Assembly: GCA_033286805.1 (NCBI GenBank) | Contig: GCA_033286805.1_4727.1 | DNA from: a phage | DNA: 64,000 nucleotides | Strand: one strand, 5' to 3' | In this document: positions 1-64,000 of the stretch, piece after piece | Layout: each line of letters starts with the position of its first letter | Numbering within the stretch: position 1 is the stretch's first letter | Notes under the pieces: model-generated | Database searches by the model: none | Seen by the model: the letters and a program-made list of their open reading frames with translations, nothing else | What the model was told of the DNA's origin: nothing | Made by a program: the position numbers and the translations under genes

Positions 1-1334
1 CAAGACGTAACACCCTGCTTATCGGGGTTCAGTCTGTAATTCACATCCACCTTCAGGCTTTTCGTAACCTGCGTAATCGCACTATGCACTTTGGTCACCG
101 TTTTGCCTTTCTTATCCTTTTCTGTTTCGAAAAGAACGTCGGTGATTTCGGTTACAACCAGACGCGGTGTGGATTCGCGGTTAGCATCAAGCCATTCATC
201 CAGTAACGTCTTTAAGAAGTTCAAGGAATCAATCGCACGCCAAGCAAGGTTAGGTGGATTGCACGCTTCCATTAAAATGGCTGTGTTCGATCCACCTAGC
301 GGAAGATGCACGCTCTTACCGAGGCCCGTCGGACGCATCGTAAGATCGCACTCACCCTCAAGAATATCGCGATGATATTGACGATGATGAAGGTTATCCG
401 TGTATGCGATATACACTGACTCCGTTGTCCCATGCTCTAATACCCGAGATGCATGCGTACGCATAATCTCAACAGCGTCATCCGGCTTACTTAAATAGAT
501 AACACTATACGCACTATCGCTAATCCTTTTCCCTAACTCAAGACGTCCCTTGTTGTCTTTATCGGTGTTACCACCGAAATAGATGTAGCGGCCATCTTTC
601 GCACGCTCTTGCTGCTGGTTGGTGGTAAAGTAGCAGCGTGAGAACGTAAAGAACGGGCTTATTTCCGGTTCGGGGCTCCAATACCCCTTAGCTGGAAGTT
701 CGCGGCGTATTTGGGTTCTTACAGCCCAGTCCTGGTTTTGTGACAGATATGTTCCACGCGTTGCCAGCATATCCGCACGTTCGTTACCAACATTGCCCTC
801 GTGTCCAGGAACATAGCGCAGCGAAATATCGATAGCGTCGCGCTTCGCATCCCTTATCGCGCTATCGAGTTTCCGCCACCGTTCCGCATTCATTAACGGT
901 TTATTGTCGGATTTAACCCAGTTGTTCTCTCGCCAATTAGCAAGATGGTTGGTGGCACCTACAACAACATATTGGCTGTCCGACAACAGCTGGATCCGTT
1001 TTGCCCCCTTTGCTTTTCCAAGTTCAATCGCACGTATTGCAGCATCCAACTCAGCCTGATTGTTCGTTACGTTGAAACCCAAAGCCTCTAACTCGTCCAC
1101 GTATTCCTTGGGTTCGACCAGCACAGCGTCTTTAGGAAAGTCGAGTTTAGGGTCAACATAACCGTATTGCGTTGGTTTGGGCTTCCCACTTTTTGAGGGT
1201 TCCAAGGTGCCTTTTATTTCTTTCACCATATCGTAGGTGTAGCCGTGCACGCCGTAGCCACCATACCCACTCGATGTTGGACGGGATCCTCCATCACAGT
1301 AGAAAACGGCACCGAGCTCAGTATTTCCTGCCAT
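1..1334 (-). CDS. RNase HI-domain protein with long C-terminal extension; partial (3' end beyond window start)
   Basis: Minus-strand ORF from ATG at 1334..1332 (GAGG SD 7 nt upstream) runs open to position 1, so absent from ORF track. N-terminal ~185 aa match E. coli RNase HI block by block: CDGGSR, NNQAELDAAIRAIE, SDSQYVV..NW, VPGHEGNVGNERADMLA. Followed by >250 aa of unknown function. Confidence 0.8.
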   Translation of the reverse strand, partial: MAGNTELGAVFYCDGGSRPTSSGYGGYGVHGYTYDMVKEIKGTLEPSKSGKPKPTQYGYVDPKLDFPKDAVLVEPKEYVDELEALGFNVTNNQAELDAAIRAIELGKAKGAKRIQLLSDSQYVVVGATNHLANWRENNWVKSDNKPLMNAERWRKLDSAIRDAKRDAIDISLRYVPGHEGNVGNERADMLATRGTYLSQNQDWAVRTQIRRELPAKGYWSPEPEISPFFTFSRCYFTTNQQQERAKDGRYIYFGGNTDKDNKGRLELGKRISDSAYSVIYLSKPDDAVEIMRTHASRVLEHGTTESVYIAYTDNLHHRQYHRDILEGECDLTMRPTGLGKSVHLPLGGSNTAILMEACNPPNLAWRAIDSLNFLKTLLDEWLDANRESTPRLVVTEITDVLFETEKDKKGKTVTKVHSAITQVTKSLKVDVNYRLNPDKQGVTS

Positions 1335-1384
1335 TGTAAACCTCATTAATCATTGTCCGTATGATAGCCCAAAGTTGTACGGTA

Positions 1385-1936
1385 TTACCGATTACCGTCG
1401 GTTGACGTTGGTTGATCGCGATCGACTTTCATTGACCGCAGTTTTCCGCCGTTAATTACACATTGATTGCGTTGTTTGGCGGAGGTCAGACTATTACAGA
1501 CGTAATAGGTATCGATAAAACGTTCAACGCGTTCTTGAAACTCCCTCTCGTCAACTTTATCTTTTTCAAAGGTTCGTAACGCTCGATCAACCTCACCCTG
1601 GAGAATCCGGTTCTGTTCAACCATACTGTCGATTAAACGGCCTCTTACTTCGTTCGATGTGTAGAGTTGACGAATCAGTTCTCGGTTGGTGTCTCGTGCA
1701 TAACGCAATGTTGCATTTTCCTGACGTAAACTAGTCACGTCAGCCATCAAGGTAATGATTTTTTCGCCAGCAAATAACGTCACGATACCCAATACGATGA
1801 AAAAGCCCGTAATCAAGAATATCGAGGACTGTCGAGCTCCATCTCGACGATAGCGTGTGGGCGGTCGCTTACTTCGCCGAAACAACTCGCGAAGAAAAGG
1901 GAAAAGCCAGGGCAACGCCTTGAGTGTAGTAAACAT
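1385..1936 (-). CDS. membrane-anchored coiled-coil protein (hypothetical)
   Basis: Start moved to ATG 1936 (AAGGA SD). One N-terminal TM helix (IFLITGFFIVLGIVTLFAG) followed by heptad-like coiled-coil segment. Confidence 0.45.
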   Translation of the reverse strand: MFTTLKALPWLFPFLRELFRRSKRPPTRYRRDGARQSSIFLITGFFIVLGIVTLFAGEKIITLMADVTSLRQENATLRYARDTNRELIRQLYTSNEVRGRLIDSMVEQNRILQGEVDRALRTFEKDKVDEREFQERVERFIDTYYVCNSLTSAKQRNQCVINGGKLRSMKVDRDQPTSTDGNR

Positions 1937-1990
1937 GCGTGTGTCCTTGATAGTATGAAATTTCCAATACAACTTAACCGAGGACGTCGA

Positions 1991-3331
1991 ATGATTAGTA
2001 TTTTTGGTTTTTATACGTACAAAGGGTACGCTAATAACCACCCAAAAACCACGGCGAAATTCGGTGAGTTCAGTCAGCACAGTGCTACGTTCAGTCGCGA
2101 AATCGGCATCTATACCAACACGGCGTACGCACGTACGACCTTATTAGTGTTGAATGCCGAAAACGAAGCTGGTGAAGCACAAACGCTGAATGACGACACC
2201 GCAGGCCGTATTCTTCAGGTTGGTCAATGGTTGCTGGAAAAAGCCGCATCGGGCGAAATCCAAGATGACCGAGACCAAGTTATTGGCTACCTAAAAGACG
2301 ACTTCACAACGTATTTGGATTCTATCGACATCCCGACACCCACCACCGATGGGAACGTCTATCTACCGGCGTGGATCAGTTTCAAGATAACCGCCACGGG
2401 TGATGTTGTCAAGATATGGCTGTCTGATAGCGTATTCCAAAGTCAATATCCAAAATACGAATACGAAGTCGTTCCTCCTGTTCCTAAGGATCAGTTAGAC
2501 ACCTTCTTCGAAGATCTGGCAACGTTGAAGAAACTGGTTGACAGTCGAAGCAGCGAGAAACTGACCGAAGAAATCAACGAGGTGCGCGACCAATTCCCAG
2601 ACACACAATTGTGGACGAAAACCTATAAAGCGTACGATTACACCGACGATTCGAAGTACATTGATACCGATTGGACGGTGATTATCTACGGTGCAGCAGG
2701 TAACAATATTGATAATATCAAGGAGTTCCTGCAAAACTGGATTCTTAGCAATAGCACGCATGGACGCCCAGACTGGGAAATCGTTCTGCCGGATCTTTTT
2801 ATCCCGACAGAACACATCTTCATTCCAATCTGGAACCGCCACAGCGCTCCGGAGATGACCAATCAGGCACGTATCTATAGTCCCATCTTCGATGATTCGT
2901 TGATGGATACCTACCTGAAAAACTTTGCTGATGGTTACGGCGAAACCGCCGAAGTCCGTAAGTCGCTTCAAGCGGTGCCGACGTTGTGGCGCTCGATCGG
3001 TTTCTTAAGTGTTGGTAACTCACGTAACCGTGATGGTAAACTTAAGTTCTACGACCGCTGGCCACAATACGCGCTCATCAGCACAACCAGCATCGACATT
3101 AACCGTATCGACGATGCGACACGTGAATTCATCACCTTCACTTACGAAATGCTGAAACTGGCAGAATCGCTGACCGAAGACGACCCGGTACCGTTGGGTT
3201 ATAGTCGTGTTACGCGTGGTAGCAATAGCTTCTTAGCGAAAAGCCATAACGATGTTCAGTATCTCTTCTTAACAAAAGAAGCGTTCCTGAAGAAAATGCC
3301 GGATGAAGCCGACACGCCTGTTGGAGGTTGA
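1991..3331 (+). CDS. hypothetical protein (446 aa)
   Basis: ATG 1991 with GAGGA SD 6 nt upstream; long ORF; no recognisable motif. Confidence 0.6.
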   Translation: MISIFGFYTYKGYANNHPKTTAKFGEFSQHSATFSREIGIYTNTAYARTTLLVLNAENEAGEAQTLNDDTAGRILQVGQWLLEKAASGEIQDDRDQVIGYLKDDFTTYLDSIDIPTPTTDGNVYLPAWISFKITATGDVVKIWLSDSVFQSQYPKYEYEVVPPVPKDQLDTFFEDLATLKKLVDSRSSEKLTEEINEVRDQFPDTQLWTKTYKAYDYTDDSKYIDTDWTVIIYGAAGNNIDNIKEFLQNWILSNSTHGRPDWEIVLPDLFIPTEHIFIPIWNRHSAPEMTNQARIYSPIFDDSLMDTYLKNFADGYGETAEVRKSLQAVPTLWRSIGFLSVGNSRNRDGKLKFYDRWPQYALISTTSIDINRIDDATREFITFTYEMLKLAESLTEDDPVPLGYSRVTRGSNSFLAKSHNDVQYLFLTKEAFLKKMPDEADTPVGG

Positions 3332-3333
3332 TT

Positions 3334-3960
3334 ATGGCTGTAACACGCATGACGCCAAGTCCCGGTGCGGTCGGGGTATTCACAGTATCAGCGCCGTTTT
3401 CCGTTGGTGCGTCAACGCTATATACCGTTACAGCGTTACGCCGATTCAGCGAAGTCATCGGTAGTGGAATCGATCTATTTACGGAACTGTACGAACCGTT
3501 ATCAATAGACAAATCCACTTTCGAAGCGCATCTCGAAGCGAATGCTTATCTCGTCACGTTGCAACCGGATTATGGTGCGCCCGTACTGGTACCTGATACG
3601 TATATCACGTCGTACCCAAAGAACGATTCCTTGCGGTATCGTCGCATTATTCTGGGTATCGATTTCGGGCCTCTTCCTCCCGGTCTTGACCTTTCGTATT
3701 TAACAACGATATTGAAAGGTAAGGCCAGTGATATTCTTGGTGTCGAACCTGAAGTTAAAACGATGGAAATCACTCTCGATGATACCGTTACTCAGGAACA
3801 ACATCAGATAAACGAAGCCCGTCGTCAGGCTGCGATAAAAGAGCGGGATACCATTTACGCACGCTGTGAAACGCAAGAGAAGCAGATAACGGCTTTACTT
3901 GCAACCCAAAAGCAACTTATCAAATTGCTTCAAGACGCCGGTATCAATCCGACACCTTAA
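3334..3960 (+). CDS. hypothetical protein
   Basis: ATG 3334 preceded by GGAGG; starts 2 nt after upstream stop; ends 7 nt before hairpin at 3967. Confidence 0.55.
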   Translation: MAVTRMTPSPGAVGVFTVSAPFSVGASTLYTVTALRRFSEVIGSGIDLFTELYEPLSIDKSTFEAHLEANAYLVTLQPDYGAPVLVPDTYITSYPKNDSLRYRRIILGIDFGPLPPGLDLSYLTTILKGKASDILGVEPEVKTMEITLDDTVTQEQHQINEARRQAAIKERDTIYARCETQEKQITALLATQKQLIKLLQDAGINPTP

Positions 3961-3966
3961 CATATT

Positions 3967-3998
3967 CCCTCCTCCTTCCCTGTTGGGTTGGAGGAGGG
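3967..3998. terminator. CCTCC/GGAGG palindromic hairpin (H1)
   Basis: ccctcctcc-tt-ccc-tgtt-ggg-tt-ggaggaggg, then TTATGCCGTCA; between convergent genes 3334-3960(+) and 4071-4772(-); A13 tract at 4013-4025. Confidence 0.65.
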
Positions 3999-4070
3999 TT
4001 ATGCCGTCAAGCAAAAAAAAAAAAATGATAGTCACAGGCTCTCCAATGAAGGAGAGCCGTGACCGTCAGT

Positions 4071-4772
4071 TTAAGATGCAGATAATCTCGCGTACTTCTG
4101 GCGAACATGGTTCTTACGGCGAACTTCGTCGTCCTCGTCACGCCATTCGAGGTAAGCAACGAATCGACGTAACTGCGCCGCCGTCATCGTTGACGAGCGG
4201 TCTTCTACGTCTAGAACAACGTAACGAACATCACCAACACCATCGCAATCAACGTAACTGAATACCAAAAGACCATCACCGTATTCAACGATGGTAACTT
4301 CGAATCGTTTATTGAACAAATAAAACAGTTCCGATTCAATGATCATCGGAATGACGCATAAATCAGCACGATTGAGGATTTCCATCATCACCCGTAACGC
4401 GCGAGGAGTATGGCGAGCGAACTGGTCGTTAAAACGTTGTTTCATCGCTTGTTCCACGCCATCTGTTTTTGTTCCAAACCAAGGACGTATTACAGATTTC
4501 GGTGGTGTGAGACGAAAGCGATATGCTTGTATAAACAACAGAATATCAGCGACGTTAGGAAATTCTTCCTGGTCTTCGTATATCTTGCGGATAATATCCG
4601 GAATCGTAACCATCAAGTATTTCTTATCGCCTCCCACTTTCTCGAGATTAGCAATATGTCCTTCTACCATAGGCTGGTAAACGAAATTATACCAATGACG
4701 GTATCTTTCGGTGCGTTGGTAGTTTGGGATAAAATTAAGAATAATACTCACTGCGCGTTTTAATGGGTTCAT
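4071..4772 (-). CDS. hypothetical protein (233 aa)
   Basis: Long ORF on dominant strand, last gene of a minus-strand block, converging on hairpin at 3967-3998. Confidence 0.55.
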   Translation of the reverse strand: MNPLKRAVSIILNFIPNYQRTERYRHWYNFVYQPMVEGHIANLEKVGGDKKYLMVTIPDIIRKIYEDQEEFPNVADILLFIQAYRFRLTPPKSVIRPWFGTKTDGVEQAMKQRFNDQFARHTPRALRVMMEILNRADLCVIPMIIESELFYLFNKRFEVTIVEYGDGLLVFSYVDCDGVGDVRYVVLDVEDRSSTMTAAQLRRFVAYLEWRDEDDEVRRKNHVRQKYARLSAS

Positions 4773-4786
4773 CGGAAGGATCCTTC

Positions 4787-5200
4787 TTATGTTTTAATAT
4801 GCACATCGTCAATCCCCTCGGTAATCCAGCCGATGGGAAGGACAATCGTTGTTATCGTGTTATGGGTGTAATGATTGAGAAAGTGGAAATAGTAATTTTT
4901 GTTAGACTGTTCGATCCGTAGGTCGAGGTGCGCGTCTTCAGGTAACCGTAACCAAGCACCGTACAGTTCATTAAACTTACGCTGAATTTTACCGGGGTTC
5001 ATTGGAACCCCACGACCACGACGATGTAGCTGACGTAATGATTCAATCAAACACTCAGAGATACCCGTTGTCGTTCCGTTATCGCTTGTATCAATAACGA
5101 TGAACTCTCGTGACCCACGACCGAGATAAAAGCCAGCGACAAAAGCTGCAGCAACAAAAATTATCGTACCGATACCAATATACCAATAGTAAGTATCCAT
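4787..5200 (-). CDS. small membrane protein (N-terminal TM helix)
   Basis: ATG 5200 with GTGAGG SD; hydrophobic stretch IGIGTIIFVAAAFVAGFYL. Confidence 0.5.
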   Translation of the reverse strand: MDTYYWYIGIGTIIFVAAAFVAGFYLGRGSREFIVIDTSDNGTTTGISECLIESLRQLHRRGRGVPMNPGKIQRKFNELYGAWLRLPEDAHLDLRIEQSNKNYYFHFLNHYTHNTITTIVLPIGWITEGIDDVHIKT

Positions 5201-5211
5201 AACGACCTCAC

Positions 5212-5739
5212 TTATACCCAATAGTCGGCAAGCGGTTTTACCTTATTAATGGGCAACTGTACTTTACCGATGTTCTCTACATCCGCATCAGCGTAGAGAA
5301 CAATTTTATCATCGTCTCTTTCCCAACGAATAATAAATCGACCAGGAAGAAGATTACTCTGTTCAAGAGACGCAGTAACCTGCTGCGTCAAAACAGACAA
5401 CCAAGCAGGCATCAATGTTGCAATATCTAAGTCATTTGACCACTCAGCACGTTGCTCCACTGGACGTAACATACGTTCGACGGTGCGTTGAACCGTTGCG
5501 GTGATATAGCCTTTATCTTCGTCACTGATTGGATCAGGACGAGACACAAAACGTTCAGCAGGCTTGTGGGTAATATATTCATGCAAATCGATGAGTGGTG
5601 TTGTCATAGTACTCGCTCCATCAGAATGTAATTGGGTAACCCGTAGGGTTGTCTGCATGCTATTCAGAAGCGCAAAAGCGCCATAAACAACAACGATACC
5701 AAGTATAGCCAAAACAGAAATCATTAACGTGTATTGCAT
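5212..5739 (-). CDS. membrane protein (N-terminal TM helix)
   Basis: ATG 5739 with GGGGAG SD at 6 nt; TM segment LMISVLAILGIVVVYGAFALL. Confidence 0.5.
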   Translation of the reverse strand: MQYTLMISVLAILGIVVVYGAFALLNSMQTTLRVTQLHSDGASTMTTPLIDLHEYITHKPAERFVSRPDPISDEDKGYITATVQRTVERMLRPVEQRAEWSNDLDIATLMPAWLSVLTQQVTASLEQSNLLPGRFIIRWERDDDKIVLYADADVENIGKVQLPINKVKPLADYWV

Positions 5740-5840
5740 TGTCATCTCCCCTACATACGCATCTTGAAGATCGGTTAAAAACAACAAAAGAAAAAACGAT
5801 ATAAAGCAAGGTCCTCTGATATCAGAGGACCTTGGATCAA

Positions 5841-6497
5841 TTAGCTTGCAGCTTCTTCATTTGTATCAGGTTTGCTTCCCCCTAACAAACCGTCAAACAG
5901 ACCCGTATGTTTCAGGTAGAAGAGAGCGATAGCGCCCATTGCTGCTGCGCTCGTCGCCGTTAACGCAACCCCAGCACGATACTGCCATTTACGGTCAGGC
6001 TTTTGATCAAGAGCCATACGACGCATGTATTCAGCCTCTGCTTCATTCCGATGAATTTCGGATTCAGCCAAGCGGGCTAAGGTATCGCGGTCAAGGTTAT
6101 CATAACGTACGTTCATGGTGGTTTCCTCTTGTTTGGAAGTTGATTGCTTAGTGGATTCTTGGTCAACAGTCGTTTCAGATGGTTCAAACGGCTGGTTGTT
6201 CATTTTCTGATCTTTATTGGTCATGATAGACTCCTTCGATTTTTGAGATGAAATTGATTTAAACCATCGTGGATGGCGGTATTCAGTTTTACATGTGCAG
6301 TTAAGTTTCTCGTGCAGGAAAGCGTAAAAACGTTTTGCGCCTACACGTAAGGCTTTCAGCATTACCCATCCACGAGCACTCAAACGGTGTAGCTGTTGCG
6401 GTATGTCTAGTTTCCTAGCCAAGCGAAAGTATCTTTCAATCACTTCGATAGGAAACCATTGTTGTTCCACATCGGTGAGACTGAAAGTCTTATCCAT
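5841..6497 (-). CDS. hypothetical protein with C-terminal TM helix
   Basis: First ORF downstream of promoter box at 6522-6545; C-terminal hydrophobic segment GVALTATSAAAMGAIALFYL. Confidence 0.5.
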   Translation of the reverse strand: MDKTFSLTDVEQQWFPIEVIERYFRLARKLDIPQQLHRLSARGWVMLKALRVGAKRFYAFLHEKLNCTCKTEYRHPRWFKSISSQKSKESIMTNKDQKMNNQPFEPSETTVDQESTKQSTSKQEETTMNVRYDNLDRDTLARLAESEIHRNEAEAEYMRRMALDQKPDRKWQYRAGVALTATSAAAMGAIALFYLKHTGLFDGLLGGSKPDTNEEAAS

Positions 6498-6521
6498 GAA
6501 TGAAATCTCGCTGGCTTACTT

Positions 6522-6545
6522 CACTTAAGTAATATAGCCGTGAAA
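6522..6545 (-). promoter_or_regulatory. conserved 24-bp promoter-like box, copy a
   Basis: Plus reading CACTTAAGTAATATAGCCGTGAAA; minus reading TTTCACGGCTATATTACTTAAGTG; 25 nt upstream of ATG of 5841-6497(-). Confidence 0.55.
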
Positions 6546-6647
6546 AATGTTGGAATAAGTTAAATACCGCAACCGCAGCTAATTTTATAGGCTTTTAGCC
6601 TAAACCAATCATCTTCGGAATCATCATCTTTGAAACAGGAATCTATC

Positions 6648-7469
6648 ATGGAAAAAGTATTTGTTTGTAAGCTGTTTACCAACGGCAATAGCCAACCAAT
6701 GTACCTGACCGATCCAGTTCTAGGTAATCGGAACAGCACCGTATTCAAAGAAGCTTTCGAATACGCTAAAAATAAAGCCGTGAGAACACTGACGTCCGAT
6801 GACTGTATCAACGGTATCACGTGGGCGGAGTTATTCGGTGATGCTGTTAGACACTTCGTTCGGGACGCAAGAAAACGGGAAATCTGTCTCACGACTATCG
6901 TTGTGCGTGAAAATGCAGAAATTTTATCAAACGTTTTGGTTGATTTTAATGACGTTTGCGTGTTTAATCCAGAGAACACGTTTGAACAATATCTTACTGC
7001 CCTGAACAACCAGCTCGGTAAAGATATTCATCCCGAATTCGCCAAGTTAACATATCAGTTACTTTTTGACGACGTCGATCCAAATACGAAGATCGATACC
7101 AGCTTATCGCCCCTGGTAAAGAAATACGGATCGGTTCTCGCTACGGCAACACCCACCACCGATGGCGGTTATGATATCGAATTGGATGGTCCATTAAAAG
7201 AACAAGAGCCTACTGGGGTTAGGGCGGTACATCACAACCTCGTCGTTAAATCTGATGGGTGCGATGAACATTACGCTATGATAAACGATGAAAACAATTA
7301 CCGTTTAAGTCAAGCGATTGGTGTTCTACGCTATACCGAACCCACTGTTGTAGACGATTATACATCGACAACAACGCACACCACGTGTTTCATTTTCATC
7401 TATCCCAATGAAAGTGTGTACATTACTGACTGCTACGGCAATACCGTAGATAGCTTACGTCGTTACTAA
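6648..7469 (+). CDS. hypothetical protein
   Basis: ATG 6648 with AGGA SD 7 nt upstream; followed by TTCG-loop terminator at 7476. Confidence 0.55.
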   Translation: MEKVFVCKLFTNGNSQPMYLTDPVLGNRNSTVFKEAFEYAKNKAVRTLTSDDCINGITWAELFGDAVRHFVRDARKREICLTTIVVRENAEILSNVLVDFNDVCVFNPENTFEQYLTALNNQLGKDIHPEFAKLTYQLLFDDVDPNTKIDTSLSPLVKKYGSVLATATPTTDGGYDIELDGPLKEQEPTGVRAVHHNLVVKSDGCDEHYAMINDENNYRLSQAIGVLRYTEPTVVDDYTSTTTHTTCFIFIYPNESVYITDCYGNTVDSLRRY

Positions 7470-7475
7470 TCGTCG

Positions 7476-7508
7476 AGCCTGTCCTTCGGGGCAGGCTTTT
7501 ATGCTGTT
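7476..7508 (+). terminator. intrinsic terminator, TTCG-tetraloop family (T1)
   Basis: agcctgtcc-ttcg-gggcaggct then TTTTATGCTGTTA; directly after stop of 6648-7469. Confidence 0.75.
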
Positions 7509-7577
7509 AAATATCAGGAATAAGAATTAACAAAATAGGAAAATGGTGTGAATATAACACAAAGGAGGGAGATGATC

Positions 7578-7694
7578 ATGTTACTCATTTTAATGGAGAG
7601 AGCATTGCTGGCGGGTATCTGCGCATTCTCTGTTAAACACGCTGTTGCTATCATGGCTGAAGAAAGGCGTAATACGCATAATGTATTACGCTGA
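7578..7694 (+). CDS. small hydrophobic peptide (38 aa; MLLILMERALLAGICAFSVKHAVAIMAEERRNTHNVLR)
   Basis: Not in ORF track (<60 aa). Strong SD AAGGAGGG 8 nt upstream of ATG 7578; hydrophobic N-terminal half. Confidence 0.3.
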   Translation: MLLILMERALLAGICAFSVKHAVAIMAEERRNTHNVLR

Positions 7695-7711
7695 AAACAC
7701 TGTGTGCATTA

Positions 7712-8113
7712 GTGTATGACGAGAAATCGTCGAGGCCCCCGTCTTCACGAGGGCCAACACCTATGCATGATTATTCATCGTCTGTTAAACAAAAGGTTAT
7801 AAACATGAGCAATTTGAACGTTGAATTTACTTCAACAACGCCTGTCATGAATGGTGTTGGCACTGAAACCAAAATCGTATTAGAACCCATTCCAGGGTTA
7901 CGCGATCTCGGTGATTTTTATCCACTGATGCCGCGTATACGGAAGGCCTTAAACAGTATCGATCTTGATTCCAATAAAGATTTCCAACACGATACAGAAA
8001 ATACCGATCATGTATTGCTGCCATCAGGGATCGCAAAATTCACCTACACGCAAACATTGAAAGCCTCCGATGGTGAAATCCGTCGTTTTATCGTTGAAGT
8101 AGAAAGCGCATAA
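7712..8113 (+). CDS. hypothetical protein (start uncertain; alternative ATG at 7805)
   Basis: ORF ending just before hairpin 8119-8148; no motif recognised. Confidence 0.45.
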   Translation: MYDEKSSRPPSSRGPTPMHDYSSSVKQKVINMSNLNVEFTSTTPVMNGVGTETKIVLEPIPGLRDLGDFYPLMPRIRKALNSIDLDSNKDFQHDTENTDHVLLPSGIAKFTYTQTLKASDGEIRRFIVEVESA

Positions 8114-8118
8114 AAACC

Positions 8119-8148
8119 ATCCTCCCAACCCGTAAGGGAAGGGAGGAT
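8119..8148. terminator. CCTCC/GGAGG palindromic hairpin (H2)
   Basis: atcctccc-aa-ccc-gtaa-ggg-aa-gggaggat then AAATATGCCGTTA; convergent junction 7712-8113(+)/8167-8796(-); TTTTTAT on minus side. Confidence 0.7.
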
Positions 8149-8166
8149 GAAATATGCCGTTAAACG

Positions 8167-8796
8167 TTATTCAACAAACCCTGCATTCAACAGATTGTCG
8201 TAAACACGATTAGCGACATCAACAGGAGAATGTGTGTTACTGGTATCTATACGCAGCGTTTTCGCGTCGCCGAGATAGTCCATAAAATCCATGTAACGAT
8301 AACGTCGTTTATTGAATGTCGCTTCATCGATGTTATCAAACATCTGATGTTTAGCGTGACGAACACGGAACCGTCTTAAATACGTAGGATAGTCAATATC
8401 CAGATAAACATAGTAAGACGGCATGATAATCGACGGTAGGTTCGGCAACAACGCGTCAAACAGCTTAACGTTGGCATCATTAACCTGGTAAACATACGTC
8501 GAAGCAATCGAACGATCGCTAAGCACAGTTTTCCCTTCGTTAAGGGCTGGATGAATCACCTTGTTGAAGAGATGATTACGTTGCGACATCATCGCCAACA
8601 GCTCGGTTTCCGGATCGAATCTGTTTGTTGGTGTTTGGTCTTCCAGGATAAGTTTACGAATGGCTTCTCCGTAGAGAGTACCACCGGGTTCACGTACGAC
8701 ACAGACATTGTTTAAACGGCTGTGTAAAGACGAGATAACCGAACTCTTTCCTGAATAATCCAAACCTTCAATAACGATATACTTATTACGAGACAT
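8167..8796 (-). CDS. tmk: thymidylate kinase (dTMP kinase)
   Basis: MSRNKYIVIEGLDYSGKSS (P-loop), VVREPGGT, SDRS..YVYQ align with E. coli Tmk MRSKYIVIEGLEGAGKTT / FTREPGGT / GDRHDLSTQAYQ. ATG 8796 with GGAG SD. Confidence 0.9.
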   Translation of the reverse strand: MSRNKYIVIEGLDYSGKSSVISSLHSRLNNVCVVREPGGTLYGEAIRKLILEDQTPTNRFDPETELLAMMSQRNHLFNKVIHPALNEGKTVLSDRSIASTYVYQVNDANVKLFDALLPNLPSIIMPSYYVYLDIDYPTYLRRFRVRHAKHQMFDNIDEATFNKRRYRYMDFMDYLGDAKTLRIDTSNTHSPVDVANRVYDNLLNAGFVE

Positions 8797-8812
8797 TCCC
8801 CGCTCCAATTAA

Positions 8813-9988
8813 CTACTTCGTTTTTGCTGCCAACGGCTGCGATACTGTAATCTCTACCCGATTCTCATCGGTACGTTTAACGATGATAAGGCTGCGTTCA
8901 TCACCGAATGGTTCTGAGATCTTACAAGCCTCTTTAAGATTTTCGAGAATCGAGCCATGGGGTTCAAACACCGCAAAACCGGAACTAGCGTCGATTCTTA
9001 CTAAATATACACGCACATCGTTTACGGTAATGGTGTCATCCGTCTTGAACCCACAGCAGGAGGGTAGATGGAACTGGCCGGGAATACCGGCTACGTATGC
9101 CTCACCACCGAACATTTCTATTAACGTCACCGGTTTAAATGTTTTCTCTGGGAAAGCATTATTAAGAATATCGTTTCCATTCACAAACCAGATCGTTACT
9201 TTATCTTCAGAATACGCTAGTCGGTATGGTTGAGTTGCGGACGCTTGCGCTTTATGCTGGTTAAATAACTTTGATTTTGTCGCAATCACAGCACGGCCTT
9301 GGGCGTCAAAGTACAGAACTTCATACCCAACACATCCGATAAACACGCGACGGTTATTAAGTTCAGGGATTCTGACTACTAACGCATTACCATCTTCCGT
9401 CGGTGTAATACCCCGCAGGATAATCGATTCGTTATTCAATACTGAGTTGTCCACAACGATGCTTCGCATTACCGCTGGGGTTACTGTTTTATCTGCGGTG
9501 GGTTCAGGTTGCTCAGCAATGCGGTCAAAAGGTTCGATGGATACCATGGGAACGAAGTATTCAACGATATGCTTGTTTTCAGCACCAACGTCCATGACGG
9601 TGATCTGCAAACGCGTAGCATCCGAATTCAATGCTTGTTTCACACGTTCTGCATTAGGAGTATCACGGTCAATATGAATCAAGGCTTTTACCACACCGTC
9701 GTCTTCCAACCATCCCGTTAAAACGCGACCGACGATATCATTCACGTCACGAATCGGGAAGCACAGTTCAGCGCCATCGAGCACCGCTTCGATTTTACTG
9801 CTAATGACGGGCACCTTACCGTCGTTAAGATGCGCCAGCAGACCGGTTACTGCACCTTCACTAACCGGATGTTTTGTCGTCGTACTGACCAACGGTACGA
9901 TAAAACGATCTTCGCTGTATTTCTCGACACCACAGATAACCGGGACTTGAGGGCATTGATCAACCAGCCCCCATTCAACAGTATTCAT
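8813..9988 (-). CDS. hypothetical protein (391 aa)
   Basis: Long ORF in DNA-metabolism block; no motif recognised. Confidence 0.6.
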   Translation of the reverse strand: MNTVEWGLVDQCPQVPVICGVEKYSEDRFIVPLVSTTTKHPVSEGAVTGLLAHLNDGKVPVISSKIEAVLDGAELCFPIRDVNDIVGRVLTGWLEDDGVVKALIHIDRDTPNAERVKQALNSDATRLQITVMDVGAENKHIVEYFVPMVSIEPFDRIAEQPEPTADKTVTPAVMRSIVVDNSVLNNESIILRGITPTEDGNALVVRIPELNNRRVFIGCVGYEVLYFDAQGRAVIATKSKLFNQHKAQASATQPYRLAYSEDKVTIWFVNGNDILNNAFPEKTFKPVTLIEMFGGEAYVAGIPGQFHLPSCCGFKTDDTITVNDVRVYLVRIDASSGFAVFEPHGSILENLKEACKISEPFGDERSLIIVKRTDENRVEITVSQPLAAKTK

Positions 9989-10024
9989 AACGTTTTTTTT
10001 CCTTCTTGGGTTTTGTACGAGTTG

Positions 10025-10639
10025 CTAACGGCGTTTTGTACCGACCTTCCCATTTCGATGGTCATCAAGAATACGCCATTCTTCGAACAGGAGTTCAGCG
10101 GCGAAATAACCGACGGCGATGCTGTCTATCGCATGCTCATCAAGATTCGCTAACACAACACCGTTTCTGGGTGTGATGTTCATGAGGTTCAACACTTTCT
10201 GGCGAACATCGTCCTTACCAACACGGGACGTCATAATCCCAACAGCGCGTTTTGCGCTTCGGTTATCAACCCCTAAGAAAGACACCGTAGGGTCAAAATC
10301 GATAACCGTTGTCTGAATCGCTGAAAACAGCTCGCTGAGCGCCATACCGCTTTGCTTGAAACGACCGATGAATGGTGTCTCACAAGCAACCGCTTGCGGC
10401 TGGTACTCTTGCAATAACGTTGTCAGCGAACGACGGTGTTCTTGGATACGTGCGGCACGATTACCGTATCCAAGCGCAATATCACCATCGGGATCATATC
10501 GACGTGAAGCGTGCCATGTCCCTGCATACAGCAGTTCAATATCTTCGACACGCACGTCCAAACGTAGTAACGACGCACCGAGCGTATCGGTGCCAGGGTC
10601 GATTGCCAGAATATCGTAAGCGTATTCTGGTGGGATCAT
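10025..10639 (-). CDS. RuvC-like Holliday junction resolvase
   Basis: ILAIDPGTDTLGASL versus RuvC ILGIDPGSRVTGYGV; AVACETPF (catalytic Glu); DEHAIDSIAVGY versus ADAADALAIAITH. Start ATG 10639 overlaps upstream stop (ATGA). Confidence 0.65.
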   Translation of the reverse strand: MIPPEYAYDILAIDPGTDTLGASLLRLDVRVEDIELLYAGTWHASRRYDPDGDIALGYGNRAARIQEHRRSLTTLLQEYQPQAVACETPFIGRFKQSGMALSELFSAIQTTVIDFDPTVSFLGVDNRSAKRAVGIMTSRVGKDDVRQKVLNLMNITPRNGVVLANLDEHAIDSIAVGYFAAELLFEEWRILDDHRNGKVGTKRR

Positions 10640-11454
10640 GGTGTTACAACAGCCTCTACTGACCATGGGAAGGTTTTCGCAACAACACCTTCCAGGAAGC
10701 GTTCAACTTCCGATTGCTCATACACCGAAAGCTTTTCGAACGGCGTTTGGTCTTCGGTTAAACCTACCGCATGAATAGGACCCAGGTCTTTAACCAGGGT
10801 GACTTCACCTTTAACGCCTTCACGTTTAACGATAACGGCGTGGTCATTAACCTTGGGATCGTACAGCACGCGCATCATGGTTACTGCATCATCCGGTTCA
10901 TAACCGAAATCGATGGCAACACGAGCATTCGTCCCTTCATCATCCAGAAGCTTGCTCAGCGCTTTACAACGGTCTTCAATCCAATCCAACGCGACCACGG
11001 TTTCTTGGCGTAGCTGAACCTCAACCTCTTTTCCTTGTTCGTCGATACGTTTCACGGTAACAAAATCGTGTAATAAACGGTCAGGAAGGAGAGAAGCAAT
11101 AAGCTCAACGTCGGGTTCAGGTTTTTCGTTTTCCAGAATGATGGTCGCTTGTGCGTCCAGATGTTCTTTAAAACGGATGTAGCGTGTTAATCGCAGAACT
11201 TCGTCTTGGGATTTTGCGTCTTCGGGAATAATCTCCGTCATGACGTTATAGATCTTTTCAGCGAACGTCGGAATTACGGTGATTGTAATTCGTGCTGGCG
11301 TGCCACGCTCCTGGTACTCATCGGCTAATTTCTTCGCCATCCCGTTAAAGTAGGTTTGGAGAAACGGTTGCTGCGTTAGAAACATTTTCTCCAGATCGGA
11401 ATAGCGATGCTTGCGTGCATGGCCTAGCTTCTTCATGGGTTTTTTCATCAACAT
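10636..11454 (-). CDS. hypothetical protein (272 aa)
   Basis: ORF immediately downstream of the SbcC-like gene; no phosphoesterase (SbcD) motifs found. Confidence 0.55.
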   Translation of the reverse strand: MLMKKPMKKLGHARKHRYSDLEKMFLTQQPFLQTYFNGMAKKLADEYQERGTPARITITVIPTFAEKIYNVMTEIIPEDAKSQDEVLRLTRYIRFKEHLDAQATIILENEKPEPDVELIASLLPDRLLHDFVTVKRIDEQGKEVEVQLRQETVVALDWIEDRCKALSKLLDDEGTNARVAIDFGYEPDDAVTMMRVLYDPKVNDHAVIVKREGVKGEVTLVKDLGPIHAVGLTEDQTPFEKLSVYEQSEVERFLEGVVAKTFPWSVEAVVTP

Positions 11455-11469
11455 AAATCCTTATTTATC

Positions 11470-13926
11470 TTAAATAATCGTGACGTGTTCGTTATACGTT
11501 TCAGGGAGGATGATGTTCGTTTTATCAAGAACCATACACTCGGCTTTACGGAATGATGCATGGTTGATCACATAGTGACTGATGAACCACACCTGGCTTA
11601 CGCGGTGGCCATCAACCAGACGACGAACAAAATCCATGGCATTAGATTGGTGTTGCGGATCAAATGTTGATGCGAATTCATCTAACATCAACGGATAATC
11701 CGTAAACCCTTTGTAATGCATCATCGCGATGATAAACGCGATATTGATAATTTCCTTTTGCCCCTTACTCCCATAAACAATATCTTTTCGCGGTGTCGGA
11801 TACTTCTCAGTTAAAAGCGGAAAACGATAGTTCAATCCTTGCGCGTCGATAGCACACGGGAGTATCTGAAGTTGGTATTCCCAAATACTCGCAATGATGC
11901 CGTTCATGTACTCAACGAACGCGTTGATGGGACCCGCAATTGTTTCGGCAATCAGTCCGTTGGATGGACTCAACTCATCCAGAACAAGTTGTGCGTAACT
12001 GAGCTGTTCTTCCACCTCTTTTTGTGTCGTTTCCAACTGAGCCAGAAGCTGCTGGTCGGTTTTAGCTTCCTGTAACTGCTGTTCGACATGGCTTATTCGG
12101 CGAACCGTATCAGACATCGCAGCACGTAACGATTTCGTGTAGAGGTGTTGCAGATACTCTAACCACAGTTGCGTTAACGCTTTATCGCTGTTATCAGAAC
12201 GCACCTGATCTTCCATAATCGCCGTAATGGTTTCCAATCTACCTTCCGTAGCTGTGATGGCTTGTGTTAACCGCTCAACGGTTGTTAACAACTCTGTCCT
12301 GTTCTTATAAAGCAATTCTCGACGTTGCTGTAACGGTTCAACATCAACCGCTTGTACCCGTTCGAGCATGCCTTGAAGATGCTTCCGTTCCTGTTCGGCT
12401 TGTGTGTAACGCGCAAGTTTCTCAAACGCAAGCAACCAATCGTTAATGATTCCAATGCTGCGGAATCCTAAACCGTTTTTACGTCCTTCTTCCAGCAGAT
12501 TGTCCCACATGGGTTTAATGGCGTAATAATCCTTCGTCCAACGTGTTAACTGACGATGCTGTTCCATCCAGAGCGTATAGCGCTGAACCTTCTCACTAAG
12601 CTCAGCTAACGATTTCTCTTGTTCTTCAACCCAAGCACGACCCTTCTGAATACGTTGTTCAATACCCGCTTTGCTGGTCTTTTCTGTTTCACCAACGTGA
12701 AAGCGATAATTGCATTTTGGACAGCTGGTCTGGGGTTGGTGGTTAAGGTGGTCGAGGTGCGCTTCTAAATCGGCTAACGCATGTTTCGCGTTACGCAAAC
12801 GCATTCTTGCCGCCTCTTCCTCCTTGATGTAAGCTTCAGCATCGTAAACATGATAGGTGTTGTCGGTATCAATCCATTCTTGCAATAGTTCTGTTAACGG
12901 AGCCTGAACTTGCGTGAGCTGTTGTAAACAAACCGCGGCGTCCAGATTCATTGTTAAAAGCTCACCTGGATGATCTTGCTGAAGTTGTTCGTCCAAACAG
13001 GCAAGGCGGGCTTTAATTTGATCAATATCACCTTCTCCAGACTGTTTCAACTGGTCAAGGATATTATCGATACCCAACAGCTCGTCAACCTGACTTTCGA
13101 GTTTCGCATTCGCATTCGCGAGTTGCTCTCTTAGTTCAGCCAGATTCCGCTGTTCTTGTTGCGATGTTCCTCCTTGGTAACGAACAACAGCACGAAGAAG
13201 CTCACGATTAAAATGATGGGCGCGTTGTGCGGATTCCAGAAGCTGTCGTTGATCAACATCGCTATCGAATAACGGCAATCCCATCATCGCTTCGAGCGCT
13301 GAGCGTTGCTGTTTTAACTCTGCTTCCAATCCCTGATGGTCGGTGCCGGTGTATTTCGCTTCAATGCGTTGTGATGTTTCAACCAACTTATTCAGCGTAT
13401 GCTCATTCACCGCTTTCAGTGAACGTACTTGTTGCTTAACCACCTGAAACAACTCAAGCGCATAATCGACGTTAACCGGACATATCTGCGTTAATCGTTC
13501 GCGACGTTTCATCGGTCCCATTTCGGTGAACTGATAAGCCGTTTCGTAACCTAACAACAAACGAATAGTGTCATCATTAAGTTCGAAATGTTCTTCAATC
13601 AGTTTCCACTGAGCGGGTTGTGTACCACCACCATTCAGGTTCTCGCTGTCGTTAACGTAGAACTCATGCTTAAACCCTTTTTCTAAACGACTGATAAGAC
13701 GGTATTGCTTATTACGGTGTTCGCAGCGGTACTCGTAATACCCGTCTTTATCAAAATCGGCACGCTCAGGAACGGTTGGATACAGCAAAGGCAATAGACT
13801 ACTCTTACCCGAACCGTTGCTGCCTAAAATGAGTTGTACGGGATTATCTGGCCGGATGACCAGCTCCCGAATCATCCCGGTATCAAAACGATTGAATCCA
13901 CGTAAGTGGAGATAGGTGCATCGCAT
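11470..13926 (-). CDS. sbcC: SbcC/Rad50-like recombination ATPase
   Basis: N-terminal Walker A LILGSNGSGKSSLL; central coiled coil with CxxC zinc hook (SCPKCNY); C-terminal signature-like GSKGQKE and Walker B LMLDEF. Start set at ATG 13926 (MRCTYLHLRGFNRF). Confidence 0.8.
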   Translation of the reverse strand: MRCTYLHLRGFNRFDTGMIRELVIRPDNPVQLILGSNGSGKSSLLPLLYPTVPERADFDKDGYYEYRCEHRNKQYRLISRLEKGFKHEFYVNDSENLNGGGTQPAQWKLIEEHFELNDDTIRLLLGYETAYQFTEMGPMKRRERLTQICPVNVDYALELFQVVKQQVRSLKAVNEHTLNKLVETSQRIEAKYTGTDHQGLEAELKQQRSALEAMMGLPLFDSDVDQRQLLESAQRAHHFNRELLRAVVRYQGGTSQQEQRNLAELREQLANANAKLESQVDELLGIDNILDQLKQSGEGDIDQIKARLACLDEQLQQDHPGELLTMNLDAAVCLQQLTQVQAPLTELLQEWIDTDNTYHVYDAEAYIKEEEAARMRLRNAKHALADLEAHLDHLNHQPQTSCPKCNYRFHVGETEKTSKAGIEQRIQKGRAWVEEQEKSLAELSEKVQRYTLWMEQHRQLTRWTKDYYAIKPMWDNLLEEGRKNGLGFRSIGIINDWLLAFEKLARYTQAEQERKHLQGMLERVQAVDVEPLQQRRELLYKNRTELLTTVERLTQAITATEGRLETITAIMEDQVRSDNSDKALTQLWLEYLQHLYTKSLRAAMSDTVRRISHVEQQLQEAKTDQQLLAQLETTQKEVEEQLSYAQLVLDELSPSNGLIAETIAGPINAFVEYMNGIIASIWEYQLQILPCAIDAQGLNYRFPLLTEKYPTPRKDIVYGSKGQKEIINIAFIIAMMHYKGFTDYPLMLDEFASTFDPQHQSNAMDFVRRLVDGHRVSQVWFISHYVINHASFRKAECMVLDKTNIILPETYNEHVTII

Positions 13927-14040
13927 GCTATGATAATCCTTCTTCGATACCTTCTGAACCCGTGGTTCAGAATGCGAAGCTGAAGCCATACTTCAGCGTT
14001 ATTTTCTATATCGTTATTTAAATCAGTAGGAGATTACAGC

Positions 14041-15129
14041 ATGAGCGACCTGGCAACAGACAATCGCACAAAAGGGAGTCAGCTAGCTCCAGACAACAAC
14101 GTAAGCGTTTTCCGTATCTTTGCCTTGGGTACTGTTGCTGCCGACTTTTCCAATAAAAGTCTGGAGGAAGATCCTAACCAAACGCTGGAGGTCTTTCTTG
14201 ATGAGATGATGTCAGGCGCTGATGGGAAAGTTGAAGCGGCGGGAAGCGTTAAAGAAGTCAGTGCAACAGACGCTCAAGGAAACAGCTATACGGCGAAAGC
14301 GGCAACAACAACCAGCGTACAGTGTTACTGGTTACCCTTCGGCAGTAACCGGATGACAGCACCTAACTTGAGGAAAGGTCAGCGTGTGGTGGTTTGGCGT
14401 ACCGCCGATGAAGAACAGCTCTACTGGCAACCCAAAGGAGGGGATAGCGAGCTGATGACCATGGAATCGGTTATCCTCACCGTCAGCGCACGTCCTAGCG
14501 CTAAGAAGGACCGTAAATCGATTTCAACGGAAGACTGCTATTACCTAATGGTTGATACCTTCCTCAAGAAGGCGGTTATCGGCACCAGCGCACAGCTTGG
14601 TGAAGTTACCCAAGTTTACATGGAACTTAATCTGGACGAGGGTTACCTACAGGTTGCGGACAGCGTCCATCAAAATCTGCTGTTACTCCATTTCGTTGAA
14701 CATATGCTGCGTTATCAAAACCAGGATGACAGCATCATCGACGTGACAAAAAAGAACATCACATTCCAGTGCGAGGATACGCTCAAAGCAATCGCTAAGA
14801 ACGATATCCGAATGAAAGCAAAAAACATTTATACCGAATGTGAGAACTTCGAGCGTACCAGCAAAACAGAAAGCGTTACGAGTCAGAATGTTTCTTTGAA
14901 GTGTGATCGTTACACCGCGCAAGTATCAGGACAGACCATGTTTAAATGTCCGAATACGGTATTCACTGGGGCTGTAAGCTTCACAGGTGAAGACGGAAAC
15001 ACGATGACGTTGAATGGGAACTTCATACACGTCGCAGGCTCTTGGCGTTCACCAACCGGAACAAACGTATACACCCACGATCACGGCGGTGTAGACCGTG
15101 GCAGCGGTCGTACAGATCCGTTCCAATAA
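14041..15129 (+). CDS. hypothetical protein (362 aa)
   Basis: ATG 14041 with AGGAG SD 8 nt upstream; followed by A-tract and hairpin 15150-15183. Confidence 0.6.
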   Translation: MSDLATDNRTKGSQLAPDNNVSVFRIFALGTVAADFSNKSLEEDPNQTLEVFLDEMMSGADGKVEAAGSVKEVSATDAQGNSYTAKAATTTSVQCYWLPFGSNRMTAPNLRKGQRVVVWRTADEEQLYWQPKGGDSELMTMESVILTVSARPSAKKDRKSISTEDCYYLMVDTFLKKAVIGTSAQLGEVTQVYMELNLDEGYLQVADSVHQNLLLLHFVEHMLRYQNQDDSIIDVTKKNITFQCEDTLKAIAKNDIRMKAKNIYTECENFERTSKTESVTSQNVSLKCDRYTAQVSGQTMFKCPNTVFTGAVSFTGEDGNTMTLNGNFIHVAGSWRSPTGTNVYTHDHGGVDRGSGRTDPFQ

Positions 15130-15149
15130 AAAAAAGAAATGCTATACAA

Positions 15150-15183
15150 CCTCCTTCCCTAGCCGTCAAGGCCGGGGAAGGAG
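15150..15183. terminator. CCTCC/GGAGG palindromic hairpin (H3, variant loop)
   Basis: cctccttccc ... gggaaggagg 10-bp stem with inner gcc/ggc stem; A8 tract upstream, T-rich downstream; convergent junction 14041-15129(+)/15200-15589(-). Confidence 0.7.
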
Positions 15184-15199
15184 GATTATAGTTTATTTA

Positions 15200-15589
15200 T
15201 TAACGCGTTGCATTCTGGATGATTTCTTTTCCGATCTTAACCAAAGCGGGTATCTGTACAGCGGTTGCGCCTCGATGACGAAACGCGGTCGTTAACGCGG
15301 TATCGATACTCACCGCACGTCCGTGAAGACGATCGAAATAGACTTGAGTGATTGCGGTAGCGTAATCCTTTCGCTGTTTCTTGGTTTGGCTCAACAGCGC
15401 CGCACTATGACTAACGATGAAGTAAGCGATTAAGAAGAACGCCGCTGACCGCGAACCAGGTAGAAAACCTTGTCGCTTAGGGAGCATCTCACAATCGCGA
15501 ACACTATTATCGTTCGCCAGCTCTTCCATATCAACACAGCATAATTTTGCATAGGTGTGGAGATAGTGGGTAAAAGTTGAATTTAACAT
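15200..15589 (-). CDS. hypothetical protein
   Basis: ATG 15589 with GAGGAAAG SD; last ORF of minus block ending at hairpin 15150-15183. Confidence 0.45.
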   Translation of the reverse strand: MLNSTFTHYLHTYAKLCCVDMEELANDNSVRDCEMLPKRQGFLPGSRSAAFFLIAYFIVSHSAALLSQTKKQRKDYATAITQVYFDRLHGRAVSIDTALTTAFRHRGATAVQIPALVKIGKEIIQNATR

Positions 15590-15695
15590 TTTTCTTTCCT
15601 CGATTACAATGAGTTCAATGTATAGCTTAAACGTCACAGAACGACGTATAACGGTTTGTTTTAATTTCTAATGGGTTTCCTTATCTAAGATTGAA

Positions 15696-16058
15696 TTAAA
15701 GCGCTCTGAAGAGTTCTGTAGCGTTCTCGTCACGTAAACAGGCTTCGTTCAACAATTCAGCTAACAGCTTCGACCGAACTTCAACAAATGTCCTGAGGCG
15801 ATGCTCCCATTCTAAACGGATAGTGTACGTATTATCCAGGTTTTTGTAATCAACGACAGATACCGAGCAGCGGGGTTCACGTTTGTTCACAGCACTCCAA
15901 ACATCACGGATAACCGTCACGCCTTTCTTGGTGCATGTAAACGTTAAAATACAGCGGTTATTCGCAGCTTCTTCACGGACGCCAACAAATTCACTTCGTA
16001 ACGATGAGACTTTGATCAGTCGGTCAATGGCGAGCGATAAACCGATACGTTGTTGCAT
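15696..16058 (-). CDS. small protein, tandem paralog family member
   Basis: Shares motif NRCILTFTCTKKG with next gene (MRCVRLTFVCTTLGK); AGAGGGGA SD before ATG. Confidence 0.5.
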   Translation of the reverse strand: MQQRIGLSLAIDRLIKVSSLRSEFVGVREEAANNRCILTFTCTKKGVTVIRDVWSAVNKREPRCSVSVVDYKNLDNTYTIRLEWEHRLRTFVEVRSKLLAELLNEACLRDENATELFRAL

Positions 16059-16059
16059 A

Positions 16060-16488
16060 TCAAATCCCCTCTTTCAGAATCTCATTGAGGCTATTAGCAA
16101 CCGCATCTAACTTCGTGCTGATTACTTTTGGTGTCAATCCGTATATTTTCCAAACTATCTGTGGTTGACGTATTCCATTTGTCTGACAATACATCTCGAT
16201 CGACAACACCATATCGTCGGTGAACGTCGTGCTTTCGCAACAACGAAGATAGGCAGCCTCAAGCAACGTCTTTCCTAACGTGGTACACACAAAAGTCAAT
16301 CGAACGCAACGCATAGACAACGTGTTCGCATTCATTGATGCTGAGATCGGCTGAATGTGTTCACGCAGTTTTTCGTCTTCACGTAAAAGTGATAGGGTGC
16401 GATGTAAGCTGGTGTGCTGAGCAACCAGTGAATGATAAAGACCAACGCGCGCTGCAGTTACTGCTGATTCGGGCCATTTAATTTTCAT
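16060..16488 (-). CDS. small protein, tandem paralog family member
   Basis: Motif MRCVRLTFVCTTLGKT shared with 15696-16058. Confidence 0.5.
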   Translation of the reverse strand: MKIKWPESAVTAARVGLYHSLVAQHTSLHRTLSLLREDEKLREHIQPISASMNANTLSMRCVRLTFVCTTLGKTLLEAAYLRCCESTTFTDDMVLSIEMYCQTNGIRQPQIVWKIYGLTPKVISTKLDAVANSLNEILKEGI

Positions 16489-16503
16489 GTTCGATTCCTC
16501 GTA

Positions 16504-16947
16504 TTAACACTGTGTTCCATTCGATAAGCGGGTGGTATCAAAACGATCCAGTTGGTGTACAATGCTATTAGCAACACGATGCAAATAGTGTATTTTGTCC
16601 ATTCGTGAAATCGCAGAAATCGTCCAGCAAGCCTCTGACGTCCAATAGGTGCCGTCTTCACTAAGGCTAACGTTATAAACTAACTTCGTCATCACATTTC
16701 TCGCCTTATGCTCAGCAGACCAGAATATGTTTTCTAACACATCCTTCCCCGTTTGTGAAAACACGAACCCAAGCTTCACGTCGAAGTCGGATGCTTCAAG
16801 ATTAACGCAGTGAAGATGATTCTCTAACGGCGCAAAAGAGGCTAAACGTTCCAGCGCGTTTTGCAGTGTGGGATGATCGAGCTTTTCGAGATCATCCACA
16901 GGTTGTTCAGGTACAATCGCGATCGATTTACAGAATTTAATTTCCAT
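16504..16947 (-). CDS. small protein, possible distant paralog
   Basis: Weaker related motif KLGFVFSQTGKD; preceded by palindromic element 16978-16995. Confidence 0.5.
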   Translation of the reverse strand: MEIKFCKSIAIVPEQPVDDLEKLDHPTLQNALERLASFAPLENHLHCVNLEASDFDVKLGFVFSQTGKDVLENIFWSAEHKARNVMTKLVYNVSLSEDGTYWTSEACWTISAISRMDKIHYLHRVANSIVHQLDRFDTTRLSNGTQC

Positions 16948-16964
16948 GGTAGGTTCCTCTTGAT

Positions 16965-16995
16965 AGATGGTAGTAACGGGGATACCGCGGTATCC
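16965..16995 (-). promoter_or_regulatory. TAGTAA + GGATACC palindrome element, copy 1
   Basis: ggTAGTAAcGGGATACCgcGGTATCCC; 18-bp perfect palindrome at 16978-16995; ~31 nt upstream of ATG of 16504-16947(-). Confidence 0.45.
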
Positions 16996-17004
16996 CCTAA
17001 GTCT

Positions 17005-17475
17005 TTATAACACGCCCCAAGCCATATTGGGTACAGGCTCGTTACGTTCGATGTAATACATCAAGCGTTCTTTAAGTTTGGTTAACGCCTCAGCAACGAT
17101 GTTCTCTATGGCGACGACCTTTTCCATATTGCTCATCGTATCCTTCCACGTGAACCATTCGATCAAATTAACGGTGTGTAAGACCTTGTTATCGTCGGTC
17201 ATAACCTGGGTATTTTCACGACGATCGCGGGTTGTATACAACGGCGTTTGTATATTCGTTTTAATACGTGTCCAAAGCTCTTCCAGGAACTCACTCGATC
17301 GACTATCTGCCGTGACGATAAGCTCACTACGTACTGATTGTTCTCCTCGCTTTTCAATAACAAATAAACCATCGTAATCGATGTTCATCAATTTACGGAG
17401 GTTATCATTGCTATTCCAGTCTTTTACAACGGCAGGAAGTCGGCTATTGTAACCTTCAGGCAATCTCTCAATCAT
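17005..17475 (-). CDS. hypothetical protein
   Basis: ORF on dominant strand; overlaps next gene by 8 nt. Confidence 0.5.
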   Translation of the reverse strand: MIERLPEGYNSRLPAVVKDWNSNDNLRKLMNIDYDGLFVIEKRGEQSVRSELIVTADSRSSEFLEELWTRIKTNIQTPLYTTRDRRENTQVMTDDNKVLHTVNLIEWFTWKDTMSNMEKVVAIENIVAEALTKLKERLMYYIERNEPVPNMAWGVL

Positions 17476-17905
17476 CGGTTTCTGCTCCTATATCACGTTT
17501 AAGGTCGGCCACCAGTTTTTCATAATGGTCTTTTATTACATTGGCAATAACGAATTGCACTTTTCTCACCAGCTGCTCATTGGCATCACTGAACGTAAGA
17601 TGCTCACGCACTTCAACCGGACGTGATACACCGCCGATATCGTAGACTTTGTTCGATGTACGGCGAGCAATCACTGGAAGCGGTTCCACGGCGGCCAGTG
17701 CAGTACAGATTTCCGTAACGAGTTCTTGAATGCTGCTTCTGCCTTCGATAATAACAGAACAGCGATAGACATCTACCTCGTTAAGCTGTTCAACGACATC
17801 AGCCTTGATTTTGAAATTTCCAATAAGCGAGCTCACCAAAGTGCTATGCCAGTTGTTCACCACCCCGACCAACAGCGGATGATTCTCAAGATCTCTTCTA
17901 TTCAT
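17468..17905 (-). CDS. hypothetical protein
   Basis: ORF on dominant strand; preceded by hairpin 17944-17966. Confidence 0.5.
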   Translation of the reverse strand: MNRRDLENHPLLVGVVNNWHSTLVSSLIGNFKIKADVVEQLNEVDVYRCSVIIEGRSSIQELVTEICTALAAVEPLPVIARRTSNKVYDIGGVSRPVEVREHLTFSDANEQLVRKVQFVIANVIKDHYEKLVADLKRDIGAETDD

Positions 17906-17943
17906 CAGTTAGCTCCTAAATAGATCTACAACGAACTTTCGAT

Positions 17944-17966
17944 GGAAGGGAGTATGTTTCCCTTCC
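17944..17966 (-). terminator. GGAAGGGA/TCCCTTCC hairpin (H4)
   Basis: Perfect 8-bp stem, 7-nt loop; between minus genes 18081-18371 and 17468-17905. Confidence 0.5.
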
Positions 17967-18080
17967 TTGGGTTCGTTTATTGCGTTACGAAGCTTTACAG
18001 CTTGCGTAAACCACAACGGTTCCATTGTTGATTACCTCAACATCATCCTGGTCCGTTTGATCGCAAGTTTGGTGTCCGCA

Positions 18081-18371
18081 TTAACTCCCTCTGTGGTGCG
18101 AAAACAAAACATCTAACTGTTCCCGTTGTTCTTTTAAGCATGCAGGAAGCTGGTCTTCCCGTACCGTTCCGATTTCCAACGTGATGTACCAACGTTGTTC
18201 TGAGGCCTGCCATTGAAAACTGCTCTGTAACCGCAGGATGTTAGGATCACGTACCTTGTTTGCACTGTAACGGTTGAACCAATCCAGGTATTCTGCTTTC
18301 CCTTCCTCGTCGGCAACGTAACGCTGCACGCTGTTCTTCCCTTTGTTCTCGTATCCCGTTGCACGTATCAT
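18081..18371 (-). CDS. hypothetical protein
   Basis: Start set at ATG 18371 overlapping upstream stop (ATGA coupling). Confidence 0.45.
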   Translation of the reverse strand: MIRATGYENKGKNSVQRYVADEEGKAEYLDWFNRYSANKVRDPNILRLQSSFQWQASEQRWYITLEIGTVREDQLPACLKEQREQLDVLFSHHRGS

Positions 18372-19150
18372 GCGAACGTTTCTCCTGTAATGTGTTGTGG
18401 GCGTTGTAGCATGGTAACATCCCATTGTACGATCCGGCTCCGGCTTACCAGCATCATGACGGATTCATCATCAAGCCCTGGTTGCGCAACCGGCAACCAA
18501 CGTTCGTTAAGCACCTTCGCTTCAACGCGTTTCTTGCGGGGATTGTAACGCACCTCGCTGACCCAAGCGAATCCAAGCGGATGCACAACCCGTGGATAAT
18601 ACATGCGAAGCAATTGATGCATTTGATCCATTGCCTCCAAGCTCGCATCCGCCAGGTAAGGTTTCACCATGGCAAGCTTTTTGGTGTAATACGTTCCAAC
18701 GGTATGGTTCGCCCACCCAGGAAGCGCGTGATGGAATCCTACCTGTAATTGTGTATTGCCGTTCACCTTCAGCCAACCGTATTGTCCCGCCGCACGTCCC
18801 TCGTCAGTATCGATCCATGTAAGTATATCGATGAACGCACGATCGGCGATCTCGATGCGTTCCACCCGTTCATCCAACGCACCACGTACCACGAATCCGC
18901 TCGCGCTCAGCCGTGCAGGATGCTGGCTACGATGTGCGTACCAATTCTTGTTGCCGGTAAGCAGGTAAGGATACAAGTGCGCACCACGCCAAACAACCTT
19001 TCCGTTCGTCCCGTCGACGCAACGTACACGCATCCCAGCCTGACCGCTGCTGTAGCATGCTACCCTCACGCATTCGTTTTGAACATCGCTCGGTAACGCC
19101 AGGTATTCATCTCCAGTAAACATGGTATCAAAAATCAATGCTTCTTTCAT
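18368..19150 (-). CDS. hypothetical protein (260 aa)
   Basis: First ORF downstream of promoter box 19234-19257. Confidence 0.55.
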   Translation of the reverse strand: MKEALIFDTMFTGDEYLALPSDVQNECVRVACYSSGQAGMRVRCVDGTNGKVVWRGAHLYPYLLTGNKNWYAHRSQHPARLSASGFVVRGALDERVERIEIADRAFIDILTWIDTDEGRAAGQYGWLKVNGNTQLQVGFHHALPGWANHTVGTYYTKKLAMVKPYLADASLEAMDQMHQLLRMYYPRVVHPLGFAWVSEVRYNPRKKRVEAKVLNERWLPVAQPGLDDESVMMLVSRSRIVQWDVTMLQRPQHITGETFA

Positions 19151-19233
19151 CTAAAAAGATCCTCTGTTTTTCACGTTAATTAAACAACGTATTGATTTCT
19201 ATTTGACACAATACGAACATTGTACGTATCTAT

Positions 19234-19257
19234 CACTTAGGTAATATAGTCGTGAAA
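19234..19257 (-). promoter_or_regulatory. conserved 24-bp promoter-like box, copy b
   Basis: CACTTAGGTAATATAGTCGTGAAA; 84 nt upstream of ATG of 18368-19150(-). Confidence 0.55.
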
Positions 19258-19370
19258 GGATTTGCATTAAAGCAAGGGTTTTGTTTTTTAAGAAGGGATG
19301 GATTTAGAAGAGGTGTTTCAAGGAAGGTAAACGAGGATAGGTATTTTGATTTAAGTAAGTAAGTAAGATG

Positions 19371-19516
19371 TTATCTGTATTTGTTAAAAGTGTATTGTCT
19401 AAGTTATCTTGTTTATCTTAGGTTATGTCTTATTGTTTAATCGTTTTATCTTTGTATGTTTAAGTTGTTTTATTTATCTTGTTTGTTTATTTAAAAGTAA
19501 GTTAATAAGCTTATCT
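19371..19516. repeat. six dispersed TTATCT(T) copies in AT-rich non-coding region, plus (AAGT)4 microsatellite at 19353-19368
   Basis: TTATCT at 19371, 19404, 19414, 19446, 19484, 19511. Confidence 0.6.
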
Positions 19517-19531
19517 TCAAAACAATGGATA

Positions 19532-19564
19532 ACATGTGTTTACCACCTTAACGGTAACACATGT
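19532..19564. repeat. inverted repeat ACATGTGTT / AACACATGT (9-bp stem, 15-nt spacer)
   Basis: Perfect reverse complements read directly. Confidence 0.6.
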
Positions 19565-19612
19565 CATCTGTGCATTACACTCCGCTATCACTTCGTTACA
19601 TGCTTATATGTT

Positions 19613-19800
19613 GGATAACTCAAAAAACATTTGTGATACTCTTCTTCACGTTGTTCATCAGAGTATCTCGTCTATACTCATTGCATTCGTATACGACATA
19701 ACCGTTATACGCTAACGCTACGCTTATAGCTTGATAACTCTAAGGATAAAAACATAAACTCGCTTCGCTCGTTTAGTTTTTCTTTTTCTTAGAGTTATCC
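19613..19800. repeat. GGATAACTC boxes: direct at 19613-19621 and 19732-19740, inverted at 19792-19800; 13-bp inverted repeat GATAACTCTAAGG / CTTAGAGTTATCC
   Basis: Exact 13-bp inverted repeat at 19733-19745 and 19788-19800; third box 120 bp upstream. Confidence 0.6.
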
Positions 19801-19963
19801 TGTTGCTCGTCTCTAAAGGACTTCGCTCCTCCCCCGTCCCCCGAAGGGGCCGAGGTCGTGGAAATTTTACTTTCCAAATACATTTACAACATCTGTAAAC
19901 TTTTACTCCAGGTACTTAATCTTATCATTAGAAATTATAAAAGAGAATAAACACAAACATAAA

Positions 19964-19995
19964 CCTTCCTCCAACCCAACAGGGAAGGAGGAAGG
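19964..19995 (-). terminator. CCTCC/GGAGG palindromic hairpin (H5)
   Basis: ccttcctcc-aa-ccc-aaca-ggg-aa-ggaggaagg, 17 nt downstream of stop of 20012-20905 gene. Confidence 0.7.
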
Positions 19996-20011
19996 GAGAG
20001 ATTAATTAAAA

Positions 20012-20905
20012 TTAATCAGCGACGTTATAACCGAATACTGCTTTACCGTAGGTGTGAGTACCGTTAGCTAACGACAGCACCAGCACATGGTTGTACGTAG
20101 CGTTAACGCCCTTGTCAGTAGACTCGGTGGTAGCACCGTTATAGACAAAGGTAGCCGTTTGCAGATTGGCTTTCAGTTCATTGATGATATCATCACTTAC
20201 GCCGGTCTGCTCTTTGATCAGGGTGGTCAGGTTACCTGCTAAGCTTGCATCGATATTTACTTCGTTGCCAGTAATAGCTTGTAAACCTGGAGCGTAAGTA
20301 CTGAAGTCTAACGGATAGGTTAACAGACGTGCTGACGTTTTGGTACCATCGCCTTCATCAACGTAGGTTAAGTTACCCAGGTTGGTAACCTTGATGATGT
20401 TAGCCAGATCCAGCGTGGTGTTATAAACTTTAACTTGAACAGAGCCATACCACGCCAACGAATCTTCTTTGGCTTCCAGGGTGATCGTCTGGATACCTGA
20501 CTGATCAAAGGTAACCTGAGTAGCTAACGTTTCGGCTTTGATGTCTTTCGTTTTATCCAGGAACTTCTCACCGGAAGGCGTGATCATACCGTAGCGTTGA
20601 GCTACAAGGTCAACCACATCACCGATGGTGGTGTTCGCCTCAACGTTAACACGTACAGCGATCTTCTGGAACCACTTAGCCAGATCCAGACGATGGTAGG
20701 TGACATCGCGGTTATTGAAGTAAGGGGTACCTTCACCAGGACTAAGTGTTAAAGTTGCTTCTGGAGCAGAAGGATTCTTTTCTTTAAGGACGTATTTAAG
20801 GTCGGTGTATTTAAAGTTGGCACCAGTGTCGGCGTTGAGCTGGTTAATCTCATCAACGATAAGTTGCCAAGGTGTTTTTAAAGTAAGCGATACTTGAGCT
20901 GTCAT
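20012..20905 (-). CDS. abundant virion protein, paralog family member A
   Basis: Strong codon bias; shares YxNRxDL / LAWYGSV-type blocks with 21048, 31966, 33788, 34650 genes; followed by hairpin 19964-19995. Confidence 0.7.
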   Translation of the reverse strand: MTAQVSLTLKTPWQLIVDEINQLNADTGANFKYTDLKYVLKEKNPSAPEATLTLSPGEGTPYFNNRDVTYHRLDLAKWFQKIAVRVNVEANTTIGDVVDLVAQRYGMITPSGEKFLDKTKDIKAETLATQVTFDQSGIQTITLEAKEDSLAWYGSVQVKVYNTTLDLANIIKVTNLGNLTYVDEGDGTKTSARLLTYPLDFSTYAPGLQAITGNEVNIDASLAGNLTTLIKEQTGVSDDIINELKANLQTATFVYNGATTESTDKGVNATYNHVLVLSLANGTHTYGKAVFGYNVAD

Positions 20906-21047
20906 TTTCTACCTCTATGGTTGTTACATCACTCTCAAAAGATGTAAGTGTTTACAGAAATAAGTATATTTTATATTAAATGTGAATAATATGGAGAACG
21001 ACTCCGAATCTCCTTTTCGACCATCAAAAATCAGAGGACACACAATC

Positions 21048-21590
21048 ATGGCCTTAGACTTTAACAAAGCAGCGAAATCCCTTCTGCTTGATCTTATCAA
21101 CACCAAAGCAACCCGTGCACTGGCCGAACAAGAACTGCAGTTCGGTACCCCGGGGGCATCTTCCGAACATGAAAAGAACACCGTTATTCAGCTGGACGCT
21201 GCGCCTGAAGCAGAAAACCTGCAGGGTAGTCAGCAGTTCTACTACGATCGTCTGGCTCTGTCCGAAGTTTTCGCTGATGTAACCGGCGACGTTACTTTCG
21301 AACTGCCGCACGGTACCGACAGCATCCAGGCTTCTGAACTGGTAAGCAAGCTGGTCACCAAATTCGGCCTGGCTTCCCTGAACGGTGAAATCAAAGAAGA
21401 AACCTTCCAGCTGTCTGCTGGTACTGTTGGTCAGGTAACTCTGAGTGCGATCGATAATGGTCTGGTATATACCGGCACTCTGCAGGTTGCTCTGACCTAT
21501 GCAGCAGCACCGAAAGACCAACTGGCAACTGTTCTGGCGGATAACGTAGCTGATGGCTTCGTGAAACCGACCGTTAGCGTTGTTGGCTAA
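21048..21590 (+). CDS. abundant virion protein, paralog family member B
   Basis: ATG 21048 with GAGGA SD; strong codon bias; blocks QQFYYDRLAL ... LVYTGTLQV. Confidence 0.7.
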   Translation: MALDFNKAAKSLLLDLINTKATRALAEQELQFGTPGASSEHEKNTVIQLDAAPEAENLQGSQQFYYDRLALSEVFADVTGDVTFELPHGTDSIQASELVSKLVTKFGLASLNGEIKEETFQLSAGTVGQVTLSAIDNGLVYTGTLQVALTYAAAPKDQLATVLADNVADGFVKPTVSVVG

Positions 21591-21602
21591 TACCAATAGC
21601 TT

Positions 21603-21643
21603 AGAGCAATAGTATGGGTTTTGTACAGCTCGGCTATTGCTCT
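21603..21643 (+). terminator. hairpin with 10-bp perfect stem and 21-nt loop
   Basis: agagcaatag ... ctattgctct; 13 nt after stop of 21048-21590. Confidence 0.35.
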
Positions 21644-21792
21644 TCTACAATTTGGTTGTAACAATCTGCGTGGTTGCACGCTTATCTTTCTCATTGAGCG
21701 CTTCGTGTGAAGCGTGGTGTTGAAAGGGTTGTGGATCTCCTCAAGCGGCCAGGGACCCAGACCAACCTGAATAAACACGAACACCTGTTAAG

Positions 21793-21825
21793 CCCCTCCT
21801 CATCCGTTATTGGGTGAGGAGGGGT
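21793..21825. terminator. CCTCC/GGAGG-type hairpin (H6, divergent)
   Basis: cccctcctca-tcc-gttat-tgg-gtgaggagggg; between 21048-21590(+) and endolysin 21888-22523(-). Confidence 0.55.
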
Positions 21826-21887
21826 CTTATACGTCTTTATGCGTTCCGTTCGTTCTGGAGCGTTTTAGGACGGTTTACTGCAAGGTT

Positions 21888-22523
21888 TTATTCAACACTG
21901 AAACCGTTCAAACAGATAGCTTCGTAACGCTTACGTTCACGACGTTTACGCGCCTGCCAACCGTAAATGAACTTCTCGTCTTTCTCACGACGTTCAGCTA
22001 ATTCGATGTAATAGGTGCTCTGCATGTCCAGCATCGCATCGATGAGATAATCCTTACCAGTTGCGCCACGCTTAGCGATGTAGGCATCAAGAGCTGCCAG
22101 TGATTTGGGACCCATTGCACCATCAGCATCAATATCTTTCCAGTAAGTTTGACGGTTGTTCATGACGTTCAGGTAACGCTGAAGGTTCTTAACCGCAACC
22201 GTTTTACCTGCATTGATACCCAGGTCAAAGAGACGGTCAGCCAAGAACACAGAACGTTTCATGACTTCGTCAAGCTTCATCTTATCCCAGAAGTGGGTCT
22301 TGTAGATAAAGAACGCCATTTCCGTGGTAAGGTTACGCATGTTACCGTCCCACCCGAATTTCGTTTTCAGCGTGGTTTTGTACTGATCCGCAAGCGCTTT
22401 CGTAATGCCGTGGTTTGTACATTTTCCGCTGTCGTCTGGGTCATCAACATACCCGCCTTCAACATCGGTTTTGTCGCGAATGATGAATTCGCAGGTAAAA
22501 TCTTTTTCAGTAATCTTAGCCAT
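21888..22523 (-). CDS. endolysin, GH108 N-acetylmuramidase-like with C-terminal peptidoglycan-binding region
   Basis: N-terminal motif EGGYVDDPDDSGKCTNHGIT matches GH108 signature EGGYvndp.DpGG.TkyGIT; GAGGAG SD 6 nt before ATG 22523. Confidence 0.8.
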   Translation of the reverse strand: MAKITEKDFTCEFIIRDKTDVEGGYVDDPDDSGKCTNHGITKALADQYKTTLKTKFGWDGNMRNLTTEMAFFIYKTHFWDKMKLDEVMKRSVFLADRLFDLGINAGKTVAVKNLQRYLNVMNNRQTYWKDIDADGAMGPKSLAALDAYIAKRGATGKDYLIDAMLDMQSTYYIELAERREKDEKFIYGWQARKRRERKRYEAICLNGFSVE

Positions 22524-22649
22524 TAGAACTCCTCGTTGGAATAACGATTTAGAGGAACAGGGAAGCCCTAGAACACGATAAACGATTTAATCCAGGCAAA
22601 CCCCAGACTAAACTTTTCTAAGCGTTAGAACGCGTTCTAGAGCGCAATA

Positions 22650-24698
22650 TCAAATACCTTTGGTTCCCTTCACGTGATGTGCGATTTCTTCAACCATTGC
22701 ACGCAGGGCACGAAGCTGTTGGTCGTGTTCGTACCAACCGCCTAACAGAACCCCGCTATACACCATGGTGTCAAGACTTAACAGTCCTTTATCTGATACG
22801 TTGATCATTTCAGGGAACTGTTCTTGAACACGCTGTGCGATAACACCGATCTTCTCGACATCAGGATCGTAGTTGTGACGGAAACGGGCAAGCCCGCTGC
22901 GCGCCATTTCACGTAAACGTTCACTGAGAGATTCCGGATGATCTTTCAGATAACGAATGTCGTGTTTACTGCGTTCATCCGAGCGGATGTATGCGTTAGG
23001 AACATCGATGTTACTGTTGAAGTACAGCGCACTACCACCACCTGCAGAGTTCCCCCAATAGAAGCGTGTGATCTCACCGCCGCCATTCTCCGTGATGATG
23101 ACATGTTTACCTAAACGCGTACCACCATTACCATCAACGAAGACCAGTTTGTTTCCGCTGTAAGAACCCCAGAACAAGCGTGTATCGATGATGTGTGTTG
23201 CGGCGAGACGGGCGTTACGTGGTGTAGAATACACGGTGTTAACATCTTGCTGTGCATGCGCATCGGAAGCGATCCCGTAGTTCTGTACGTTACCCAACCC
23301 TACCTGCGCTTTTGTAACAGCATGAGGGTTATCCCGACGGTTGGCGTGAGCGTTAACCAGATCACCCGCTAATTTCTGAATTGCCCAGTTGGTAGACTGT
23401 GGTGTCATGTAACGGTTCGTTGCAGAACCACCTTGCGCTTCAGCTTGGTTAGCGGTTGGGTAGTTCTCAACACTTCCTAACCCTACTTGTGCTTTAGACA
23501 CTTGGTGTGGGTTATTCTTATCGGCGATGTGTGCATTAAGCGGAACTAACGCAAAGGTCTCAATGGACGCTTTGGTTGTGTTCGGTGCCATTAATCGGTT
23601 AGCTGCAACACCAGCACGCGCTTCTTCTTCAGAAGCCATTGGGTAGTCTTGCACATTCCCTAACCCAACCTGTGCTTTGGTCACCCTGTGTGGGTTGTTA
23701 TAATCGGCTTTATGCGCATTAAGCGGAATCAATGCGAACTGTTCAATCGATGCAACGGTACGTAGCGGCGTCATGAAACGGTTGTTCGCTGTTCCGGCTT
23801 TCGCCTCATCATCCGAAGCGGTCGGGAAGTTATCAACGTTCCCAAGGTTAACCTGTGCTTTGGTGACACTGTGTGGGTTATCCCGACGGTTAGCATGCGC
23901 GTCGACTAGATCGCCCGCCAGTTTAGCAATCGCCCAGCCAACCGTTTGTGCGGTCATGTAACGGTCAGGTGCGGTACCGGCTTCTGCCTCCGCCTTGTTT
24001 GCGGTAGGATAGTTCTGTACGTTACCTAGTCCGACTTGGGCTTTTGTTACTTCGTGTGGGTTATCGGTACGGTTAGCGTGAGCGTAATGCAGATCGGTTA
24101 GATCTTTATCCGCCGCTTGCATGTCTTTGCGTAGCTGATCGATTGCCGCCCAGAGACGGTTATCGGACGCAGCATCACCGATGAGTATTGCGGCTTTTAA
24201 CGAATAGATCGCTAAGCAAAGATGTTCGGTACCGTAAATAGCACTAACGTGGTGGATGTGTGGTTCAGGCGGATAGAGTTCCGGTTTGTTCTTGATGTCA
24301 TCCCAGTTGATCGGACGATCGTCAAGTTTGAGTTCTTCGATAGCCTGATATAACGCGTCAATAAGACTTACGTAAACACCACCGATGATACGATAGTCGT
24401 TAATTAACGTCCCCTCGATATCATCGTTGATAATGGCGATGGCTGCACAGATTTCTTTACCCGCGTAAAGCGTAGCGTCCTGATACAAGAAGATAGGTTT
24501 GTAGTCCACGCCTCGCACCAGTGTCTTACCGGTAAGCTTTTCAGTGATGACCAGACTTTCGGTGAAGAACGGTCCGCCATCAAGGGCGTAACATTTATTC
24601 TCGGTTCGTGGAACGGTATGTTCTTCGCCAACGATGTGGTTGCTGGCGAGTGTACCGGTCCAGTCCTCGGGGTACTTCAGGGTAATTGGTGTCGACAT
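22650..24698 (-). CDS. tail fibre with C-terminal S74-type intramolecular chaperone domain
   Basis: Five ~57-aa repeats (H.ANRRDNPH.VTKAQVGLGNV.NY...EA..G...NRYMTP); C-terminal SDERSKHDI motif (SDxRxK) typical of autoproteolytic fibre chaperone domains. Confidence 0.85.
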   Translation of the reverse strand: MSTPITLKYPEDWTGTLASNHIVGEEHTVPRTENKCYALDGGPFFTESLVITEKLTGKTLVRGVDYKPIFLYQDATLYAGKEICAAIAIINDDIEGTLINDYRIIGGVYVSLIDALYQAIEELKLDDRPINWDDIKNKPELYPPEPHIHHVSAIYGTEHLCLAIYSLKAAILIGDAASDNRLWAAIDQLRKDMQAADKDLTDLHYAHANRTDNPHEVTKAQVGLGNVQNYPTANKAEAEAGTAPDRYMTAQTVGWAIAKLAGDLVDAHANRRDNPHSVTKAQVNLGNVDNFPTASDDEAKAGTANNRFMTPLRTVASIEQFALIPLNAHKADYNNPHRVTKAQVGLGNVQDYPMASEEEARAGVAANRLMAPNTTKASIETFALVPLNAHIADKNNPHQVSKAQVGLGSVENYPTANQAEAQGGSATNRYMTPQSTNWAIQKLAGDLVNAHANRRDNPHAVTKAQVGLGNVQNYGIASDAHAQQDVNTVYSTPRNARLAATHIIDTRLFWGSYSGNKLVFVDGNGGTRLGKHVIITENGGGEITRFYWGNSAGGGSALYFNSNIDVPNAYIRSDERSKHDIRYLKDHPESLSERLREMARSGLARFRHNYDPDVEKIGVIAQRVQEQFPEMINVSDKGLLSLDTMVYSGVLLGGWYEHDQQLRALRAMVEEIAHHVKGTKGI
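23214..24086 (-). repeat. coding tandem repeats (5 x ~57 aa, NPH-VTKAQVGLGNV core) in fibre gene
   Basis: Repeat units read from translation of 22650-24698. Confidence 0.8.
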
Positions 24699-24711
24699 AA
24701 CCTGGAGGTCC

Positions 24712-27306
24712 TTATAACGTGACTGTACCTAATTTGGTTGTCTTATTGAGATTAATGACAGAGATCTGGGTATCGCTGGTCGTAATCGTTCCGATATTAA
24801 CGCGCTGTCCTTTATCATCTTCTTGCTTGTAGATGGTTAACTCCAGCTCTAACTGGTCGCCATTAGGAACAACGGAAACGTACCATGTTTTATTACCTGG
24901 TGAACTATTATAGTCTTTTAGGTTATAATGGCCTTTAGGTAAGGTCATGACCTTACCGGCAAACAAGCAAGTGATGTCTTCGTTGATGTAGATATCGTAA
25001 CCGGAAGCAGCAACGACCGTAGAAACCATGTAGACATGTTTGACGGTACCTGCGAGGTATTCGGCTACGCTTGGTCCGTATGCTCTGAATACCTGTCCAC
25101 CATTGGATAAACGGTACGCTTCCCCAAGGTCGACGTACCCCAGACCCCATACCGGATGGACGTTGTAACGACGTCCGCTGCTGGCCAAATACTCATAAAG
25201 GTCATCTACCGATAACCCAACCCACGCACCACTGGCGTTCTTAGCACCACGGAATTGAAAATCGTTTGCGTTTCCTGGAGTAGCAACGCGCACGGACATC
25301 GCCCCGGCGATTAACCAACCATCAGCGCATTTACGATACCCTAATGGTCCCCACGCCCCCAGAGTGTTGTCAATGTTATTGATTTGGTCCCGAAGCGTGT
25401 AAGTTACCGTTGTGACGACCCCCGTTACGGTAATGTTCCCTTCCCGAGCGCTGGTCGTCACTTCAGACGTCATGATAGCCGCCTTCCTGGAGACAGGATC
25501 GTACACCGATATGAACATCAAGCAGGGGGCCCCTGTGGACGCCGGAGGAACCACGATAGAGCCGCGTATAACGGAGTATCTCTCAAGCTTCGGCGACGTG
25601 TAGGTATCCCAACAAAGTTTGGCCGCTCTGTCGAGTTCTGCCTGCGTGATGCTTATCGATGCCCCCTTTAAGGCTAACGTATCAGGGTCGACCTCAACCC
25701 TGCTGCTTAATCTCCCTTCCTGTAGCCAACTGCCAGTCACTATCGTCTGGTCGTCGCTCATGTGAATTGTCGCGAAACGTTCGCTCACTGAACCGCCTAC
25801 GTGGACGCGACTGGTTGGCGGGAATCCCATCACATCGACCACGCTGTTCTTATAGCGATAACTCAAATCCCAATCAGCGGTTATTAACCGCTTTTCGAAA
25901 TTGCTCTGACCCCCTGGGATGCGGGATAAGACATAGACCTTGTTCTTCGCCGTGAAGCCAACGAAGCCGTGTGGGCCACAGGACCCAACAACGCGGTCCT
26001 TGATGTTAATCCAGTTCCCCACCTCGTACGCGGATATTGGGGTGAGTTTTGCAAGTTCGTCGAAGACATTACCAGCGTAGTCACCAATGCGATACGATCG
26101 AACCATCGGCGAGGCCAGGTTATCATTCACACAGCTGGTAACCAGACCGTCCTCGCGAATGACCATGTTCCCGGTAAGGTTGGCCCCACCCCATGCCCAG
26201 AATCCGTCTTTATAATCACGGTCACGAGTTGACATCGTACAAGGGCCACGAAAGGACACCGAACCATCGGAGTTCACTTGTAATGACGGCGTTCCAGCAT
26301 TGGGACTTAATGTCCATTGCTTCGTATCCAGGTTCAAATCGACGTACCAGATCGTTGTCCCCTGGTCGGCGATATTCACGGTACTGTTAGTGTACCATGC
26401 CGTCGTGCAGTAGATTCGCGCAATGTTACCTTTTACAACAGCGTAATTTCTAATACCCGCACGAATAGGGACAAGCGTCGTTAATTGACTAGGATACGCT
26501 GTATGGTTTAACACTTCCCAGAAAAGAATATGGTCGAGGTTGGTTTTCGTCGTTCCCTCAAAAATCTTTCCACTAAACCCGGTTTCTTTGGTGAACTGTA
26601 CAGCCGCACCATTTTTAATGTCCGATAACATACAGGTATGTACATCGAGCCCGTTTTTCCCTTCATACGCCCACCAGACTAACAGGTACACTTTGTTTTT
26701 GTAGACGAACGTACTACAGCGCGCCATGCTGTCGGTAATACCCTCTACCGACCCGGTACACATGGCGGCGACATGCTTCTCTACGTTGAATGTGCCGTTA
26801 GTCAGAACGATGTAGGGCTGTGTGTTCTCGTCGTTTGCGTCCATCGCGACACCCATCATCACGCCGTGGTTATGACACCAGACCGATTGTGGGATTTTAG
26901 GTAGTGCTGTAGGCCTATACTGGCGACTGGTACCTATGGCGGTATCGAGCAGCCCTTCACCATTGTTTTTACAGATAGCGTAATACACCCCGTTTTTCAT
27001 GCTGTTGGATGCCGAGCGAAGGATGGAAACACTCCCGTCTGCTTCCTGACAGATTCCGTAGGTACGACGTTCGGTCATGGCTATCGCGCCATCAGCTGAC
27101 CCTTCGATGGCGAGAGGGAAGTAACTTTGATCGCCAATTTGTTCGATATCGGTTACGTCAATATCAATGTACTTTTCCATCTCGGTGTTGAACTCTGCGG
27201 TGCTGTACGCGCCGAGATCGCCAGCCTTTAACCCTGTTGGATTGCTTCGACTAGCGATACGCTCAGTAACGCTGGTCACCAGTTCGCTAAATTTTTTCAT
27301 TGCCAT
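24712..27306 (-). CDS. putative receptor-binding protein / tail fibre or spike (864 aa)
   Basis: Inside fibre cassette; N-terminus MAMKKFSEL...ASRSNP shares anchor motif with the two small downstream proteins. Confidence 0.6.
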   Translation of the reverse strand: MAMKKFSELVTSVTERIASRSNPTGLKAGDLGAYSTAEFNTEMEKYIDIDVTDIEQIGDQSYFPLAIEGSADGAIAMTERRTYGICQEADGSVSILRSASNSMKNGVYYAICKNNGEGLLDTAIGTSRQYRPTALPKIPQSVWCHNHGVMMGVAMDANDENTQPYIVLTNGTFNVEKHVAAMCTGSVEGITDSMARCSTFVYKNKVYLLVWWAYEGKNGLDVHTCMLSDIKNGAAVQFTKETGFSGKIFEGTTKTNLDHILFWEVLNHTAYPSQLTTLVPIRAGIRNYAVVKGNIARIYCTTAWYTNSTVNIADQGTTIWYVDLNLDTKQWTLSPNAGTPSLQVNSDGSVSFRGPCTMSTRDRDYKDGFWAWGGANLTGNMVIREDGLVTSCVNDNLASPMVRSYRIGDYAGNVFDELAKLTPISAYEVGNWINIKDRVVGSCGPHGFVGFTAKNKVYVLSRIPGGQSNFEKRLITADWDLSYRYKNSVVDVMGFPPTSRVHVGGSVSERFATIHMSDDQTIVTGSWLQEGRLSSRVEVDPDTLALKGASISITQAELDRAAKLCWDTYTSPKLERYSVIRGSIVVPPASTGAPCLMFISVYDPVSRKAAIMTSEVTTSAREGNITVTGVVTTVTYTLRDQINNIDNTLGAWGPLGYRKCADGWLIAGAMSVRVATPGNANDFQFRGAKNASGAWVGLSVDDLYEYLASSGRRYNVHPVWGLGYVDLGEAYRLSNGGQVFRAYGPSVAEYLAGTVKHVYMVSTVVAASGYDIYINEDITCLFAGKVMTLPKGHYNLKDYNSSPGNKTWYVSVVPNGDQLELELTIYKQEDDKGQRVNIGTITTSDTQISVINLNKTTKLGTVTL

Positions 27307-27318
27307 TATTCACCTCAG

Positions 27319-27804
27319 TTAAATCGGCGAATCAGGTAATTGGCCATCGACAATCTCGGTAGTGGCCACTTTACGTGTCGCAGCAAGATGTGCTGTGCCC
27401 TGAACTTTGTTCCAGGTACCGATACGCATCACGTTTTTATAGCTGCTGTTACTGTCGCTCAATGTGTAAACAAAACCGTTATCCGTGACAGCAAGATAGA
27501 TCCAACCGGTTGATGCGCTAACACCAGAAACATCCAACGTGGTCGCGGGCACCGTTCCTGTTATCGTGTTGTATTCCGCTTCACCTTGGCCGATGCTGAT
27601 CCTCCCGTTGTTGTAGCTGGCTGCTGGAATTATTTTATTTCGGCTGAAGAAAAGGAACGGAAGATAACGTTGTGTGACAAGAGGTGTAAGTTTAGGAGCC
27701 ACTTCTGTCTTGGCGTACACGTTTGTCTGCGTCGTTGTTACTGAATGAGGATTCTTCTTGGCCAGGTAGGCTCCCCATTCAGAAAGCAATGTCGATAACT
27801 TCAT
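27319..27804 (-). CDS. small tail-fibre-associated protein
   Basis: N-terminus MKLSTLLSEWGAYLAKKNPHSVTTTQ carries a single copy of the fibre repeat core. Confidence 0.5.
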   Translation of the reverse strand: MKLSTLLSEWGAYLAKKNPHSVTTTQTNVYAKTEVAPKLTPLVTQRYLPFLFFSRNKIIPAASYNNGRISIGQGEAEYNTITGTVPATTLDVSGVSASTGWIYLAVTDNGFVYTLSDSNSSYKNVMRIGTWNKVQGTAHLAATRKVATTEIVDGQLPDSPI

Positions 27805-27808
27805 ACGA

Positions 27809-28324
27809 CTACCCCATATAACGTTTTTGGCCGAGGATAAAGACCTTGTTAAGGACCACCGAGGTAATGCCTGACGCGTTGCAACTCACCTGCCCAACAC
27901 GAATCGCTGTTGATGAATCAGCCCCAGCACTACTGTTCCAACTCCAGCCGACCGACCCACCTTTCTGATGAATAAACAGATATCCGGTTTTGTTTGCCCA
28001 ATCGGAAGTAAGATTTTTGATGTCTAACGTTCCTTTCGCCAGAATATAGTCGGTACCAGCGATCATGACGGGGATTTCAGGATACGAGATTACCGTACCG
28101 CTGGCGGTAACGTTGCTGATGCGATCACTACGAATATCAGTACAATCACCGAAATACGCTACGGGGAGTATCCCCTTAGGGAGCTTTTTGCCGATTCTCG
28201 TATCGATAGTGTTTTTATCGGGTGCGTCGATTTGCGCTGCAGTGACTTGGTTAGGGTTATCCTTCCTTGCGTACCATGTCGTCATGCGAGCACCCAATTC
28301 ACTCATTTTTGTGCCCATTTTCAC
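27809..28324 (-). CDS. small tail-fibre-associated protein
   Basis: N-terminus MKMGTKMSELGARMTTWYARKDNPNQVTAAQ resembles fibre repeat core and N-termini of 24712 and 27319 genes. Confidence 0.5.
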   Translation of the reverse strand: MKMGTKMSELGARMTTWYARKDNPNQVTAAQIDAPDKNTIDTRIGKKLPKGILPVAYFGDCTDIRSDRISNVTASGTVISYPEIPVMIAGTDYILAKGTLDIKNLTSDWANKTGYLFIHQKGGSVGWSWNSSAGADSSTAIRVGQVSCNASGITSVVLNKVFILGQKRYMG

Positions 28325-28375
28325 ATCCTATCGAAAAATAAAAAGAAGGAAAGGTGGGTAGAACCCACCCATCCG

Positions 28376-30529
28376 TTATAACGTTTCGAAGTCGGTTGCT
28401 TTGATAACCGCGTTGAAGTTGGCAAGGAATTCCTTAAGCAATGCTTGGAAGACATCACGGAACGCTGTGTTCGTCTGCAAGCTGGTTAAATAATCGTTCT
28501 TAAGGTAATCGCTCAGCTTACCGATCTTCTGCATCTTCTCGCCGTCTTGGTTCTCTCCAGGTTCTTGGCTGTTGATGTTAACCCATTTGATCCCTTCGAG
28601 ATCACCATCGGCAAGGAAGTTGGCGGGTGTCTCATCGTCGTTCAGGATTTTAATCGTATCACTGGATTCAATGCCACCGTAAGCTTCCAGAAGCTGGTTG
28701 ACTGTTAGCGTGTTGGTGTTGATTGAACCATTGACACCATCAATACCGATGCCTGCACCTGTGATGGATGTCGCCGAAAGATCGATCGGTCCGGTTAACT
28801 TACCACCGTTGATCGGTAACGCACCAACTTGCTCGGCGGTGTGTGTATGGTTAGCTAACGCCGCAAACGCCACGATAGACTTATACGTCGAATACGGCGT
28901 CATATACGCTGATTGGTTGGTGTTGTCAGCCGCTTCAGTATCGGTAGCGACATTAAAGTTCTGCACGTTGCTGAGACCGACCTGCGCCTTCGTTACTTCA
29001 TGCGGATTGCTCTTATTGACAACGTGTGCTGCAAAACCATCACCAGCTAAAGCAGTGATTGCCGCTTTTGTCGCAGCCGGTGTCATATAGCGGTTGGTTG
29101 CTTCACCCGTTTGCGCCTCTTCGTCGGAAGCAACAGGATAGTTCTCAACGCTCCCCAAACCAACCTGAGATTTTGTTACTTGGTGTGGGTTTTCGGTATT
29201 CGCGATGTGACTACTGAACCCTTGACCAGCCAGTTGCTCGATTGCGTAACGAACAAGTATTGGCGTCATGTACTTGTTGTTAACTTGACCATCGATAGCT
29301 TCTTGGGTGGTGGCAACCCCGAAGTTTTGCACGCTCCCCAACCCAACCTGCGCTTTCGTAACAGCGTGGGGGTTATTGGTGTTACCGATGTGATCGGTAA
29401 CCGTTGGGGTGATTAATCCTGCGATAGCGGCTGCCGTGGTCGCAGGGGTCATGTATTTATCGTTAGCAACACCCGCAGCAGCTTCTACGTTAGATGCTAC
29501 ACCGTAGTTCAATACATTTCCTAACCCAACTTGAGCTTTGGTTACCCCGTGGGGGTTGTTCTTGTCTCCGGTATGGGTTGTCAACGTAGCGTTAACGTTA
29601 TCGATACGCGTGCTTAAGCCATCGGTGATTGCTTTGATTGCGGCTCGTACACCCACTGGTGTCGTGTACAGATTGGTGGCCGTACCGGTAATGGTTGCAT
29701 TACTATCGGCTGTACCGTAGTTCTCAACGTTTCCGAGTCCCACCTGGGCTTTCGTTACCTTGTGTGGGTTGTTATAGTTGCTGATGTGTGCAGCAGCACT
29801 ATCACCACTCAGGTTAGCGATCATCTTACGCGTCATCGCCAACGTCATGTACAGATTTTCACCGATGGTTTCCAGATCGCTCTCGGTCGCCGTTGTGAAG
29901 TTCTGAACATTCCCCAATCCAACTTGAGCCTTGGTTACCCCATGGGGGTTATCGCGACGATTCTCGTGCTGCAGCAATGCGGTCATTGCTTTATTGAACC
30001 CTTCTTCAAGCGGTTCTTTCAATGATTCGATTGCGGCCACCACATCGTCCCACGTCATTGTGTCGGTTTCGACATTATGTTGGTGGTTGATTGGTGGGAA
30101 TACGGAAGGAACGTCGGCAACCTTTTCCCAGAACGTAACGCGGGGATCGTAAAGGTTGTTGGCTAAAACGTTAAGAATTTGTTGTTGATCAAGTGTAAAC
30201 TCACCCCCCAGTGAATAGTAGTTCAGTTGCAACTGTCCACTGAATGCGGTGTCCAACAGCATGATGGAACCGTATAATTCCAGGCCGGTCAGCGCAGCCA
30301 TGGCACGGAAGGGGTGAGTGCATAAAAAGTCAACGCCTTCTTCCAGATACGCGTTTGTTTCAGGGTTGTAGATCTTTAACCCATTACGAAAATATGGCGC
30401 GTATTTAGGAACGAGAAAGTTAAATCCGGTCCCCGTGGAAGGACGGACAGTGACGAGTTCTTCTGGAACCCATGCGCCATCCAAATTCCCCTGCGGGTTA
30501 TACGGAAGGCGTTTAATTTCATCTGTCAT
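28376..30529 (-). CDS. tail fibre (717 aa) with six NPH-VTKAQVGLGNV repeats
   Basis: N-terminal domain paralogous to that of 22650-24698 (L.YP, GVD[YF], PP..H.H); six ~57-aa repeats; C-terminal ALPINGGKLTGP fibre-tip-like motif. Confidence 0.8.
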   Translation of the reverse strand: MTDEIKRLPYNPQGNLDGAWVPEELVTVRPSTGTGFNFLVPKYAPYFRNGLKIYNPETNAYLEEGVDFLCTHPFRAMAALTGLELYGSIMLLDTAFSGQLQLNYYSLGGEFTLDQQQILNVLANNLYDPRVTFWEKVADVPSVFPPINHQHNVETDTMTWDDVVAAIESLKEPLEEGFNKAMTALLQHENRRDNPHGVTKAQVGLGNVQNFTTATESDLETIGENLYMTLAMTRKMIANLSGDSAAAHISNYNNPHKVTKAQVGLGNVENYGTADSNATITGTATNLYTTPVGVRAAIKAITDGLSTRIDNVNATLTTHTGDKNNPHGVTKAQVGLGNVLNYGVASNVEAAAGVANDKYMTPATTAAAIAGLITPTVTDHIGNTNNPHAVTKAQVGLGSVQNFGVATTQEAIDGQVNNKYMTPILVRYAIEQLAGQGFSSHIANTENPHQVTKSQVGLGSVENYPVASDEEAQTGEATNRYMTPAATKAAITALAGDGFAAHVVNKSNPHEVTKAQVGLSNVQNFNVATDTEAADNTNQSAYMTPYSTYKSIVAFAALANHTHTAEQVGALPINGGKLTGPIDLSATSITGAGIGIDGVNGSINTNTLTVNQLLEAYGGIESSDTIKILNDDETPANFLADGDLEGIKWVNINSQEPGENQDGEKMQKIGKLSDYLKNDYLTSLQTNTAFRDVFQALLKEFLANFNAVIKATDFETL
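28834..29971 (-). repeat. coding tandem repeats (6 x ~57 aa, NPH-VTKAQVGLGNV core) in fibre gene
   Basis: Repeat units read from translation of 28376-30529. Confidence 0.8.
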
Positions 30530-30550
30530 GATGCGCCCTTTACAAGTTGT

Positions 30551-30580
30551 TAGTAAGTATGGGATACCCTGGGGTATCCT
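30551..30580 (-). promoter_or_regulatory. TAGTAA + GGATACC palindrome element, copy 2
   Basis: gtTAGTAAgtatGGGATACCctggGGTATCC; ~32 nt upstream of ATG of fibre gene 28376-30529(-). Confidence 0.45.
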
Positions 30581-30633
30581 GTGTTAACAGCGGTAAAATA
30601 TTACTGTAACTATAAAATAAGGGGGCCTCTCCC

Positions 30634-31914
30634 ATGTATACATTGGTAAAAACTTACGGATTACCCGTAGGTTCTGGCACGGCCTGGACAGCGCTTGAGG
30701 CGGGTGAAAGTGTCCTGAGTACGTTGTTCTCAACGTATCAAAAACTCAAGATCCAGGTCCATGAAAGCTATGCTGACCAGCAACAAGTTATTGATCTGTA
30801 CGCGTTCCAATCCGAGCTTCAAAACAGCAGTGATACGCTCAATGCGTGGCTGAAGGCGAAATCGGACGCACATACTAACCTCCGTGGACAGCCAGGCGAG
30901 CTGTCGATTAAAACCCACAAGCTTTATTGTCACGACGTTATTACAGTAGGCTTTCTCCCTAAAGTCGGTAATAGCGGCTATCATCCGAGCAACGCGATCC
31001 CTGAGTCGGAACGCACTGATATCCTGTTGACGAAAGCGAATACGAACTACGAAAATATCGGTAAGCATTGCTTGTTTACCGTAGGTGGTTATGTTCATCC
31101 TCACGTTTACGGTAAAGACGTCGGTGTCTATATCCAGGGCGGGTTCAAGACGGCACAGCGTAGCCAAGAAAACGATATCGGCATGATTGATTTTAGCCGT
31201 ATCGGGAGTTTGGAAATCCATGCCATCACAGAAGAGATGATTGCTGATTCCACGAAGCTCTTGCCGTATAAGGACGAGATGTACTTGCGGTTACCGCGCA
31301 AGGTCGCCGAAGATGAAACCGTCGCGCTGGTGTTCGGGGGATATTTACATCTTCTTGACGATTGTTACACGATCGTTAGTGACACGACAGCAAAAATAAA
31401 CTGCATTAACATGTTTCTTTATGAAAGATACTTCCGTTCCCGCAAATACCTTGATCTAACGTCTCTTGGTATTCTGTTGAACGAAGAAGACCCGCAGTCC
31501 GATATTGTTGCCAATCGTTTATTGTCCGATAAAGCATTAAAAGCGTGGGTGACGCATCCTTGCAGTTTCTGGGTGTATATCAAAGCAACATCGATTCAGG
31601 TTACGCAAGAACCTTTACCACGAAGTGGTGTACCAGGACAATATTTCTTAGGTAAGAAACCGGAAGGACTGATTCGAGCCGATCTTGGTGAGTTACCGGC
31701 TTACGTGCAGACCTATGAAAAACCGTTATGGGTACTTCACTCGCGCTGGGGACTTCGTAAGAACATGTTGTTTGAAAACACATTGTACAAGCACACCCGC
31801 GTTAAGCGGCTTAACGATACGCCTTATCTTCACCAGGTCTGGTTGGAAACGCACGCGACGTTGCAGACAGTACACAAGCTCGAATTGATCGATTCCAGTC
31901 AGAAAAACAAATAA
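30634..31914 (+). CDS. hypothetical protein (426 aa)
   Basis: ATG 30634 with AAGGGGG SD; plus-strand island between fibre cassette and paralog genes; ends before hairpin 31925-31956. Confidence 0.6.
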   Translation: MYTLVKTYGLPVGSGTAWTALEAGESVLSTLFSTYQKLKIQVHESYADQQQVIDLYAFQSELQNSSDTLNAWLKAKSDAHTNLRGQPGELSIKTHKLYCHDVITVGFLPKVGNSGYHPSNAIPESERTDILLTKANTNYENIGKHCLFTVGGYVHPHVYGKDVGVYIQGGFKTAQRSQENDIGMIDFSRIGSLEIHAITEEMIADSTKLLPYKDEMYLRLPRKVAEDETVALVFGGYLHLLDDCYTIVSDTTAKINCINMFLYERYFRSRKYLDLTSLGILLNEEDPQSDIVANRLLSDKALKAWVTHPCSFWVYIKATSIQVTQEPLPRSGVPGQYFLGKKPEGLIRADLGELPAYVQTYEKPLWVLHSRWGLRKNMLFENTLYKHTRVKRLNDTPYLHQVWLETHATLQTVHKLELIDSSQKNK

Positions 31915-31924
31915 CCAAACATAA

Positions 31925-31956
31925 CCCTCCTCCAACCCGTAAGGGAAGGAGGAGGG
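31925..31956. terminator. CCTCC/GGAGG palindromic hairpin (H7)
   Basis: ccctcctcc-aa-ccc-gtaa-ggg-aa-ggaggaggg then AATATGCTGTTA; convergent junction 30634-31914(+)/31966-32871(-). Confidence 0.75.
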
Positions 31957-31965
31957 AATATGCTG

Positions 31966-32871
31966 TTATGCTACATATAAGGTTAGATAACCATCGATGA
32001 GCGTATTCATCACACTGAGTTGGAGTACGACAGCTTTACTAACATCCGTACGTACACCAAACGGTAGTGTTTTGAATTGCTCTGGATCGGCTATTACTTG
32101 CGCATTCTGCAAGTTGAGCGGTCCAGGCATTGCTGACAATACCCAGCGATCGTTGACCATAAGGCCGTCGATCTCTTCAGAGAGGCCCAATTGCAGTGCG
32201 TTCATTTCTGCGATTAGTGCCTCCGATTGCGCATCACCTGAGGTTAACGTATACCCATCGGTAAGTGATGCCAGAACACCAGCAGATACGAACCAGTTGT
32301 ACGAAACAATAGCGCCTGGGAGTTTACTGCTATCTCGATCGATGATATAATTCAACCCAGCCAACATATTGTTGCGAACGAGGTTGTTGAGGTCATTACG
32401 TCCTGAGGTCAACTCAACAAGTAACTGACCAACCCATACTTGGTTACCGGGTTTAGGTGTTATCACAACCTGTATCGGTGACTTGGACTTATCCAGATCC
32501 GCGTCGACAATCTCGGTTTTGTTGAGAAGGATACCGTACGTCGATGCTAAGACAGGTAGGATCTCAGAGACCTTGGTTAATGCATCTAAGGTTTCGATCT
32601 CGATGGGCCAGTGGTGCTGTCCGCCAGACCAAGTACCCAGTTTACCAAGATCGATGCGGTTATAATAGATGTCGACAGAGTTCACCAACCCTGAACCCGG
32701 TTGGGGATGCACGGTTAACTTGCTGTTACGCTTGTACCCTGTGCTTTCAGAAGCCTCACCGATAACCAGTTTATCCAGCGTTACGCCTCGAGCATCGAAA
32801 TCGCTATGCTTTCGAATCAGCCGAAAGAGGATTTCTTTCGATTCTAACCCCAGGATTTCACTGTACTCCAT
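31966..32871 (-). CDS. virion protein, paralog family member C
   Basis: Blocks VDIYYNRIDLGKL ... STYGILL ... QVWVGQLLV shared with other family members. Confidence 0.65.
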   Translation of the reverse strand: MEYSEILGLESKEILFRLIRKHSDFDARGVTLDKLVIGEASESTGYKRNSKLTVHPQPGSGLVNSVDIYYNRIDLGKLGTWSGGQHHWPIEIETLDALTKVSEILPVLASTYGILLNKTEIVDADLDKSKSPIQVVITPKPGNQVWVGQLLVELTSGRNDLNNLVRNNMLAGLNYIIDRDSSKLPGAIVSYNWFVSAGVLASLTDGYTLTSGDAQSEALIAEMNALQLGLSEEIDGLMVNDRWVLSAMPGPLNLQNAQVIADPEQFKTLPFGVRTDVSKAVVLQLSVMNTLIDGYLTLYVA

Positions 32872-32886
32872 TTAACACCCCTTAGG

Positions 32887-33771
32887 TTACGGTAGGATTT
32901 CTGCGCCCGTCGGGCCTGCCTTACGAGCTTCCAACGCACCAAGGTCGTATTTCAGCGTCAGCGTATCGTTGGTGGTATAAAGGTTGTGGTAAGTCGAAAT
33001 CAGATCGGTAACCTGCGCGCCGACGATTTCGTTCATGTCGAAGGCCGAACCTTGACCATCATCGGCACGAACGATTTTATCGCCAGCAGAGACCATCCCA
33101 ATTTCAGAAATAACCGCGTACTCTTCACCACCTTCGGTGAGTTTAGCCACATTGAGATATTCGTTAATATCCCATGGCGTCCAAACCAAAGAGACTTTAC
33201 AGCTGTAGTCGTAGTACTCTCCGGTCGCTACCAGAATTCCGGTTGTTGGGATATCCGGTCGGGTGGGGTTGAGGTTAGCGTCGGTTGGGTGCCATTCGAT
33301 GGTCTGAGCGACGCCGTCGACGTATTTGGTATAACGCATGGAGCGGACAACGTTATCGAAATCGATGCGACGACCGTAATAACAGATATACTTTTTACCG
33401 CTTTCCAATGTCTCAATACGACGTAACCCAAATTTAGCGCGTTCGTCTGTGGTCAAATCGTTACCAACTTCACGCATCACGAACGGCTTGATCTTCCACG
33501 GTGAAAGATCGCTTGCTTCGTGAGCGATCGGCATCGAGGAAGGGATACCGTTAGCGTTGCGGATGAATTCATGACCTTGGTTGCCGATACAGAAGTAACG
33601 TACAGCAGGATTACCCTCGGGGTAAACCTTTGATTGAATCTGAAGCTTTTCATTCAAGGTGCTATGTTCTTCCCATGCGTGAGGAAGACCGAGCGTAAGG
33701 TTAGTTTGTACTTGACCGCCGATAATCGTACGGACGATACGATCGGTAGCACGGATTTGTGTAGAAGCCAT
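32887..33771 (-). CDS. hypothetical structural protein (294 aa)
   Basis: ORF embedded between paralog family genes. Confidence 0.6.
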   Translation of the reverse strand: MASTQIRATDRIVRTIIGGQVQTNLTLGLPHAWEEHSTLNEKLQIQSKVYPEGNPAVRYFCIGNQGHEFIRNANGIPSSMPIAHEASDLSPWKIKPFVMREVGNDLTTDERAKFGLRRIETLESGKKYICYYGRRIDFDNVVRSMRYTKYVDGVAQTIEWHPTDANLNPTRPDIPTTGILVATGEYYDYSCKVSLVWTPWDINEYLNVAKLTEGGEEYAVISEIGMVSAGDKIVRADDGQGSAFDMNEIVGAQVTDLISTYHNLYTTNDTLTLKYDLGALEARKAGPTGAEILP

Positions 33772-33787
33772 GTCTTTTCCTATTTAA

Positions 33788-34639
33788 TCAGTTATATTGC
33801 ATCAACAGGATACCGCCGTAGTTCGTGCAGTAATCTTGGCTAAGCGTAACGATAACAGCGTTAGCGAACGCAGGGTTAACAGGATAACCCTGTGCGATAA
33901 GTTCTGTTGTTTTACCGGTTGCAAGCACGGTGGCTCCGTAAAGGTTGTTTTCGTCTTCACGGCCGTTATAAACCCATGGGGTTGGCGCAACGTTGTTGAA
34001 TAAGCTAACCAATGCGCTTAAATTACCACCAACTTTTAACCCGGCGAGATCGGAACGGATAGCTGTACAGTCTATAGCGTAACTGTAGACCAATGCCTGG
34101 ATACGATTTGCGGTGTAGTACGGGAAATTGAGACCGGTCATCACCGAAGTCTTCATCATCCCCGCAATATCGTGGGCACTATCGAGGAGATAGAACGTAA
34201 CACTTCCCGTCCAAGCCAATCCGGTTGTTTTCAACTCTACGGTGTGAGGGAACGGATATTCATCACCTCGTACAATTGGAGAATCGACGCAGCTATCCTG
34301 ATCGATAACGATTCCGTACGTTGATTGAATCAGAGGGATAAGATCATGCGTTGTTTTAACCCCAGCATCGATAGCAAGCTTCGGTTCCATTCCCAAGAAG
34401 AAGTCTTGAATAGGGATACGATCGTACCACACGTAGCTGCTTTCACGGTATTGTGCTGGCGTTACTGTTGCCGAAGGCGATACTTTCGCGCGCGTGTTCC
34501 GTTTATACGCGTGGTTTCCGTTTTCAGCAACATCCGTGATATCAAGTGCATCGAAGTTAAAGTCGAAGTCTGGATTGGCTGCCTGAATAAGTTCAGCGAC
34601 CAGTACTTTAGGACTTTTGTTTAACAATTTCTGACTCAT
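33788..34639 (-). CDS. virion protein, paralog family member D
   Basis: Blocks SYVWYDRIPIQDF ... STYGIVI ... LAWTGSVTF. Confidence 0.65.
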   Translation of the reverse strand: MSQKLLNKSPKVLVAELIQAANPDFDFNFDALDITDVAENGNHAYKRNTRAKVSPSATVTPAQYRESSYVWYDRIPIQDFFLGMEPKLAIDAGVKTTHDLIPLIQSTYGIVIDQDSCVDSPIVRGDEYPFPHTVELKTTGLAWTGSVTFYLLDSAHDIAGMMKTSVMTGLNFPYYTANRIQALVYSYAIDCTAIRSDLAGLKVGGNLSALVSLFNNVAPTPWVYNGREDENNLYGATVLATGKTTELIAQGYPVNPAFANAVIVTLSQDYCTNYGGILLMQYN

Positions 34640-34649
34640 TGTTTATTCC

Positions 34650-35585
34650 TTAGCCTTGTTCTTCTGGAGAACGACCCTGGAGGCTTGCGGTATGTCCGTC
34701 GACGTTGTAATAGAAAATCAATGGACCGCCGACGGCAGTACAGTAGTTTTCATCCAGACCGATCTCGATACCGTATTGGTAACCCGCTCGTGCTGGAATA
34801 CGTCCGCCTAACTCGCCGTTGAAAGCCACTTTAGCATTATACAGGTTATACGGTGCGGCGTTGTCGTCTAATACCCAACGATCGGTAGTCATTTCAGCCA
34901 GAAGATCGGCAACCACCACATCGCTAATAACGGTACCTGTTACCAGCGAAGCCAGCAGTTCACCGTAATCAGAAGTATCACGACTGTAACTGTAAATCTC
35001 GCCGCTAGCGCGTACGCCTTGACCGAAGAACTTAAGGCCGTCCAGCTCCTTGATCGCGATAATATCGTCAAGATTCGGCACACGCGATTTCATCAAGATA
35101 CGAACGCTCCCCGTCCAAGCCAGGCAGTTAGATGCGACACGAAGCAATTGTCCGTTAACGGTATCCCAGTTAAGTTCGTCGTTGACGATTTCTTCCGCGG
35201 TAAGACCAAGACCGAAACGTTCTTTGATGATAGGCCAGATATCACGCATCTTGGCGGCGTCTGGCGCATCGATAAGAATAGGAGCTACGTTACGCAGATA
35301 CGCACCGATGTTAATACGATCGTAATACAGTGTCGTCGAACCTTCGTAATCGTCTAACTCAGTAAGCTTAGCGGTTGCTGTCGCCGTAATCTGGGTGTCG
35401 CGCTCATAGGCGCTTTGGTTGGTGGTTGGTGTTCCTAAAACCAATAATTCAGGGGTTAGGATATGCTCTCCGTTCTGAGGTGGGTTATCGTGGTTGATAA
35501 GACCATACACGAGATCGGATGAGGGTAAAGAGACGTCGACCGGGTAAAGTTCGGTGTCGTCAATAGTTGTTACCGTATCACTCAC
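34650..35585 (-). CDS. virion protein, paralog family member E
   Basis: Blocks TLYYDRINIGAYL ... ERFGLGL ... LAWTGSVRI. Confidence 0.65.
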   Translation of the reverse strand: MSDTVTTIDDTELYPVDVSLPSSDLVYGLINHDNPPQNGEHILTPELLVLGTPTTNQSAYERDTQITATATAKLTELDDYEGSTTLYYDRINIGAYLRNVAPILIDAPDAAKMRDIWPIIKERFGLGLTAEEIVNDELNWDTVNGQLLRVASNCLAWTGSVRILMKSRVPNLDDIIAIKELDGLKFFGQGVRASGEIYSYSRDTSDYGELLASLVTGTVISDVVVADLLAEMTTDRWVLDDNAAPYNLYNAKVAFNGELGGRIPARAGYQYGIEIGLDENYCTAVGGPLIFYYNVDGHTASLQGRSPEEQG

Positions 35586-35644
35586 GGTGACCTCCTCGCC
35601 AGGAATTAGATAAAAAAGACTTTACGATTTGCTGCGCTATCACG

Positions 35645-38056
35645 TTAAACGTCCTCGATAGGCAAAGGTTTAACAATCAAACGATTGAGCGGATTCGATA
35701 GACGCATACTGATAGGCTTATACGCAACATGATTCGTCTCACTTAGAGCCACTGATCTGAAACGACCGTTCAACTGTTTGTAAATCGGTTCTATCCAGAG
35801 ACCTCGAAGATCGCGTTTACGGAAACGCTGTTCGAACGGTTTGATGGGGTTCGCGGTCAACCCACGCAACGATTCTGACAGCAGACGCTCACTAAGGTCG
35901 CGTGGTGCCCGACCTGGGAACGGTGCAAGCCACAAACCATCGAGCGGATTTTTACGGAAACGCAACGAGACAGGATCGCTAATGACTTGTGCCCAATATT
36001 GCGTACTGAATCGAACGGTTTGGGTGTTCTCGTAACCACTACAATCACACCAGGTTGGTTTCGGAGGCGCTTCCAAACTTTCAACCGCTGATTCACGCCA
36101 GTTCGTCATCGGGTTGTTATCATGCACGAATTTGATAACTTCCGTAGCCTGGTTATCCGTATCATGAACGTTTGCCTGTGCCCAGTCTTCCCACAGTTCT
36201 TCACGACCACTTACTAAACTCGAACCGAGACGAACGGCAATTTTGTTTAGTGGTTTGATTGGATCGCTGTTGATTGTCTGGATAAAATGGATGGTGTAAC
36301 TGCTCAATGTCTTAAGCAGCTGCAGCATTCCGTATTGAATATCCTTAAGACTGGTGACATCTTCCAAATCTTGGCCGGTGGCCTTTGTGAAGATATCGAG
36401 AGCCAGAATTCCCGCCTCTTCTTGACTGATTGCGTCAAGCTCCCAATCCATCGATAAGAACCATTCCTTGTAAAGCTGCCCAATACCGAAGTCGACGCCA
36501 ACATCCATGTAAAAGTTTTCAACGATGGCTTCAGCCATACCTCGAGCTTGATAATGCTCTTGGAGCTGGTACATGAACTGATGACGACGCCAGCCTTGGT
36601 AAATCTCGGTAACGGCGGTCAGAAACTCTTCAGTGCTGACGACCGGACGCAATGTTACTTGCTTATCCAAACACCACCAGATCAGTTTATCGGGAATGAT
36701 AGCAGGATCGGTAATGCTGCGGAGATGGTCGAATGTCGGTAGCGTTAACACCCTGACGTGGTTAGCATGGATCTTAGGTACTTCAATCAGCGTCATGCCC
36801 ATCGAATAGTTCAGCAAATACAAGAACAGCTTGTATGCATCTTTCATCGACATCGTCATGGTATCACCCGTCACCGGGTTGGTTGTCGTTAACCGTGACT
36901 GATACATGCCTATTGCGCTAAGATGAATCCATTCATTCAGCAGGAAATCATACTTAGGATACAGTTCACTGTCTGTAAGGTCTTCGGCTTCACTTTCCAA
37001 CACCTTGGTCGTTAAGGTATTGTTGTCATGCATCGACATCTTCTCTATCGTACGGTTAAGCTCGGTATAATACTCCGCTTCGTTATCCCGCGCTAGAGGG
37101 AACTGTTGCTGCATCACGGTGGTGACCTTACGTCTTACCGTGCCATTACCGACGATCTCTTGAAGGTTAAGCGGTTTACGCTCCATGTAAACAGCAGGTT
37201 TTAACGTCTGGGGTATCTCGGAAGCGTCTTGTTTGATCGAGAACGCACCGATTGGAATCCCACGATCGGTTAATACCTTTTGAATGAGCTTATCGTAGTT
37301 TTCCGTTCTGCCCATGTTTCTTTCAACGTAAGCGATGTTACGATAGAACCAGAGCATTTGGGATTCGGTCATGTATCGCTTGAATCGATCGAGACCTTGA
37401 TGGCTTGCCAGATAACTCCAGATATGGAAGCTATGGGCATAATGGGTATGACAGTTTTCCCAACGAATACCTTTTATCATCTCAGGTATTTGTGTGAATA
37501 GGATGGCGTATAGCGCAGGCCAATGAAGCATATCGACGCTCTCGTATGCTGGATGTTCCCAGCGTCTGAAGTAATCGTCGATTTCTTGCTGTAAACGCGG
37601 AATAAGATTGGCCTCGCGTGACTCAACCTCTTGTGTATCGTACCAGAGAATCTCATGATTGCGTGCCGCAATTGCTTTCTCGATATCGATGGGGTTAAGG
37701 ATACCCAAGATCAACATACGTTGTTCCGGGTACCGCGTAATTAAACGATTGAAATAATCTCCACCATACGCGTATTCCCTTGCCGTCATGCGATGCCGTA
37801 ACATGTTTTCCTTGGTGAACTCGATCTCTTCGAGCGTATCCAGGGAATTTACGGTCATCATTGTCTGACAAGGATGATACTCGCCAGCGAGATTCATGTA
37901 GTATAACCACGTGCGTGGGTCGTCCCCGACGGCCATCTGGTAGACTTCGGAAACCTTGAGGTTTAACCGTTCTGCCGTGATGTCGCTTTTAATAATCAGG
38001 GTGTCCGTTAGACGCTGCACGCTTTCCGAATAAAGCTGATAGTCAGTGTTGGACAC
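35645..38056 (-). CDS. large hypothetical protein (~803 aa)
   Basis: Start set at GTG 38056 preceded by GGAGG at 7 nt (track start 38125 is TTG and would overlap the divergent gene). Confidence 0.6.
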   Translation of the reverse strand: MSNTDYQLYSESVQRLTDTLIIKSDITAERLNLKVSEVYQMAVGDDPRTWLYYMNLAGEYHPCQTMMTVNSLDTLEEIEFTKENMLRHRMTAREYAYGGDYFNRLITRYPEQRMLILGILNPIDIEKAIAARNHEILWYDTQEVESREANLIPRLQQEIDDYFRRWEHPAYESVDMLHWPALYAILFTQIPEMIKGIRWENCHTHYAHSFHIWSYLASHQGLDRFKRYMTESQMLWFYRNIAYVERNMGRTENYDKLIQKVLTDRGIPIGAFSIKQDASEIPQTLKPAVYMERKPLNLQEIVGNGTVRRKVTTVMQQQFPLARDNEAEYYTELNRTIEKMSMHDNNTLTTKVLESEAEDLTDSELYPKYDFLLNEWIHLSAIGMYQSRLTTTNPVTGDTMTMSMKDAYKLFLYLLNYSMGMTLIEVPKIHANHVRVLTLPTFDHLRSITDPAIIPDKLIWWCLDKQVTLRPVVSTEEFLTAVTEIYQGWRRHQFMYQLQEHYQARGMAEAIVENFYMDVGVDFGIGQLYKEWFLSMDWELDAISQEEAGILALDIFTKATGQDLEDVTSLKDIQYGMLQLLKTLSSYTIHFIQTINSDPIKPLNKIAVRLGSSLVSGREELWEDWAQANVHDTDNQATEVIKFVHDNNPMTNWRESAVESLEAPPKPTWCDCSGYENTQTVRFSTQYWAQVISDPVSLRFRKNPLDGLWLAPFPGRAPRDLSERLLSESLRGLTANPIKPFEQRFRKRDLRGLWIEPIYKQLNGRFRSVALSETNHVAYKPISMRLSNPLNRLIVKPLPIEDV

Positions 38057-38083
38057 GATCGGTCCTCCAAGGAGCCAGTGTAA

Positions 38084-40993
38084 ATGAACGATATAAATAA
38101 AGGGCGCGTCGCCCTCGAACGTCAAATGAGCAATAATGACGTTGCGAAGGCACTCATGAACAAATTTGTCGCTCCTGCTCCGCAGTCACGTCTTTATAAT
38201 ACACGTGATGCGGAAGGAGCGAACGGTCGTTTCGGGTTAGTTGTTCCCGACCAAATGACGATGAACACGGTTACGCGTGCGACCGCGACAAACATCGAGG
38301 ATAATAAAAACATCCTCGAGTTGTTCCCTGAACTTAAACGCGTGATGCAGATCTATGTTGCCGCGTTGACGAACCCTAACGATCTTAAGACGGTCGAGAT
38401 GTTTATCGACAGCGAAGATTTCCCCGGCAGAGTCGCAGAAATCGTTCAGCCGATGATCGATACCATCGACACGCATTTTAAGAATATCTATAAAATAAAG
38501 ACGCTTATCCCTCGTATCATCGAAGACGTCTTCTTTATCAAGGGCAGTTATAACTTCGTTGTTCTGCCGGAAAGCACGCTCGACCGCGCCATTAATGGTA
38601 ACGGTCAACTGAAACTTGAAGAATACGGATTTAAAGACAACCATTTTGCAAGCTGGGGACTTTTAGGTAACGACAGTCGCAAACGCCACGAAAATCAACT
38701 ACCCGCGACGGTTTCGATGGAAGATTATTTCTCGGGTGTTAATGAAACCATACCGTACGATCCTGTTGTTCGCATAGACAGCATTAAGTTTACCAATACC
38801 CTGCTTCGCGATAAGGACGGTAAATTCATTGAAGCGAAGATCGATATTCCGGATATGGTTACGGTTGTCGATAACCCAGACATCCTCCGCATGCCTATTC
38901 TGCATCAACGTCGAGCAGCGACAGCAGTGCAGCGTGCGTTACGCGCAAACACGTTAGGAGGTAGTGGTTTGGTAACGCTGTCAGGCGATCCGACCCTAAC
39001 CGCTAACCGACGTGAGCTGTCGCAAGAACAGGTTAACGAGATCTGGAATAAACTCAACATCCAACGTCACACCAAGGTATCTCCCGTTTACGCGCTGGCA
39101 ACCCCAGATACACTCGATCGTCAAAGCGTCGGTCATCCTGGTGTGATGCACGTACCACCTGAGGCATTAGAACCCGTACATGCGCCTGGCGATCCGGAGA
39201 ACCATATCGGGTATTTGGTTCAGTTGGATGAGTTTGGTTATCCGGTGCGTTTGGTTGAAGATGCTGCGTATTACAAGCAGTTGGAAGGGCGGTTGTCGAA
39301 GATCACCGCAGATATCGCAGGTACGTCAAGCAACGGCATGGCGAGCGAGATGATTGGTGCGGCCAAGAACATGATCCAAGGTACGTCATGTAATCAGGTA
39401 GACATGTCGGCCTTCGTATCGTCGTACGAATCGCTGATGCAACGTTACATCGTTGAACGTATTGTCAACGGTTATCTTGGCAGTGCGGTGGAAATCGGCG
39501 CGACATCATCGTTTTACCTATCGATGCTTGCCCGTAGCCTCGCTCATAAGCAGACCCGTGTTTTGTTTATTCCTCGAGAGATGGTGACTTACATCGCTTA
39601 TGAATACAACAAATACGGTATCGGTCGTTCGCTGCTTGAAAGTACGAAGATGATCTCGTCGCAACGAGCCATGCTCATGGTTCAAGAACTGATGGCGAAA
39701 ATCAAAAGTTCGTTGAACTATACGACGCTAAGCGTAATGCTTGAAGACACCGACAGAAACCCGGTCGATACCGTCGAACAAGCGCTGCATAGTTTCGCTC
39801 GTGTCTACCAGTCTGGTTTCCCTCTGGGTGAAACTAACCCGATGGATATCATCAACGCGTACGAACGAAGCTCGATTCGATTGAAGGTTGAGGGGAATAA
39901 CCCACGCTTCCCGAAATTGAATACAGACGTCAGTGTTGAGCAGCGTAACTATCAGTCTCCTGATAATGAGCTGATGGATCGTTACCGCCGTGACCATTTC
40001 ATGGGTTTGGGAGTTTCTCCAGAGATTATCGATACTTCCTACCAATCTGAATTCGCAGCTTCTGTGATTACAGCTAACGCGATGCAAGAGAAACAGTTCA
40101 CGGTTTGTCGTGAGGTGATCACGAATGGGTTATCGGACCACATCAAGAAATACACGGCATACAGTCCCGTGTTGTTGACGTCGTTACGAAACACGGTTCG
40201 TGCGAACATGTCTAAGCTCTCCCAGGCACAATTGAAGCAGCTTTTTGGTAGCGATTTCGAAAACGGTGTTATCCGTAACGTTAACGCCTATCAGGAGATT
40301 GACGACCAATCAGCAACAATGGATCTGGATTACACTAAACCAGAAGTCCAGGAAGTTATTGCCGATGCTTATGTGTCCATGTTCTTAAACAGCCTGCGTG
40401 TGCGTTTACCGGATAGCAATGCTCGTCGCCTTGAAGATCAGGTACGTGAATATAATCAGTACAAGGAAGCGATTACTGCGCAACTTGATGATTATTTAAC
40501 ACCTGATTACGTCATGGGTCTGGGTGGGGTTGATGAAACAACGCTGCAGATGATCCGCGCATGCATTATTGGTACCGCGATGCGTACGTGGGCAAAAGAG
40601 AACAACTTCAATCAGGAGCTGGCTGATCTCTTCAGTCTTGACGATAAGAAGAATGCCGTGCAAGATTGGAAACGTATGTCCATGGAACATATTGAAGTCA
40701 TGGGTAAATGCATGGGTGATTTTGCATTGTATATTCAGAATCTGACGAAGAAGATTGAAGAGAAGATGGGAGCTCAAGCACAGGACGGCAGCGTTTCATC
40801 TGATGGTTCGTGGTCATCCGATTCAAGTAGCGATACCGGTTCTTCTGATGACTTCGGTGGCGATGACGATTTCGGAGATACCGATTTCGATACCGAAACG
40901 ATGGAGGAAACCTCAACAGAAGAAACAACCACATCTGAGGAAACGACTACCGACACAACGTCAGAAGACGACACTTCAGGTGGCGTTGTCTAA
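38084..40993 (+). CDS. large hypothetical protein (969 aa) with acidic S/T/D/E-rich C-terminal tail
   Basis: ATG 38084 with AAGGAG SD; C-terminal 80 aa low-complexity acidic tail; followed by hairpin 41034-41067. Confidence 0.65.
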   Translation: MNDINKGRVALERQMSNNDVAKALMNKFVAPAPQSRLYNTRDAEGANGRFGLVVPDQMTMNTVTRATATNIEDNKNILELFPELKRVMQIYVAALTNPNDLKTVEMFIDSEDFPGRVAEIVQPMIDTIDTHFKNIYKIKTLIPRIIEDVFFIKGSYNFVVLPESTLDRAINGNGQLKLEEYGFKDNHFASWGLLGNDSRKRHENQLPATVSMEDYFSGVNETIPYDPVVRIDSIKFTNTLLRDKDGKFIEAKIDIPDMVTVVDNPDILRMPILHQRRAATAVQRALRANTLGGSGLVTLSGDPTLTANRRELSQEQVNEIWNKLNIQRHTKVSPVYALATPDTLDRQSVGHPGVMHVPPEALEPVHAPGDPENHIGYLVQLDEFGYPVRLVEDAAYYKQLEGRLSKITADIAGTSSNGMASEMIGAAKNMIQGTSCNQVDMSAFVSSYESLMQRYIVERIVNGYLGSAVEIGATSSFYLSMLARSLAHKQTRVLFIPREMVTYIAYEYNKYGIGRSLLESTKMISSQRAMLMVQELMAKIKSSLNYTTLSVMLEDTDRNPVDTVEQALHSFARVYQSGFPLGETNPMDIINAYERSSIRLKVEGNNPRFPKLNTDVSVEQRNYQSPDNELMDRYRRDHFMGLGVSPEIIDTSYQSEFAASVITANAMQEKQFTVCREVITNGLSDHIKKYTAYSPVLLTSLRNTVRANMSKLSQAQLKQLFGSDFENGVIRNVNAYQEIDDQSATMDLDYTKPEVQEVIADAYVSMFLNSLRVRLPDSNARRLEDQVREYNQYKEAITAQLDDYLTPDYVMGLGGVDETTLQMIRACIIGTAMRTWAKENNFNQELADLFSLDDKKNAVQDWKRMSMEHIEVMGKCMGDFALYIQNLTKKIEEKMGAQAQDGSVSSDGSWSSDSSSDTGSSDDFGGDDDFGDTDFDTETMEETSTEETTTSEETTTDTTSEDDTSGGVV

Positions 40994-41033
40994 ACGGATG
41001 TAAAAAAAATAACACATAGTTAACCTTCTCCCC

Positions 41034-41067
41034 AACCCGTAAGGGAAGGGGAGAAGGGCTATGCGCT
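41034..41067. terminator. CCTCC/GGAGG palindromic hairpin (H8)
   Basis: ccttctcccc-aa-ccc-gtaa-ggg-aa-ggggagaagg then GCTATGCGCTAT; A8 tract upstream; convergent junction 38084-40993(+)/41075-41350(-). Confidence 0.7.
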
Positions 41068-41074
41068 ATTTAAC

Positions 41075-41350
41075 TTATCTCGAGGTTAACCACGATTCAA
41101 TTGTGGTGAGGTTGCTTCGCAATACGCGCCAACTAGGGTGTGGTGGGATCACAGCACCTTGGTCGATTACGGTTAGCTGAGCCTGGTACTTCTGTTGCAT
41201 ACGGGCTACCGTAGCGTTTACCGAAAGGAAAAGCTGGTAACGTTCGTACGCCGTCAGTACAGCATCCATTTGGATTGCTTCGGTTGCTAAAACGATTTCG
41301 CGTAAGTCCTTTGCGTCCATCGGGACAGTAATGAGTTTATAATGACTCAT
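41075..41350 (-). CDS. hypothetical protein (91 aa)
   Basis: Small ORF ending at hairpin 41034-41067. Confidence 0.45.
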   Translation of the reverse strand: MSHYKLITVPMDAKDLREIVLATEAIQMDAVLTAYERYQLFLSVNATVARMQQKYQAQLTVIDQGAVIPPHPSWRVLRSNLTTIESWLTSR

Positions 41351-41399
41351 AGGGTTTCCTTATCAACCAGGGTATCGCGTTAACAATACCCATCGTCAA

Positions 41400-43958
41400 T
41401 TACTGTTCGTCGCGTTCCAACAGATACTCGGAAGCGGTAATACCGTTTACCGTACGTACTGCTTTCAGACGAGTATCATCACTCAGAATCACGGTAACAG
41501 ATTGCAGACCTTTTACTTTGGTTTCGAAGGTCTTGAACACCTGATCCAGCATACGAGCAATGCTTGGGTTGGTTGCAGCCGATGCGTGGGTGTAACCGCT
41601 TTGGTTCAGCTTCAGAATCTTGGCGTTGGTCGGTACGCGAACAACAACATGCGGACGCATCGCGAACACGCTATGATTAAACCAGTAAGCATCGTTGCTA
41701 TCTTCGTCGGTAACGATGTCTGGATTAACACGCATATCCTCGACAGCCGCATCCGCCAAACGCCGTTCGATTTCGTCAGCATCCAGAGAGCCATCTTTCT
41801 CCAGTTCTGCACGATACTCACTCATGGCAACCAGATGACGTTCACGATTCGCAGCGGATTTTTCGTGAGCTGCTTTCAGGTAGTCATGCATGTTGTACAG
41901 TTCAGCCATGGAAAGACGAATGTTCCACTGACCTTCGCCATCACGATTGCAGTAGAGGCACTTCAGCATGTTGACCCAGGTATAGTAGCAATTGGAGAAT
42001 TCATCTTCAATGAACTTCTGGTCCATTTTAAGATCGTGAATCAGCCAACCGGACAGTTCTCCGATATCATCAACGAAGCTAGAGATGGTGGTTTCAGAGA
42101 AGTTCTTCGGTACGATACGTTTGATCAGCTTGTTAACGTCTTTGGTCATGCTATCGTTCAGGAAATGCCAGATACGCAGAGGAATGACATCTCGATACTG
42201 TTGCATGATCTGACGATAAGCTTTGATATCGTCGCTACGACCTTTATCAATAGACAACGCATCCAGGAATTCATGGATTGCATCCAGCTCTTTGTCGGTA
42301 TAGGTTCCCAGATAGGAATTGACGGTGGCCAGGAATGCTAATGCGTCGTTTTGGTTGACGTCGGTGTTGGTCTGCTGAATGATCGCTACTGAAGCTTTGG
42401 TTTCAGCATCCTCAACGCTTGACGCTGCGATCGCATCGGTGACGGTAAACAGTTTCATTTCGCGCTGCTCACCGACAACGATTGGCTCACGCTGAACCGG
42501 CTTGTTAAGGCTAACACGAACAACTTCTGCTTGCGCGATACGATCCAGTTTTGCCATTTCCTGCTCTGCCATACGACGAGCGGTTGGATCTGATTCAAGT
42601 TCGATGTATTCCACTTCTTCCTCCGTGAGGGATGTAATGTCAACAATGGTTTCATGAAGAATTCCGTTTTCGTCGATACGTGCTCGACGAGCGAAGTGCC
42701 TGAAGTCATACAACGTCGGCCAACGACTATTAGGTGCAAAGTCTTTGGCTTTCAGACGCATCTGCATAAATTCTTCATGTTGAACAACACGACCGTAACG
42801 CTTAGCATCTTCGGTCGCATCAATTGGATTAACGGTCTTTGTTGCCGTAGCGGAACGAGCCGTACGAACCGGTTCCGGTTTCACCTGCGCAGGTTCAGGT
42901 TGAACGGGTTTCTGCTGCCCAGCCTTAACATGCCATTCTGGCTCTTCGTACTGTTCAGCAAATTGCTCGGCCGCTGCAAAGATATCGTTGATACCACCAA
43001 TATCTCCTTCAGGATTTGTCGAATATACTCGTGGTTGCGGTGCCTCGTAACGCGGCGCTGCGGTAGCAGGCGCGGCATCAACGATAGGATCATCATCACC
43101 AACATCATACAAACGGTTGAACGCACAATCCTTCGAATCAATGTACGATGGTGTTTGTGGTTGGACAACCGTAGGTCGAGGTTGTGTGCCGTATCCTGGT
43201 GTTGTTGGAGCCATACCACGCATAACTGCAGGACTAGGTTGGTATTGCGGTTGTGGGTAGGTTCCACCATACATGGCGTACGCAGGCTGTTGTGGTTGAC
43301 CATACCCGTTGCTAACCATCGCACTTGCTTGCGGCCCACGATAAGTCATCCCCATCTGCATCACCTGCTGCTTCAAACCACGTGACTTCTGAGCGATTTG
43401 CGCTAGGCTTCCGCTTTTATTCAGCTGCGTGTACTTGTTCGCGGCTTCCGGGTTAATGCGTGATAATTCAATCGCGCGATAATATTCCGGGTACTGATTA
43501 GGTTCAAAGAGCCACGTTACAAGATGATACAGCGCAACTGTGCTCACAGCAGCAGAGACGATCTGGTCGTCGGACGCGTTCTGTGGCATCGGGTTGATGT
43601 AAGAGAACACGTTCCAACAACAGTCTTCAACAAGCGATTCCATCATCATATCGTTATTGGTATAACGTGCGACGAACTCGGTTTGTATTTTGTCTTGCTG
43701 AGCGAAGTCTTTCAGGACATTAAAGATGGCTTGACGGATTTTGACGATCGTCGCTTCTTGGGTGATGAAGTTATAGTTCTGCTGATATGAGGGTTGTTGG
43801 TATTGTGGTGGTTGATAGGCGTTATTCGGATATGCACCGTACGGCGATTGCTGATACTGCTGCTGACGAACCTGTTCAGCCGCATAATTAATCGTGCTCG
43901 CATAAGGGTTTTCGCTATAGCCCATTTGCTGATACATGTTGTTACTGCCATTATACAT
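41400..43958 (-). CDS. large protein with Gln/Tyr/Pro-rich low-complexity regions (852 aa)
   Basis: N-terminal ~65 aa and an internal ~70 aa segment are Q/Y/P/G-rich (YQQ, PQYQQPSYQQNY, GYGQPQQPAY). Confidence 0.65.
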   Translation of the reverse strand: MYNGSNNMYQQMGYSENPYASTINYAAEQVRQQQYQQSPYGAYPNNAYQPPQYQQPSYQQNYNFITQEATIVKIRQAIFNVLKDFAQQDKIQTEFVARYTNNDMMMESLVEDCCWNVFSYINPMPQNASDDQIVSAAVSTVALYHLVTWLFEPNQYPEYYRAIELSRINPEAANKYTQLNKSGSLAQIAQKSRGLKQQVMQMGMTYRGPQASAMVSNGYGQPQQPAYAMYGGTYPQPQYQPSPAVMRGMAPTTPGYGTQPRPTVVQPQTPSYIDSKDCAFNRLYDVGDDDPIVDAAPATAAPRYEAPQPRVYSTNPEGDIGGINDIFAAAEQFAEQYEEPEWHVKAGQQKPVQPEPAQVKPEPVRTARSATATKTVNPIDATEDAKRYGRVVQHEEFMQMRLKAKDFAPNSRWPTLYDFRHFARRARIDENGILHETIVDITSLTEEEVEYIELESDPTARRMAEQEMAKLDRIAQAEVVRVSLNKPVQREPIVVGEQREMKLFTVTDAIAASSVEDAETKASVAIIQQTNTDVNQNDALAFLATVNSYLGTYTDKELDAIHEFLDALSIDKGRSDDIKAYRQIMQQYRDVIPLRIWHFLNDSMTKDVNKLIKRIVPKNFSETTISSFVDDIGELSGWLIHDLKMDQKFIEDEFSNCYYTWVNMLKCLYCNRDGEGQWNIRLSMAELYNMHDYLKAAHEKSAANRERHLVAMSEYRAELEKDGSLDADEIERRLADAAVEDMRVNPDIVTDEDSNDAYWFNHSVFAMRPHVVVRVPTNAKILKLNQSGYTHASAATNPSIARMLDQVFKTFETKVKGLQSVTVILSDDTRLKAVRTVNGITASEYLLERDEQ

Positions 43959-43992
43959 TTCTTACGATCCTTTTTATTTATTCGGTTATGTG

Positions 43993-45792
43993 TCAATCGA
44001 TTATGTCACGATCGTTAATTTCTACAATTTCTTCATCGAATCGACCGACGTCTTTCTTCAAGCCTGCATTGGTTGCTGCAACGTCATTTGCAATTTGTGG
44101 GGTAATGATTAACCGACCACGTTCGTCGATAGGTGCGTACATACTGAACTTTTGACGTCCGGTTGGTTCGGAGTGTGGAAGATTCAGATAGCTTGCACAG
44201 AACGGGATGGAACCACTAACCAAACGACTCTCGTCAGCCAATGCAGCACCGCCTGCGTTTTGGCTCTGGAGAACAACATGCGTGCTCACTTTGAACAGCA
44301 TGCAATCACCCGGTGACTGAATCGATGTTGCCACTTTCTCACGTTTATCACGATTGCTCTGGATATTGAGAATCGCTTCCGTTGCAACTTGATTTCGCAA
44401 CGCCTTCTGCACATCGCGATTGGTCATCTCTTTACGGTTGTTCTGTCGTTTGCCACGTTCTGTGGTTTTAAGATGGAACCCCAGTTTAAAGATGCTTTTA
44501 CGCACATCCTCCATGACATATTCCAACACCATCAATTCCTTACCGAACATCGTCGTGGTGTCAACACGACTCATTTCGATAGTAACATTGTCAATCAGAT
44601 ACGCCATAAATTCGTAGAAGTCGTCGCAAGGAATATTTTCCTGTTTGAACTTCTTCTGTTGAATTTCGTCAACGTAAAGATCGAGACTGTCGATGTGGTG
44701 GTTTACATCACGCAACAAACGCGCATCCGCATTGTTGTTATTAAAGATAATCAAACCGAGTAATGTACGCCAATGGTCTGGCGCATTTGCGAACTCCTCA
44801 ACCGGATAGTCTTCCGGAAAACGATCGTAATAACGGTCGATGAGATATAGGAACGCACCGACAAGGCCAAGAACAATACGTTCCGTGCCTCCACGTCTTA
44901 CAGCAATTTGAATATCAGGATGTTTGTAACGTACAGCGCTAGCGCTACGGCTTTTACCGCTTTTGCTGATACTAAAGCCTTTAGGAATAACCCCCATGGT
45001 GCGATAGATTACCCATTGGTCACGCGGAAAATCACGTTCAGCAAGGTTCCGTCCGGTTACGGCTTCGACACCTGCAAAACGTCGGAAACACTCACCCACC
45101 CCGTACTTCGCAAAGAGATAGTGACCCAGTGTGGTTACGCTGGTGTGGTTGATGTTGTCACCGTTCACTTTACTTTGTTTGGTAAGATGATAGATTTGCG
45201 ACCAGGGTAATGACAGGTAATGACGATAATCGATACCGGTCGGTGTATCATTGCTCAGGAACTGATACGGTGTACGTTTAACCGTGATTTTATCACGCGG
45301 AAGCATGATGAACGCCATGTCTTTCGTGTAACTGATTACGGGGTCAGCGAGTACCGCACTGAGAATGAAGTTCGCACCACGTAGACGCATTTTACCACCC
45401 TGACCTACCGCGGGTAATAGGAGAGGATGTCGGATAATGCAGTAGTCCTTTCCGGGTTCACGACGGTCGCCTGATTCCATCGCGCCGTACCAGCGGAATT
45501 CCAGCATCACCATAAACACATCGGAAGGCGCAAGGTCGAAGGTCAGCTTACCGCTATCCTTCCCTTTGGTTTTCTTTCCTCCGCTTAAGTAGTGGAACTG
45601 TTCGCGGGCCATACAGCGACGCAGGCCATGATACACCAGATCCTTAGGTAAACTATCTTTGCTGTTCCGCCAAAGACGATCAACATAGGACTCAACATCT
45701 TGCATCTTATCGACGACGATGTTGCGTGCTATCTTCTCGTTCATCTTCGGTGCAAGCTCAGCGACAGCTTTGCAGAATCTAGGATCCATCAC
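43993..45792 (-). CDS. hypothetical protein (599 aa)
   Basis: Long ORF on dominant strand; no motif recognised. Confidence 0.6.
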   Translation of the reverse strand: MMDPRFCKAVAELAPKMNEKIARNIVVDKMQDVESYVDRLWRNSKDSLPKDLVYHGLRRCMAREQFHYLSGGKKTKGKDSGKLTFDLAPSDVFMVMLEFRWYGAMESGDRREPGKDYCIIRHPLLLPAVGQGGKMRLRGANFILSAVLADPVISYTKDMAFIMLPRDKITVKRTPYQFLSNDTPTGIDYRHYLSLPWSQIYHLTKQSKVNGDNINHTSVTTLGHYLFAKYGVGECFRRFAGVEAVTGRNLAERDFPRDQWVIYRTMGVIPKGFSISKSGKSRSASAVRYKHPDIQIAVRRGGTERIVLGLVGAFLYLIDRYYDRFPEDYPVEEFANAPDHWRTLLGLIIFNNNNADARLLRDVNHHIDSLDLYVDEIQQKKFKQENIPCDDFYEFMAYLIDNVTIEMSRVDTTTMFGKELMVLEYVMEDVRKSIFKLGFHLKTTERGKRQNNRKEMTNRDVQKALRNQVATEAILNIQSNRDKREKVATSIQSPGDCMLFKVSTHVVLQSQNAGGAALADESRLVSGSIPFCASYLNLPHSEPTGRQKFSMYAPIDERGRLIITPQIANDVAATNAGLKKDVGRFDEEIVEINDRDIID

Positions 45793-45828
45793 ACACTCCT
45801 TTCAGAAAGTTGCTTAAGCAGATTAAAG

Positions 45829-47271
45829 TTACTTTTTCGATGACGCTTTCTCAAGAATCTTGAAAAAGGTCATACCTATACCGACAACAGCCGCGGTTAT
45901 GCTTGCAGCGGCTTTCCAAACATCGACGTTACGTTGACGTCGCGCTTCTTCCGCTTCACGTTGTCTTTTTGCCTCTTCATCACGTCGACGTATCTCAGCA
46001 GCAAACTCGTCGTGCTTACGTTTGGATTCTTCGTCTCGACGACGAAGTTCAGCGACGAATTCTTCATGTTTGCGTTTAGCCTCGTCATCACGACGTTTTA
46101 AATCAGCTTGATAATCTTCGTGTATTTGTTTACGTAGATCATCTTGACGCTTCATTTCGGCTTGGTGTTGTTCCATCCTACGTTTTTGTTCGTCTTTAAG
46201 CTGATCGAGTTCGGCTTTATGTTGTTCATCACGCAGCTTTGCGTCGGCGCGATGCGCCTCATGCATCTGTGCGATAACTGCCTTGTGTTCATCCGCCATA
46301 CGTCGCATTTCAGCCATCACCCCTTTAAGGGTTTCTTCTGATGCCTTACGTTCGTAGCTACGTTGGTCGAAATCATTTTTGTAGGCTTCTTTTTGGATGG
46401 GGTCGCGCCAATGTAATGCCGATTCACGTGTCGGAAAAACATTGTACTTCCACATCTCTTTTTCCAAATCTTCGACCGGTACGAAGATGGAGTCATTATT
46501 ACCGAAGGTAACCAACATACCTGGCGCACCTGCTCCATTCGTTGGTTTTATTTCGAACGCTTTCCCCAGCACGTTAACCCATAAGCTATACGGATTATGA
46601 AAGTCGGGTGGCGTCCAATGGATAGTGAGTTGCGTTCCGAGAATCCGGAAACCCTCTGTTTTTCCCGTCAAGCTCCGCGCGCACGTTGCGATGTAGGGGT
46701 GATCAATCCCTTTCGTAACGTGGTCTGCGCTTTTGTATTCTCCTTTAACTTTTACGATTGCCACGTTGATTTGCGCGACATAAGCGGGTTGATTAAAGTT
46801 CAGCGTGTTGAGGTCAATTTGACATATTTCATCCAGCGTATCGTACCAGTCTTGCTGGTCTAATAGACGCGGCATTTTCTCTGTGTTAACAATACGACGG
46901 ATATGCGGTTTCCTTATCGCGTAACCTGTGCCGTTTTTAACACGGAGTATATCCCGACGTCTACCCGCGTAGACGAAGTTTCTGAATGCACCATTCGCAT
47001 TAGATACGTCATGGCTGTCAACTATTACAGGACTACGAAATTTTGAACGTCGTACGATCCTGAATGTATTGCCGTCCTCAACCCTACCAGGAATGTACTG
47101 GAACATATTGTCGGAGGTGATAACCAACACGGTATGGCCAGATTCATTAATACATGCCCATCCTAATTCCAGGTCATATAACGGTTCGGCATAACCGTCA
47201 ATGCGATATGCGTGCGTACCATCCCACGGTTCGAACGCGGTATCACATATTGGCATGGAGGGCATCGTCAA
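45829..47271 (-). CDS. membrane-anchored protein with tandem charged 18-aa repeats and C-terminal TM helix
   Basis: First ORF after promoter box 47416-47439; C-terminal repeats RRRDEE[AS]KRKH[ED]EF[AV]AE[IL] then TM segment ITAAVVGIGMTFF. Confidence 0.6.
   Translation of the reverse strand: MTMPSMPICDTAFEPWDGTHAYRIDGYAEPLYDLELGWACINESGHTVLVITSDNMFQYIPGRVEDGNTFRIVRRSKFRSPVIVDSHDVSNANGAFRNFVYAGRRRDILRVKNGTGYAIRKPHIRRIVNTEKMPRLLDQQDWYDTLDEICQIDLNTLNFNQPAYVAQINVAIVKVKGEYKSADHVTKGIDHPYIATCARSLTGKTEGFRILGTQLTIHWTPPDFHNPYSLWVNVLGKAFEIKPTNGAGAPGMLVTFGNNDSIFVPVEDLEKEMWKYNVFPTRESALHWRDPIQKEAYKNDFDQRSYERKASEETLKGVMAEMRRMADEHKAVIAQMHEAHRADAKLRDEQHKAELDQLKDEQKRRMEQHQAEMKRQDDLRKQIHEDYQADLKRRDDEAKRKHEEFVAELRRRDEESKRKHDEFAAEIRRRDEEAKRQREAEEARRQRNVDVWKAAASITAAVVGIGMTFFKILEKASSKK
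45940..46110 (-). repeat. coding tandem repeat (~54 bp x 3) encoding RRRDEE[AS]KRKH[ED]EF[AV]AE[IL]
   Basis: Repeated DNA units ...cgacgacgaagttcagcgacgaattcttcatgtttgcgttt... within 45829-47271. Confidence 0.6.
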
Positions 47272-47415
47272 CCTCCATCTGATTGAAAACTATCACGCAT
47301 AATACATTTCCCTTTTCTTGTTCTTATCAAGCCGACAGCCGACGGTTTCAGCATCGTTCCTAGCGCGAGAACGACCTTACGTGTTGTCTATGCCTTATTC
47401 ATCGAAGGCGTCTGT

Positions 47416-47439
47416 CACCTAGGTAATGTAAGCGTCAAA
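47416..47439 (-). promoter_or_regulatory. conserved 24-bp promoter-like box, copy c
   Basis: CACCTAGGTAATGTAAGCGTCAAA; between hairpin H9 and start of 45829-47271(-). Confidence 0.55.
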
Positions 47440-47473
47440 TTTTTTCTATTCGCAACGATAAACGGCATAGAAA

Positions 47474-47503
47474 CCTCCCCCAACCCTTACGGGCTGAGGG
47501 AGG
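47474..47503 (-). terminator. CCTCC/GGAGG-type hairpin (H9)
   Basis: cctccccc-aa-ccc-ttac-ggg-ct-gagggagg; ~100 nt downstream of 740-aa gene stop and 35 nt upstream of promoter box 47416-47439. Confidence 0.65.
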
Positions 47504-47602
47504 CTGACTTATGTATCACGGTGCCGGATGAATGTCCGGTGCAATGAAACCATCCGCAACGTTGTCGTCAAGAATATCATCCAACGAAGCAGCTACGGTA
47601 GT

Positions 47603-49825
47603 TCAGTTAGTCTGAACCGGCAGCTTGATGTTTTCAGTGTAGACCTTACGCAGGTTCACAACGTTAATCAGACCCAGCAGCGGGCAGTTGTTAACGAAGC
47701 GGCAGCGCGGCTGAACCATGGTTTCTTTAGAAACCTGACCGTTACGGGTAACCTGAGCAACAGATACCAGTTCCGGTACATACAGGAACATACCGAAGGT
47801 CAGCGGATCCGGAGAACCCTGGATACCACGAGACAGGGTCACGAAGATCTTATCGCGCAGCATGACGTTCGGGTTATCTACAACCACGAAGTTGAAGCTT
47901 ACACCAACGGTACGGAAATCGCCATCGGTCTGCAGGAACTGCGGGATGTAGTTGTCAGTTGCTACTACGCAACGCGGTTTCTCATCAGCGTTGGAAGACA
48001 GCAGCTGCAGAGCTGGCTGATAACCAGACTCAGAGTACATGCGGTATGCCATTTCACGAATCACGTTCATGATCGCAGCAGACACTTCAGCACGACGTTC
48101 TGCGGTGGTGGTACCCTGAACAGATTTCTCCAGGTCCAGGTTGATTTCTTCGAACCACGGACGGATCAGGTAACGACCGAAACCTTCGATCTGGATGTCA
48201 CCGAACTGACGGAAGCGAGAGGTCGCAACCGCTTTCAGTGCGTCTTTGTAGCTGAACAGTTTCTCAACCATCAGGTTGTCGAAACGTGCGTTAGCAGCTT
48301 GGATCAGAACGTCCAGGTCAGCAGCGTTTTCTTCCCAATCCAGCGGACGAGGAATGGAGAACGGAGCCAGCAGGCCGATTGCGTAACGTTCTTGCTTCAT
48401 GTTGAAGTCAAGGTGCTTACCGCGCTCACGACGGTTGCTGTTGTTACGGCGGATACGCAGTTCGTAACCAACCAGTTTGAAGCTCAGGTCTTCAGCCAGT
48501 TGTTTGAACTCTTCGCTCTTACGCGGTTGTTCGATGTTGTCCTGATCAACCAGGCGATACAGTTCAGCGTTAGCGCCGTTAACACGCAGACCCGCTTTCT
48601 CTACGTTGGAAGAACCGTAAACTTCGATCGCCAGCTGAGCAGCAGATTTCGCATCGATGATGTCCTGCAGCGCTTCAGCTTTCGCACCTTTAACGTCTTT
48701 GGTGTTCTCATCAACGAAGATGGAGTGAGTGTCGAACGCCAGGGTCATTTTGCGGAAGTCGCCTTCCAGGGATTTCTGGAAACCGTTGGTGATCAGACCA
48801 GATACGTCGAACGGTACGTAAGAGGTTTTGCTGTGCTTGGTAGATTTGATTTCCACCAGGATTTTGGTCAGCGTGATCTGGGCGTCCAGCGCGTCGGTGT
48901 TGTCGCTGTAACCGTTAGCCAGGATGCTATCGTCTTCAGCGATACCGATCATGTCGATCAGTTTATCAACAGCCAGGTAAGACGTTTTATAAGTTACGCC
49001 TTTAATTTCGATGTCACGCGGAGCAACGATAGTTTTGTCAACGAAGTACTGCGCGTTAGCATCGTCAGCACGATAGATCGGATGCAGATCGGTCACGTCG
49101 TTGGACAGAACGTCGTTGTACATGAACGCATCCAGCAGCGGACGACGTACCCAATCAGCCGGAGTACCGTCAGCGTTACGACGCAGGTGGTTGAACACCA
49201 GCGGACGACGGAAAGATACATCATAACCGATCTGGTTCGGAGCCAGAACGATGGTGTTGTACAGTTCGTTACCCATGCGGCTCAGACGAGAAGCCTTCAC
49301 GTTGAACACAACGGAGTACGGCATCATGTCACGCAGTTCTTTCTGGTCGTAGGACAGCTGAACCAGTTCTTCAGATTCGCAACCGCAGGAATCAGCAGCC
49401 ATCATGACGAAGTTAGAGCTATCGACTTCACGGCCAGACGGAGTGGTGCTGATGTTCATGGAACGTGCTTGTTTAGCATATTCCACCGGGTTGCCATGAG
49501 CCAGCATGATCAGTGCTGCTGCACGAGCCTGCTGTGCGTTCATGGTGAACAGCTGTTCTTCAATACGCTGCTTCTCTTCCGGAGTGGTGGTTTCGAAGCC
49601 CAGCATGGACAGAACCGGTTCTTCGGCTTTACGGATGTCGCTGCTGAAGCTCTTAACATCCATTTCGTTAACCAGTTTGTCCATGGATTTGAAATCAACC
49701 TTAGAAGCAGATTCCATAGACAGGAAGGTGTTCTCCAGACCTTTGTCTGCTGGTTTGCTACCATTAGCGGTCAGGAACTGGCGAGTGGCCGCGACCTGTT
49801 GGCTAAGAAGGGTTTTATCATTCAT
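47603..49825 (-). CDS. major virion structural protein (740 aa); major capsid or tail sheath candidate
   Basis: Strongest codon bias in window (CTG, CCG, CGT, GGT, AAC, TTC preferred); antisense frame stop-free for 766 codons; followed by hairpin 47474-47503. Confidence 0.75.
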   Translation of the reverse strand: MNDKTLLSQQVAATRQFLTANGSKPADKGLENTFLSMESASKVDFKSMDKLVNEMDVKSFSSDIRKAEEPVLSMLGFETTTPEEKQRIEEQLFTMNAQQARAAALIMLAHGNPVEYAKQARSMNISTTPSGREVDSSNFVMMAADSCGCESEELVQLSYDQKELRDMMPYSVVFNVKASRLSRMGNELYNTIVLAPNQIGYDVSFRRPLVFNHLRRNADGTPADWVRRPLLDAFMYNDVLSNDVTDLHPIYRADDANAQYFVDKTIVAPRDIEIKGVTYKTSYLAVDKLIDMIGIAEDDSILANGYSDNTDALDAQITLTKILVEIKSTKHSKTSYVPFDVSGLITNGFQKSLEGDFRKMTLAFDTHSIFVDENTKDVKGAKAEALQDIIDAKSAAQLAIEVYGSSNVEKAGLRVNGANAELYRLVDQDNIEQPRKSEEFKQLAEDLSFKLVGYELRIRRNNSNRRERGKHLDFNMKQERYAIGLLAPFSIPRPLDWEENAADLDVLIQAANARFDNLMVEKLFSYKDALKAVATSRFRQFGDIQIEGFGRYLIRPWFEEINLDLEKSVQGTTTAERRAEVSAAIMNVIREMAYRMYSESGYQPALQLLSSNADEKPRCVVATDNYIPQFLQTDGDFRTVGVSFNFVVVDNPNVMLRDKIFVTLSRGIQGSPDPLTFGMFLYVPELVSVAQVTRNGQVSKETMVQPRCRFVNNCPLLGLINVVNLRKVYTENIKLPVQTN

Positions 49826-49974
49826 TGAAAGTATCCTTTACAGAATTAACTTATATAAGTCGGTCGATAGACCATAGCGTACACGCGTGCATGCGCCACT
49901 ATAGTATCAGTAAACACTTACCGTTGTTTAGGCTGTGATACAACACTAAAAATGCCGCATAACTTTTCCCTACG

Positions 49975-50595
49975 TCATAAACGACGCAGGCGATAATGGA
50001 TGGAACGATTGGTGCAATATGAACGGAACAGCGGCAATTGCGCAACTTCCGCAAGACTCATATTAATTCGCAGGTGTTCAATAACGGCGCTGTAGTTATC
50101 AGCAATACGATCGCTCAATAACTCTTCTGCCAATAAAGGAAGACAATCGACAACAATCGCGATCACATCCTCATTAACATAACGCACCCGAACACTCAAC
50201 GGACGTTTGTCTGGGCTGTAAGTTGGATCCGCCAAACGACGTTCAATATCACGCGGATAGCTCGTCAGTAAATGGTAATAACCATTGTCATAACGATTGA
50301 TGTACTCACACAGCACATCAACATTCTTCTCTGGCGGCAAACCTGTTTCGTCATAGTGATACGCAAACATACCACCAAGCAGGTTGTTAAGATGAACTGC
50401 AGGGTTCGCTTGTTCGTGTTCTTTCGTGATGAAGAAAGGCACGTTTTGAGCTGCGAAATAAAAACCTACATCATTGGGCGATAGTATGCCGAAAAGACTT
50501 TTAGGGTCTAATAACACCTGTAAGTCATCACGCGCATTTCGAATAATCGCGTGTTCTACCCAATTCGGAACGACGAGATATCGGAGTTCCTTCAT
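49975..50595 (-). CDS. hypothetical protein (206 aa)
   Basis: ATG 50595 with AGAGG SD; divergent from 50635 gene. Confidence 0.55.
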   Translation of the reverse strand: MKELRYLVVPNWVEHAIIRNARDDLQVLLDPKSLFGILSPNDVGFYFAAQNVPFFITKEHEQANPAVHLNNLLGGMFAYHYDETGLPPEKNVDVLCEYINRYDNGYYHLLTSYPRDIERRLADPTYSPDKRPLSVRVRYVNEDVIAIVVDCLPLLAEELLSDRIADNYSAVIEHLRINMSLAEVAQLPLFRSYCTNRSIHYRLRRL

Positions 50596-50634
50596 TATGA
50601 TTACCTCTTTGCAAGTATCGAAAGGATTGAGTCG

Positions 50635-52245
50635 ATGGACCCAAAACAGATAGCCATTAAGATTATTACGTTACTGTTTCGTAATGCACAATTGAACCAT
50701 CCCGATCCCAGTACGATCGAACATGTTAAATCCGTCTTAGATAAAGTCGAACCCCCGAAAAACCATCTCGCTACAGACGTAGATAGAGAGGTTTTCAGCA
50801 ACCTGATGAACACCATTCATTGGATGCTGGAACAACCGTTATCGGAACCTTTCGATAAACAACAGTTGTTACAAAGGATACGTTTAGATTGCCTTGAACA
50901 AAGCAATCTTTACGAGATTCTTGCCGACGGACTGTACGATATCGAAGACGACGCTCATATCAGTAAGGTCTGTTCGCTCTATTACAACGAATTACGTAAT
51001 CTGATTACCCGTCGTCGTGTTTTCGAAACCTTTAGAAACACGTACATGGATATCAGTAACGGGCGACTTGGGGATAAAGAATTTTTCGATGCGATGGCGA
51101 ATCTGAAATTATCGCTAGACAGTATCGAAATGGATACCGAAAATCCCGAAGAGATGGCGTGTATGATTGACGGCTTTATCGCTGACAGCGAAGACGATAT
51201 CGAGAAAGTCGAACGTATGTTCGTCAAAGCGATGGAACGTAACAGTCCTGAAGGTGGATTTGTAACCGGCTGGCAAGGCTTTAATAAAATGTTGGGGTCG
51301 GTCGGTGTTTTACGTCGCGGTACCTTAGGACTGATTGGTGCAATGCAGCACCGGAACAAGTCAGGCGTGTTGTTAAAACTGTTCACACATCTGGCATTGT
51401 ACAACAAACCCCATTTCTTTTTCCCGGAGCGAGCAAAGAAAGCATTACTGATTCATTTGTCGACAGAAAACGAAGTGGAAGAAAACACGCTTCAGATATA
51501 CAAGAACATGCGAGAACAGGAAACAGGCGAATATGTCGATATTCGTAAGATTGACCCTCGCGAGGCATCACGTTATGTGTTGAAGGTGTTCAACGATGCG
51601 GGTTTCTCTGTTTGTATGCGTCGTGTTGATGGGATGAGTTACAAACAACTCGCTAATCTCATCGACCATTTCGAACGCATGGGTTATGAGGTCATGGCGT
51701 TGTTCATCGACTATCTGAAAATGTTCTCATCGGAAGGGCTGGATAGAAATGGACCGACCGGCGCATGGCTCCAAGAACTCTTTAACAAAGTCCGTAACCT
51801 CTGCAGCGTTAAACGTATTTTAGGTATGACCGTACACCAGCTGTCATCCGATGCGAAGATGCGTGCACGTGATGGCAACGATGAAGAGTTCGTTGACCAA
51901 GTCGCAGGTTTAAGTTACTGGGATGGTTGTAAAGGGATTGACCGTGAGATTGACCTCGAAGTGATTGTTGATATCGTTAAGGAACCGGGCAAACGTCAAA
52001 GCTGGCAGGTCTTTGCGTTAGGGAAAGACCGTCAACCGGATAACGGTTCAACGAAACCTGAAGACAAACATTTCGCGATGCCATTCCAAACCATCGGGAT
52101 GCTTCCTGATGATTACGGTAAGAAAGCAGTATATTGCCGCAAGGTTGGCGGACAACCTGTCTCCGAGGGAGGTAAAGGTCCGTGGAACAAGTTCGATGAA
52201 AACGCAGCACCGAGTAATGAATTACAATTTGATTTAGAATTTTAA
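50635..52245 (+). CDS. hypothetical protein (536 aa)
   Basis: ATG 50635 with AAGGA SD at 8 nt; followed by A9 tract and hairpin 52271-52302. Confidence 0.6.
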   Translation: MDPKQIAIKIITLLFRNAQLNHPDPSTIEHVKSVLDKVEPPKNHLATDVDREVFSNLMNTIHWMLEQPLSEPFDKQQLLQRIRLDCLEQSNLYEILADGLYDIEDDAHISKVCSLYYNELRNLITRRRVFETFRNTYMDISNGRLGDKEFFDAMANLKLSLDSIEMDTENPEEMACMIDGFIADSEDDIEKVERMFVKAMERNSPEGGFVTGWQGFNKMLGSVGVLRRGTLGLIGAMQHRNKSGVLLKLFTHLALYNKPHFFFPERAKKALLIHLSTENEVEENTLQIYKNMREQETGEYVDIRKIDPREASRYVLKVFNDAGFSVCMRRVDGMSYKQLANLIDHFERMGYEVMALFIDYLKMFSSEGLDRNGPTGAWLQELFNKVRNLCSVKRILGMTVHQLSSDAKMRARDGNDEEFVDQVAGLSYWDGCKGIDREIDLEVIVDIVKEPGKRQSWQVFALGKDRQPDNGSTKPEDKHFAMPFQTIGMLPDDYGKKAVYCRKVGGQPVSEGGKGPWNKFDENAAPSNELQFDLEF

Positions 52246-52270
52246 ACGCAAAAAAAAAGATTGTGCGGTT

Positions 52271-52302
52271 CCCTCCTCCAACCCGTAAGGGAAGGAGGAG
52301 GG
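52271..52302. terminator. CCTCC/GGAGG palindromic hairpin (H10)
   Basis: ccctcctcc-aa-ccc-gtaa-ggg-aa-ggaggaggg then GTTATGACCG; A9 tract upstream; convergent junction 50635-52245(+)/52319-52645(-). Confidence 0.75.
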
Positions 52303-52318
52303 GTTATGACCGCTTTGA

Positions 52319-52645
52319 TTAACTTATTGTCATGAATTCATTAGGTGAAAATTTCCAGCCGTTCTCAGTGAGAAGCGTGTTGAGTTTCGCTGCAACGATA
52401 AGCCACGCATGCATGGCTGTTACATCGTATTGGCGATTCACTCGACGTTGGTTTTCGATATTGATTTGCTCCTGTTCAGTGATGTTTGGATAAAGTGCGA
52501 TAGCGCTAGGTTTACCCAGCGCGCTAGTCATCACCGCCGTACATTCACTGATAATGTTGTTTAAGTGGTAGTTATACACCGTTCCACGCATGACGCGATG
52601 ACGGCATTCGATAATAGCGTCGTAAATGATTTCTCGAGTAATCAT
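52319..52645 (-). CDS. hypothetical protein (108 aa)
   Basis: ORF ending at hairpin 52271-52302. Confidence 0.45.
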   Translation of the reverse strand: MITREIIYDAIIECRHRVMRGTVYNYHLNNIISECTAVMTSALGKPSAIALYPNITEQEQINIENQRRVNRQYDVTAMHAWLIVAAKLNTLLTENGWKFSPNEFMTIS

Positions 52646-52651
52646 GATAAT

Positions 52652-53053
52652 TTAAAACATACGGTCGTTTTTAGCACGGGCGTTCATTACCAGATCGTAG
52701 ATGCCTGCGGTTCGTAAGCACTCTTCGTAGTAACGATGTGCGCCTTCATCAGCCATCCACGATAACCCACGGCTATCCGCAACAATAACCAGTTTGTTAT
52801 TGTTGAACGCACACACCACACGGTAGGTCGCGTTGTTATTCGGGTCGCGAGTGATAAGTTCGTAGACGCCGTTAACAGGTTTACTGAATTCGCCATTTAA
52901 CGGAACGAGTTCGGTAGTACCTTCAGCAAACGTTACGTTGATCGGTGATGGATCTTTAGCGATAACAGTATATTCCACATTGTGTTCTTTACTGGTCATA
53001 ATACCGAAGTAAGAACTGACAGGGGAACGTGGTACACTAAGAATATTAAACAT
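52652..53053 (-). CDS. hypothetical protein (133 aa)
   Basis: ORF on dominant strand. Confidence 0.5.
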   Translation of the reverse strand: MFNILSVPRSPVSSYFGIMTSKEHNVEYTVIAKDPSPINVTFAEGTTELVPLNGEFSKPVNGVYELITRDPNNNATYRVVCAFNNNKLVIVADSRGLSWMADEGAHRYYEECLRTAGIYDLVMNARAKNDRMF

Positions 53054-53123
53054 AGATGTTGTCCTCTTAATTGGATTTAGATTGTTGGGTGTGTAATTGA
53101 GAAATGAAAACGTTGTTTCGGTT

Positions 53124-53693
53124 TTAGACGATGAGTGACCAGGTGGTAAGCACCCCGCTTGCGAATTCGAGCTTAAGACGTTTACCGATAAGTTGTTGTT
53201 GGATCATCTTCTCAGTGATACGTCGATCTTGCTGAACCGCTTTATCAAACGCTTCTTTTGCTTCAGCTTGGTAGAAGTTCGTTTCTTCGTTTTCGTCGAT
53301 CTCTTCGAGAGCATCCTCGTCGATGTCAGCAAGTTTCACTCGACCGTTTTCATCAGGTTGTTCTGCAGGTTCATTGTCATACGGCGTGTCTTTTGTTGGT
53401 GCGACACGATGTTGCAACTCGACCTGTGTTAACATGATCTCCATCTCACCATCGATAGGAATGATTTCATCGGCGCTGCCGTTTTCGGTCAGCTCTCGAC
53501 TTTCCAGTAATGTCGTCGTAACAGAGAACACCTCTTCAACAGGAACCTCATCATCGTCGATGGTGTTAACCGTGTTGCTGGTAACTTCGGCAACAACCAT
53601 CAAATCAAATGCGTGAGGGTCACCTGGCATTTTGATGCCTGGAAGTTTGTTGAGGTACCAAGGATCAAGAATCATGATTTCTGGATTAAACAT
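53124..53693 (-). CDS. acidic hypothetical protein (189 aa)
   Basis: D/E-rich; first substantial ORF downstream of promoter box 53897-53920. Confidence 0.5.
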   Translation of the reverse strand: MFNPEIMILDPWYLNKLPGIKMPGDPHAFDLMVVAEVTSNTVNTIDDDEVPVEEVFSVTTTLLESRELTENGSADEIIPIDGEMEIMLTQVELQHRVAPTKDTPYDNEPAEQPDENGRVKLADIDEDALEEIDENEETNFYQAEAKEAFDKAVQQDRRITEKMIQQQLIGKRLKLEFASGVLTTWSLIV

Positions 53694-53896
53694 CGTATTT
53701 TACCTTTCTATGTTAGGTGGATTGCGGATAGAAGAATCAATGCATAGATTGATCGTTCTATGTTAGAAATTATTGCCGAACTGGTTATGGTTATAACGCG
53801 TGTTTTCGTATGCTGACGGGTCGCGTATTAATAAGGTCATGACTGTATCCTCGATTATTAAGAGAAATTTACAACGATAACAGTAACCGCTGTTAT

Positions 53897-53920
53897 CACC
53901 TAGGTAATGTAGTCGCGAAA
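53897..53920 (-). promoter_or_regulatory. conserved 24-bp promoter-like box, copy d
   Basis: CACCTAGGTAATGTAGTCGCGAAA; between hairpin H11 and minus block starting at 53693. Confidence 0.55.
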
Positions 53921-53954
53921 TAAACTGGAGTAATGCGAAATAAGACAGCATAGA

Positions 53955-53987
53955 ACCCTCTCCCAACCCAGCAGGGAAGGGAGAGGG
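53955..53987 (-). terminator. CCTCC/GGAGG-type hairpin (H11)
   Basis: ccctctccc-aa-ccc-agca-ggg-aa-gggagaggg; just downstream of 53994-54626 gene and 35 nt upstream of promoter box 53897-53920. Confidence 0.65.
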
Positions 53988-53993
53988 AATATA

Positions 53994-54626
53994 TCACCAA
54001 TGATCGAAGGAACCAGGAGTGTTACGAACGATCTCAACTTGGAAGGTTATTGGTACTGATGGCAATGAAACATATTCGCGTTGCGATAGCAGGACGTTGT
54101 CTTCTCGCTCATCGATGCGAGTAGAACCCGTCAGAAATTGGAACATAGCGACTTGAAGCTCATCGGTGAAACGGAGGTACTCACCGATGTGTGGTGTTGC
54201 ATCATATCGAATAAGTACGTTGCCAAACCGTCGTGCGATATTTGGAGTATCTGTGAACGAAACAGGGAAATCCAAAGTCATTCCCATCGTTTCACCTGGC
54301 TTCATTTTCCGAATCGACGCAATTGGCGCGTCGAAGATATTCCATTCTTCTTTCATCGTGTCTGGAAACACACCGCGATACAAGATGGTCTTTTGATGAC
54401 GATGAACGGGTTGTAAACGGTCAACCAATATTTTCAAAGGTTTAAGTTCTTCAGCCAATTCATAATCTGCTTGGATGTTCCACTTTGCCGCAAGTTCCAT
54501 TAGGTTGGGATACGCGCTATATTTATTGACGATAGCCCAGTTAACATTACGCAAATCGATAGGAAGGAATTTGATAATTTCCTTGTTGAATATCCATTGG
54601 TTTAATTTCTTAATCTTCGAAAGCAT
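53994..54626 (-). CDS. hypothetical protein (210 aa); weak R-S-ExE ADP-ribosyltransferase-like pattern
   Basis: Start set at ATG 54626 (track start would overlap upstream gene). Motifs ILYRGV, VSFTDT, DEREDN in ART-like order; assignment speculative. Confidence 0.45.
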   Translation of the reverse strand: MLSKIKKLNQWIFNKEIIKFLPIDLRNVNWAIVNKYSAYPNLMELAAKWNIQADYELAEELKPLKILVDRLQPVHRHQKTILYRGVFPDTMKEEWNIFDAPIASIRKMKPGETMGMTLDFPVSFTDTPNIARRFGNVLIRYDATPHIGEYLRFTDELQVAMFQFLTGSTRIDEREDNVLLSQREYVSLPSVPITFQVEIVRNTPGSFDHW

Positions 54627-54642
54627 GATGTACTCACTACAG

Positions 54643-56010
54643 CTAAACGGTTGGACGAACGGTGTTGTCTTTTTCTGGTGCAAGCCATAACGTGACCGTA
54701 CCATGACATGTCCACTGTGGCTCACGTACAGAAGAACCTGCCATCGTAACAGCACAATCGGTACGCATGATAACCCCGTATGCTTCGCAGAGATTGTTAT
54801 CCTGCATCCACACAACTTTAGCAGGCATGCCGGGATACAACAAATCCATGTTTGCGTATTCCCACACCAACTGCATTGTTCTACCGCGTAATCCAGCAGT
54901 ATTGCTTAATTCACGCCATCGGTTATCGGTTACGCGTCCCATCCCTTTCGCCACCTTCACGTTATCGCTACGTTCTTCAGTTACGTACTCGCTAACGTTT
55001 ACGGTACGACTGATTATCGTATCACCCCCTTTTGATAATGTCATTCCCTGACTCATCTGACTTGCCGAAACAAAACGCCCGCCCGCATTACCTAACAACG
55101 AAGCCGCGTTATTGATGTCGCTTACCGACGCCCCTCTCGTACAGGCAATTTCCACGTATTTGTCACGATTGATCCAGGTCTTGTCCATGCCCGGAAACAT
55201 ATCGGCAGGATAGTTGTAAAAGATAGCCGTGCGCCGACCGTCAGAGAAACGGGTTTCGTCATAGAGAGGATAAATATACAGATACGGAGATTGGTAATAA
55301 CAACCGACATCCGCTGAATAAATACCGACCTGGTTCTGGATTTTGTCTACGAGATCCATTGCGTTGGTACCGTGCGGAAGAATAAGCAACTTGAACAGGT
55401 TGTCGTTATTCGGTGCAACAATATCCACACCCTGCATTTTGAATCCGGTGTCGGCTTCAACCGCAGAAAGTATTTTGCTGAATTCGAGCCGTAACACATC
55501 CAGAACTTTCGACCCGGTATAGTTTTCACCGGTTTCTGATTGCATGAAGCTTTCAAGAACAGGATCGAACAGTTGAAATTGAAGATCGACCATTTGCTCG
55601 TAGTCTTTCTTCGAAGAATCGGTTGCGGTACGTTCGTCGGTAGCAGACATACGACTGTCTACGGTTGTTAAACAAACCGCTCGGTAGACGTAAGCTTGTG
55701 CGGCATCGTCTACGGTTTGGCGTTGTCCGCGCATCAGGCTGTACGCCTGCACGATGATGCGCATTTTAAGTTGTTGTTGGTATGGTAGAATGTATTTTCC
55801 GTAACTGCCCGGTGGGAACTTTACAGAAATATAAAGTTCATCCCCTGCGTTACGTTCATAGTCTCGATACGTGTGGACTTGAGTCACTAAAGGAACAGAC
55901 ACCGTCATTGACGGCGTGATTAATTCCGCGGTGACTTTATACGCAACAGCAACTGCTTCCTGCGCAAATGTACCGATATACCGTCCTAACGGCGTCTGTT
56001 TGTAATCCAT
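54643..56010 (-). CDS. hypothetical structural protein (455 aa)
   Basis: Long ORF in tightly packed minus block. Confidence 0.6.
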   Translation of the reverse strand: MDYKQTPLGRYIGTFAQEAVAVAYKVTAELITPSMTVSVPLVTQVHTYRDYERNAGDELYISVKFPPGSYGKYILPYQQQLKMRIIVQAYSLMRGQRQTVDDAAQAYVYRAVCLTTVDSRMSATDERTATDSSKKDYEQMVDLQFQLFDPVLESFMQSETGENYTGSKVLDVLRLEFSKILSAVEADTGFKMQGVDIVAPNNDNLFKLLILPHGTNAMDLVDKIQNQVGIYSADVGCYYQSPYLYIYPLYDETRFSDGRRTAIFYNYPADMFPGMDKTWINRDKYVEIACTRGASVSDINNAASLLGNAGGRFVSASQMSQGMTLSKGGDTIISRTVNVSEYVTEERSDNVKVAKGMGRVTDNRWRELSNTAGLRGRTMQLVWEYANMDLLYPGMPAKVVWMQDNNLCEAYGVIMRTDCAVTMAGSSVREPQWTCHGTVTLWLAPEKDNTVRPTV

Positions 56011-56012
56011 GT

Positions 56013-56618
56013 TTAACGACCCCGTTGCTGTTGTTGAATGATGAATTCTTCGATCTTCGTACCACGGAATTCGCTGTGACGAACTGCTTGCAGTTGCTCT
56101 TCAACGGTTGGGCCTGCATTGAGACCACCACGACGTGCGCGGTTGATGCCGATTTTACGACGCTGGCCGATTTCACGTAAACGTGAAGATAATCCGCTCA
56201 TTTCGGTTGGGTCTTTAATGCGACCGCGTGCAACGTTCCACAGACCACCCATGAACTCTTCGAGAATACGACTGGCTTCGAGAGACGGTACGCGTGCGTT
56301 AGGATCGTTTTCGAGATTGTATTTAACGTATTCCGTGTGTTCCAGAAGAAGCATGAACATCTTCATGGCGTTCACGTCAGGATTTGCAATACGCATAGGA
56401 ACACCACGAGAATGTTTTTCAGCAGCCTGCGGTACGGTAAGCTGTGCGGGCACCTCTTCGTTCATGGCCATATCGTCGATTTCTGCAACCCCTGAAGAGT
56501 AGACGCCGCTGACCTCATTGGTGTAATTGTCCACCATGAATTTACGGGGAATCCAGAATTCGAATTTACGTTCAAATAGACGTTTGGTTGGGGTATCTTT
56601 AACGTGTTGTAGACTCAT
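56013..56618 (-). CDS. hypothetical protein (201 aa)
   Basis: Overlaps upstream gene by 4 nt. Confidence 0.55.
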   Translation of the reverse strand: MSLQHVKDTPTKRLFERKFEFWIPRKFMVDNYTNEVSGVYSSGVAEIDDMAMNEEVPAQLTVPQAAEKHSRGVPMRIANPDVNAMKMFMLLLEHTEYVKYNLENDPNARVPSLEASRILEEFMGGLWNVARGRIKDPTEMSGLSSRLREIGQRRKIGINRARRGGLNAGPTVEEQLQAVRHSEFRGTKIEEFIIQQQQRGR

Positions 56619-57931
56619 GGTTCAATAGCTCCTGCTCGTAACAGCATAATAACGAACGGTGTGAAATAATAACGATCTAGCGGAGAAAGCAACGGTATTG
56701 CGTCAACCATCTGTTTCAGTGCCGGATGGCTGATCGCTTTCTCATCGACCATATCACGTACCATACTCTCAATAATCGTCATTGGGGCTTGATTGCGGTA
56801 GAAAGCCTCTGTGAAAACATAGTACGGATCGTCCGCTACAGATGGAAACAACGGAACGCCGTCATACTCCATCGATGTAAGGTTGGTCACCAACGGGTTT
56901 GTCGGTGGTGTGTTTTCAGGTACAGCCAACTCTTTACCGACGTCTTCACCGAGCGATGTGGTCGCAGGCCACATACAGAATCGCGCCCCGCTAAAACGAA
57001 TCCCACCTGCAGCCGGGTACTGATAGAAACGCTTTGTTGACAACAGTGTGAATTTCACCGTCAACCGCGCCTCGTCTTCCCGACGTCCGTCCATGACCCA
57101 TTCAAAGACAGAAATCGCGTTCGCTTCCTGGTTATCATCTACGTTAAGGCGTCCGAAGTTCCAAGACGGTTTTCCTTCAAGCGACGACCATAATTTCGTA
57201 AACGCGTTAACACACCAGGGATCGTAGGTTGCAGCATCCTGACCAGGAACAAGCAGTGTGTTGAGTTCACGGCTGTAGAATTCATGGTAATACGCGTGAC
57301 AAAGTCCTAGTGCACGACGGAGATAATCATACTTACGATTGTATTTCTCCGTTGCCATTACGGGATGTTTTCCGTGCTTTAACTGGTCTTGGTCGTATAG
57401 CGTATCCTCAACGATTTTTGCTTCCAGTTCGATAAGCTGTTTTTCGTCAAGAATACGTTGGAAGGAAATGTCGCATTCGTAAGCCGGTGCTAAGCTGATG
57501 TTCTTCGGCGTGATTCGGGTGATTGTGTACACCGCGATACGATGATCGAGACCGGAGATTAACAGCATGTTACCTAAAAGAGGAACCGATACCGCCGGAA
57601 GTATACACGTACCCTCGGATTGAAAACGTGCGGTACCGTTGTCGTACGACGGCGTCAATGACGACATTAACTTGATAGGGTAATGTCTGATGCGACGGTA
57701 CTGCTGTTCAGCGATGTCTCGGTTAGCTTGAAAACTGCTTTGTTCATCATCGCGACCGAGAATCTGTTCGTAATAATCACATTCTACGGAATAACCGGAT
57801 GCGTAATTCACTAACCCGATTTGACTATTGTATTGCTCATCCACCACCGCAGAACGATAAACGTCGTCGCGAGCCTTCGCGGGTTGTTGGGGGTTGATGA
57901 TGGGTTTCGCGGGCTTCTTAGCGAGCGCCAT
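56615..57931 (-). CDS. hypothetical structural protein (438 aa)
   Basis: Long ORF in minus block; no motif recognised. Confidence 0.6.
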   Translation of the reverse strand: MALAKKPAKPIINPQQPAKARDDVYRSAVVDEQYNSQIGLVNYASGYSVECDYYEQILGRDDEQSSFQANRDIAEQQYRRIRHYPIKLMSSLTPSYDNGTARFQSEGTCILPAVSVPLLGNMLLISGLDHRIAVYTITRITPKNISLAPAYECDISFQRILDEKQLIELEAKIVEDTLYDQDQLKHGKHPVMATEKYNRKYDYLRRALGLCHAYYHEFYSRELNTLLVPGQDAATYDPWCVNAFTKLWSSLEGKPSWNFGRLNVDDNQEANAISVFEWVMDGRREDEARLTVKFTLLSTKRFYQYPAAGGIRFSGARFCMWPATTSLGEDVGKELAVPENTPPTNPLVTNLTSMEYDGVPLFPSVADDPYYVFTEAFYRNQAPMTIIESMVRDMVDEKAISHPALKQMVDAIPLLSPLDRYYFTPFVIMLLRAGAIEP

Positions 57932-59510
57932 AGCGTTTCACTCCTACGATGGTACCGACAAGAATTCTCGGTACAAATAAACTACGATGTTTGAACCACG
58001 AAGCGGTTGTTGGGATACGTTTGATGGCTTCGATAAGCCCGATTAGCGTATAGCACCCCCGACTGTTCTTTTTAGGCCAGTACTTTTTATCTAAACCTAA
58101 TACCGCAAACAGTTCATCCACCAGATTGGGATAACAACACAACGCTTCAAGTGTTTCAACCTGTAACTGACTTAAATCTAACAGTATCGCTAGACGAACG
58201 TGGTAATCACTCCGTAAGTCTAACGGATCTTTCGCTTCAAGATCACCAACGTCGGTTAATGTCCACGCGTCTCTTGCGTAGCGGTATTTGCCCTTCCAAA
58301 CCTCAAGGAAAAAAGGAGATTGGTAATGACATTTTGACCATTCTGGGTACTCGCGGAACCACCGAACAAGATCGGGATGGAATTCACCTTCTTCGGCTAA
58401 CGAGTCCAACGTCACCAATAGGTTAGGTTGTTCAGGATCGATAGCGAGCAGCGCGGTGAAAAGCGTGCTTGATGGAAGCTCGGTCTCTACGCTCGATGGA
58501 GGCAGCCATTCATCCAGATCAGGATACCGATACGCTTGAATCGATGCACCCTGTTCCGGCAAGAACGAATCACGAAGAATGTCCTGATACTGCACCACCA
58601 TACCGCCACGACGTGCACGGGATTTATCGCGCACTGAGAGGCTCGGTTTGTAAAGGTACTCTTCGGGGAGTATCTGTTGGTGTACTTGAACCGGATACCG
58701 TGCTACGATGTGTGTTGGCGTGTCGTACGTGTAACGGTAAGAGAAGGTTGCGTTGTACGAAGAACTGTTCTCATTCTTCTCTGGCTTCGGAGCGTCGGTG
58801 AAATCAAATTGACCAGAGATCTCTTCTTGCATTTCCCTGATAACCAATTTAACGCTCTTACCGTCACCTGCAACTGTCGTCATGGTGGTTGCGCGGTTGT
58901 CGAACCCGTCTCTAAGGTATTCGCTGAACTTAACCCCGTAACCCGCTATTGCTTCTCGGTGTGTGTGGATAACTTTTAACAACATGAGAAACTGTGTTGG
59001 GATCGCATAGCTGTATTCAGCGCTAAGGAAGGCAGCGACGTGCTGACTTGTCAGCAAACGTTTCATGTCGTACCACCAACGTTCGGCAGTGACCTGATCT
59101 TCGAACCGTTTGGTGATCTGCATGGTCGCGACCATCGTACTGTAAACAGGTACTAGCGATACGCCAAGGTTACGGTCTTCAAATACGGGAAGACTGTTTC
59201 GTTTGTAAACGGTATCGTACATAGAGGCCTGTTCTTCAGGGACAATATTAAGCTCAATTTGGATAAACCCGTCAGCAGGCCCTTTCACATCCTGATCAAC
59301 AACTTGCGGTGGTTGCTCGTTCGCAGCACTCATTTTAGCGTGAAGAGCTTCCCCTCGAAAAAGAATGTTCTCCCGACTATAATCCCACCCGCAAAGCTCG
59401 CTGATCTGCCGTAACACCGCGATTGCAACCGGACGTGTTACCGTCGCGTATACGTCATTGATTTTTCGATCAAGTTTAGGCATCGATGTCGTCCTCGCTA
59501 ATTTCCTCAC
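57918..59510 (-). CDS. hypothetical structural protein (530 aa)
   Basis: Long ORF in minus block; no motif recognised. Confidence 0.6.
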   Translation of the reverse strand: MRKLARTTSMPKLDRKINDVYATVTRPVAIAVLRQISELCGWDYSRENILFRGEALHAKMSAANEQPPQVVDQDVKGPADGFIQIELNIVPEEQASMYDTVYKRNSLPVFEDRNLGVSLVPVYSTMVATMQITKRFEDQVTAERWWYDMKRLLTSQHVAAFLSAEYSYAIPTQFLMLLKVIHTHREAIAGYGVKFSEYLRDGFDNRATTMTTVAGDGKSVKLVIREMQEEISGQFDFTDAPKPEKNENSSSYNATFSYRYTYDTPTHIVARYPVQVHQQILPEEYLYKPSLSVRDKSRARRGGMVVQYQDILRDSFLPEQGASIQAYRYPDLDEWLPPSSVETELPSSTLFTALLAIDPEQPNLLVTLDSLAEEGEFHPDLVRWFREYPEWSKCHYQSPFFLEVWKGKYRYARDAWTLTDVGDLEAKDPLDLRSDYHVRLAILLDLSQLQVETLEALCCYPNLVDELFAVLGLDKKYWPKKNSRGCYTLIGLIEAIKRIPTTASWFKHRSLFVPRILVGTIVGVKRYGAR

Positions 59511-59859
59511 CTCCTTGTTGTCGATATCCGGTATAATGAATCAGACTGCTCTGTAGAAGCTCTTTAACGAGCCCTAGACGCGTTTTATCTGTTTCATTGG
59601 ACGTTTCCATTAATGTTTCTATTTCGTTGTTTAAAACAGCGTATAGCGCTTCTAACGGCAATCCTTGGATGATTGGTTTGTTGGTACCTTCCGGTAGTGC
59701 CGCAACAGGAATCTGCACGACGGTTTCATGTGAGGTATGTGGGTTGATACGGCAAATATACATACCGGGTACTGAATGTCGCGGGCACGCCGCTACCAAG
59801 CATGTCTGTTGCTGCGCACCGTTAAGTGCGAGTGAAAGAAATTTTGCTTCACGTGTCAT
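59476..59859 (-). CDS. hypothetical protein (127 aa)
   Basis: ORF overlapping downstream gene start by 35 nt; real start may be internal. Confidence 0.4.
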   Translation of the reverse strand: MTREAKFLSLALNGAQQQTCLVAACPRHSVPGMYICRINPHTSHETVVQIPVAALPEGTNKPIIQGLPLEALYAVLNNEIETLMETSNETDKTRLGLVKELLQSSLIHYTGYRQQGGEEISEDDIDA

Positions 59860-59904
59860 CGCAGATTCCTGTTTGAAAGATAAGATATCACATGATGGTC
59901 GACA

Positions 59905-59932
59905 GCATAAAGCCCACCCCGAAGGGCGGGCT
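59905..59932 (-). terminator. intrinsic terminator, TTCG-tetraloop family (T2)
   Basis: Minus strand agcccgccc-ttcg-gggtgggct then TTTATGCTGTCG; 16 nt downstream of stop of 1128-aa gene; homologous to T1. Confidence 0.75.
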
Positions 59933-59947
59933 GTTTATGCGTACGGA

Positions 59948-62900
59948 TTACTTGTAGGCACCGCAATGGGCTTTGATGAGGAAAAGCACCGCTTGCATCG
60001 GTTTATTGAACTGTTGCCATAACGTCAATGCCGGATGGAACAGCCAATCTTCCAGGCCGAGAACAATACCGTAGTTAACGACATTATTAACATCGTTCTC
60101 AACGTTGAGTTCGCTATCCAGGAATTTATCGATTGAACGCAGGGTCTGCATGGCGTTGTCAGCAATAAGCCAAGCTTCATGTGCTTCACGAGCCGCACGC
60201 AGCACTGCCTCCAGTTCGCTGATAGTAGCTACCGGTAATTCCTCACTGGTGAGGTCGTCAGAAACCGTAAACTGGCGATTGATACCGGTGTAGATCCACT
60301 GCATCAGTTTCGCTGCTTCCTCGTTCGGGTTGTTACGCGTTGTCGCATAAGTCGCGCTCACCTTCACGATGTGCGTTTCACCAAGATACGCTTTGGAACC
60401 AACACCTTTACGATCACTGTCTTTCCACGGTTGTACGGTAGCGACCATGAGCTTATCCCATTTCTGAATAGGAATACGCTTCAGACCAACAACCGATCCA
60501 GCGGATGTTTCGGACTGGTTGCTCTTCCGCACGTCACTGAGTTCACGATCGATAGCAACGATTAATTCACGCGTCATGTTACCAAGCATTTTGATTTCAC
60601 CCAACGCAGCGATGAGCTTCTTCACATCGGTAACAGGTTCACCACCGATGGTAAGATGACGGATGAAACGTTTCAGAATAATCCGTTCTGCTGCTGGGTT
60701 ACCGCGACGCGCTTTAGCCAACGCTTGCTGTGTTTCGGCGAACAGCTTATCCCATGGAGCCGTAGCGGCGGTATAGTAACGATGGTTGGTTTCAATCCAG
60801 TTACCGATACGGTTGACCGCGGTCTTAACGGTATCCATGAATCCTTCCATCGCAATTTCGGTAGCTTCGACGTTACCCTGGAAGTTATCAGGACCGATCT
60901 CGCGTGCCGCTACCAGAATACCTTCCACTGCACTCACCGCATGACGACCGATAGCCAGATTTCGCTGCGCTTCTTCAGCACGCTCAACGAATTCCACCAC
61001 CGCAGGATCGTCGACGATTTCCGCCTCGGCAACAGCACGCGTACCCGCATCACCTTCCAGCGTTTCGATGGTGACAACCGGATCGTTTTCACCAGCAACA
61101 TCCTGGTACTCTTCCTGTTTGAGTTCGCCGTTATCGACCGCAGCGACAGCGGTGAGTATACGGACGGTAACATCACCGAGTTCTTTCGCAGCGAATCCGT
61201 AGACGGTACATGCTGTTGTCGCAAAGTTCATCAGTGTGCGTGTGCGTTTAACGATGTAACCAACATCGTAATCGTTGCCGCTCTTATCGATGTCGCGGAT
61301 TAACCGTTCAGCTGTCTCCTGAAGCTGTGTAGCTGCTTTCAGAAGGTCCTCATCAAACAGTTTCGTTGACGCATCGATCAGCATATCAACACTAACGTTA
61401 GACGGCACAGCATCATCCTGCTGTTTCATGGCGCTAAGTTCGTCGCGGAACTTACGAATACCGTCTAAAGCGGCGTCGGCGCTATGTCCGAACGCGGCCA
61501 CGCCAGACATTGTTGTTGCTGTCAGCATGTCCGTATCAGCGTTTGGACTTTCGCCTTCTTTAAGATCCTTCAGCTGGTCGAAGAACTTACGGGATGCTTC
61601 AGCGATACGTTTGCTGTCTTTTACCGCGTTTACGATTTTATCGACGGATTTAGCGTCGTTTGCAAGCAGCGTATCGAGTTTGTTCCATTCGACATCGACT
61701 TTCGTCGCATCCTTAGTATCGCTTGGCGGAGGAAGCAGTTTCATCACTGGGGTTGTGCGTTGTTCTTTGGTCAGCTTGTTGGCCTTCCCTTCGATTTTTT
61801 TCTTATTAACACCAAAGAGATTTTTCAAACGCGCCACGATGGCTTTTAAGAACTTCACAACCGCTTCGTAAACCGATTTCAGAATCTGTTTAAAGCGACC
61901 CGGCTGCTTTTCCCCGTCTTCCAGATTAAGATCGCTGTTCAGTGCGACATCAAGCTGTTTGTACGATTCCATGATGTATTCGTCTTTGATTTCAGGACGA
62001 ATCTCGAAGCTTTCCATCGGACCTTCAGCCGGACGGAATTCCATTTTCAGTTCGCCTTGCAGAGTAGGGTCGACAATGGCGATCGCTTCACCCTGACCAT
62101 CAGCGTTAAAGCGTTCAGCGTAACGAGTACGGCGAACAATAACACTCTTATCCCCATCAAGACGACGTACCACCATGGTGCCAGGAATGTACGGTTGTTC
62201 TGTTTCAATGACGGTTACATCTGTCTCACCTTCACCGAGAATAACAGAAGCGCGCTGTTCAACAACAGGAACATCTAATACGCCACGGGCTTCCAGCTCT
62301 TGATGAATTTCGAACGACTCTTGTTTCAGATCTTCATCTTCTTCGTTTTCGTCGTCTTCATCATCGTCACCTTTGGTGTTTTCATCACCCTTGGTGGTTG
62401 TGTCGTCGGTGGCACCAGCGTCAGCGTCGGTGTTAGCAGGTTCTTCGGACGCAGGTTCGGTGGTGTTGTCCTCCGTGGACGACCCGTCAGTGTTATCGAC
62501 CTCAACATCGCCTTGCAGTTCTGTTTCCTGAGCAACTGCTTCGGCTTTCTGCTCACCGGTATTACCATCATTAGCGTCGACAACAGGTTGTTCGTCAGCG
62601 ACGGTATCTTCAACCTTTTCTACTTTCTCTACGACACGTTTAATCACGGTGACTTTGATGGGTTCTTCCGTTGTTTTGGTTTCTGGCGTCACCTCGGCTG
62701 CCGCAGCCACTGTTTCAGCAACAGGTTCTGCTTTTTCCGGTTCGACGACATTACCTTTAACCCCTTGGGTGGTTTCTGCAGGTTGTGCTGCCTGTTCGAT
62801 TTGCGCCGGATTGGTTGGATCGATGGCGTTAGCCGCATCCTGAATCTTGTTCTTCAGGTTGTCGCGGTCAGCGTTAACGGTCGGGTCGTTGGTCACTTTC

Positions 62901-63334
62901 GGTGCCGGTGTTTCGGTCGGTGCGTTTGCCGGATACGGGTTCTTCGGCTCTTCGCCAGGTGCGGTCGGTACCGCGATCAGAACGAACGGTTGAACATCGT
63001 TACCGTCTTCCATGGTTACGCCACCGTTGCTCGGTGTGAAACGAATTCGTAAACTGCCATCAATAGGACGGGTCACAATAACAGCACGTACGACATCCTC
63101 GCCGTTCTCATCCGTGCTACGAATCACACGAACAGCGTCATCAACGGTAGCCCCTTCCTCGAGCGTATCTGATTCGATCGTCGCTTCGATGCTGTCTGGC
63201 CGTGCCGCTGTAGGTAATGCGATCACTTGCTCTTCTTTATCAGTAGAAAGCGTTGCTTTGACTTCGATAGGTGTATCGCCGCTTTCCAGGTTAAGATGCG
63301 ACTTACGCATCAGATCAGCTAACGATTTTTTCAT
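59948..63334 (-). CDS. very large virion-type protein (1128 aa) with acidic low-complexity segment
   Basis: Longest ORF in window; ~90-aa D/E/T-rich segment (DDDEDDENEEDED); followed by TTCG-loop terminator 59905-59932. Confidence 0.7.
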   Translation of the reverse strand: MKKSLADLMRKSHLNLESGDTPIEVKATLSTDKEEQVIALPTAARPDSIEATIESDTLEEGATVDDAVRVIRSTDENGEDVVRAVIVTRPIDGSLRIRFTPSNGGVTMEDGNDVQPFVLIAVPTAPGEEPKNPYPANAPTETPAPKVTNDPTVNADRDNLKNKIQDAANAIDPTNPAQIEQAAQPAETTQGVKGNVVEPEKAEPVAETVAAAAEVTPETKTTEEPIKVTVIKRVVEKVEKVEDTVADEQPVVDANDGNTGEQKAEAVAQETELQGDVEVDNTDGSSTEDNTTEPASEEPANTDADAGATDDTTTKGDENTKGDDDEDDENEEDEDLKQESFEIHQELEARGVLDVPVVEQRASVILGEGETDVTVIETEQPYIPGTMVVRRLDGDKSVIVRRTRYAERFNADGQGEAIAIVDPTLQGELKMEFRPAEGPMESFEIRPEIKDEYIMESYKQLDVALNSDLNLEDGEKQPGRFKQILKSVYEAVVKFLKAIVARLKNLFGVNKKKIEGKANKLTKEQRTTPVMKLLPPPSDTKDATKVDVEWNKLDTLLANDAKSVDKIVNAVKDSKRIAEASRKFFDQLKDLKEGESPNADTDMLTATTMSGVAAFGHSADAALDGIRKFRDELSAMKQQDDAVPSNVSVDMLIDASTKLFDEDLLKAATQLQETAERLIRDIDKSGNDYDVGYIVKRTRTLMNFATTACTVYGFAAKELGDVTVRILTAVAAVDNGELKQEEYQDVAGENDPVVTIETLEGDAGTRAVAEAEIVDDPAVVEFVERAEEAQRNLAIGRHAVSAVEGILVAAREIGPDNFQGNVEATEIAMEGFMDTVKTAVNRIGNWIETNHRYYTAATAPWDKLFAETQQALAKARRGNPAAERIILKRFIRHLTIGGEPVTDVKKLIAALGEIKMLGNMTRELIVAIDRELSDVRKSNQSETSAGSVVGLKRIPIQKWDKLMVATVQPWKDSDRKGVGSKAYLGETHIVKVSATYATTRNNPNEEAAKLMQWIYTGINRQFTVSDDLTSEELPVATISELEAVLRAAREAHEAWLIADNAMQTLRSIDKFLDSELNVENDVNNVVNYGIVLGLEDWLFHPALTLWQQFNKPMQAVLFLIKAHCGAYK

Positions 63335-63349
63335 AAAGCGTTATTCCTC

Positions 63350-63999
63350 TTAAAAGTAATATTTCAGCGCCTCGCGAGAGACATCAAGCATAGCCGCTGT
63401 TGAATTCGTAAAGAACTCGGCATAGCCCACAAGCGGCACCTTGATCCACGCGGTATACGCTGTAAGGTATCGAGAAAGGGCTACCATAGCATCATCAGAA
63501 GCAGTAGTAACTGACAACTGACCTTGTTGACGATAAACGTCGTTAAGTTTTGCTTGTAGATTCCCTGCGATTTCGAGTAACTCGTTGGCGTACTTTTTAC
63601 GATGGTAACTAACCAGTAAATCAACACCCGTATTTACCGACTCGAGTAGCACACCAACTTGTTCTAATGTTGGCATTGTAACCACCATATCCCGTTCAAC
63701 TGACGGTACATCCTGGACTTCAAACCGTGCGGATTGAATGGTGAGGGACTGTTGAATTGAACCAGAACCTGAGGCGGTAACCTGATCGAGTCGTAGCGTA
63801 CGGTTACCCAGTAACGTTACATTGACGAGTCTCGATTCGTTCAGCGTACTGTAGACTTTGTGCAATAACGTATACGCGTCACGGTTAATCACATCGATTA
63901 ATGCGGTATCCGTCTGTTTTAAGATAATGTCGAGCGCTCTATCTAACGTATTAGCGAACTGCTTGAAATCATCACGGAACGACGAAGACAAGAGATATT
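63350..63999 (-). CDS. hypothetical protein, partial (5' end beyond window end)
   Basis: Reading frame stays open to window edge; track start is a TTG. Confidence 0.45.
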   Translation of the reverse strand, partial: YLLSSSFRDDFKQFANTLDRALDIILKQTDTALIDVINRDAYTLLHKVYSTLNESRLVNVTLLGNRTLRLDQVTASGSGSIQQSLTIQSARFEVQDVPSVERDMVVTMPTLEQVGVLLESVNTGVDLLVSYHRKKYANELLEIAGNLQAKLNDVYRQQGQLSVTTASDDAMVALSRYLTAYTAWIKVPLVGYAEFFTNSTAAMLDVSREALKYYF

Positions 64000-64000
64000 C

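Follow-up and report, generated by a model that had tools for sequence, protein, structure and literature searches.

Early arrays of small genes in phage genomes hold proteins such as Ocr and Gp1.2 of T7, and anti-CRISPR loci are comparable. Early operons of phiKZ-like phages, which are read by the virion RNA polymerase, consist mostly of small hypothetical genes preceded by a recurrent conserved AT-rich box; the chimallin gene carries the same box, and transcription is independent of the phage nucleus, as in the Escherichia coli jumbo phage Goslar. More generally, the early promoters described for jumbo phages with their own RNA polymerases consist of a ~10-nt AT-rich element, conserved ahead of early operons (PMC7598289, PMC8244752). 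A further point of reference is JADA (Pa36 gp316), a chimallivirus-restricted early protein of the vesicle stage that has a novel fold, is sensed by Avs5 and has been described as essential.

The window analysed here (the whole stretch of 64,000 nucleotides) belongs to a relative of Goslar, with a DNA identity of 91%. Between 15200 and 19150 on its minus strand lies a cassette of eight genes that as a set correspond, by orthology or allelic replacement, to Goslar gp021-gp014 (HOV27_gp014-021, annotated "hypothetical protein"; Table 1), and that share with these their strand, promoter box and terminator. The cassette occupies the same slot as in Goslar, where it is flanked by gp013 (tail spike) and gp022 (DUF7941 protein), and 6 of the 8 genes are orthologous at 56-100% amino-acid identity. 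Unlike Goslar, this phage carries the 145-aa gene of family B and retains only a remnant of gp019; its equivalents of gp018 and gp016 share no more than 36% and 56% identity with the Goslar proteins. The preliminary description had counted nine small genes; the ORF positions were correct but the number was not, as the non-coding segment 17906-18080 is a deletion scar at which the ends of the 96-aa gene and of a 91-aa gene meet (blastn against L012), the latter, gp019-like gene being intact in relatives.

Table 1. Features of the cassette and its borders, in window coordinates and in order of transcription.
Feature	Position	Strand	Basis or relationship
Early promoter box (virion RNA polymerase type), predicted, 25 nt, TTTCACGACTATATTACCTAAGTGA	19233..19257	minus	matrix, pattern and conservation
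5' leader	19158..19229	minus	sequence, conservation across relatives
Gene 1, 260 aa, family C	18368..19150	minus	Goslar gp021 orthologue, 90% identity
Gene 2, 96 aa, singleton	18081..18371	minus	Goslar gp020 orthologue, 88% identity
Non-coding gap, deletion scar, 175 nt	17906..18080	minus	3' remnant of gp019-like 91-aa gene
Internal hairpin GGAAGGGA..TCCCTTCC	17966-17944	minus	inside the scar
Gene 3, 145 aa, family B	17468..17905	minus	no Goslar counterpart; in many relatives
Gene 4, 156 aa, family B	17005..17475	minus	allelic replacement of Goslar gp018, 36% identity
Gene 5, 147 aa, family A	16504..16947	minus	Goslar gp017 orthologue, 98% identity
Gene 6, 142 aa, family A	16060..16488	minus	only 56% identity to Goslar gp016
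Gene 7, 120 aa, family A, without N-terminal ~20 residues	15696..16058	minus	Goslar gp015 orthologue, 95%
Gene 8, 129 aa, singleton	15200..15589	minus	100% identical to Goslar gp014
Terminator hairpin CCTCCTTCCC..GGGAAGGAGG	15150..15184		T-run after it on minus strand

As far as can be read from the DNA, the cassette is a single transcription unit, running from promoter to terminator, of a Goslar-like nucleus-forming jumbo phage (chimallivirus). The stop of gene 1 and the start of gene 2 overlap as ATGA, and a ribosome-binding site of GAGG/AGGA type precedes six of the eight ATGs; the two exceptions, 18081 and 15200, in fact begin at an internal ATG, which corresponds to the start of Goslar gp020 and gp014, respectively. 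The terminator is common to the cassette and the plus-strand tail-spike gene, which stand back-to-back, and Goslar carries an annotated terminator at the equivalent place. Matches to sigma-70 promoters show no excess. An almost invariant structured non-coding element of ~280 nt, at about 19907-19628, adjoins the cassette.

The promoter box that had been proposed ahead of these genes proved real, since the pattern TTTCACGNCTATATTACNTAAGTGA finds three matches in the window at <=3 mismatches against 0 expected, and a position weight matrix finds four sites at 40-46 bits, all on the minus strand, with nothing else above 14 bits. The cassette box tops these four at 45.7 bits (extended matrix site 19265-19230), is kept in 13 related genomes, and is followed by a leader whose hairpin (ATACGTAC..GTTCGTAT, 19229-19211) is conserved across relatives and whose ribosome-binding site, AGAGGA, starts from 19165. 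Goslar contains about 12 copies of the box, again without exception on the minus strand, each lying outside the annotated genes or at the edge of one. In this sister genome the box stands before pre-nuclear genes (chimallin and non-virion polymerase subunits) that lie outside our window: one copy ends 72 nt before the ATG of chimallin (gp246), and another 57 nt before gp175, labelled nvRNAP in the Goslar virion paper (Table S4). As the cassette box displays the traits described for early promoters of jumbo phages with their own polymerases, its assignment to this type is supported, although, compared with the phiKZ-like operons, the sequence of the box is specific to its lineage (consensus AAA..TTTCACGnCTAyATTACCTnnGTGA), and the gene content behind it is unrelated by sequence to phiKZ early genes.

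Published RNA-seq of Goslar with chimallin knocked down, which arrests infection at the early-infection vesicle (10.1101/2023.09.20.558163, Supplementary Table 2), provides data on timing. In these orthologue data all eight genes gp014-gp021 retain approximately wild-type raw read counts under vesicle arrest (log2FC +0.8 to +1.4), whereas the flanking genes gp005-gp013 and gp022-gp036 fall 2^3-2^7-fold, gp013 and gp022 themselves standing at log2FC -4 to -6.6. Within the first 50 kb of Goslar, each of the four early blocks has one of the four matrix sites at its 5' end; at six further sites the first downstream gene (gp075, gp105, gp159, gp175, gp182 and gp246) shows a log2FC of ~+1, so that, among the rows sampled, the box-led operons are those still transcribed under vesicle arrest. 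Since transcription of gp014-gp021 persists at the vesicle stage while that of the flanks falls, the early-promoter assignment made in the preliminary description, for which an early-versus-late RNA-seq comparison had been suggested, holds in the sister phage. Nevertheless, ~58% of Goslar genes belong to the early class of that study, so early expression alone discriminates only weakly.

Products of the Goslar operon have been detected in infected cells (gp015, gp016, gp017, gp018 and gp021, by TMT mass spectrometry). One alternative reading of the cassette is that it encodes virion-packaged proteins, whether injected or structural. The location between a tail-spike gene and genes for abundant DUF7941 virion proteins is consistent with this, as are the recovery of Goslar gp017, gp018 and gp016 from purified virions by mass spectrometry (at ~18.6, 3.8 and 0.6 estimated copies) and a weak PHROG match of gene 7 to a baseplate wedge family (E = 0.0024, 46 residues). 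Virion proteins would, however, be expected to be expressed late and to be enriched above contaminants; the operon is of the early class, and its 0.6-18.6 copies lie below the 78-170 of known contaminants, and we therefore regard a virion role as highly improbable.

The claim that the cassette contains tandem paralogues is borne out over most of the length of the proteins, by shuffling, by profile-profile comparison and by colinear alignment, and extends to two families, A (genes 5, 6 and 7) and B (genes 3 and 4). A shared motif, RC-[IV]-x-L-TF-x-CT-x-x-GK, had been reported for genes 6 and 7, with a weaker version in gene 5; the fit is exact in gene 6 (RCVRLTFVCTTLGK) and the weaker third copy is present (VKLGFVFSQTGK), but gene 7 does not carry the motif as written, and a match there requires one residue to be deleted and K->V (RCILTFTCTKKGV). 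Shuffling gave p values of 1e-3 for gene 7 against gene 5, 8e-3 for gene 7 against gene 6 and 1e-2 for gene 6 against gene 5, and profile-profile comparison (hhalign) gave E = 5.8e-6 over 103 columns for the 147-aa against the 142-aa group and E = 3e-4 for the 120-aa against the 147-aa group. The strongest single pair, genes 3 and 4 (p = 2e-4; 24% identity over 136 aa), had been overlooked in the preliminary description. For gene 4, the hhalign comparison of the 156-aa and 135-aa groups gives E = 2e-54. Similarity between families A and B is not significant (E = 0.18).

An alignment of 43 family A sequences is colinear from end to end, with invariant L28, F66, G72 and W113, all hydrophobic-core or glycine positions, and contains no conserved polar or catalytic residues. 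The AF2 model of gene 6 is an alpha-beta-beta-alpha-beta-beta-alpha two-layer sandwich (pLDDT 87, pTM 0.83) on which variability sits on one face and is concentrated in the beta1-beta2 tip, the alpha2-beta3 link and strands beta3/beta4. Its best structural neighbours, proteins of 139-168 aa (Foldseek E = 8e-6 to 4e-4, TM 0.5-0.6), include PhiPA3 gp356, annotated as similar to phiKZ gp290 (on which we found no paper), and proteins of 201phi2-1 and the Erwinia phages Stratton, Kwan and Simmy50, these named ones measuring 149-168 aa; family A has no detectable sequence relationship to these gp356-like proteins (hhalign E = 0.31). The family C protein, which gave no fold match and is joined in relatives by one to three further paralogues, keeps invariant His and Asp residues (invariant set D8, H73, H190-P191-x-G193 and W243-D244) and could on this basis be an enzyme. 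Gene 8, the conserved tail of the operon, encodes a basic protein of pI 9.5, in which residues 48-66 make up a single hydrophobic segment that is transmembrane-like.

None of the cassette proteins has a credible match in Pfam, PHROGs, NCBIfam, PADLOC or PDB sequences, in agreement with the earlier statement that they lack recognisable enzymatic motifs. A tblastn search of 50,697 phage records returned Goslar only, an exhaustive HMMER search of 1.84 billion representatives returned eight genuine clusters, all from Goslar-like phages, and all 86, 32 and 42 matches in three wider searches were close relatives of the cassette proteins, those with a source name coming from E. coli, Salmonella and Shigella assemblies. 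As far as sequence similarity reaches, these searches show every product of the operon to be restricted to Goslar-like phages.

Comparison with known anti-defence folds had been proposed as a check on function, and no match was found by sequence or by fold to any known anti-restriction, anti-CRISPR or other anti-defence family, or to any other known family; nor is any product a strongly acidic DNA mimic (pI 5.2-9.5, net charge -5.9 to +5.9). The suggestion of a host-takeover or anti-defence cassette hence stands in part: the promoter-driven early unit, the tandem paralogues and the diversity hotspot described below were confirmed, whilst the anti-defence similarity was not. With "hyperplastic" or anti-defence clusters the cassette shares early expression, small size, lineage restriction, polymorphism and paralogue expansion, but no member matches a known anti-defence protein.

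Diversity within the locus peaks in the cassette (pi 0.15-0.30 against 0.02-0.06), which has 7 to 11 genes across relatives, frequent deletions and two hybrid ORFs. Over many pairs dN/dS is 0.12-0.47, indicating purifying selection, and dS is 0.16-0.18 for the backbone but 0.55-0.75 for the variable genes. As dN/dS is below 1 and synonymous divergence is inflated, much of the diversification represents exchange of old alleles together with gene gain and loss, and the cassette is shown to change by swapping of old alleles, duplication and deletion within an otherwise conserved locus. The paralogues had been described as rapidly diversifying, which holds in the sense of a diversity hotspot but not of demonstrated positive selection; such ratios provide no proof of an arms race. 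Together with the proteins detected by TMT, they do establish that the genes are real. That the ORFs are decaying or non-functional filler sharing a motif by chance might be argued from the deletions, the hybrid ORFs and the want of database homologues with a function, but against this stand the dN/dS values, the five Goslar orthologues detected as proteins, the confident family A model and the statistical support for paralogy; we give this reading practically no credence, and consider it effectively refuted by selection and protein detection.

Variability also bears on whether the products serve the phage's own early programme (the vesicle, genome transfer to the nucleus, or shell assembly and import) rather than being directed at the host. 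Co-expression at the vesicle stage with the genes for chimallin, PicA, ChmC and the non-virion polymerase would fit such accessory factors, as would the conserved gene 8, whose product could sit in the vesicle or inner membrane, and the closest structural neighbours of family A, uncharacterised proteins that come mostly from other jumbo phages. Chimallivirus core machinery, however, is conserved, whereas the cassette families are absent by sequence outside Goslar-like phages, and copy number varies and alleles only 36-56% identical replace each other here while core proteins are nearly identical, a pattern that fits dispensable accessory genes; a role in the phage's own programme thus appears unlikely. 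The same polymorphism in alleles and gene presence, among very close phages with the same hosts, could instead reflect competition between related phages, with the cassette mediating superinfection exclusion of, or incompatibility with, co-infecting Goslar-like phages. Many exclusion systems include a membrane protein. Here one gene product looks membrane-like and expression is immediate-early, but no cassette protein resembles a known exclusion protein and the data do not separate exclusion from host-directed functions; we consider exclusion a rather improbable explanation.

The reading we favour, to which we would assign a probability of roughly 0.5, is that the cassette is an early operon of private, variable families whose products bind host factors before the nucleus forms. 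By analogy with the sister phage, an injected, virion-packaged RNA polymerase would read the genome inside the early-infection vesicle, starting at the dozen or so copies of the one conserved box, of which the copy at 19257-19233 would drive the cassette; the mRNA would be exported and translated in the host cytoplasm before a phage nucleus exists. The proteins would then bind host factors stoichiometrically in the minutes of vulnerability before the nucleus forms, with the hypervariable beta-sheet face of family A as a putative surface of contact or evasion. Because phage DNA is hidden in the vesicle and subsequently in the protein nucleus, classical anti-restriction or anti-CRISPR roles would suggest themselves less readily than action against systems that sense RNA or protein, and the most plausible targets may be host immune or takeover factors that detect, or act upon, RNA or proteins and not DNA.

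The cassette proteins may possibly counter host defences. JADA, which they resemble in being early and lineage-restricted (a likeness of description that implies no homology), illustrates that host immunity senses early chimallivirus proteins; unlike the essential JADA, the cassette genes vary in copy number and allele, which suggests that they are dispensable. More tentatively, and with considerable doubt, the cassette might represent a modular, recombining arsenal of three undescribed families with new or unassigned folds that neutralise or evade host protein and RNA sensors, and so be the chimallivirus counterpart of an anti-defence island, in which case the adjoining non-coding element would represent a cis element, or a novel phage RNA, associated with the same early region.

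The small-gene cassette at 15200-19150 lies in a segment (15000-20000) that, among 50,697 phage records searched with megablast, matches only its sister phage, Escherichia phage vB_EcoM_Goslar (91% identity over 80% of the query). Goslar, a chimallivirus, is a well-studied jumbo phage that forms a nucleus, and the cassette corresponds to its gp014-gp021, every one of which is annotated as 'hypothetical protein'. A preliminary description, made from the sequence alone, had read the locus as an array of small orphan genes behind an early promoter and as a candidate host-takeover or anti-defence cassette. Its ORF coordinates are right, and all genes lie on the minus strand, but its count of nine is reduced to eight; the products have the lengths given in the table once two start codons are reset to those of Goslar. 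GAGG/AGGA-type ribosome-binding sites precede six of the eight start codons, the exceptions being the 96-aa and 129-aa genes. The 175-nt gap upstream of the 145-aa gene is a deletion scar, in which the end of the 96-aa gene is fused to the final ~100 nt of a gp019-like gene; relatives keep this gene intact. Within the operon, the last gene behaves unlike the remaining ones: a 106-nt spacer precedes it, it is 100% identical to Goslar gp014, its diversity is the lowest of the cassette genes, and its product is a basic protein with one transmembrane-like segment.

Coordinates of the cassette genes, their neighbours and associated elements
Feature	Position	Strand	Remarks
Tail-spike gene	14041-15129	plus	gp013 counterpart; flanks cassette
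Terminator hairpin and T-run	15184-15150		end of unit; back to back with spike gene
129-aa gene	15200-15589	minus	last operon gene
120-aa gene	15696-16058	minus	family A
142-aa gene	16060-16488	minus	family A
147-aa gene	16504-16947	minus	family A
156-aa gene	17005-17475	minus	family B
145-aa gene	17468-17905	minus	family B
Deletion scar	17906-18080
96-aa gene	18081-18371	minus
260-aa gene	18368-19150	minus	family C
Early box, matrix site	19265-19230	minus	cassette promoter; 40-46 bits
A-rich and variable zones	19330-19500, 19590-19632		A-rich zone lies between conserved block and promoter
Hairpin and T-run	19565-19531
Conserved non-coding block	19628-19907	minus	in intergenic 19151-20011
16-mer AGTAAAAGTTTACAGA	19892-19907	minus	5' edge of block
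DUF7941 gene	20012-20905	minus	gp022 counterpart, abundant virion protein; flanks cassette
Early box, matrix site	6553-6518	minus	upstream of gp004-gp001 counterparts; 40-46 bits
Early box, matrix site	47447-47412	minus	upstream of gp040-gp037 counterparts; 40-46 bits
Early box, matrix site	53928-53893	minus	upstream of gp046-gp044 counterparts; 40-46 bits

Two further close copies of the box TTTCACGACTATATTACCTAAGTGA (19257-19233) occur in the window, where 0 are expected, and a weight matrix for this element finds four sites, with nothing else in the window above 14 bits. The three sites away from the cassette lie upstream of the other published early blocks; the Goslar gp047 annotation overlaps one early box. 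In the whole Goslar genome the box pattern matches about 12 sites, all on the minus strand and either intergenic or at a gene edge, of which one ends 72 nt upstream of the chimallin (gp246) start codon and another lies upstream of gp175, labelled nvRNAP in the virion paper. Jumbo phages with their own polymerases carry upstream of their early operons a phage-specific, conserved AT-rich element of ~10 nt, centred near -10, that is read by the virion polymerase and that chimallin carries in phiKZ (PMC7598289; PMC8244752), and the cassette box agrees with these described promoters. Sigma-70-like promoters show no excess (5 found against 9 expected). The unit ends at a terminator; gene-end hairpins at 15150-15184, 17944-17966 and 19964-19995 have a common arm motif, CCTTCC/GGAAGG, which suggests a common terminator family in this phage.

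Armbruster et al. knocked down chimallin in Goslar infections and sequenced the RNA (10.1101/2023.09.20.558163); under this knockdown, infection halts at the early-infection vesicle and the virion-polymerase programme alone is expressed (10.1101/2023.09.20.558163). Read counts are kept for all eight of gp014-gp021 (log2FC +0.8 to +1.4; 10.1101/2023.09.20.558163, Supplementary Table 2), and those of gp005-gp013 and gp022-gp036 drop 2^3-2^7 (10.1101/2023.09.20.558163). The early blocks of the first 50 kb (gp004-001, gp021-014, gp040-037 and gp047-044) are exactly those downstream of the four matrix sites, and at six further box sites the first downstream gene (gp075, gp105, gp159, gp175, gp182 and gp246) has a log2FC of ~+1, with a sharp step from the upstream gene at several of them. 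The orthologues thus stay transcribed at the vesicle stage and, together with the match between boxes and early blocks, this lends the early promoter that had been proposed experimental support on the orthologues. At the protein level, gp015, gp016, gp017, gp018 and gp021 were detected in infected cells by TMT mass spectrometry, gp021 being the most abundant of the five. Association of cassette proteins with the virion is a rival explanation that finds at best weak favour, as known contaminants in that preparation give higher mass-spectrometry signals than gp016-gp018; the gp017, gp018 and gp016 orthologues were accordingly discounted as virion proteins.

The proteins are otherwise orphans. 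Consistent with the earlier remark that they carry no recognisable enzymatic motifs, nothing credible was found in Pfam, PHROGs, NCBIfam, PADLOC or PDB sequences, and no called gene in any of the cassettes examined had a precomputed Pfam match. With all eight proteins as queries, tblastn of the phage collection hit nothing but Goslar, and a set of 5.8 billion proteins, searched three times, gave 86, 32 and 42 matches, all close relatives of cassette proteins; those that carry a name come from E. coli, Salmonella and Shigella assemblies as hypothetical proteins, many on 235-250 kb contigs. Exhaustive HMMER searching of 1.84 billion representatives with a family A profile gave eight genuine clusters. 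One further hit, P0120 (3205 aa), was rejected as an artefact: it is a USP17-like tandem repeat of eukaryotic origin, and ten weak, identical repeats together make up its score. IMG/VR yielded no related loci with the most divergent family A member as query, and the literature nothing useful on the family A motif string.

That motif, RC-[IV]-x-L-TF-x-CT-x-x-GK, had been described as shared by the 142-aa and 120-aa products and weaker in the 147-aa product; it is exact in the first, requires a one-residue deletion and a K->V change in the second, and is looser in the third. The tandem paralogy it was taken to indicate is borne out by shuffle tests on the three pairs (p = 1e-3 to 1e-2) and by orthologue profiles (E = 5.8e-6 for the 147-aa against the 142-aa group over 103 columns; E = 3e-4 for the 120-aa against the 147-aa group). 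An alignment of 43 family A sequences is colinear, with L28, F66, G72 and W113 invariant, and these sequence comparisons show the similarity to be more than chance. The single pair of highest significance had been overlooked: the two family B products share 24% identity over 136 residues (p = 2e-4). A union of A and B into a single family of five members looked suggestive in a MAFFT alignment, but no link between the two was found by hhalign (E = 0.18-0.57) or shuffling (p = 0.2-0.9). In family C, relatives hold one to three more genes of 280-300 aa in tandem. The most divergent relative found, L019, a 1.5-kb metagenomic contig, has the order 151 aa (family B-like), 140 aa, 120 aa, without the 147-aa gene; since it carries the A/B gene order, this neighbourhood is older than the sampled Goslar-like genomes.

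A confident model of the 142-aa family A protein (pLDDT 87, pTM 0.83) has N-terminal helices followed by beta-beta-alpha-beta-beta-alpha. Its eight matches at E <= 0.001 in a viral structure library are uncharacterised proteins of 149-168 aa, mostly from jumbo phages, and include PhiPA3 gp356 (annotated as similar to phiKZ gp290) and proteins of 201phi2-1 and the Erwinia phages Stratton, Kwan and Simmy50 (E = 8e-6 to 4e-4). No sequence-level relationship between family A and these matches was found, and the literature held nothing useful on phiKZ gp290. Orthologues of the 142-aa gene vary mainly at the beta1-beta2 tip, in the alpha2-beta3 link and on strands beta3/beta4, and conserve the N-terminus, helix 26-42, the core RLTFxCTxLGKxLLE and, at the C-terminus, LNEILKEGI. 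Comparison with anti-defence folds, suggested alongside the anti-defence label, came out negative: no such fold or composition of a known kind is present among the cassette proteins.

Aligned across 13 genomes, the locus has a nucleotide diversity of 0.02-0.06 in backbone genes and ~0.02-0.03 in the last cassette gene, with peaks in the 260-aa (0.17-0.26), 156-aa (0.27-0.30) and 142-aa (0.15-0.19) genes. dN/dS is 0.12-0.47 in cassette genes against 0.02-0.03 in the spike and SbcC-like genes; constraint on the cassette genes is therefore present, but roughly tenfold weaker. In the most variable genes synonymous divergence reaches 0.55-0.75, 3-4 times the 0.16-0.18 of the backbone, which points to recombinational exchange of old alleles and not just faster change. 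The rapid diversification originally proposed thus stands in so far as the cassette is a variable hotspot, but has to be qualified by this constraint and exchange. Gene content also varies. The Goslar type encodes 260-99-91-135-147-141-120-129 aa. In a shorter type the 91-aa gene is missing and the 156-aa allele is present; the window type has the 145-aa gene in addition, long types reach up to 11 genes with two or three more family C copies, and other variants miss one family A copy. Two hybrid ORFs on related contigs, P0079 (part of the 260-aa gene, 93 aa at 92%, joined to part of a gp018-like gene) and P0085 (49 aa of a 156-aa-like gene joined to 65 aa of a gp017-like gene), are evidence of within-cassette deletions that fused neighbouring genes.

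Upstream, the 860-nt intergenic region contains a non-coding block of ~280 nt that hardly varies among 13 Goslar-like genomes (pi 0.002-0.011; neighbouring conserved genes, 0.02-0.06) and is still 91% identical in a relative whose spike and DUF7941 genes are 85% and 77% identical. It is predicted to fold into six hairpins (z = -5.6), one of them with a C(UUCG)G loop on the minus strand, the only strand on which several of the substitutions are wobble-compatible; a covariation test found no double compensatory changes, because the sequences are too similar. The region has no Rfam, tRNA or tmRNA match, the block has no conserved ORF, and the literature offered nothing useful on Goslar non-coding RNA. 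We consider the block a candidate structured RNA or cis element. The 16-mer at its edge recurs with one mismatch at Goslar 173085-173100, ~110 nt upstream of the chimallin early box, and may be a second promoter type, in which case the block would be a separate transcript ending at the hairpin and T-run. Between block and promoter lies an A-rich zone of AAGATAA-like repeats with many indels among relatives. A short variable zone also occurs, where some genomes have an inserted perfect hairpin, AACGTTTTGT..ACAAAACGTT, with its loop inverted in one genome.

These results show or strongly support that the cassette is an early, virion-polymerase-driven, lineage-restricted and hypervariable accessory operon with real protein products. 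The observation behind the preliminary description is real and its early-promoter reading right; its functional label is a hypothesis. Public records already list the genes as hypothetical proteins, and a published supplementary table shows their early transcription; new here are the three private paralogue families and the description of the cassette as a variable hotspot. Nucleus-forming jumbo phages hide their genome and so evade DNA-targeting immunity; their moment of exposure comes in the first few minutes, during synthesis of early proteins in the host cytoplasm. The cassette products would act there, before the nucleus forms, as host-factor binding proteins. Bacteria do sense early chimallivirus proteins at the vesicle, as with Avs5 and JADA (PMC12931631), and counter-defence is a reasonable guess at function because timing, polymorphism and this sensing all fit. 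Rival readings would give the products accessory roles in the early programme of the phage itself or a part in competition between related phages.

The cassette is a compact, sharply bounded early operon and the main difference at this locus among otherwise near-identical E. coli, Salmonella and Shigella phages, and is therefore a sensible place to seek determinants of host range or counter-defence. Its value is that of a well-defined candidate with a hypothetical mechanism, for which natural allele and copy-number variants are open to comparison and Goslar is already tractable by knockdown.

Follow-up and report, generated by a model that had tools for sequence, protein, structure and literature searches.

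Two leader hairpins followed by TTACTA in a relative of jumbo phage Goslar, possibly leaky attenuators

Two short GC-rich hairpins, each followed by the hexamer TTACTA, precede minus-strand genes in the window (the whole 64,000-nt stretch of phage DNA analyzed here), and the elements are confined to these two loci, sites 1 and 2. Our preferred reading, held tentatively and at somewhat less than even confidence, is that they are ordinary leader or intercistronic RNA hairpins acting as a leaky attenuator or terminator of phage RNA polymerases. The window is a close relative of the Escherichia coli jumbo phage Goslar (Chimalliviridae), and chimalliviruses transcribe with their own multisubunit RNA polymerases and do not use that of the host. 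The complete Goslar genome (237 kb) served as the reference for genome-wide copy searches. Relatives found in viral and metagenome collections were Goslar-like genomes only (96% identity or higher in the gene at site 2), the next homologues being less than 30% identical, and a 15-mer DNA scan for more distant relatives gave chance-level matches only. MAFFT could not align sites 1 and 2 in register, the sequences were too few for a covariance model, and Rfam gave no match at gathering score within the window and a single sub-threshold, chance-level match near the sites. The features are as follows.

16978..16997, minus strand: site 1 stem-loop, GGGGAUAC-CGCG-GUAUCCCC, fold -14.7 kcal/mol; stem kept in orthologous variants.
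16971..16976, minus strand: TTACTA hexamer of site 1 (TAGTAA when read on the plus strand), 1 nt 3' of the stem; TTACAA in one relative.
16945..16960, minus strand: Shine-Dalgarno AGAGGAA (16954-16960) and ATG (16945-16947) of a 147-aa orphan gene, 16504-16947.
17013..17040, minus strand: decayed remnant of a strong upstream hairpin that is intact in Goslar-type genomes, with a stem of up to 13 bp.
19233..19257, minus strand: early-promoter motif TTTCACGACTATATTACCTAAGTGA, heading the minus-strand operon from 19150 to 15200 that contains site 1.
30562..30579, minus strand: site 2 stem-loop, GGAUACC-CCAG-GGUAUCC, fold -11.2 kcal/mol; invariant in 10 Goslar-like genomes.
30557..30561, minus strand: spacer CAUAC from stem to TTACTA, holding the only substituted positions of the gap (30558 and 30559, 10 genomes).
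30551..30556, minus strand: site 2 copy of TTACTA, 5 nt 3' of the stem.
30527..30541, minus strand: Shine-Dalgarno AAAGGG (30536-30541) and ATG (30527-30529) of a 717-aa tail-fibre-like gene, 28376-30529.
30592..30604, no strand assigned: back-to-back TTAC boxes, GGTAAAATATTAC and, on the minus strand, TATTTTACC; candidate divergent promoter cores.

A first-pass annotation had placed a conserved element about 31 nt ahead of two minus-strand start codons, and this holds: the site 1 stem ends 30 nt before the ATG at 16947 and the site 2 stem lies 32 nt ahead of the ATG at 30529, with TTACTA 3' of each. The perfect 18-bp palindrome that it described is correct only in part. Site 1 DNA is a perfect palindrome, but of 20 bp (GGGGATACCGCGGTATCCCC, 16978-16997; one G had been dropped), whereas site 2 (GGATACC-CCAG-GGTATCC, with 7-bp arms) is not one because its 4-nt centre is not palindromic. 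As RNA, site 1 folds into an 8-bp stem with a CGCG loop, and both sites give stable GC-rich stem-loops (-14.7 and -11.2 kcal/mol; z of about -2.5 to -2.8).

Site 1 is intercistronic, within an operon of small orphan genes downstream of an early-promoter motif of a type known from phiKZ-like phages (PMC7598289). The stem lies 7 nt beyond the stop codon that ends ORF 17005-17475, and the downstream 147-aa gene is without a Pfam or PHROG match. In the window that ORF reads through the hairpin remnant at 17013..17040, and genomes of the window type, in which the strong upstream hairpin has decayed, have a small site 1 stem of 8 bp versus 6 bp in the Goslar type; a stem that is longer where the strong hairpin is lost is in keeping with attenuation. 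The surroundings are mosaic, with upstream proteins 36% identical and downstream proteins 63-99% identical. In one relative (L141) the site 1 leader is 100% identical to the window although the downstream protein is just 63% identical, and a leader kept intact beside a diverged protein is likewise what an attenuator might show. In T4-type phages, stem-loop-containing intergenic cassettes (PeSL) flank shuffled early genes. Site 1 resembles these in being a conserved short leader with a stem-loop between mosaic small early-operon genes, but no promoter was recognized in its cassette and there is a single such junction.

Site 2 lies in a 104-bp divergent gap ahead of a gene with matches to the tail protein and tail fibre families of PHROG; Goslar gp29 is a virion protein. 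The back-to-back boxes at 30592..30604 carry TTAC, around which the early and middle promoter motifs of phiKZ are built, and may themselves be promoter cores in divergent orientation; their use would put the site 2 hairpin close to where the leader of gene 28376-30529 begins. Late promoters of phiKZ consist of TATG, whose G is the start; the minus strand has no TATG in the gap of either site. A plus-strand late promoter at site 2, with TATG at 30557-30560 and an mRNA starting at the hairpin, was rejected since this TATG is not conserved in relatives, reading TGTG or AGTG in 6 of 10 aligned Goslar-like genomes.

The window contains exactly two matches to GGATACC-N2-6-GGTATCC; 100 shuffles gave an expectation of 0.00. 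No further copy was found in the complete 237-kb Goslar genome, even when 2 mismatches were allowed, or elsewhere in the window, where near copies with up to 2 mismatches were absent outside coding sequence. GGATACC alone is common in the window because of the codon pairs GGT-ATC and GAT-ACC, and it was dropped as a DNA motif as its excess is accounted for by these in-frame pairs. A third hairpin with TTACTA, at window 10565-10593 (Goslar 6594-6622), was set aside as a chance match because it encodes a conserved RuvC-like motif (DPGTDTLGASLL), and a CTATCA/ATCTATCA motif downstream of site 1 was discarded as a shared signal for its inconsistent context. Local alignment of the two leaders, from stem to first codons, was better than in 1991-1999 of 2000 shuffles; the two resemble each other more than chance would allow for. 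A distinct regulatory class, possibly for late or structural-gene control, had been suggested from the pair and is not supported: there are two loci only, TTACTA is rarer in the window than expected (16 observed versus 24.7) and shows no significant enrichment either upstream of genes or after hairpins, and the sites do not form a late or structural class because site 1 is in an early-motif operon and site 2 at a tail-fibre-like gene.

At site 1, pairing rather than sequence stays constant. Goslar has a different hairpin there, GGGGAC-ATCGCC-GTCCCC, followed by the same GTTACTA; the GGGGAC..GTCCCC arms are found in Goslar, L004, L138 and L139, versus GGGGAUAC/GUAUCCCC in the window type, and the hairpin with TTACTA is kept in both deep lineages. 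In L135 an A to G change makes a G·U pair with asymmetric arms (GGGGGTAC / GTATCCCC); folding energies are -14.1 kcal/mol for the sense RNA and -10.0 for the antisense RNA, which has a mismatch. In L140 the loop reads CGCU and the palindrome is broken with pairing retained. This evidence for selection on pairing comprises 3 or 4 independent variants at one site, site 2 being invariant. The suggestion that the element might be an RNA hairpin in the leader is supported by orthologous site 1 hairpins that vary in sequence and keep their pairing, one of them via a G·U pair available on the sense strand only, a variant that hints at transcription of the stem. The half-site spacing of 2 nt at site 1 versus 4 nt at site 2 also argues for a sense-strand RNA stem-loop, and unequal arm spacing is a further observation compatible with attenuation.

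In the mechanism that we propose, stem-loops would form in the minus-strand (sense) RNA at both sites, in the intercistronic leader of the 147-aa gene at site 1 and in the 5' leader of the tail-fibre-like gene at site 2. They would act at the transcript level, most likely as leaky attenuators or terminators of the phage multisubunit RNA polymerases. The signal may be a weak version of the chimallivirus arrangement of a GC-rich hairpin and then TTAT, with UUAC replacing UUAU; the hairpins would set the amount of transcript continuing into the downstream cistron and could leave behind a hairpin-protected RNA end. Transcription of the hairpins is inferred, as are an effect on elongation or RNA stability and the direction of that effect.

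The phiKZ terminators are hairpins followed only by TTAT, and many termination sites lie in 5'UTRs and are leaky (PMC10914365). Their motif, BCCYCCCCHWWDGGGRRGGBYTTATKYYGT (PMC10914365), is also present in 201phi2-1 (PMC11512511). Terminators of this type are abundant in the window and in Goslar, where the canonical hairpin and TTATGCYG signal is enriched. Sites 1 and 2 share with them a GC-rich stem-loop, a TTA(Y) within 1-5 nt 3' and the lack of a long U-tract, but they have GGATACC-type arms, TTAC, shorter stems (7-8 bp; -11 to -15 versus about -28 kcal/mol) and, at site 2, a divergent setting, and they number 2 copies versus dozens of canonical ones. No TTAT(K)YYGT stands directly 3' of either stem (G-TTACTACC at site 1, CATAC-TTACTAAC at site 2), and arms of the CCYCCCC / GGGRRGG type, which occur elsewhere in the window, are absent from both (GGGGATAC/GTATCCCC at site 1, GGATACC/GGTATCC at site 2). 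A generic intrinsic-terminator scan of both strands for a U-rich tract (5 or more T in 8) called neither site. In the Goslar genome, co-directional gaps commonly contain small GC-rich hairpins that lack a U-tract and stand 10-30 nt ahead of the following ATG; a hairpin of this kind lies at window 41362-41383. Conditional (leaky) 5'UTR terminators and 5'UTR-derived short RNAs are known from phiKZ and 201phi2-1 (PMC10914365, PMC11512511); like these, the present elements place a structure ahead of the ribosome-binding site, in the leader of a virion or tail gene. A conserved 5'UTR RNA precedes phiKZ gp182, but site 2 was rejected as its counterpart because gp182 matches Goslar gp233 and not the site 2 gene.

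Further observations sit less easily with attenuation. TTAC is not enriched after intergenic hairpins (9 observed, 5.5 expected). The stems are much weaker than the canonical one (-11 to -15 versus -28 kcal/mol). A second terminator at site 1 looks redundant because Goslar-type genomes have a strong hairpin just upstream. Site 2 is in a divergent gap, and minus-strand transcripts arriving there from upstream should be few.

It is possible, if unlikely, that the hairpins merely stabilize mRNA or mark processing, leaving elongation unaffected: RNase E or a similar enzyme would cut the AU-rich single-stranded flanks and the stem-loop would shield the downstream 5' or upstream 3' end. The evidence for sense-strand RNA pairing serves this explanation as well as attenuation. 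The lack of a U-tract also favours it, as do the AU-rich flanks (UAAAGACUUA ahead of the stem at site 1, CAUACUUACUAACAA following that at site 2), and if the TATTTTACC box at 30592-30600 were a promoter of early geometry, the site 2 stem would be 5-8 nt from the 5' end. In E. coli, however, a 5' stem-loop protects only when within a few nt of the RNA end, a rule that a protective hairpin here would have to obey, and the shared TTACTA is left unexplained.

We likewise consider it doubtful that the sites share no function at all and are ordinary leader hairpins, alike through common descent, gene conversion of a short leader cassette, or chance. There are only two copies in 237 kb, Goslar site 1 is without GGATACC arms so that only about 4 bp of the likeness between the stems is peculiar to the window lineage, the site 1 region is mosaic, and the GAAATTAAA that follows the ATG at both sites is a frequent run of codons with 11 copies in Goslar. 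Set against this are the leader alignment, which beats 99.5% of shuffles, the conservation of the site 1 hairpin with TTACTA across both deep lineages, and the confinement of substitutions in the site 2 gap to the spacer between hairpin and TTACTA.

Less probable still is that the hairpin and TTACTA mark a transcription start, as a minor promoter type of the phage RNA polymerase with a TTAC core, placed where a start is needed (after the strong hairpin at Goslar-type site 1 and in the divergent gap at site 2). Such a promoter would fit a position after a terminator-like hairpin and in a gap that requires one. Both the Goslar early motif and the phiKZ middle motif (AAanTTACc) have TTAC as their core, and early-type geometry would place the start 16-20 nt before the ATG, with a leader that includes the Shine-Dalgarno; phiKZ middle-type geometry (centre at -24), in contrast, would place it 0-5 nt before the ATG and exclude the Shine-Dalgarno. 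Of the 247 Goslar genes, 7 have TTACTA at 15-40 nt upstream, where its genome-wide frequency predicts 1.16. Under a composition-matched null, however, this enrichment is not significant (8 observed versus 2.9 expected, p of about 0.01, rank 47 of 4096 hexamers). Other points against a promoter are the TTACAA of one relative and the G·U variant, which speaks for a transcribed stem. Beyond TTAC(T), nothing of the early motif is present at these sites: the extended AT-rich consensus of the chimallivirus early (virion RNA polymerase) promoter, TTTCRCGRCTAYATTACYTARGTGA, has four matches in the window, none at site 1 or 2. The virion RNA polymerase of phage N4, a single-subunit enzyme, uses hairpin promoters with a 3-nt loop and specific bases. 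The present sites resemble these in having a small hairpin just upstream of a possible start, but their loops are 4-6 nt and variable, and the polymerases are multisubunit. We regard as quite improbable the bolder version, in which the hairpin with TTACTA is a previously unrecognized start signal for the chimallivirus multisubunit RNA polymerase, minor and perhaps of the middle class; if true, a structured element by a TTAC core would set the start of a few units that lack the early motif and TATG.

The reading proposed in the first-pass annotation, in which a dimeric regulator of phage or host origin would bind the palindromes as operators in double-stranded DNA, is very unlikely: site 1 is perfectly symmetrical, the 7-bp arms of site 2 are identical and its divergent gap is very conserved, but arm spacing differs between the sites, Goslar-type site 1 has other half-sites at yet another spacing, symmetry is broken in L135 and L140 where RNA pairing is kept, no additional site exists even at up to 2 mismatches, and such phages do not use the host RNA polymerase. 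Like operators of dimeric repressors, both sites are inverted repeats upstream of a gene; unlike them, they vary in spacing, have unconserved orthologous half-sites and lack a regulon.

Middle and late promoter recognition and non-canonical termination are poorly defined in nucleus-forming jumbo phages, and for this reason reproducible signals near gene starts are useful leads. As two loci with ordinary short leader hairpins, the pair is too little to change the picture of jumbo-phage transcription. Its value is practical, in well-defined Goslar test sites whose natural variants already split RNA pairing from DNA symmetry, and sites 1 and 2 could reveal the role of short hairpins without a U-tract in chimallivirus operons.

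Two minus-strand hairpins of similar design, each followed by the hexamer TTACTA (TAGTAA on the plus strand), lie ahead of a 147-aa orphan gene (16504-16947; site 1) and a 717-aa tail-fibre-like gene (28376-30529; site 2), arranged as follows:

16978-16997, minus strand: site 1 stem-loop, with TTACTA at 16971-16976 and ATG at 16947, in the order TAA-AGACTTA-GGGGATAC-CGCG-GTATCCCC-G-TTACTA-CCATCTATCA-AGAGGAA-CCTACC-ATG
30562-30579, minus strand: site 2 stem-loop, with TTACTA at 30551-30556 and ATG at 30529, in the order AACACA-GGATACC-CCAG-GGTATCC-CATAC-TTACTA-ACAACTTGT-AAAGGG-CGCATC-ATG

Aligned from stem through initial codons, the two leaders score above 99.5% of shuffles, and the pair of alike small hairpins is real. 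The coordinates and distances in the first-pass annotation were correct, apart from one G missing from its sequence, while the perfect palindrome it described is not present at site 2 because the 4-nt centre is asymmetric.

The window is closely related to Escherichia phage vB_EcoM_Goslar (92-97% DNA identity), a nucleus-forming jumbo phage of 237 kb whose whole genome was used for comparison; phages of this family encode two multisubunit RNA polymerases of their own and transcribe without the host enzyme. The window and Goslar both show three obvious kinds of signal, namely an early-promoter motif, CCTCC/GGAGG hairpins with TTATGCYG, and Shine-Dalgarno sequences; the hairpin-TTACTA element is none of these. 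The first two occur in the window at:

6521-6545, 19233-19257, 47415-47439 and 53896-53920, minus strand: extended early-promoter motif TTTCRCGRCTAYATTACYTARGTGA
3961-4006, 7470-7506, 8114-8166, 15130-15199, 31915-31965, 40994-41074, 52246-52318 and 59880-59910: CCTCC/GGAGG hairpin family

The 25-nt motif is strongly conserved, includes the phiKZ-like core TATATTAC and bears an inverted repeat of short arms (TCAC...GTGA); every copy in the window (four) and in Goslar (about 13) is on the minus strand. In Goslar-like phages it very probably serves as the early promoter, used by the virion RNA polymerase. The long hairpins followed by TTATGCYG, found in both genomes, match the published phiKZ terminator motif (hairpin then TTAT). 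Their tail includes TATG, the phiKZ late-promoter core. Since TATG lies 3' of the hairpin on both strands in convergent gaps, this family may combine termination and late-promoter signals in one element. One convergent gap (3961-4070) also holds a 13-A run (4010-4022) with a hairpin on each side. At the capsid locus, a 766-aa plus-strand ORF (47528-49828) lies wholly antisense to the gene for the 740-aa major capsid protein (47603-49825, minus strand), the latter being the gene annotated in Goslar.

Site 1 occupies a 57-nt gap between two small co-directional orphan genes, neither with a Pfam or PHROG match, in a minus-strand gene string that runs from the early-promoter motif at 19233-19257 to the bidirectional terminator at 15130-15199. 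Site 2 lies in a 104-bp gap between the 717-aa gene, which matches tail-protein and tail-fibre PHROGs and whose Goslar counterpart gp29 is present in virions, and a diverging conserved virion gene with 246 phage homologues. The proposed late or structural-gene control does not suit the pair as a single class, because site 1 is in an apparently early operon and site 2 heads a structural one. The region around site 1 is mosaic, as the protein of the upstream gene (17005-17475) is only 36% identical to the Goslar version; its stop codon has been lost relative to Goslar, and the ORF, about 20 codons longer, runs on across the decayed version of a strong hairpin (17013-17040). An AT-rich stretch of 861 bp (19151-20011; equivalent Goslar gap, 14972-15825), placed upstream of the 19233-19257 early promoter, has no convincing ORF and abundant short repeats (TAAGTAAGTAAGTAAG; TTATCTT-like units).

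The two sites make up no class. GGATACC-N2-6-GGTATCC occurs at only these two places in the window (0 in 100 shuffles), no near copies were found there outside coding sequence, and the genome search suggested by the first-pass annotation as a check on a distinct regulatory class returned only site 2 from the complete Goslar genome. A hairpin followed by TTACTA within 8 nt occurs in Goslar only at the two orthologous sites and once inside a RuvC-like gene, where the sequence encodes the catalytic motif and is a chance match. The window has no excess of TTACTA. Among 247 Goslar genes, 7 have the hexamer 15-40 nt upstream (1.16 predicted from its frequency across the genome), but under a null matched to AT-rich upstream composition the excess is not significant (8 vs 2.9 expected, p ~0.01, rank 47 of 4096 hexamers). 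TTAT (23 vs 6.2) and TATG (17 vs 4.0) are strongly enriched 3' of intergenic hairpins, whereas TTAC is not (9 vs 5.5). GGATACC/GGTATCC is itself four-fold over-represented across the window (20 observed, 5.2 expected), an excess of codon usage and no DNA signal, because all 16 coding copies fall in two codon-pair registers (GGT-ATC and GAT-ACC).

Comparison of ten related genomes at site 1 placed the window-type hairpin in four. Goslar and three others carry GGGGAC-ATCGCC-GTCCCC (-12.0 kcal/mol), a hairpin whose stem is shorter and whose top and loop differ, again with GTTACTA after it. In one relative (L135), an A>G change in the 5' arm is accommodated as G·U in the sense RNA (-14.1 vs -14.7 kcal/mol) and becomes an A·C mismatch in the antisense RNA (-10.0 kcal/mol). 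The site 2 stem yields no covariation because it is invariant in ten genomes. These data, with few independent changes and those at site 1 only, fit an RNA stem-loop on the gene's own strand, and so favor the leader hairpin that had been offered as one option. Neither site in the window matches an Rfam family, and a search for relatives at intermediate distance from the Goslar group found none.

From their anatomy and by analogy with phiKZ-like phages, we infer that both elements would punctuate transcripts as RNA stem-loops, in a leader or between cistrons. Their likeliest role is that of weak, leaky attenuators, in which UUAC replaces UUAU and which would also leave a protected RNA end; RNA stabilisation or processing as the sole role is a close second. 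Many of the termination sites mapped in phiKZ and 201phi2-1 consist of a hairpin and either a bare TTAT tract or no canonical tract, and dozens lie in 5'UTRs with part of transcription passing through. Co-directional gaps of Goslar commonly hold short GC-rich hairpins that lack a U-tract, 10-30 nt 5' of the next start codon, and the pair is ordinary in kind. The attenuator reading is loosely fitted by two features of site 1: the small hairpin is 6 bp long in genomes that keep an intact strong hairpin (up to 13 bp) after the preceding gene, and 8 bp where, as in the window, that strong hairpin is decayed and read through by the ORF; and in one genome the leader is 100% identical although the downstream protein is only 63% identical.

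Two further leader hairpins were observed. One (GGGTATTG-TTAA-CGCGATACCC, window 41362-41383, minus strand, z = -3.5) lies 19 nt 5' of the ATG of gene 41075-41350, and its Goslar orthologue (37193-37214) has a changed loop and upper stem with pairing kept. The other, GC-rich with a 9-bp stem (AGGGCGGGA-atc-TCCCGCCCT; Goslar 222176-222224), is in the leader of Goslar gp233, the homologue of phiKZ gp182; it may be the Goslar counterpart of a conserved small RNA reported to derive from the 5'UTR upstream of phiKZ gp182.

The hairpin with TTACTA may instead be a transcription start signal, as the early motif here and the phiKZ middle-promoter motif AAanTTACc both have TTAC at their core, and both elements are sited where transcription could plausibly begin. 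With middle-type spacing, however, the start would coincide with the ATG and leave out the Shine-Dalgarno, the remainder of the early motif is absent, one relative (L140) has TTACAA, and the G·U variant suggests a transcribed stem. A dimeric DNA-binding protein, also proposed for the palindrome, requires conserved half-sites and fixed spacing, whereas an RNA stem-loop requires pairing alone; the arms are separated by 2 nt (site 1) or 4 nt (site 2), Goslar-type genomes have other half-sites at site 1, and the symmetry is broken by the L135 change and by the CGCT loop of L140. The operator reading is not supported.

Among ten Goslar-like genomes, site 2 lies within a low-diversity block (window 30200-30700) that takes in the entire gap together with the 5' ends of both flanking genes (0-7 variable positions per 100 nt, vs 10-40 deeper into both genes), and the gap's only two substitutions are in the 5-nt spacer between stem and TTACTA. 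The same divergent gap holds back-to-back TTAC boxes (30592-30604; GGTAAAATATTAC), a candidate bidirectional promoter core like the phiKZ middle motif, which would be more plausible as the site 2 promoter than the hairpin-TTACTA. If these boxes are used, the tail-fibre mRNA would begin a few nucleotides ahead of the site 2 hairpin.

Follow-up and report, generated by a model that had tools for sequence, protein, structure and literature searches.

A candidate structured RNA gene in the longest ORF-free stretch of a Goslar-like jumbo phage

The 861-bp gap at 19151-20011 of the window (the whole 64,000-nucleotide stretch of phage DNA that we analysed) is, with a probability that we put at about 0.55, a composite of the terminator of a gp022 homologue, an independently transcribed and structured non-coding RNA gene of about 255 nt, a spacer carrying an array of AGATAA motifs, and the early promoter and leader of a gp021 homologue. 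The window comes from a phage closely related to the chimallivirus Escherichia phage vB_EcoM_Goslar, which forms a phage nucleus and serves as the E. coli model of the nucleus-forming jumbo phages. In these phages RNA is made in, and sorted from, a protein-walled compartment, where a conserved structured RNA would be a new player. The RNA gene would share its driving box with the capsid, tail-sheath and shell genes, and its product might serve as a sponge or scaffold for protein, as a decoy in defence or as a replication primer. The first-pass annotation of this DNA had read the interval as a replication origin or else as a regulatory hub or a non-coding RNA locus. The last of these is supported by a core far more conserved than its flanks, a strand-specific fold, compensatory changes and a promoter-associated box; the hub reading is supported as well, given that the interval houses the terminator of gp022 together with an early-promoter box that belongs to the gp021 operon. 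Our literature search returned no description of this element, and the strand-specific Goslar RNA-seq time course, which covers 5, 15, 20, 30 and 60 min and a ChmA knock-down, has been reported only at gene level (bioRxiv 10.1101/2023.09.20.558163).

The gap and its conserved core

The gap is flanked by two minus-strand ORFs, 18368-19150 and 20012-20905, homologues of gp021 and gp022, respectively. No ORF-free stretch of the window is longer, in agreement with the first-pass annotation, which had also placed the gap between a terminator (hairpin at 19964-19995) and a promoter box named b (19233-19257) and had called it AT-rich; GC content is 0.364 over 19001-20000 and about 0.47 elsewhere. The individual repeats that it listed were all found where it had put them, with small corrections given below. 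The counterpart of the gap in Goslar, 14972-15825 (854 bp), is without any annotation. Across 21 related genomes, the same four-part layout was observed on the minus strand: the gp022 terminator followed by TATG, the core, the AT-rich spacer, and the early box with the gp021 leader.

Comparison of related genomes delimited a conserved core of about 300 bp at 19622-19925, read on the minus strand. When 13 related genomes were compared region by region, identity was 92-100% in the core versus 54-94% for the flanking coding sequences (75-92% for gp022, 54-94% for gp021), with 61-100% in the terminator and 74-96% in the spacer, where 17-132 gap columns were also counted. The four closest genomes are 100% identical across about 370 bp. 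Conservation sets in about 30 nt upstream of the promoter-associated box GTAAAAGTTTAC and ends exactly at a T run, and in 20 independent related genomes, which include both haplotypes, the same 300 bp or so stand out as the conserved island. Higher conservation does occur nearby: 24426-24900 shows 95-96% identity to B-haplotype relatives versus about 92-93% for the core, and runs of 300-460 bp perfectly identical to Goslar also occur elsewhere in the window. A claim of unique ultra-conservation is therefore tempered, because coding stretches nearby are equally conserved. In addition, one genome (L016) is a mosaic that joins a B-type gp022 to an A-type gp021, indicating recombination inside the interval, so that part of the conservation contrast could be due to mosaicism.

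The core is present as a single copy in Goslar and was found in the Goslar clade only. BLAST searches with the interval and with the core alone gave Goslar as the sole match among 50,697 phage records, and no match in E. coli complete genomes and plasmids, the other hits being chance matches of 22-29 nt. Scanning with 22-mers of the core recovered only three contigs from a viral collection and seven further ones from metagenomes, all of them Goslar-like, and no match among GTDB genomes; one more metagenome match (L035) was rejected as a chance hit in GC-rich DNA. With a covariance model (R1), neither the window nor the complete Goslar genome nor the sister-clade loci yielded a further copy. 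When intermediate relatives were searched for, the identity of gp022 homologues was found to jump from 77% to 54%, and the sister clade, at about 50%, has no such interval at the locus: its terminator is followed by about 25 nt and then by the early box.

ORFs in the gap are short (at most 69 aa), and none is RBS-bearing or frame-conserved in relatives, because indels cut across them. This is in line with the first-pass annotation, which had seen no ORF with a plausible RBS; by eye, none is preceded by a Shine-Dalgarno sequence. One or more small protein genes may still have been missed, since ORFs of 30-69 codons do occur in the interval, for instance a 36-codon ORF at 19773-19883 on the minus strand. 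We consider this hardly credible: besides the missing Shine-Dalgarno sequences, the plus-strand ORFs are broken by indels in relatives, and the three substitutions in the 36-codon ORF comprise one synonymous and two non-synonymous changes (S>P, Q>H), while the ORF itself overlaps four conserved helices. Concerning known RNA families, Rfam 15 (4227 models) gave no match in the window at gathering thresholds, and relaxing the cut-off to E <= 10 for 19000-20100 brought up nothing but MIR530 and U7, both of them noise; ARAGORN found no tRNA or tmRNA gene in the window.

Predicted fold of the minus strand

The predicted RNA would extend from about 19876 to 19622 on the minus strand (19622-19880 corresponds to 15433-15690 in Goslar). 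Its 255 nt fold with a minimum free energy of -79.8 kcal/mol (z = -5.72), a value reached by none of 200 shuffles, and the centroid is nearly equal to the minimum free energy structure. For a 331-nt stretch, the minus strand gave -88.6 versus -72.8 kcal/mol for the plus strand; the spacer is unstructured (z = -1.65). In an alignment of 15 sequences, 99.8% of the cells of the 83 pairs are paired, versus 35-52% in slid controls. Compensatory changes were observed in two pairs, in 4 and 7 of the 15 sequences, and three pairs show wobble changes only. G.U makes up about 5% of cells; on the opposite strand, these would turn into C.A mismatches. Only seven stem positions vary in the core, with one pair broken in two sequences and another in one; as variation is this low and the structure was derived from the same sequences, the support from covariation is modest. 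What is looked for in a stand-alone non-coding RNA gene, namely conserved secondary structure with covariation on one strand, is thus present, though through few events.

According to the model, the RNA is almost wholly helical, with nine helices, one cUUCGg loop and four RC-GNA-GY triloop mini-hairpins. Hairpin H3 (19832-19855, minus strand) bears the cUUCGg tetraloop (CCCCCGAAGGGG), and its pairs 73-94 and 74-93 alternate between C-G and U.G, so that pairing is kept only on the minus strand. This is the GC-rich CCCCCGAAGGGG hairpin of the first-pass annotation, which we located at 19838-19849 and which reads CCCC-UUCG-GGGG on the minus strand. The bipartite hairpin H6/H7 (19733-19799, minus strand; inverted repeat I1) consists of 24 pairs, all invariant. 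Its outer stem is the GGATAACTC inverted pair and its tip is UAAAC-GA-GC-GAA-GC-GA-GUUUA, a GCGAAGC mini-hairpin. Three GGATAACTC boxes had been reported: two are exact, at 19613-19621 on the plus strand and at 19793-19801 (as GAGTTATCC), and the third, at 19733-19740, is in fact GATAACTC. Likewise, the supposedly perfect 13-bp inverted pair exists but comprises 12 perfect base pairs (GATAACTCTAAG/CTTAGAGTTATC) within 20-nt arms that are 85% complementary. We also asked whether the third GGATAACTC box might pair instead and rejected this, as the box is degenerate in several relatives and its changes are not compensatory.

Hairpin H9 (19670-19697, minus strand) is built like the tip of H7, and its own tip, formed by the last two pairs and the triloop, is the sole hypervariable spot in the core. 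Pair 241-247 is AU, GC or GU, pair 242-246 is UA or CG, and the triloop stays G-N-A (GCA, GUA or GAA). In haplotype B, two hairpin tips have been converted to GCGAAGC, identical to the invariant tip. The last hairpin, H10 (19622-19667, minus strand; GAUACUCU/AGAGUAUC), has 8 invariant pairs and is followed by ACAAAUG and a run of 6 to 9 U; conservation collapses directly beyond this run, which in Goslar is the T run at 15,433-15,438. The comparative data indicate that the inverted repeats of the core, which had been taken for operators, form the stems of a fold that the minus strand adopts when single-stranded.

The predicted RNA probably binds protein, and a role as a base-pairing sRNA is unlikely. 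Most likely it would act in trans as a multivalent protein-binding scaffold or sponge that presents repeated GNA-triloop hairpins; fast evolution is confined to the tip of one of these hairpins, and this tip would then be a specificity contact. In being compact, nearly fully helical and provided with a repeated hairpin-loop motif (here RC-GNA-GY), the predicted RNA resembles CsrB/RsmZ, the VA/EBER-type RNAs and phi29 pRNA, but the motif is not GGA and there is no sequence or model similarity to them. A further comparison is with the sRNAs and ncRNAs of phiKZ and 201phi2-1, which are intergenic or leader transcripts conserved among related phages and of unknown function (PMC11512511, PMC13282480). 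Like these, one of which is sRNA005 in front of the tail gene gp182/gp277, the RNA predicted here would be a non-coding transcript of a chimallivirus. Theirs come from Pseudomonas phages, are shorter than 250 nt and are mostly 5'-UTR-derived products of premature termination, whereas the Goslar-clade RNA would be a stand-alone, multi-helix transcript of about 255 nt that has a promoter-type box to itself; its occurrence is limited to the Goslar clade, and it shares no sequence or Rfam relationship with them.

Promoter-type boxes and transcript ends

At the 5' edge of the core lies the palindromic box GTAAAAGTTTAC (19895-19906, minus strand), which is unchanged in all of the 15 sequences compared and whose Goslar counterpart is at 15,706-15,717. 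Goslar carries 4 exact copies of the 12-mer (0.03 expected), each of them at a gene boundary or next to one. The wider family GTAA-N3-W-TTAC has 7 sites in the window versus 1.3 expected, and 12 of its 17 sites in Goslar are intergenic in a genome that is 8% non-coding; these intergenic sites precede the major head, tail sheath and chmA genes, among others, by 41-200 nt. By contrast with such spacings, the next start codon after the box of the core is 746 nt away. The box also fits the phiKZ middle-promoter motif AAanTTACc. It marks the promoters of structural genes and of chmA, which the phage non-virion RNA polymerase would read inside the phage nucleus, and transcription of the RNA gene would start 10-25 nt downstream of GTAAAAGTTTAC. 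A scan for sigma-70-like promoters found none on the minus strand of the interval, a result that is uninformative, and a TATAAT at about 19935 was discarded as a promoter candidate, being not conserved in haplotype B.

Transcription may stop at H10 and its U run. The terminator scan made no call there, so that this function is putative. H10 is AU-rich and 7 nt from the U run, unlike the usual GC-rich hairpins followed by TTTATGC of this phage. The terminator hairpin of the gp022 homologue (CCTTCCTCC...GGAGGAAGG; 19964-19995, minus strand; inverted repeat I7) shows compensatory changes in the stem between haplotypes, and similar hairpins followed by TTTATGC recur behind many Goslar genes in the pattern hairpin + TTTATGC(Y)G. 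Right behind it, the TATG at 19958-19961 (minus strand) is kept in all relatives. It would be either the tail of the terminator or, by analogy, a putative late promoter of the phiKZ type starting at the G, the phiKZ late promoter being 5'-TATG-3' with +1 at G (PMC4666361).

At the other end of the gap, the 25-nt box b, TTTCACGACTATATTACCTAAGTGA (19233-19257, minus strand), is an early promoter box of the virion RNA polymerase type, an assignment that rests on chmA and on what we take to be the phiKZ consensus, TATATTAC. There are 3 copies in the window versus 0 expected, and 9 in Goslar, all on the minus strand, one of which lies 65-89 nt upstream of the chmA start codon; the published sequence of the chmA transcription start begins 91 nt upstream of that codon. 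The box is followed by the 5' leader of the gp021-homologue operon (19151-19232, minus strand), with a GAGGA ribosome-binding site. Taken together, the 25-nt early box, the GTAA-N3-W-TTAC box and TATG mirror the early, middle and late promoter classes of phiKZ, as does the pairing of an early with a middle box upstream of the shell gene chmA. The Goslar motifs differ in being longer, with one of them palindromic, and are known here from sequence alone. The early box, the palindromic middle/late box and the terminator + TATG cassettes matter for phage engineering and for the reading of transcriptomes.

The AGATAA spacer and rival readings of the interval

The spacer is hypervariable and AT-rich, and always contains 4-7 AGATAA copies in the same orientation. 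Six such motifs (consensus aaCtAAGATAAc/a) are present at 19370-19517 on the minus strand; they are the six TTATCT copies of the first-pass annotation, which we recovered at 19371-19517. The 7-mer AAGATAA has 5 of its 18 copies in the window within 19404-19517, all on the minus strand, with 8.9 +/- 3.2 expected window-wide. In Goslar, the AGATAA cluster is the only one in the 237-kb genome, and 14 of 14 relatives have 4-7 copies where 0.2-0.4 would be expected, even though identity is about 75% and indels are numerous. The repeat core is AAGATAA(C/A), about 8 nt long (7-9 nt), with irregular spacings of 9-61 nt (9, 33, 28, 37...). An excess of GATAAC (88 vs 36) was dismissed as a signal, as it is accounted for by 5-mer content (maximal-order z -1.1).

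The first-pass annotation had put a replication origin in first place. On such a reading, the AGATAA array would be initiator-binding iterons and the most AT-rich DNA the unwinding element; the core would either serve the minus DNA strand as a signal for single-strand priming or encode an R-loop pre-primer RNA such as ColE1 RNA II or those of T4 oriF/oriG. An AT-rich candidate for unwinding is indeed there: nowhere in the Goslar genome is GC content lower than in the homologous 400 bp (28.7%), which hold a cluster unique in the genome whose same-orientation copies persist through sequence turnover. In transcription-primed origins, a promoter precedes a structured transcript that is followed by an AT-rich tract, and the promoter-like box, core and spacer are in this order. 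The d(GCGAAGC) sequence is an unusually stable DNA mini-hairpin, and G.T-tolerant folding of the minus strand, with such tips, fits single-stranded DNA as well as it fits RNA. Moreover, the Goslar replisome is described as needing an RNase H-clamp protein (Rhc), which is essential for replication and also linked to R-loop resolution (PMC13648698); dependence of the replisome on RNase H, together with a layout of promoter, structured RNA and AT-rich unwinding region, is what the locus would have in common with ColE1 RNA II and T4 oriF/oriG. It differs from them in having no skew inflection and no antisense regulator, and in that the module is missing from the sister clade. Direct repeats beside AT-rich DNA and strand-specific hairpins also recall lambda ori, plasmid oriV and the RSF1010 oriV with its ssi hairpins, but iterons are 17-22 bp long and phased, and here the repeats are of 7-9 nt, irregular and variable in number, with no recognisable initiator gene adjacent. 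Within the interval, conservation is lowest in the array zone, and one relative has lost the companion hairpin of the array. There is no enrichment of DnaA boxes (one site with 1 mismatch in the interval; 60 vs 61 expected window-wide). Cumulative GC skew, the check that had been proposed, has no inflection at 19-20 kb of the window or at 15 kb in Goslar, where it is flat over 0-100 kb and changes slope near 105 kb and 214 kb, this being a weak test for phages. As a possible initiator, gp021 had no Pfam, PHROG, PADLOC or PDB match, nor had the early genes downstream, and its AF2 model is of low confidence (pLDDT 57.7) and hence too poor for a fold search. The origin reading is thus not specifically supported, and we regard it as unlikely. 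A version in which the structured RNA and the AGATAA array together make up the replication origin of Goslar-like phages, with the RNA as R-loop primer, is more speculative and in our view improbable. There, RNA made in the phage nucleus by the phage polymerase would invade the adjacent lowest-GC DNA, Rhc would trim the RNA of the R-loop into the first primer, and the site would be fixed by stable hairpins of the displaced strand and by an AGATAA-binding factor. It would be the first defined chimallivirus origin, our literature search having found none defined for any chimallivirus.

Alternatively, the interval may act purely as DNA on the early promoter of gp021. Early transcription would then be timed by a protein, either a phage regulator or one of nucleoid type, bound to the inverted repeats and the AGATAA/GATAAC motifs, and the core would be conserved as protein-bound DNA and not as RNA. 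The well-supported early-promoter box at the end of the interval and the directional, conserved motif array are consistent with this, as is the pyrimidine-rich block between array and box (CCUAUCCUCGUUUACCUUCCUUGAAAC...CCCUUCUU; 19290-19350, minus strand), a conservation island within the variable spacer. Goslar also encodes small putative DNA-binding proteins, such as gp119, annotated with a SANT/Myb domain, and some Myb-type domains bind GATAA-type sites. However, the other eight early boxes of Goslar stand about 30 nt after a terminator and have no upstream array or core, and upstream distances from the box of 115-285 bp for the array and about 365-690 bp for the core are large for a promoter operator. 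Wobble and compensatory substitutions and the energy difference between strands likewise point to single-strand folding over duplex recognition. We regard purely DNA-level control as unlikely. Very unlikely, to our mind, is that the interval has no dedicated function and is a decaying insertion or spacer, its centre homogenised by recent recombination and its repeats produced by slippage in AT-rich DNA. Such a history could account for the mosaic genomes, the perfect-identity runs, the equally conserved coding stretch nearby and the sister clade that lacks the module. It is at odds with one and the same conserved island of about 300 bp in 20 independent genomes of both haplotypes, with core borders that coincide with a promoter box and a T run, with core substitutions that respect a fold far more stable than shuffles (z = -5.7), and with an AGATAA count maintained through turnover.

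Two further features of the spacer were noted. The ACATGTGTT/AACACATGT inverted repeat proved longer than first described, with 13-nt arms at 19528-19540 and 19556-19568 that are 92% complementary; on the minus strand it forms a hairpin with a 13-bp stem (ACATGTGTT...; 19528-19568, inverted repeat I6) followed by a U-rich stretch. Its stem is kept in relatives and its loop varies, and as the whole hairpin is deleted in IMGVR_UViG_3300011560, it appears to be dispensable. The microsatellite earlier given as (AAGT)4 is (TAAG)4 in another register (19352-19367; x4.0 by Tandem Repeats Finder), and its copy number varies among relatives.

The non-coding gap between gp021 and gp022

The window is closely related to a nucleus-forming jumbo phage of the family Chimalliviridae, Escherichia phage vB_EcoM_Goslar (NC_048170), with 93.5% identity over the gp021-gp022 gap (19151-20011, hereafter the interval), 94.6% across 8-32 kb and 96.2% across 47 kb of aligned sequence. 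As the first-pass annotation had proposed, no stretch without ORFs in the window is longer than this 861-bp gap. It separates the minus-strand homologues of gp021 (18368-19150), the first gene of an early operon, and of gp022 (20012-20905), encoding a DUF7941 virion structural protein. ORFs within it were unconvincing as small protein genes, and the homologous interval of Goslar (14972-15825) carries no annotation on record. The sequence features listed earlier were all found: the (AAGT)4 microsatellite, as (TAAG)4 at 19352-19367; six copies of TTATCT, which the minus strand reads as AGATAA, within 19371-19517; the stem inverted repeat, with 13-nt arms, at 19528-19568; and the GC-rich hairpin, CCCCCGAAGGGG, at 19838-19849. 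The GGATAACTC boxes are also present, although the pair described as a perfect 13-bp match is actually 12 bp. Members of the gp021 family occur only in Goslar-like phages and are 40-92% identical to one another; the homologue in the window had no match in Pfam, PHROG, PADLOC or PDB, and its AF2 model was poor (pLDDT 57.7). The set of small genes downstream of gp021, to ~15200, is replaced in several relatives, and together with gp021 these genes look like a fast-evolving accessory early cassette.

At its gp022 end, the interval holds the gp022 terminator hairpin (19964-19995, minus strand), which shows compensatory stem changes and is followed by TTTATG. Many terminator hairpins of Goslar are followed by TTTATGC(Y)G instead of a plain T run, and about nine such sites were listed, mostly 20-75 nt upstream of gene starts. 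Since late promoters of phiKZ consist of TATG, whose G is position +1 (PMC4666361), these sites may by analogy be combined terminator/promoter cassettes, and the RNA predicted for the core (below) could also start at 19958. At the gp021 end lies a 25-nt box, TTTCACGACTATATTACCTAAGTGA (= TTTCRCGRCTAYATTACYTARGTGA), found three times on the minus strand of the window (6521-6545, 19233-19257 and 53896-53920; 0 expected); Goslar has nine copies, none of them on the plus strand. One Goslar copy is upstream of the phage nucleus shell gene chmA, whose published TSS sequence has its first base 91 nt upstream of the start codon. In Goslar-like phages this box probably serves as the early promoter, of the virion RNA polymerase type, and its copy at 19233-19257, previously marked as a promoter box, most likely plays that role for the gp021 operon. 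The usual layout elsewhere in Goslar is a hairpin, TATGC, ~30 nt and the early box. Because just ~30 nt normally stand there, the conserved core and the AGATAA array of the interval appear as an insertion between two standard signals.

Conservation of the interval among relatives

Relatives were collected from IMG/VR, from Logan, ENA and NCBI assemblies via gp022 homologues (77-94% identity), and by a metagenome scan. This gave 21 genomes carrying the interval, including the window, with two main haplotypes (A and B). Identity to the window was 75-92% for the gp022 coding sequence, 54-94% for that of gp021, 61-100% for the gp022 terminator and 74-96% for the AT-rich spacer (19260-19627; 17-132 gap columns), and it was 92-100% for the core (19628-19954). 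About 370 bp are identical in the four closest genomes, though their flanks differ; core conservation sets in near 19925 and ends exactly at the T run 19622-19627. In a sister clade (gp022 ~50% identical), the same locus consists of the terminator, ~25 nt and the early-promoter box, which indicates that the ~700-bp module is specific to the Goslar clade. The contrast in conservation is strong but not unique, because coding DNA at 24426-24900 is conserved as strongly as the core in the comparison with B-haplotype relatives, and because of recombination. Indeed, one relative (L016, ENA ERZ926329) has a B-haplotype gp022 (78% identity) and an A-haplotype gp021 (93% identity), and therefore a recombination junction inside the non-coding interval (19150-20011), plausibly in or adjoining the core. 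Separately, several independent Logan contigs break within the interval: L011, L015, L017, L019 and L021 stop 34-47 bp past the gp022 stop codon, and contigs L024 and L025 ~775 bp past it. These breaks are likely due to repeats of the terminator hairpin and promoter box elsewhere in the genome; in Goslar, for example, 27737-27777 holds an 86% copy, and there is a near-identical copy of B type near 134.2 kb.

A predicted structured RNA in the core

Read on the minus strand from ~19876 to 19622, the core forms a nine-helix fold at -79.8 kcal/mol (z = -5.72). No shuffle out of 200 folded as well, and the centroid was almost the same as the MFE structure. Over a 331-nt stretch the plus strand gave a weaker fold than the minus strand (-72.8 versus -88.6 kcal/mol), and the spacer is unstructured (z = -1.65). 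In a 15-sequence alignment, the 83 pairs were 99.8% paired, compared to 35-52% with slid partners; two sequences break one pair, and a single sequence breaks another. G.U makes up ~5% of the cells, where the opposite strand would have C.A mismatches. Pairs 241-247 (AU/GC/GU) and 242-246 (UA/CG) covary, and wobble-only changes occur at pairs 30-42, 73-94 and 74-93. The covariation support is real but modest, since few positions vary at all. The core has a cUUCGg loop and four RC-GNA-GY mini-hairpins (alignment positions ~100, 158, 203 and 240), two of them built alike: above a 5-bp stem come tandem G.A, then 2 bp, then a GNA triloop. Hypervariability is confined to the tip of hairpin H9, where the closing pairs covary and the loop remains G-N-A (GCA, GUA, GAA); in haplotype B, two tips become GCGAAGC, the same as the invariant tip of hairpin H7. 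The last hairpin, GAUACUCU/AGAGUAUC on the minus strand, is followed by ACAAAUG and a run of 6-9 U. Because it is not a textbook terminator and was not called by the terminator scan, the 3' end of the RNA was placed where conservation collapses.

At the 5' edge of the conserved stretch stands the box GTAAAAGTTTAC (19895-19906, minus strand), unchanged in 15/15 aligned sequences. The exact 12-mer occurs four times in Goslar (0.03 expected), the three other copies being upstream of chmA, just after the DNA polymerase exon gp068 (upstream of an HNH gene) and at 176.76 kb. Its palindromic family, GTAA-N3-W-TTAC, has 17 sites in Goslar, 12 of them intergenic in a genome that is 8% non-coding; intergenic sites lie 41-200 nt upstream of the major head, tail sheath, gp023, gp029/030 and chmA genes. 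The window has seven sites (19895-19906, 20944-20955, 30593-30604, 30646-30657, 45328-45339, 49910-49921 and 52214-52225) against 1.3 expected. The Goslar-type box is compatible with the phiKZ middle-promoter motif AAanTTACc, centred near -24 (PMC4666361), and is a candidate middle/late promoter or operator element. Upstream of chmA, TATG comes after this box, its G lying 23 nt from the centre of the motif, and the box also stands upstream of the early box; this arrangement parallels that of the phiKZ shell gene, for which an early promoter paired with a middle one has been reported (PMC8244752). The copy at the core faces non-coding sequence, since the next start codon is 746 nt away. Outside the window, at Goslar 188,955-189,140 (38955-39140 of genome piece L031, plus strand), a GTAAAACTTTAC box between convergent gp224/gp223 is followed by ~150 nt without an annotated gene, then by a GC-rich hairpin and CTATG. 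A second small RNA may have escaped annotation here.

Because three independent lines, the box, the strand-specific fold and the motif content, agree on an RNA gene, we predict that the core is a new, clade-restricted structured ncRNA gene of ~255 nt (19622-19876, minus strand) with a structural-gene-type promoter box, a reading to which we give a probability of about 55%. The non-coding RNA locus or regulatory hub suggested by the first-pass annotation fits the conserved core, its strand-specific fold and its promoter-type box. An Rfam search of the interval gave no family match even at E <= 10, no tRNA or tmRNA was found in the window, and our literature search found no description of the element. 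It is single-copy in Goslar and, among 50,697 phage records, IMG/VR, JGI metagenomes and GTDB genomes, was found only in Goslar-like genomes. The gene would sit between a late terminator and the AT-rich repeat spacer, with the early promoter after the spacer. Its repeated GNA-triloop hairpins and nearly all-helical fold suggest that the product could act as a multivalent protein-binding RNA. Structured ncRNAs from phages are already a known kind, of which this would be a newly described one; Goslar serves as a model phage, and existing RNA-seq data could be used to check the prediction.

The AT-rich spacer and the replication-origin reading

Five of the 18 AAGATAA copies of the window lie within 114 bp in one orientation (array consensus aaCtAAGATAA(c/a)), and the AGATAA cluster is unique in the Goslar genome. 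Every relative has 4-7 same-orientation AGATAA copies (0.2-0.4 expected). Units are gained and lost between relatives, and since copy number is held while the surrounding sequence is ~75% identical with many indels, the motif appears to be maintained. The motif itself is short, however, and its spacing irregular. One genome has lost the 19528-19568 hairpin.

We consider it unlikely that the interval is a replication origin, including the version in which the RNA serves as primer. Such an origin would suit the lowest-GC DNA of the genome (28.7% in the homologous 400 bp of Goslar), the direct-repeat motif maintained in relatives and the order promoter, structured RNA, AT-rich tract, which is the layout of transcription-primed origins, as well as the essential RNase H-clamp reported in the Goslar replisome (PMC13648698). 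However, the AGATAA repeats differ from iterons in both length and phasing, there is no enrichment of DnaA boxes and no initiator is recognisable nearby, gp021 having no family or PDB match and a poor model, so that the origin put forward earlier gained no specific support. Moreover, the module is missing from this locus in the sister clade. The cumulative GC skew, proposed as a check, has no inflection at the interval in the window, nor at the homologous position in Goslar. Over the whole Goslar genome it stays flat for the first ~100 kb, then declines steadily until it reaches its minimum at ~214 kb, and levels off after that. The skew-based origin or terminus candidates in Goslar are solely the slope changes at ~105 and 214 kb, which gene-class composition could equally explain.

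An excess of GATAAC/GTTATC in the window (88 versus 36 expected from dinucleotide shuffles) was dismissed as a signal: pentamer content accounts for it in full (maximal-order Markov z = -1.1), and it is similar to that of many codon-driven hexamers. Finally, a pyrimidine-rich block, CCUAUCCUCGUUUACCUUCCUUGAAAC...CCCUUCUU (19290-19350, minus strand), forms a second conservation island in the variable spacer, ~40-115 nt upstream of the early box. In haplotype B, it carries a ~26-nt insertion with extra CCUUCC/GAUAAC units.
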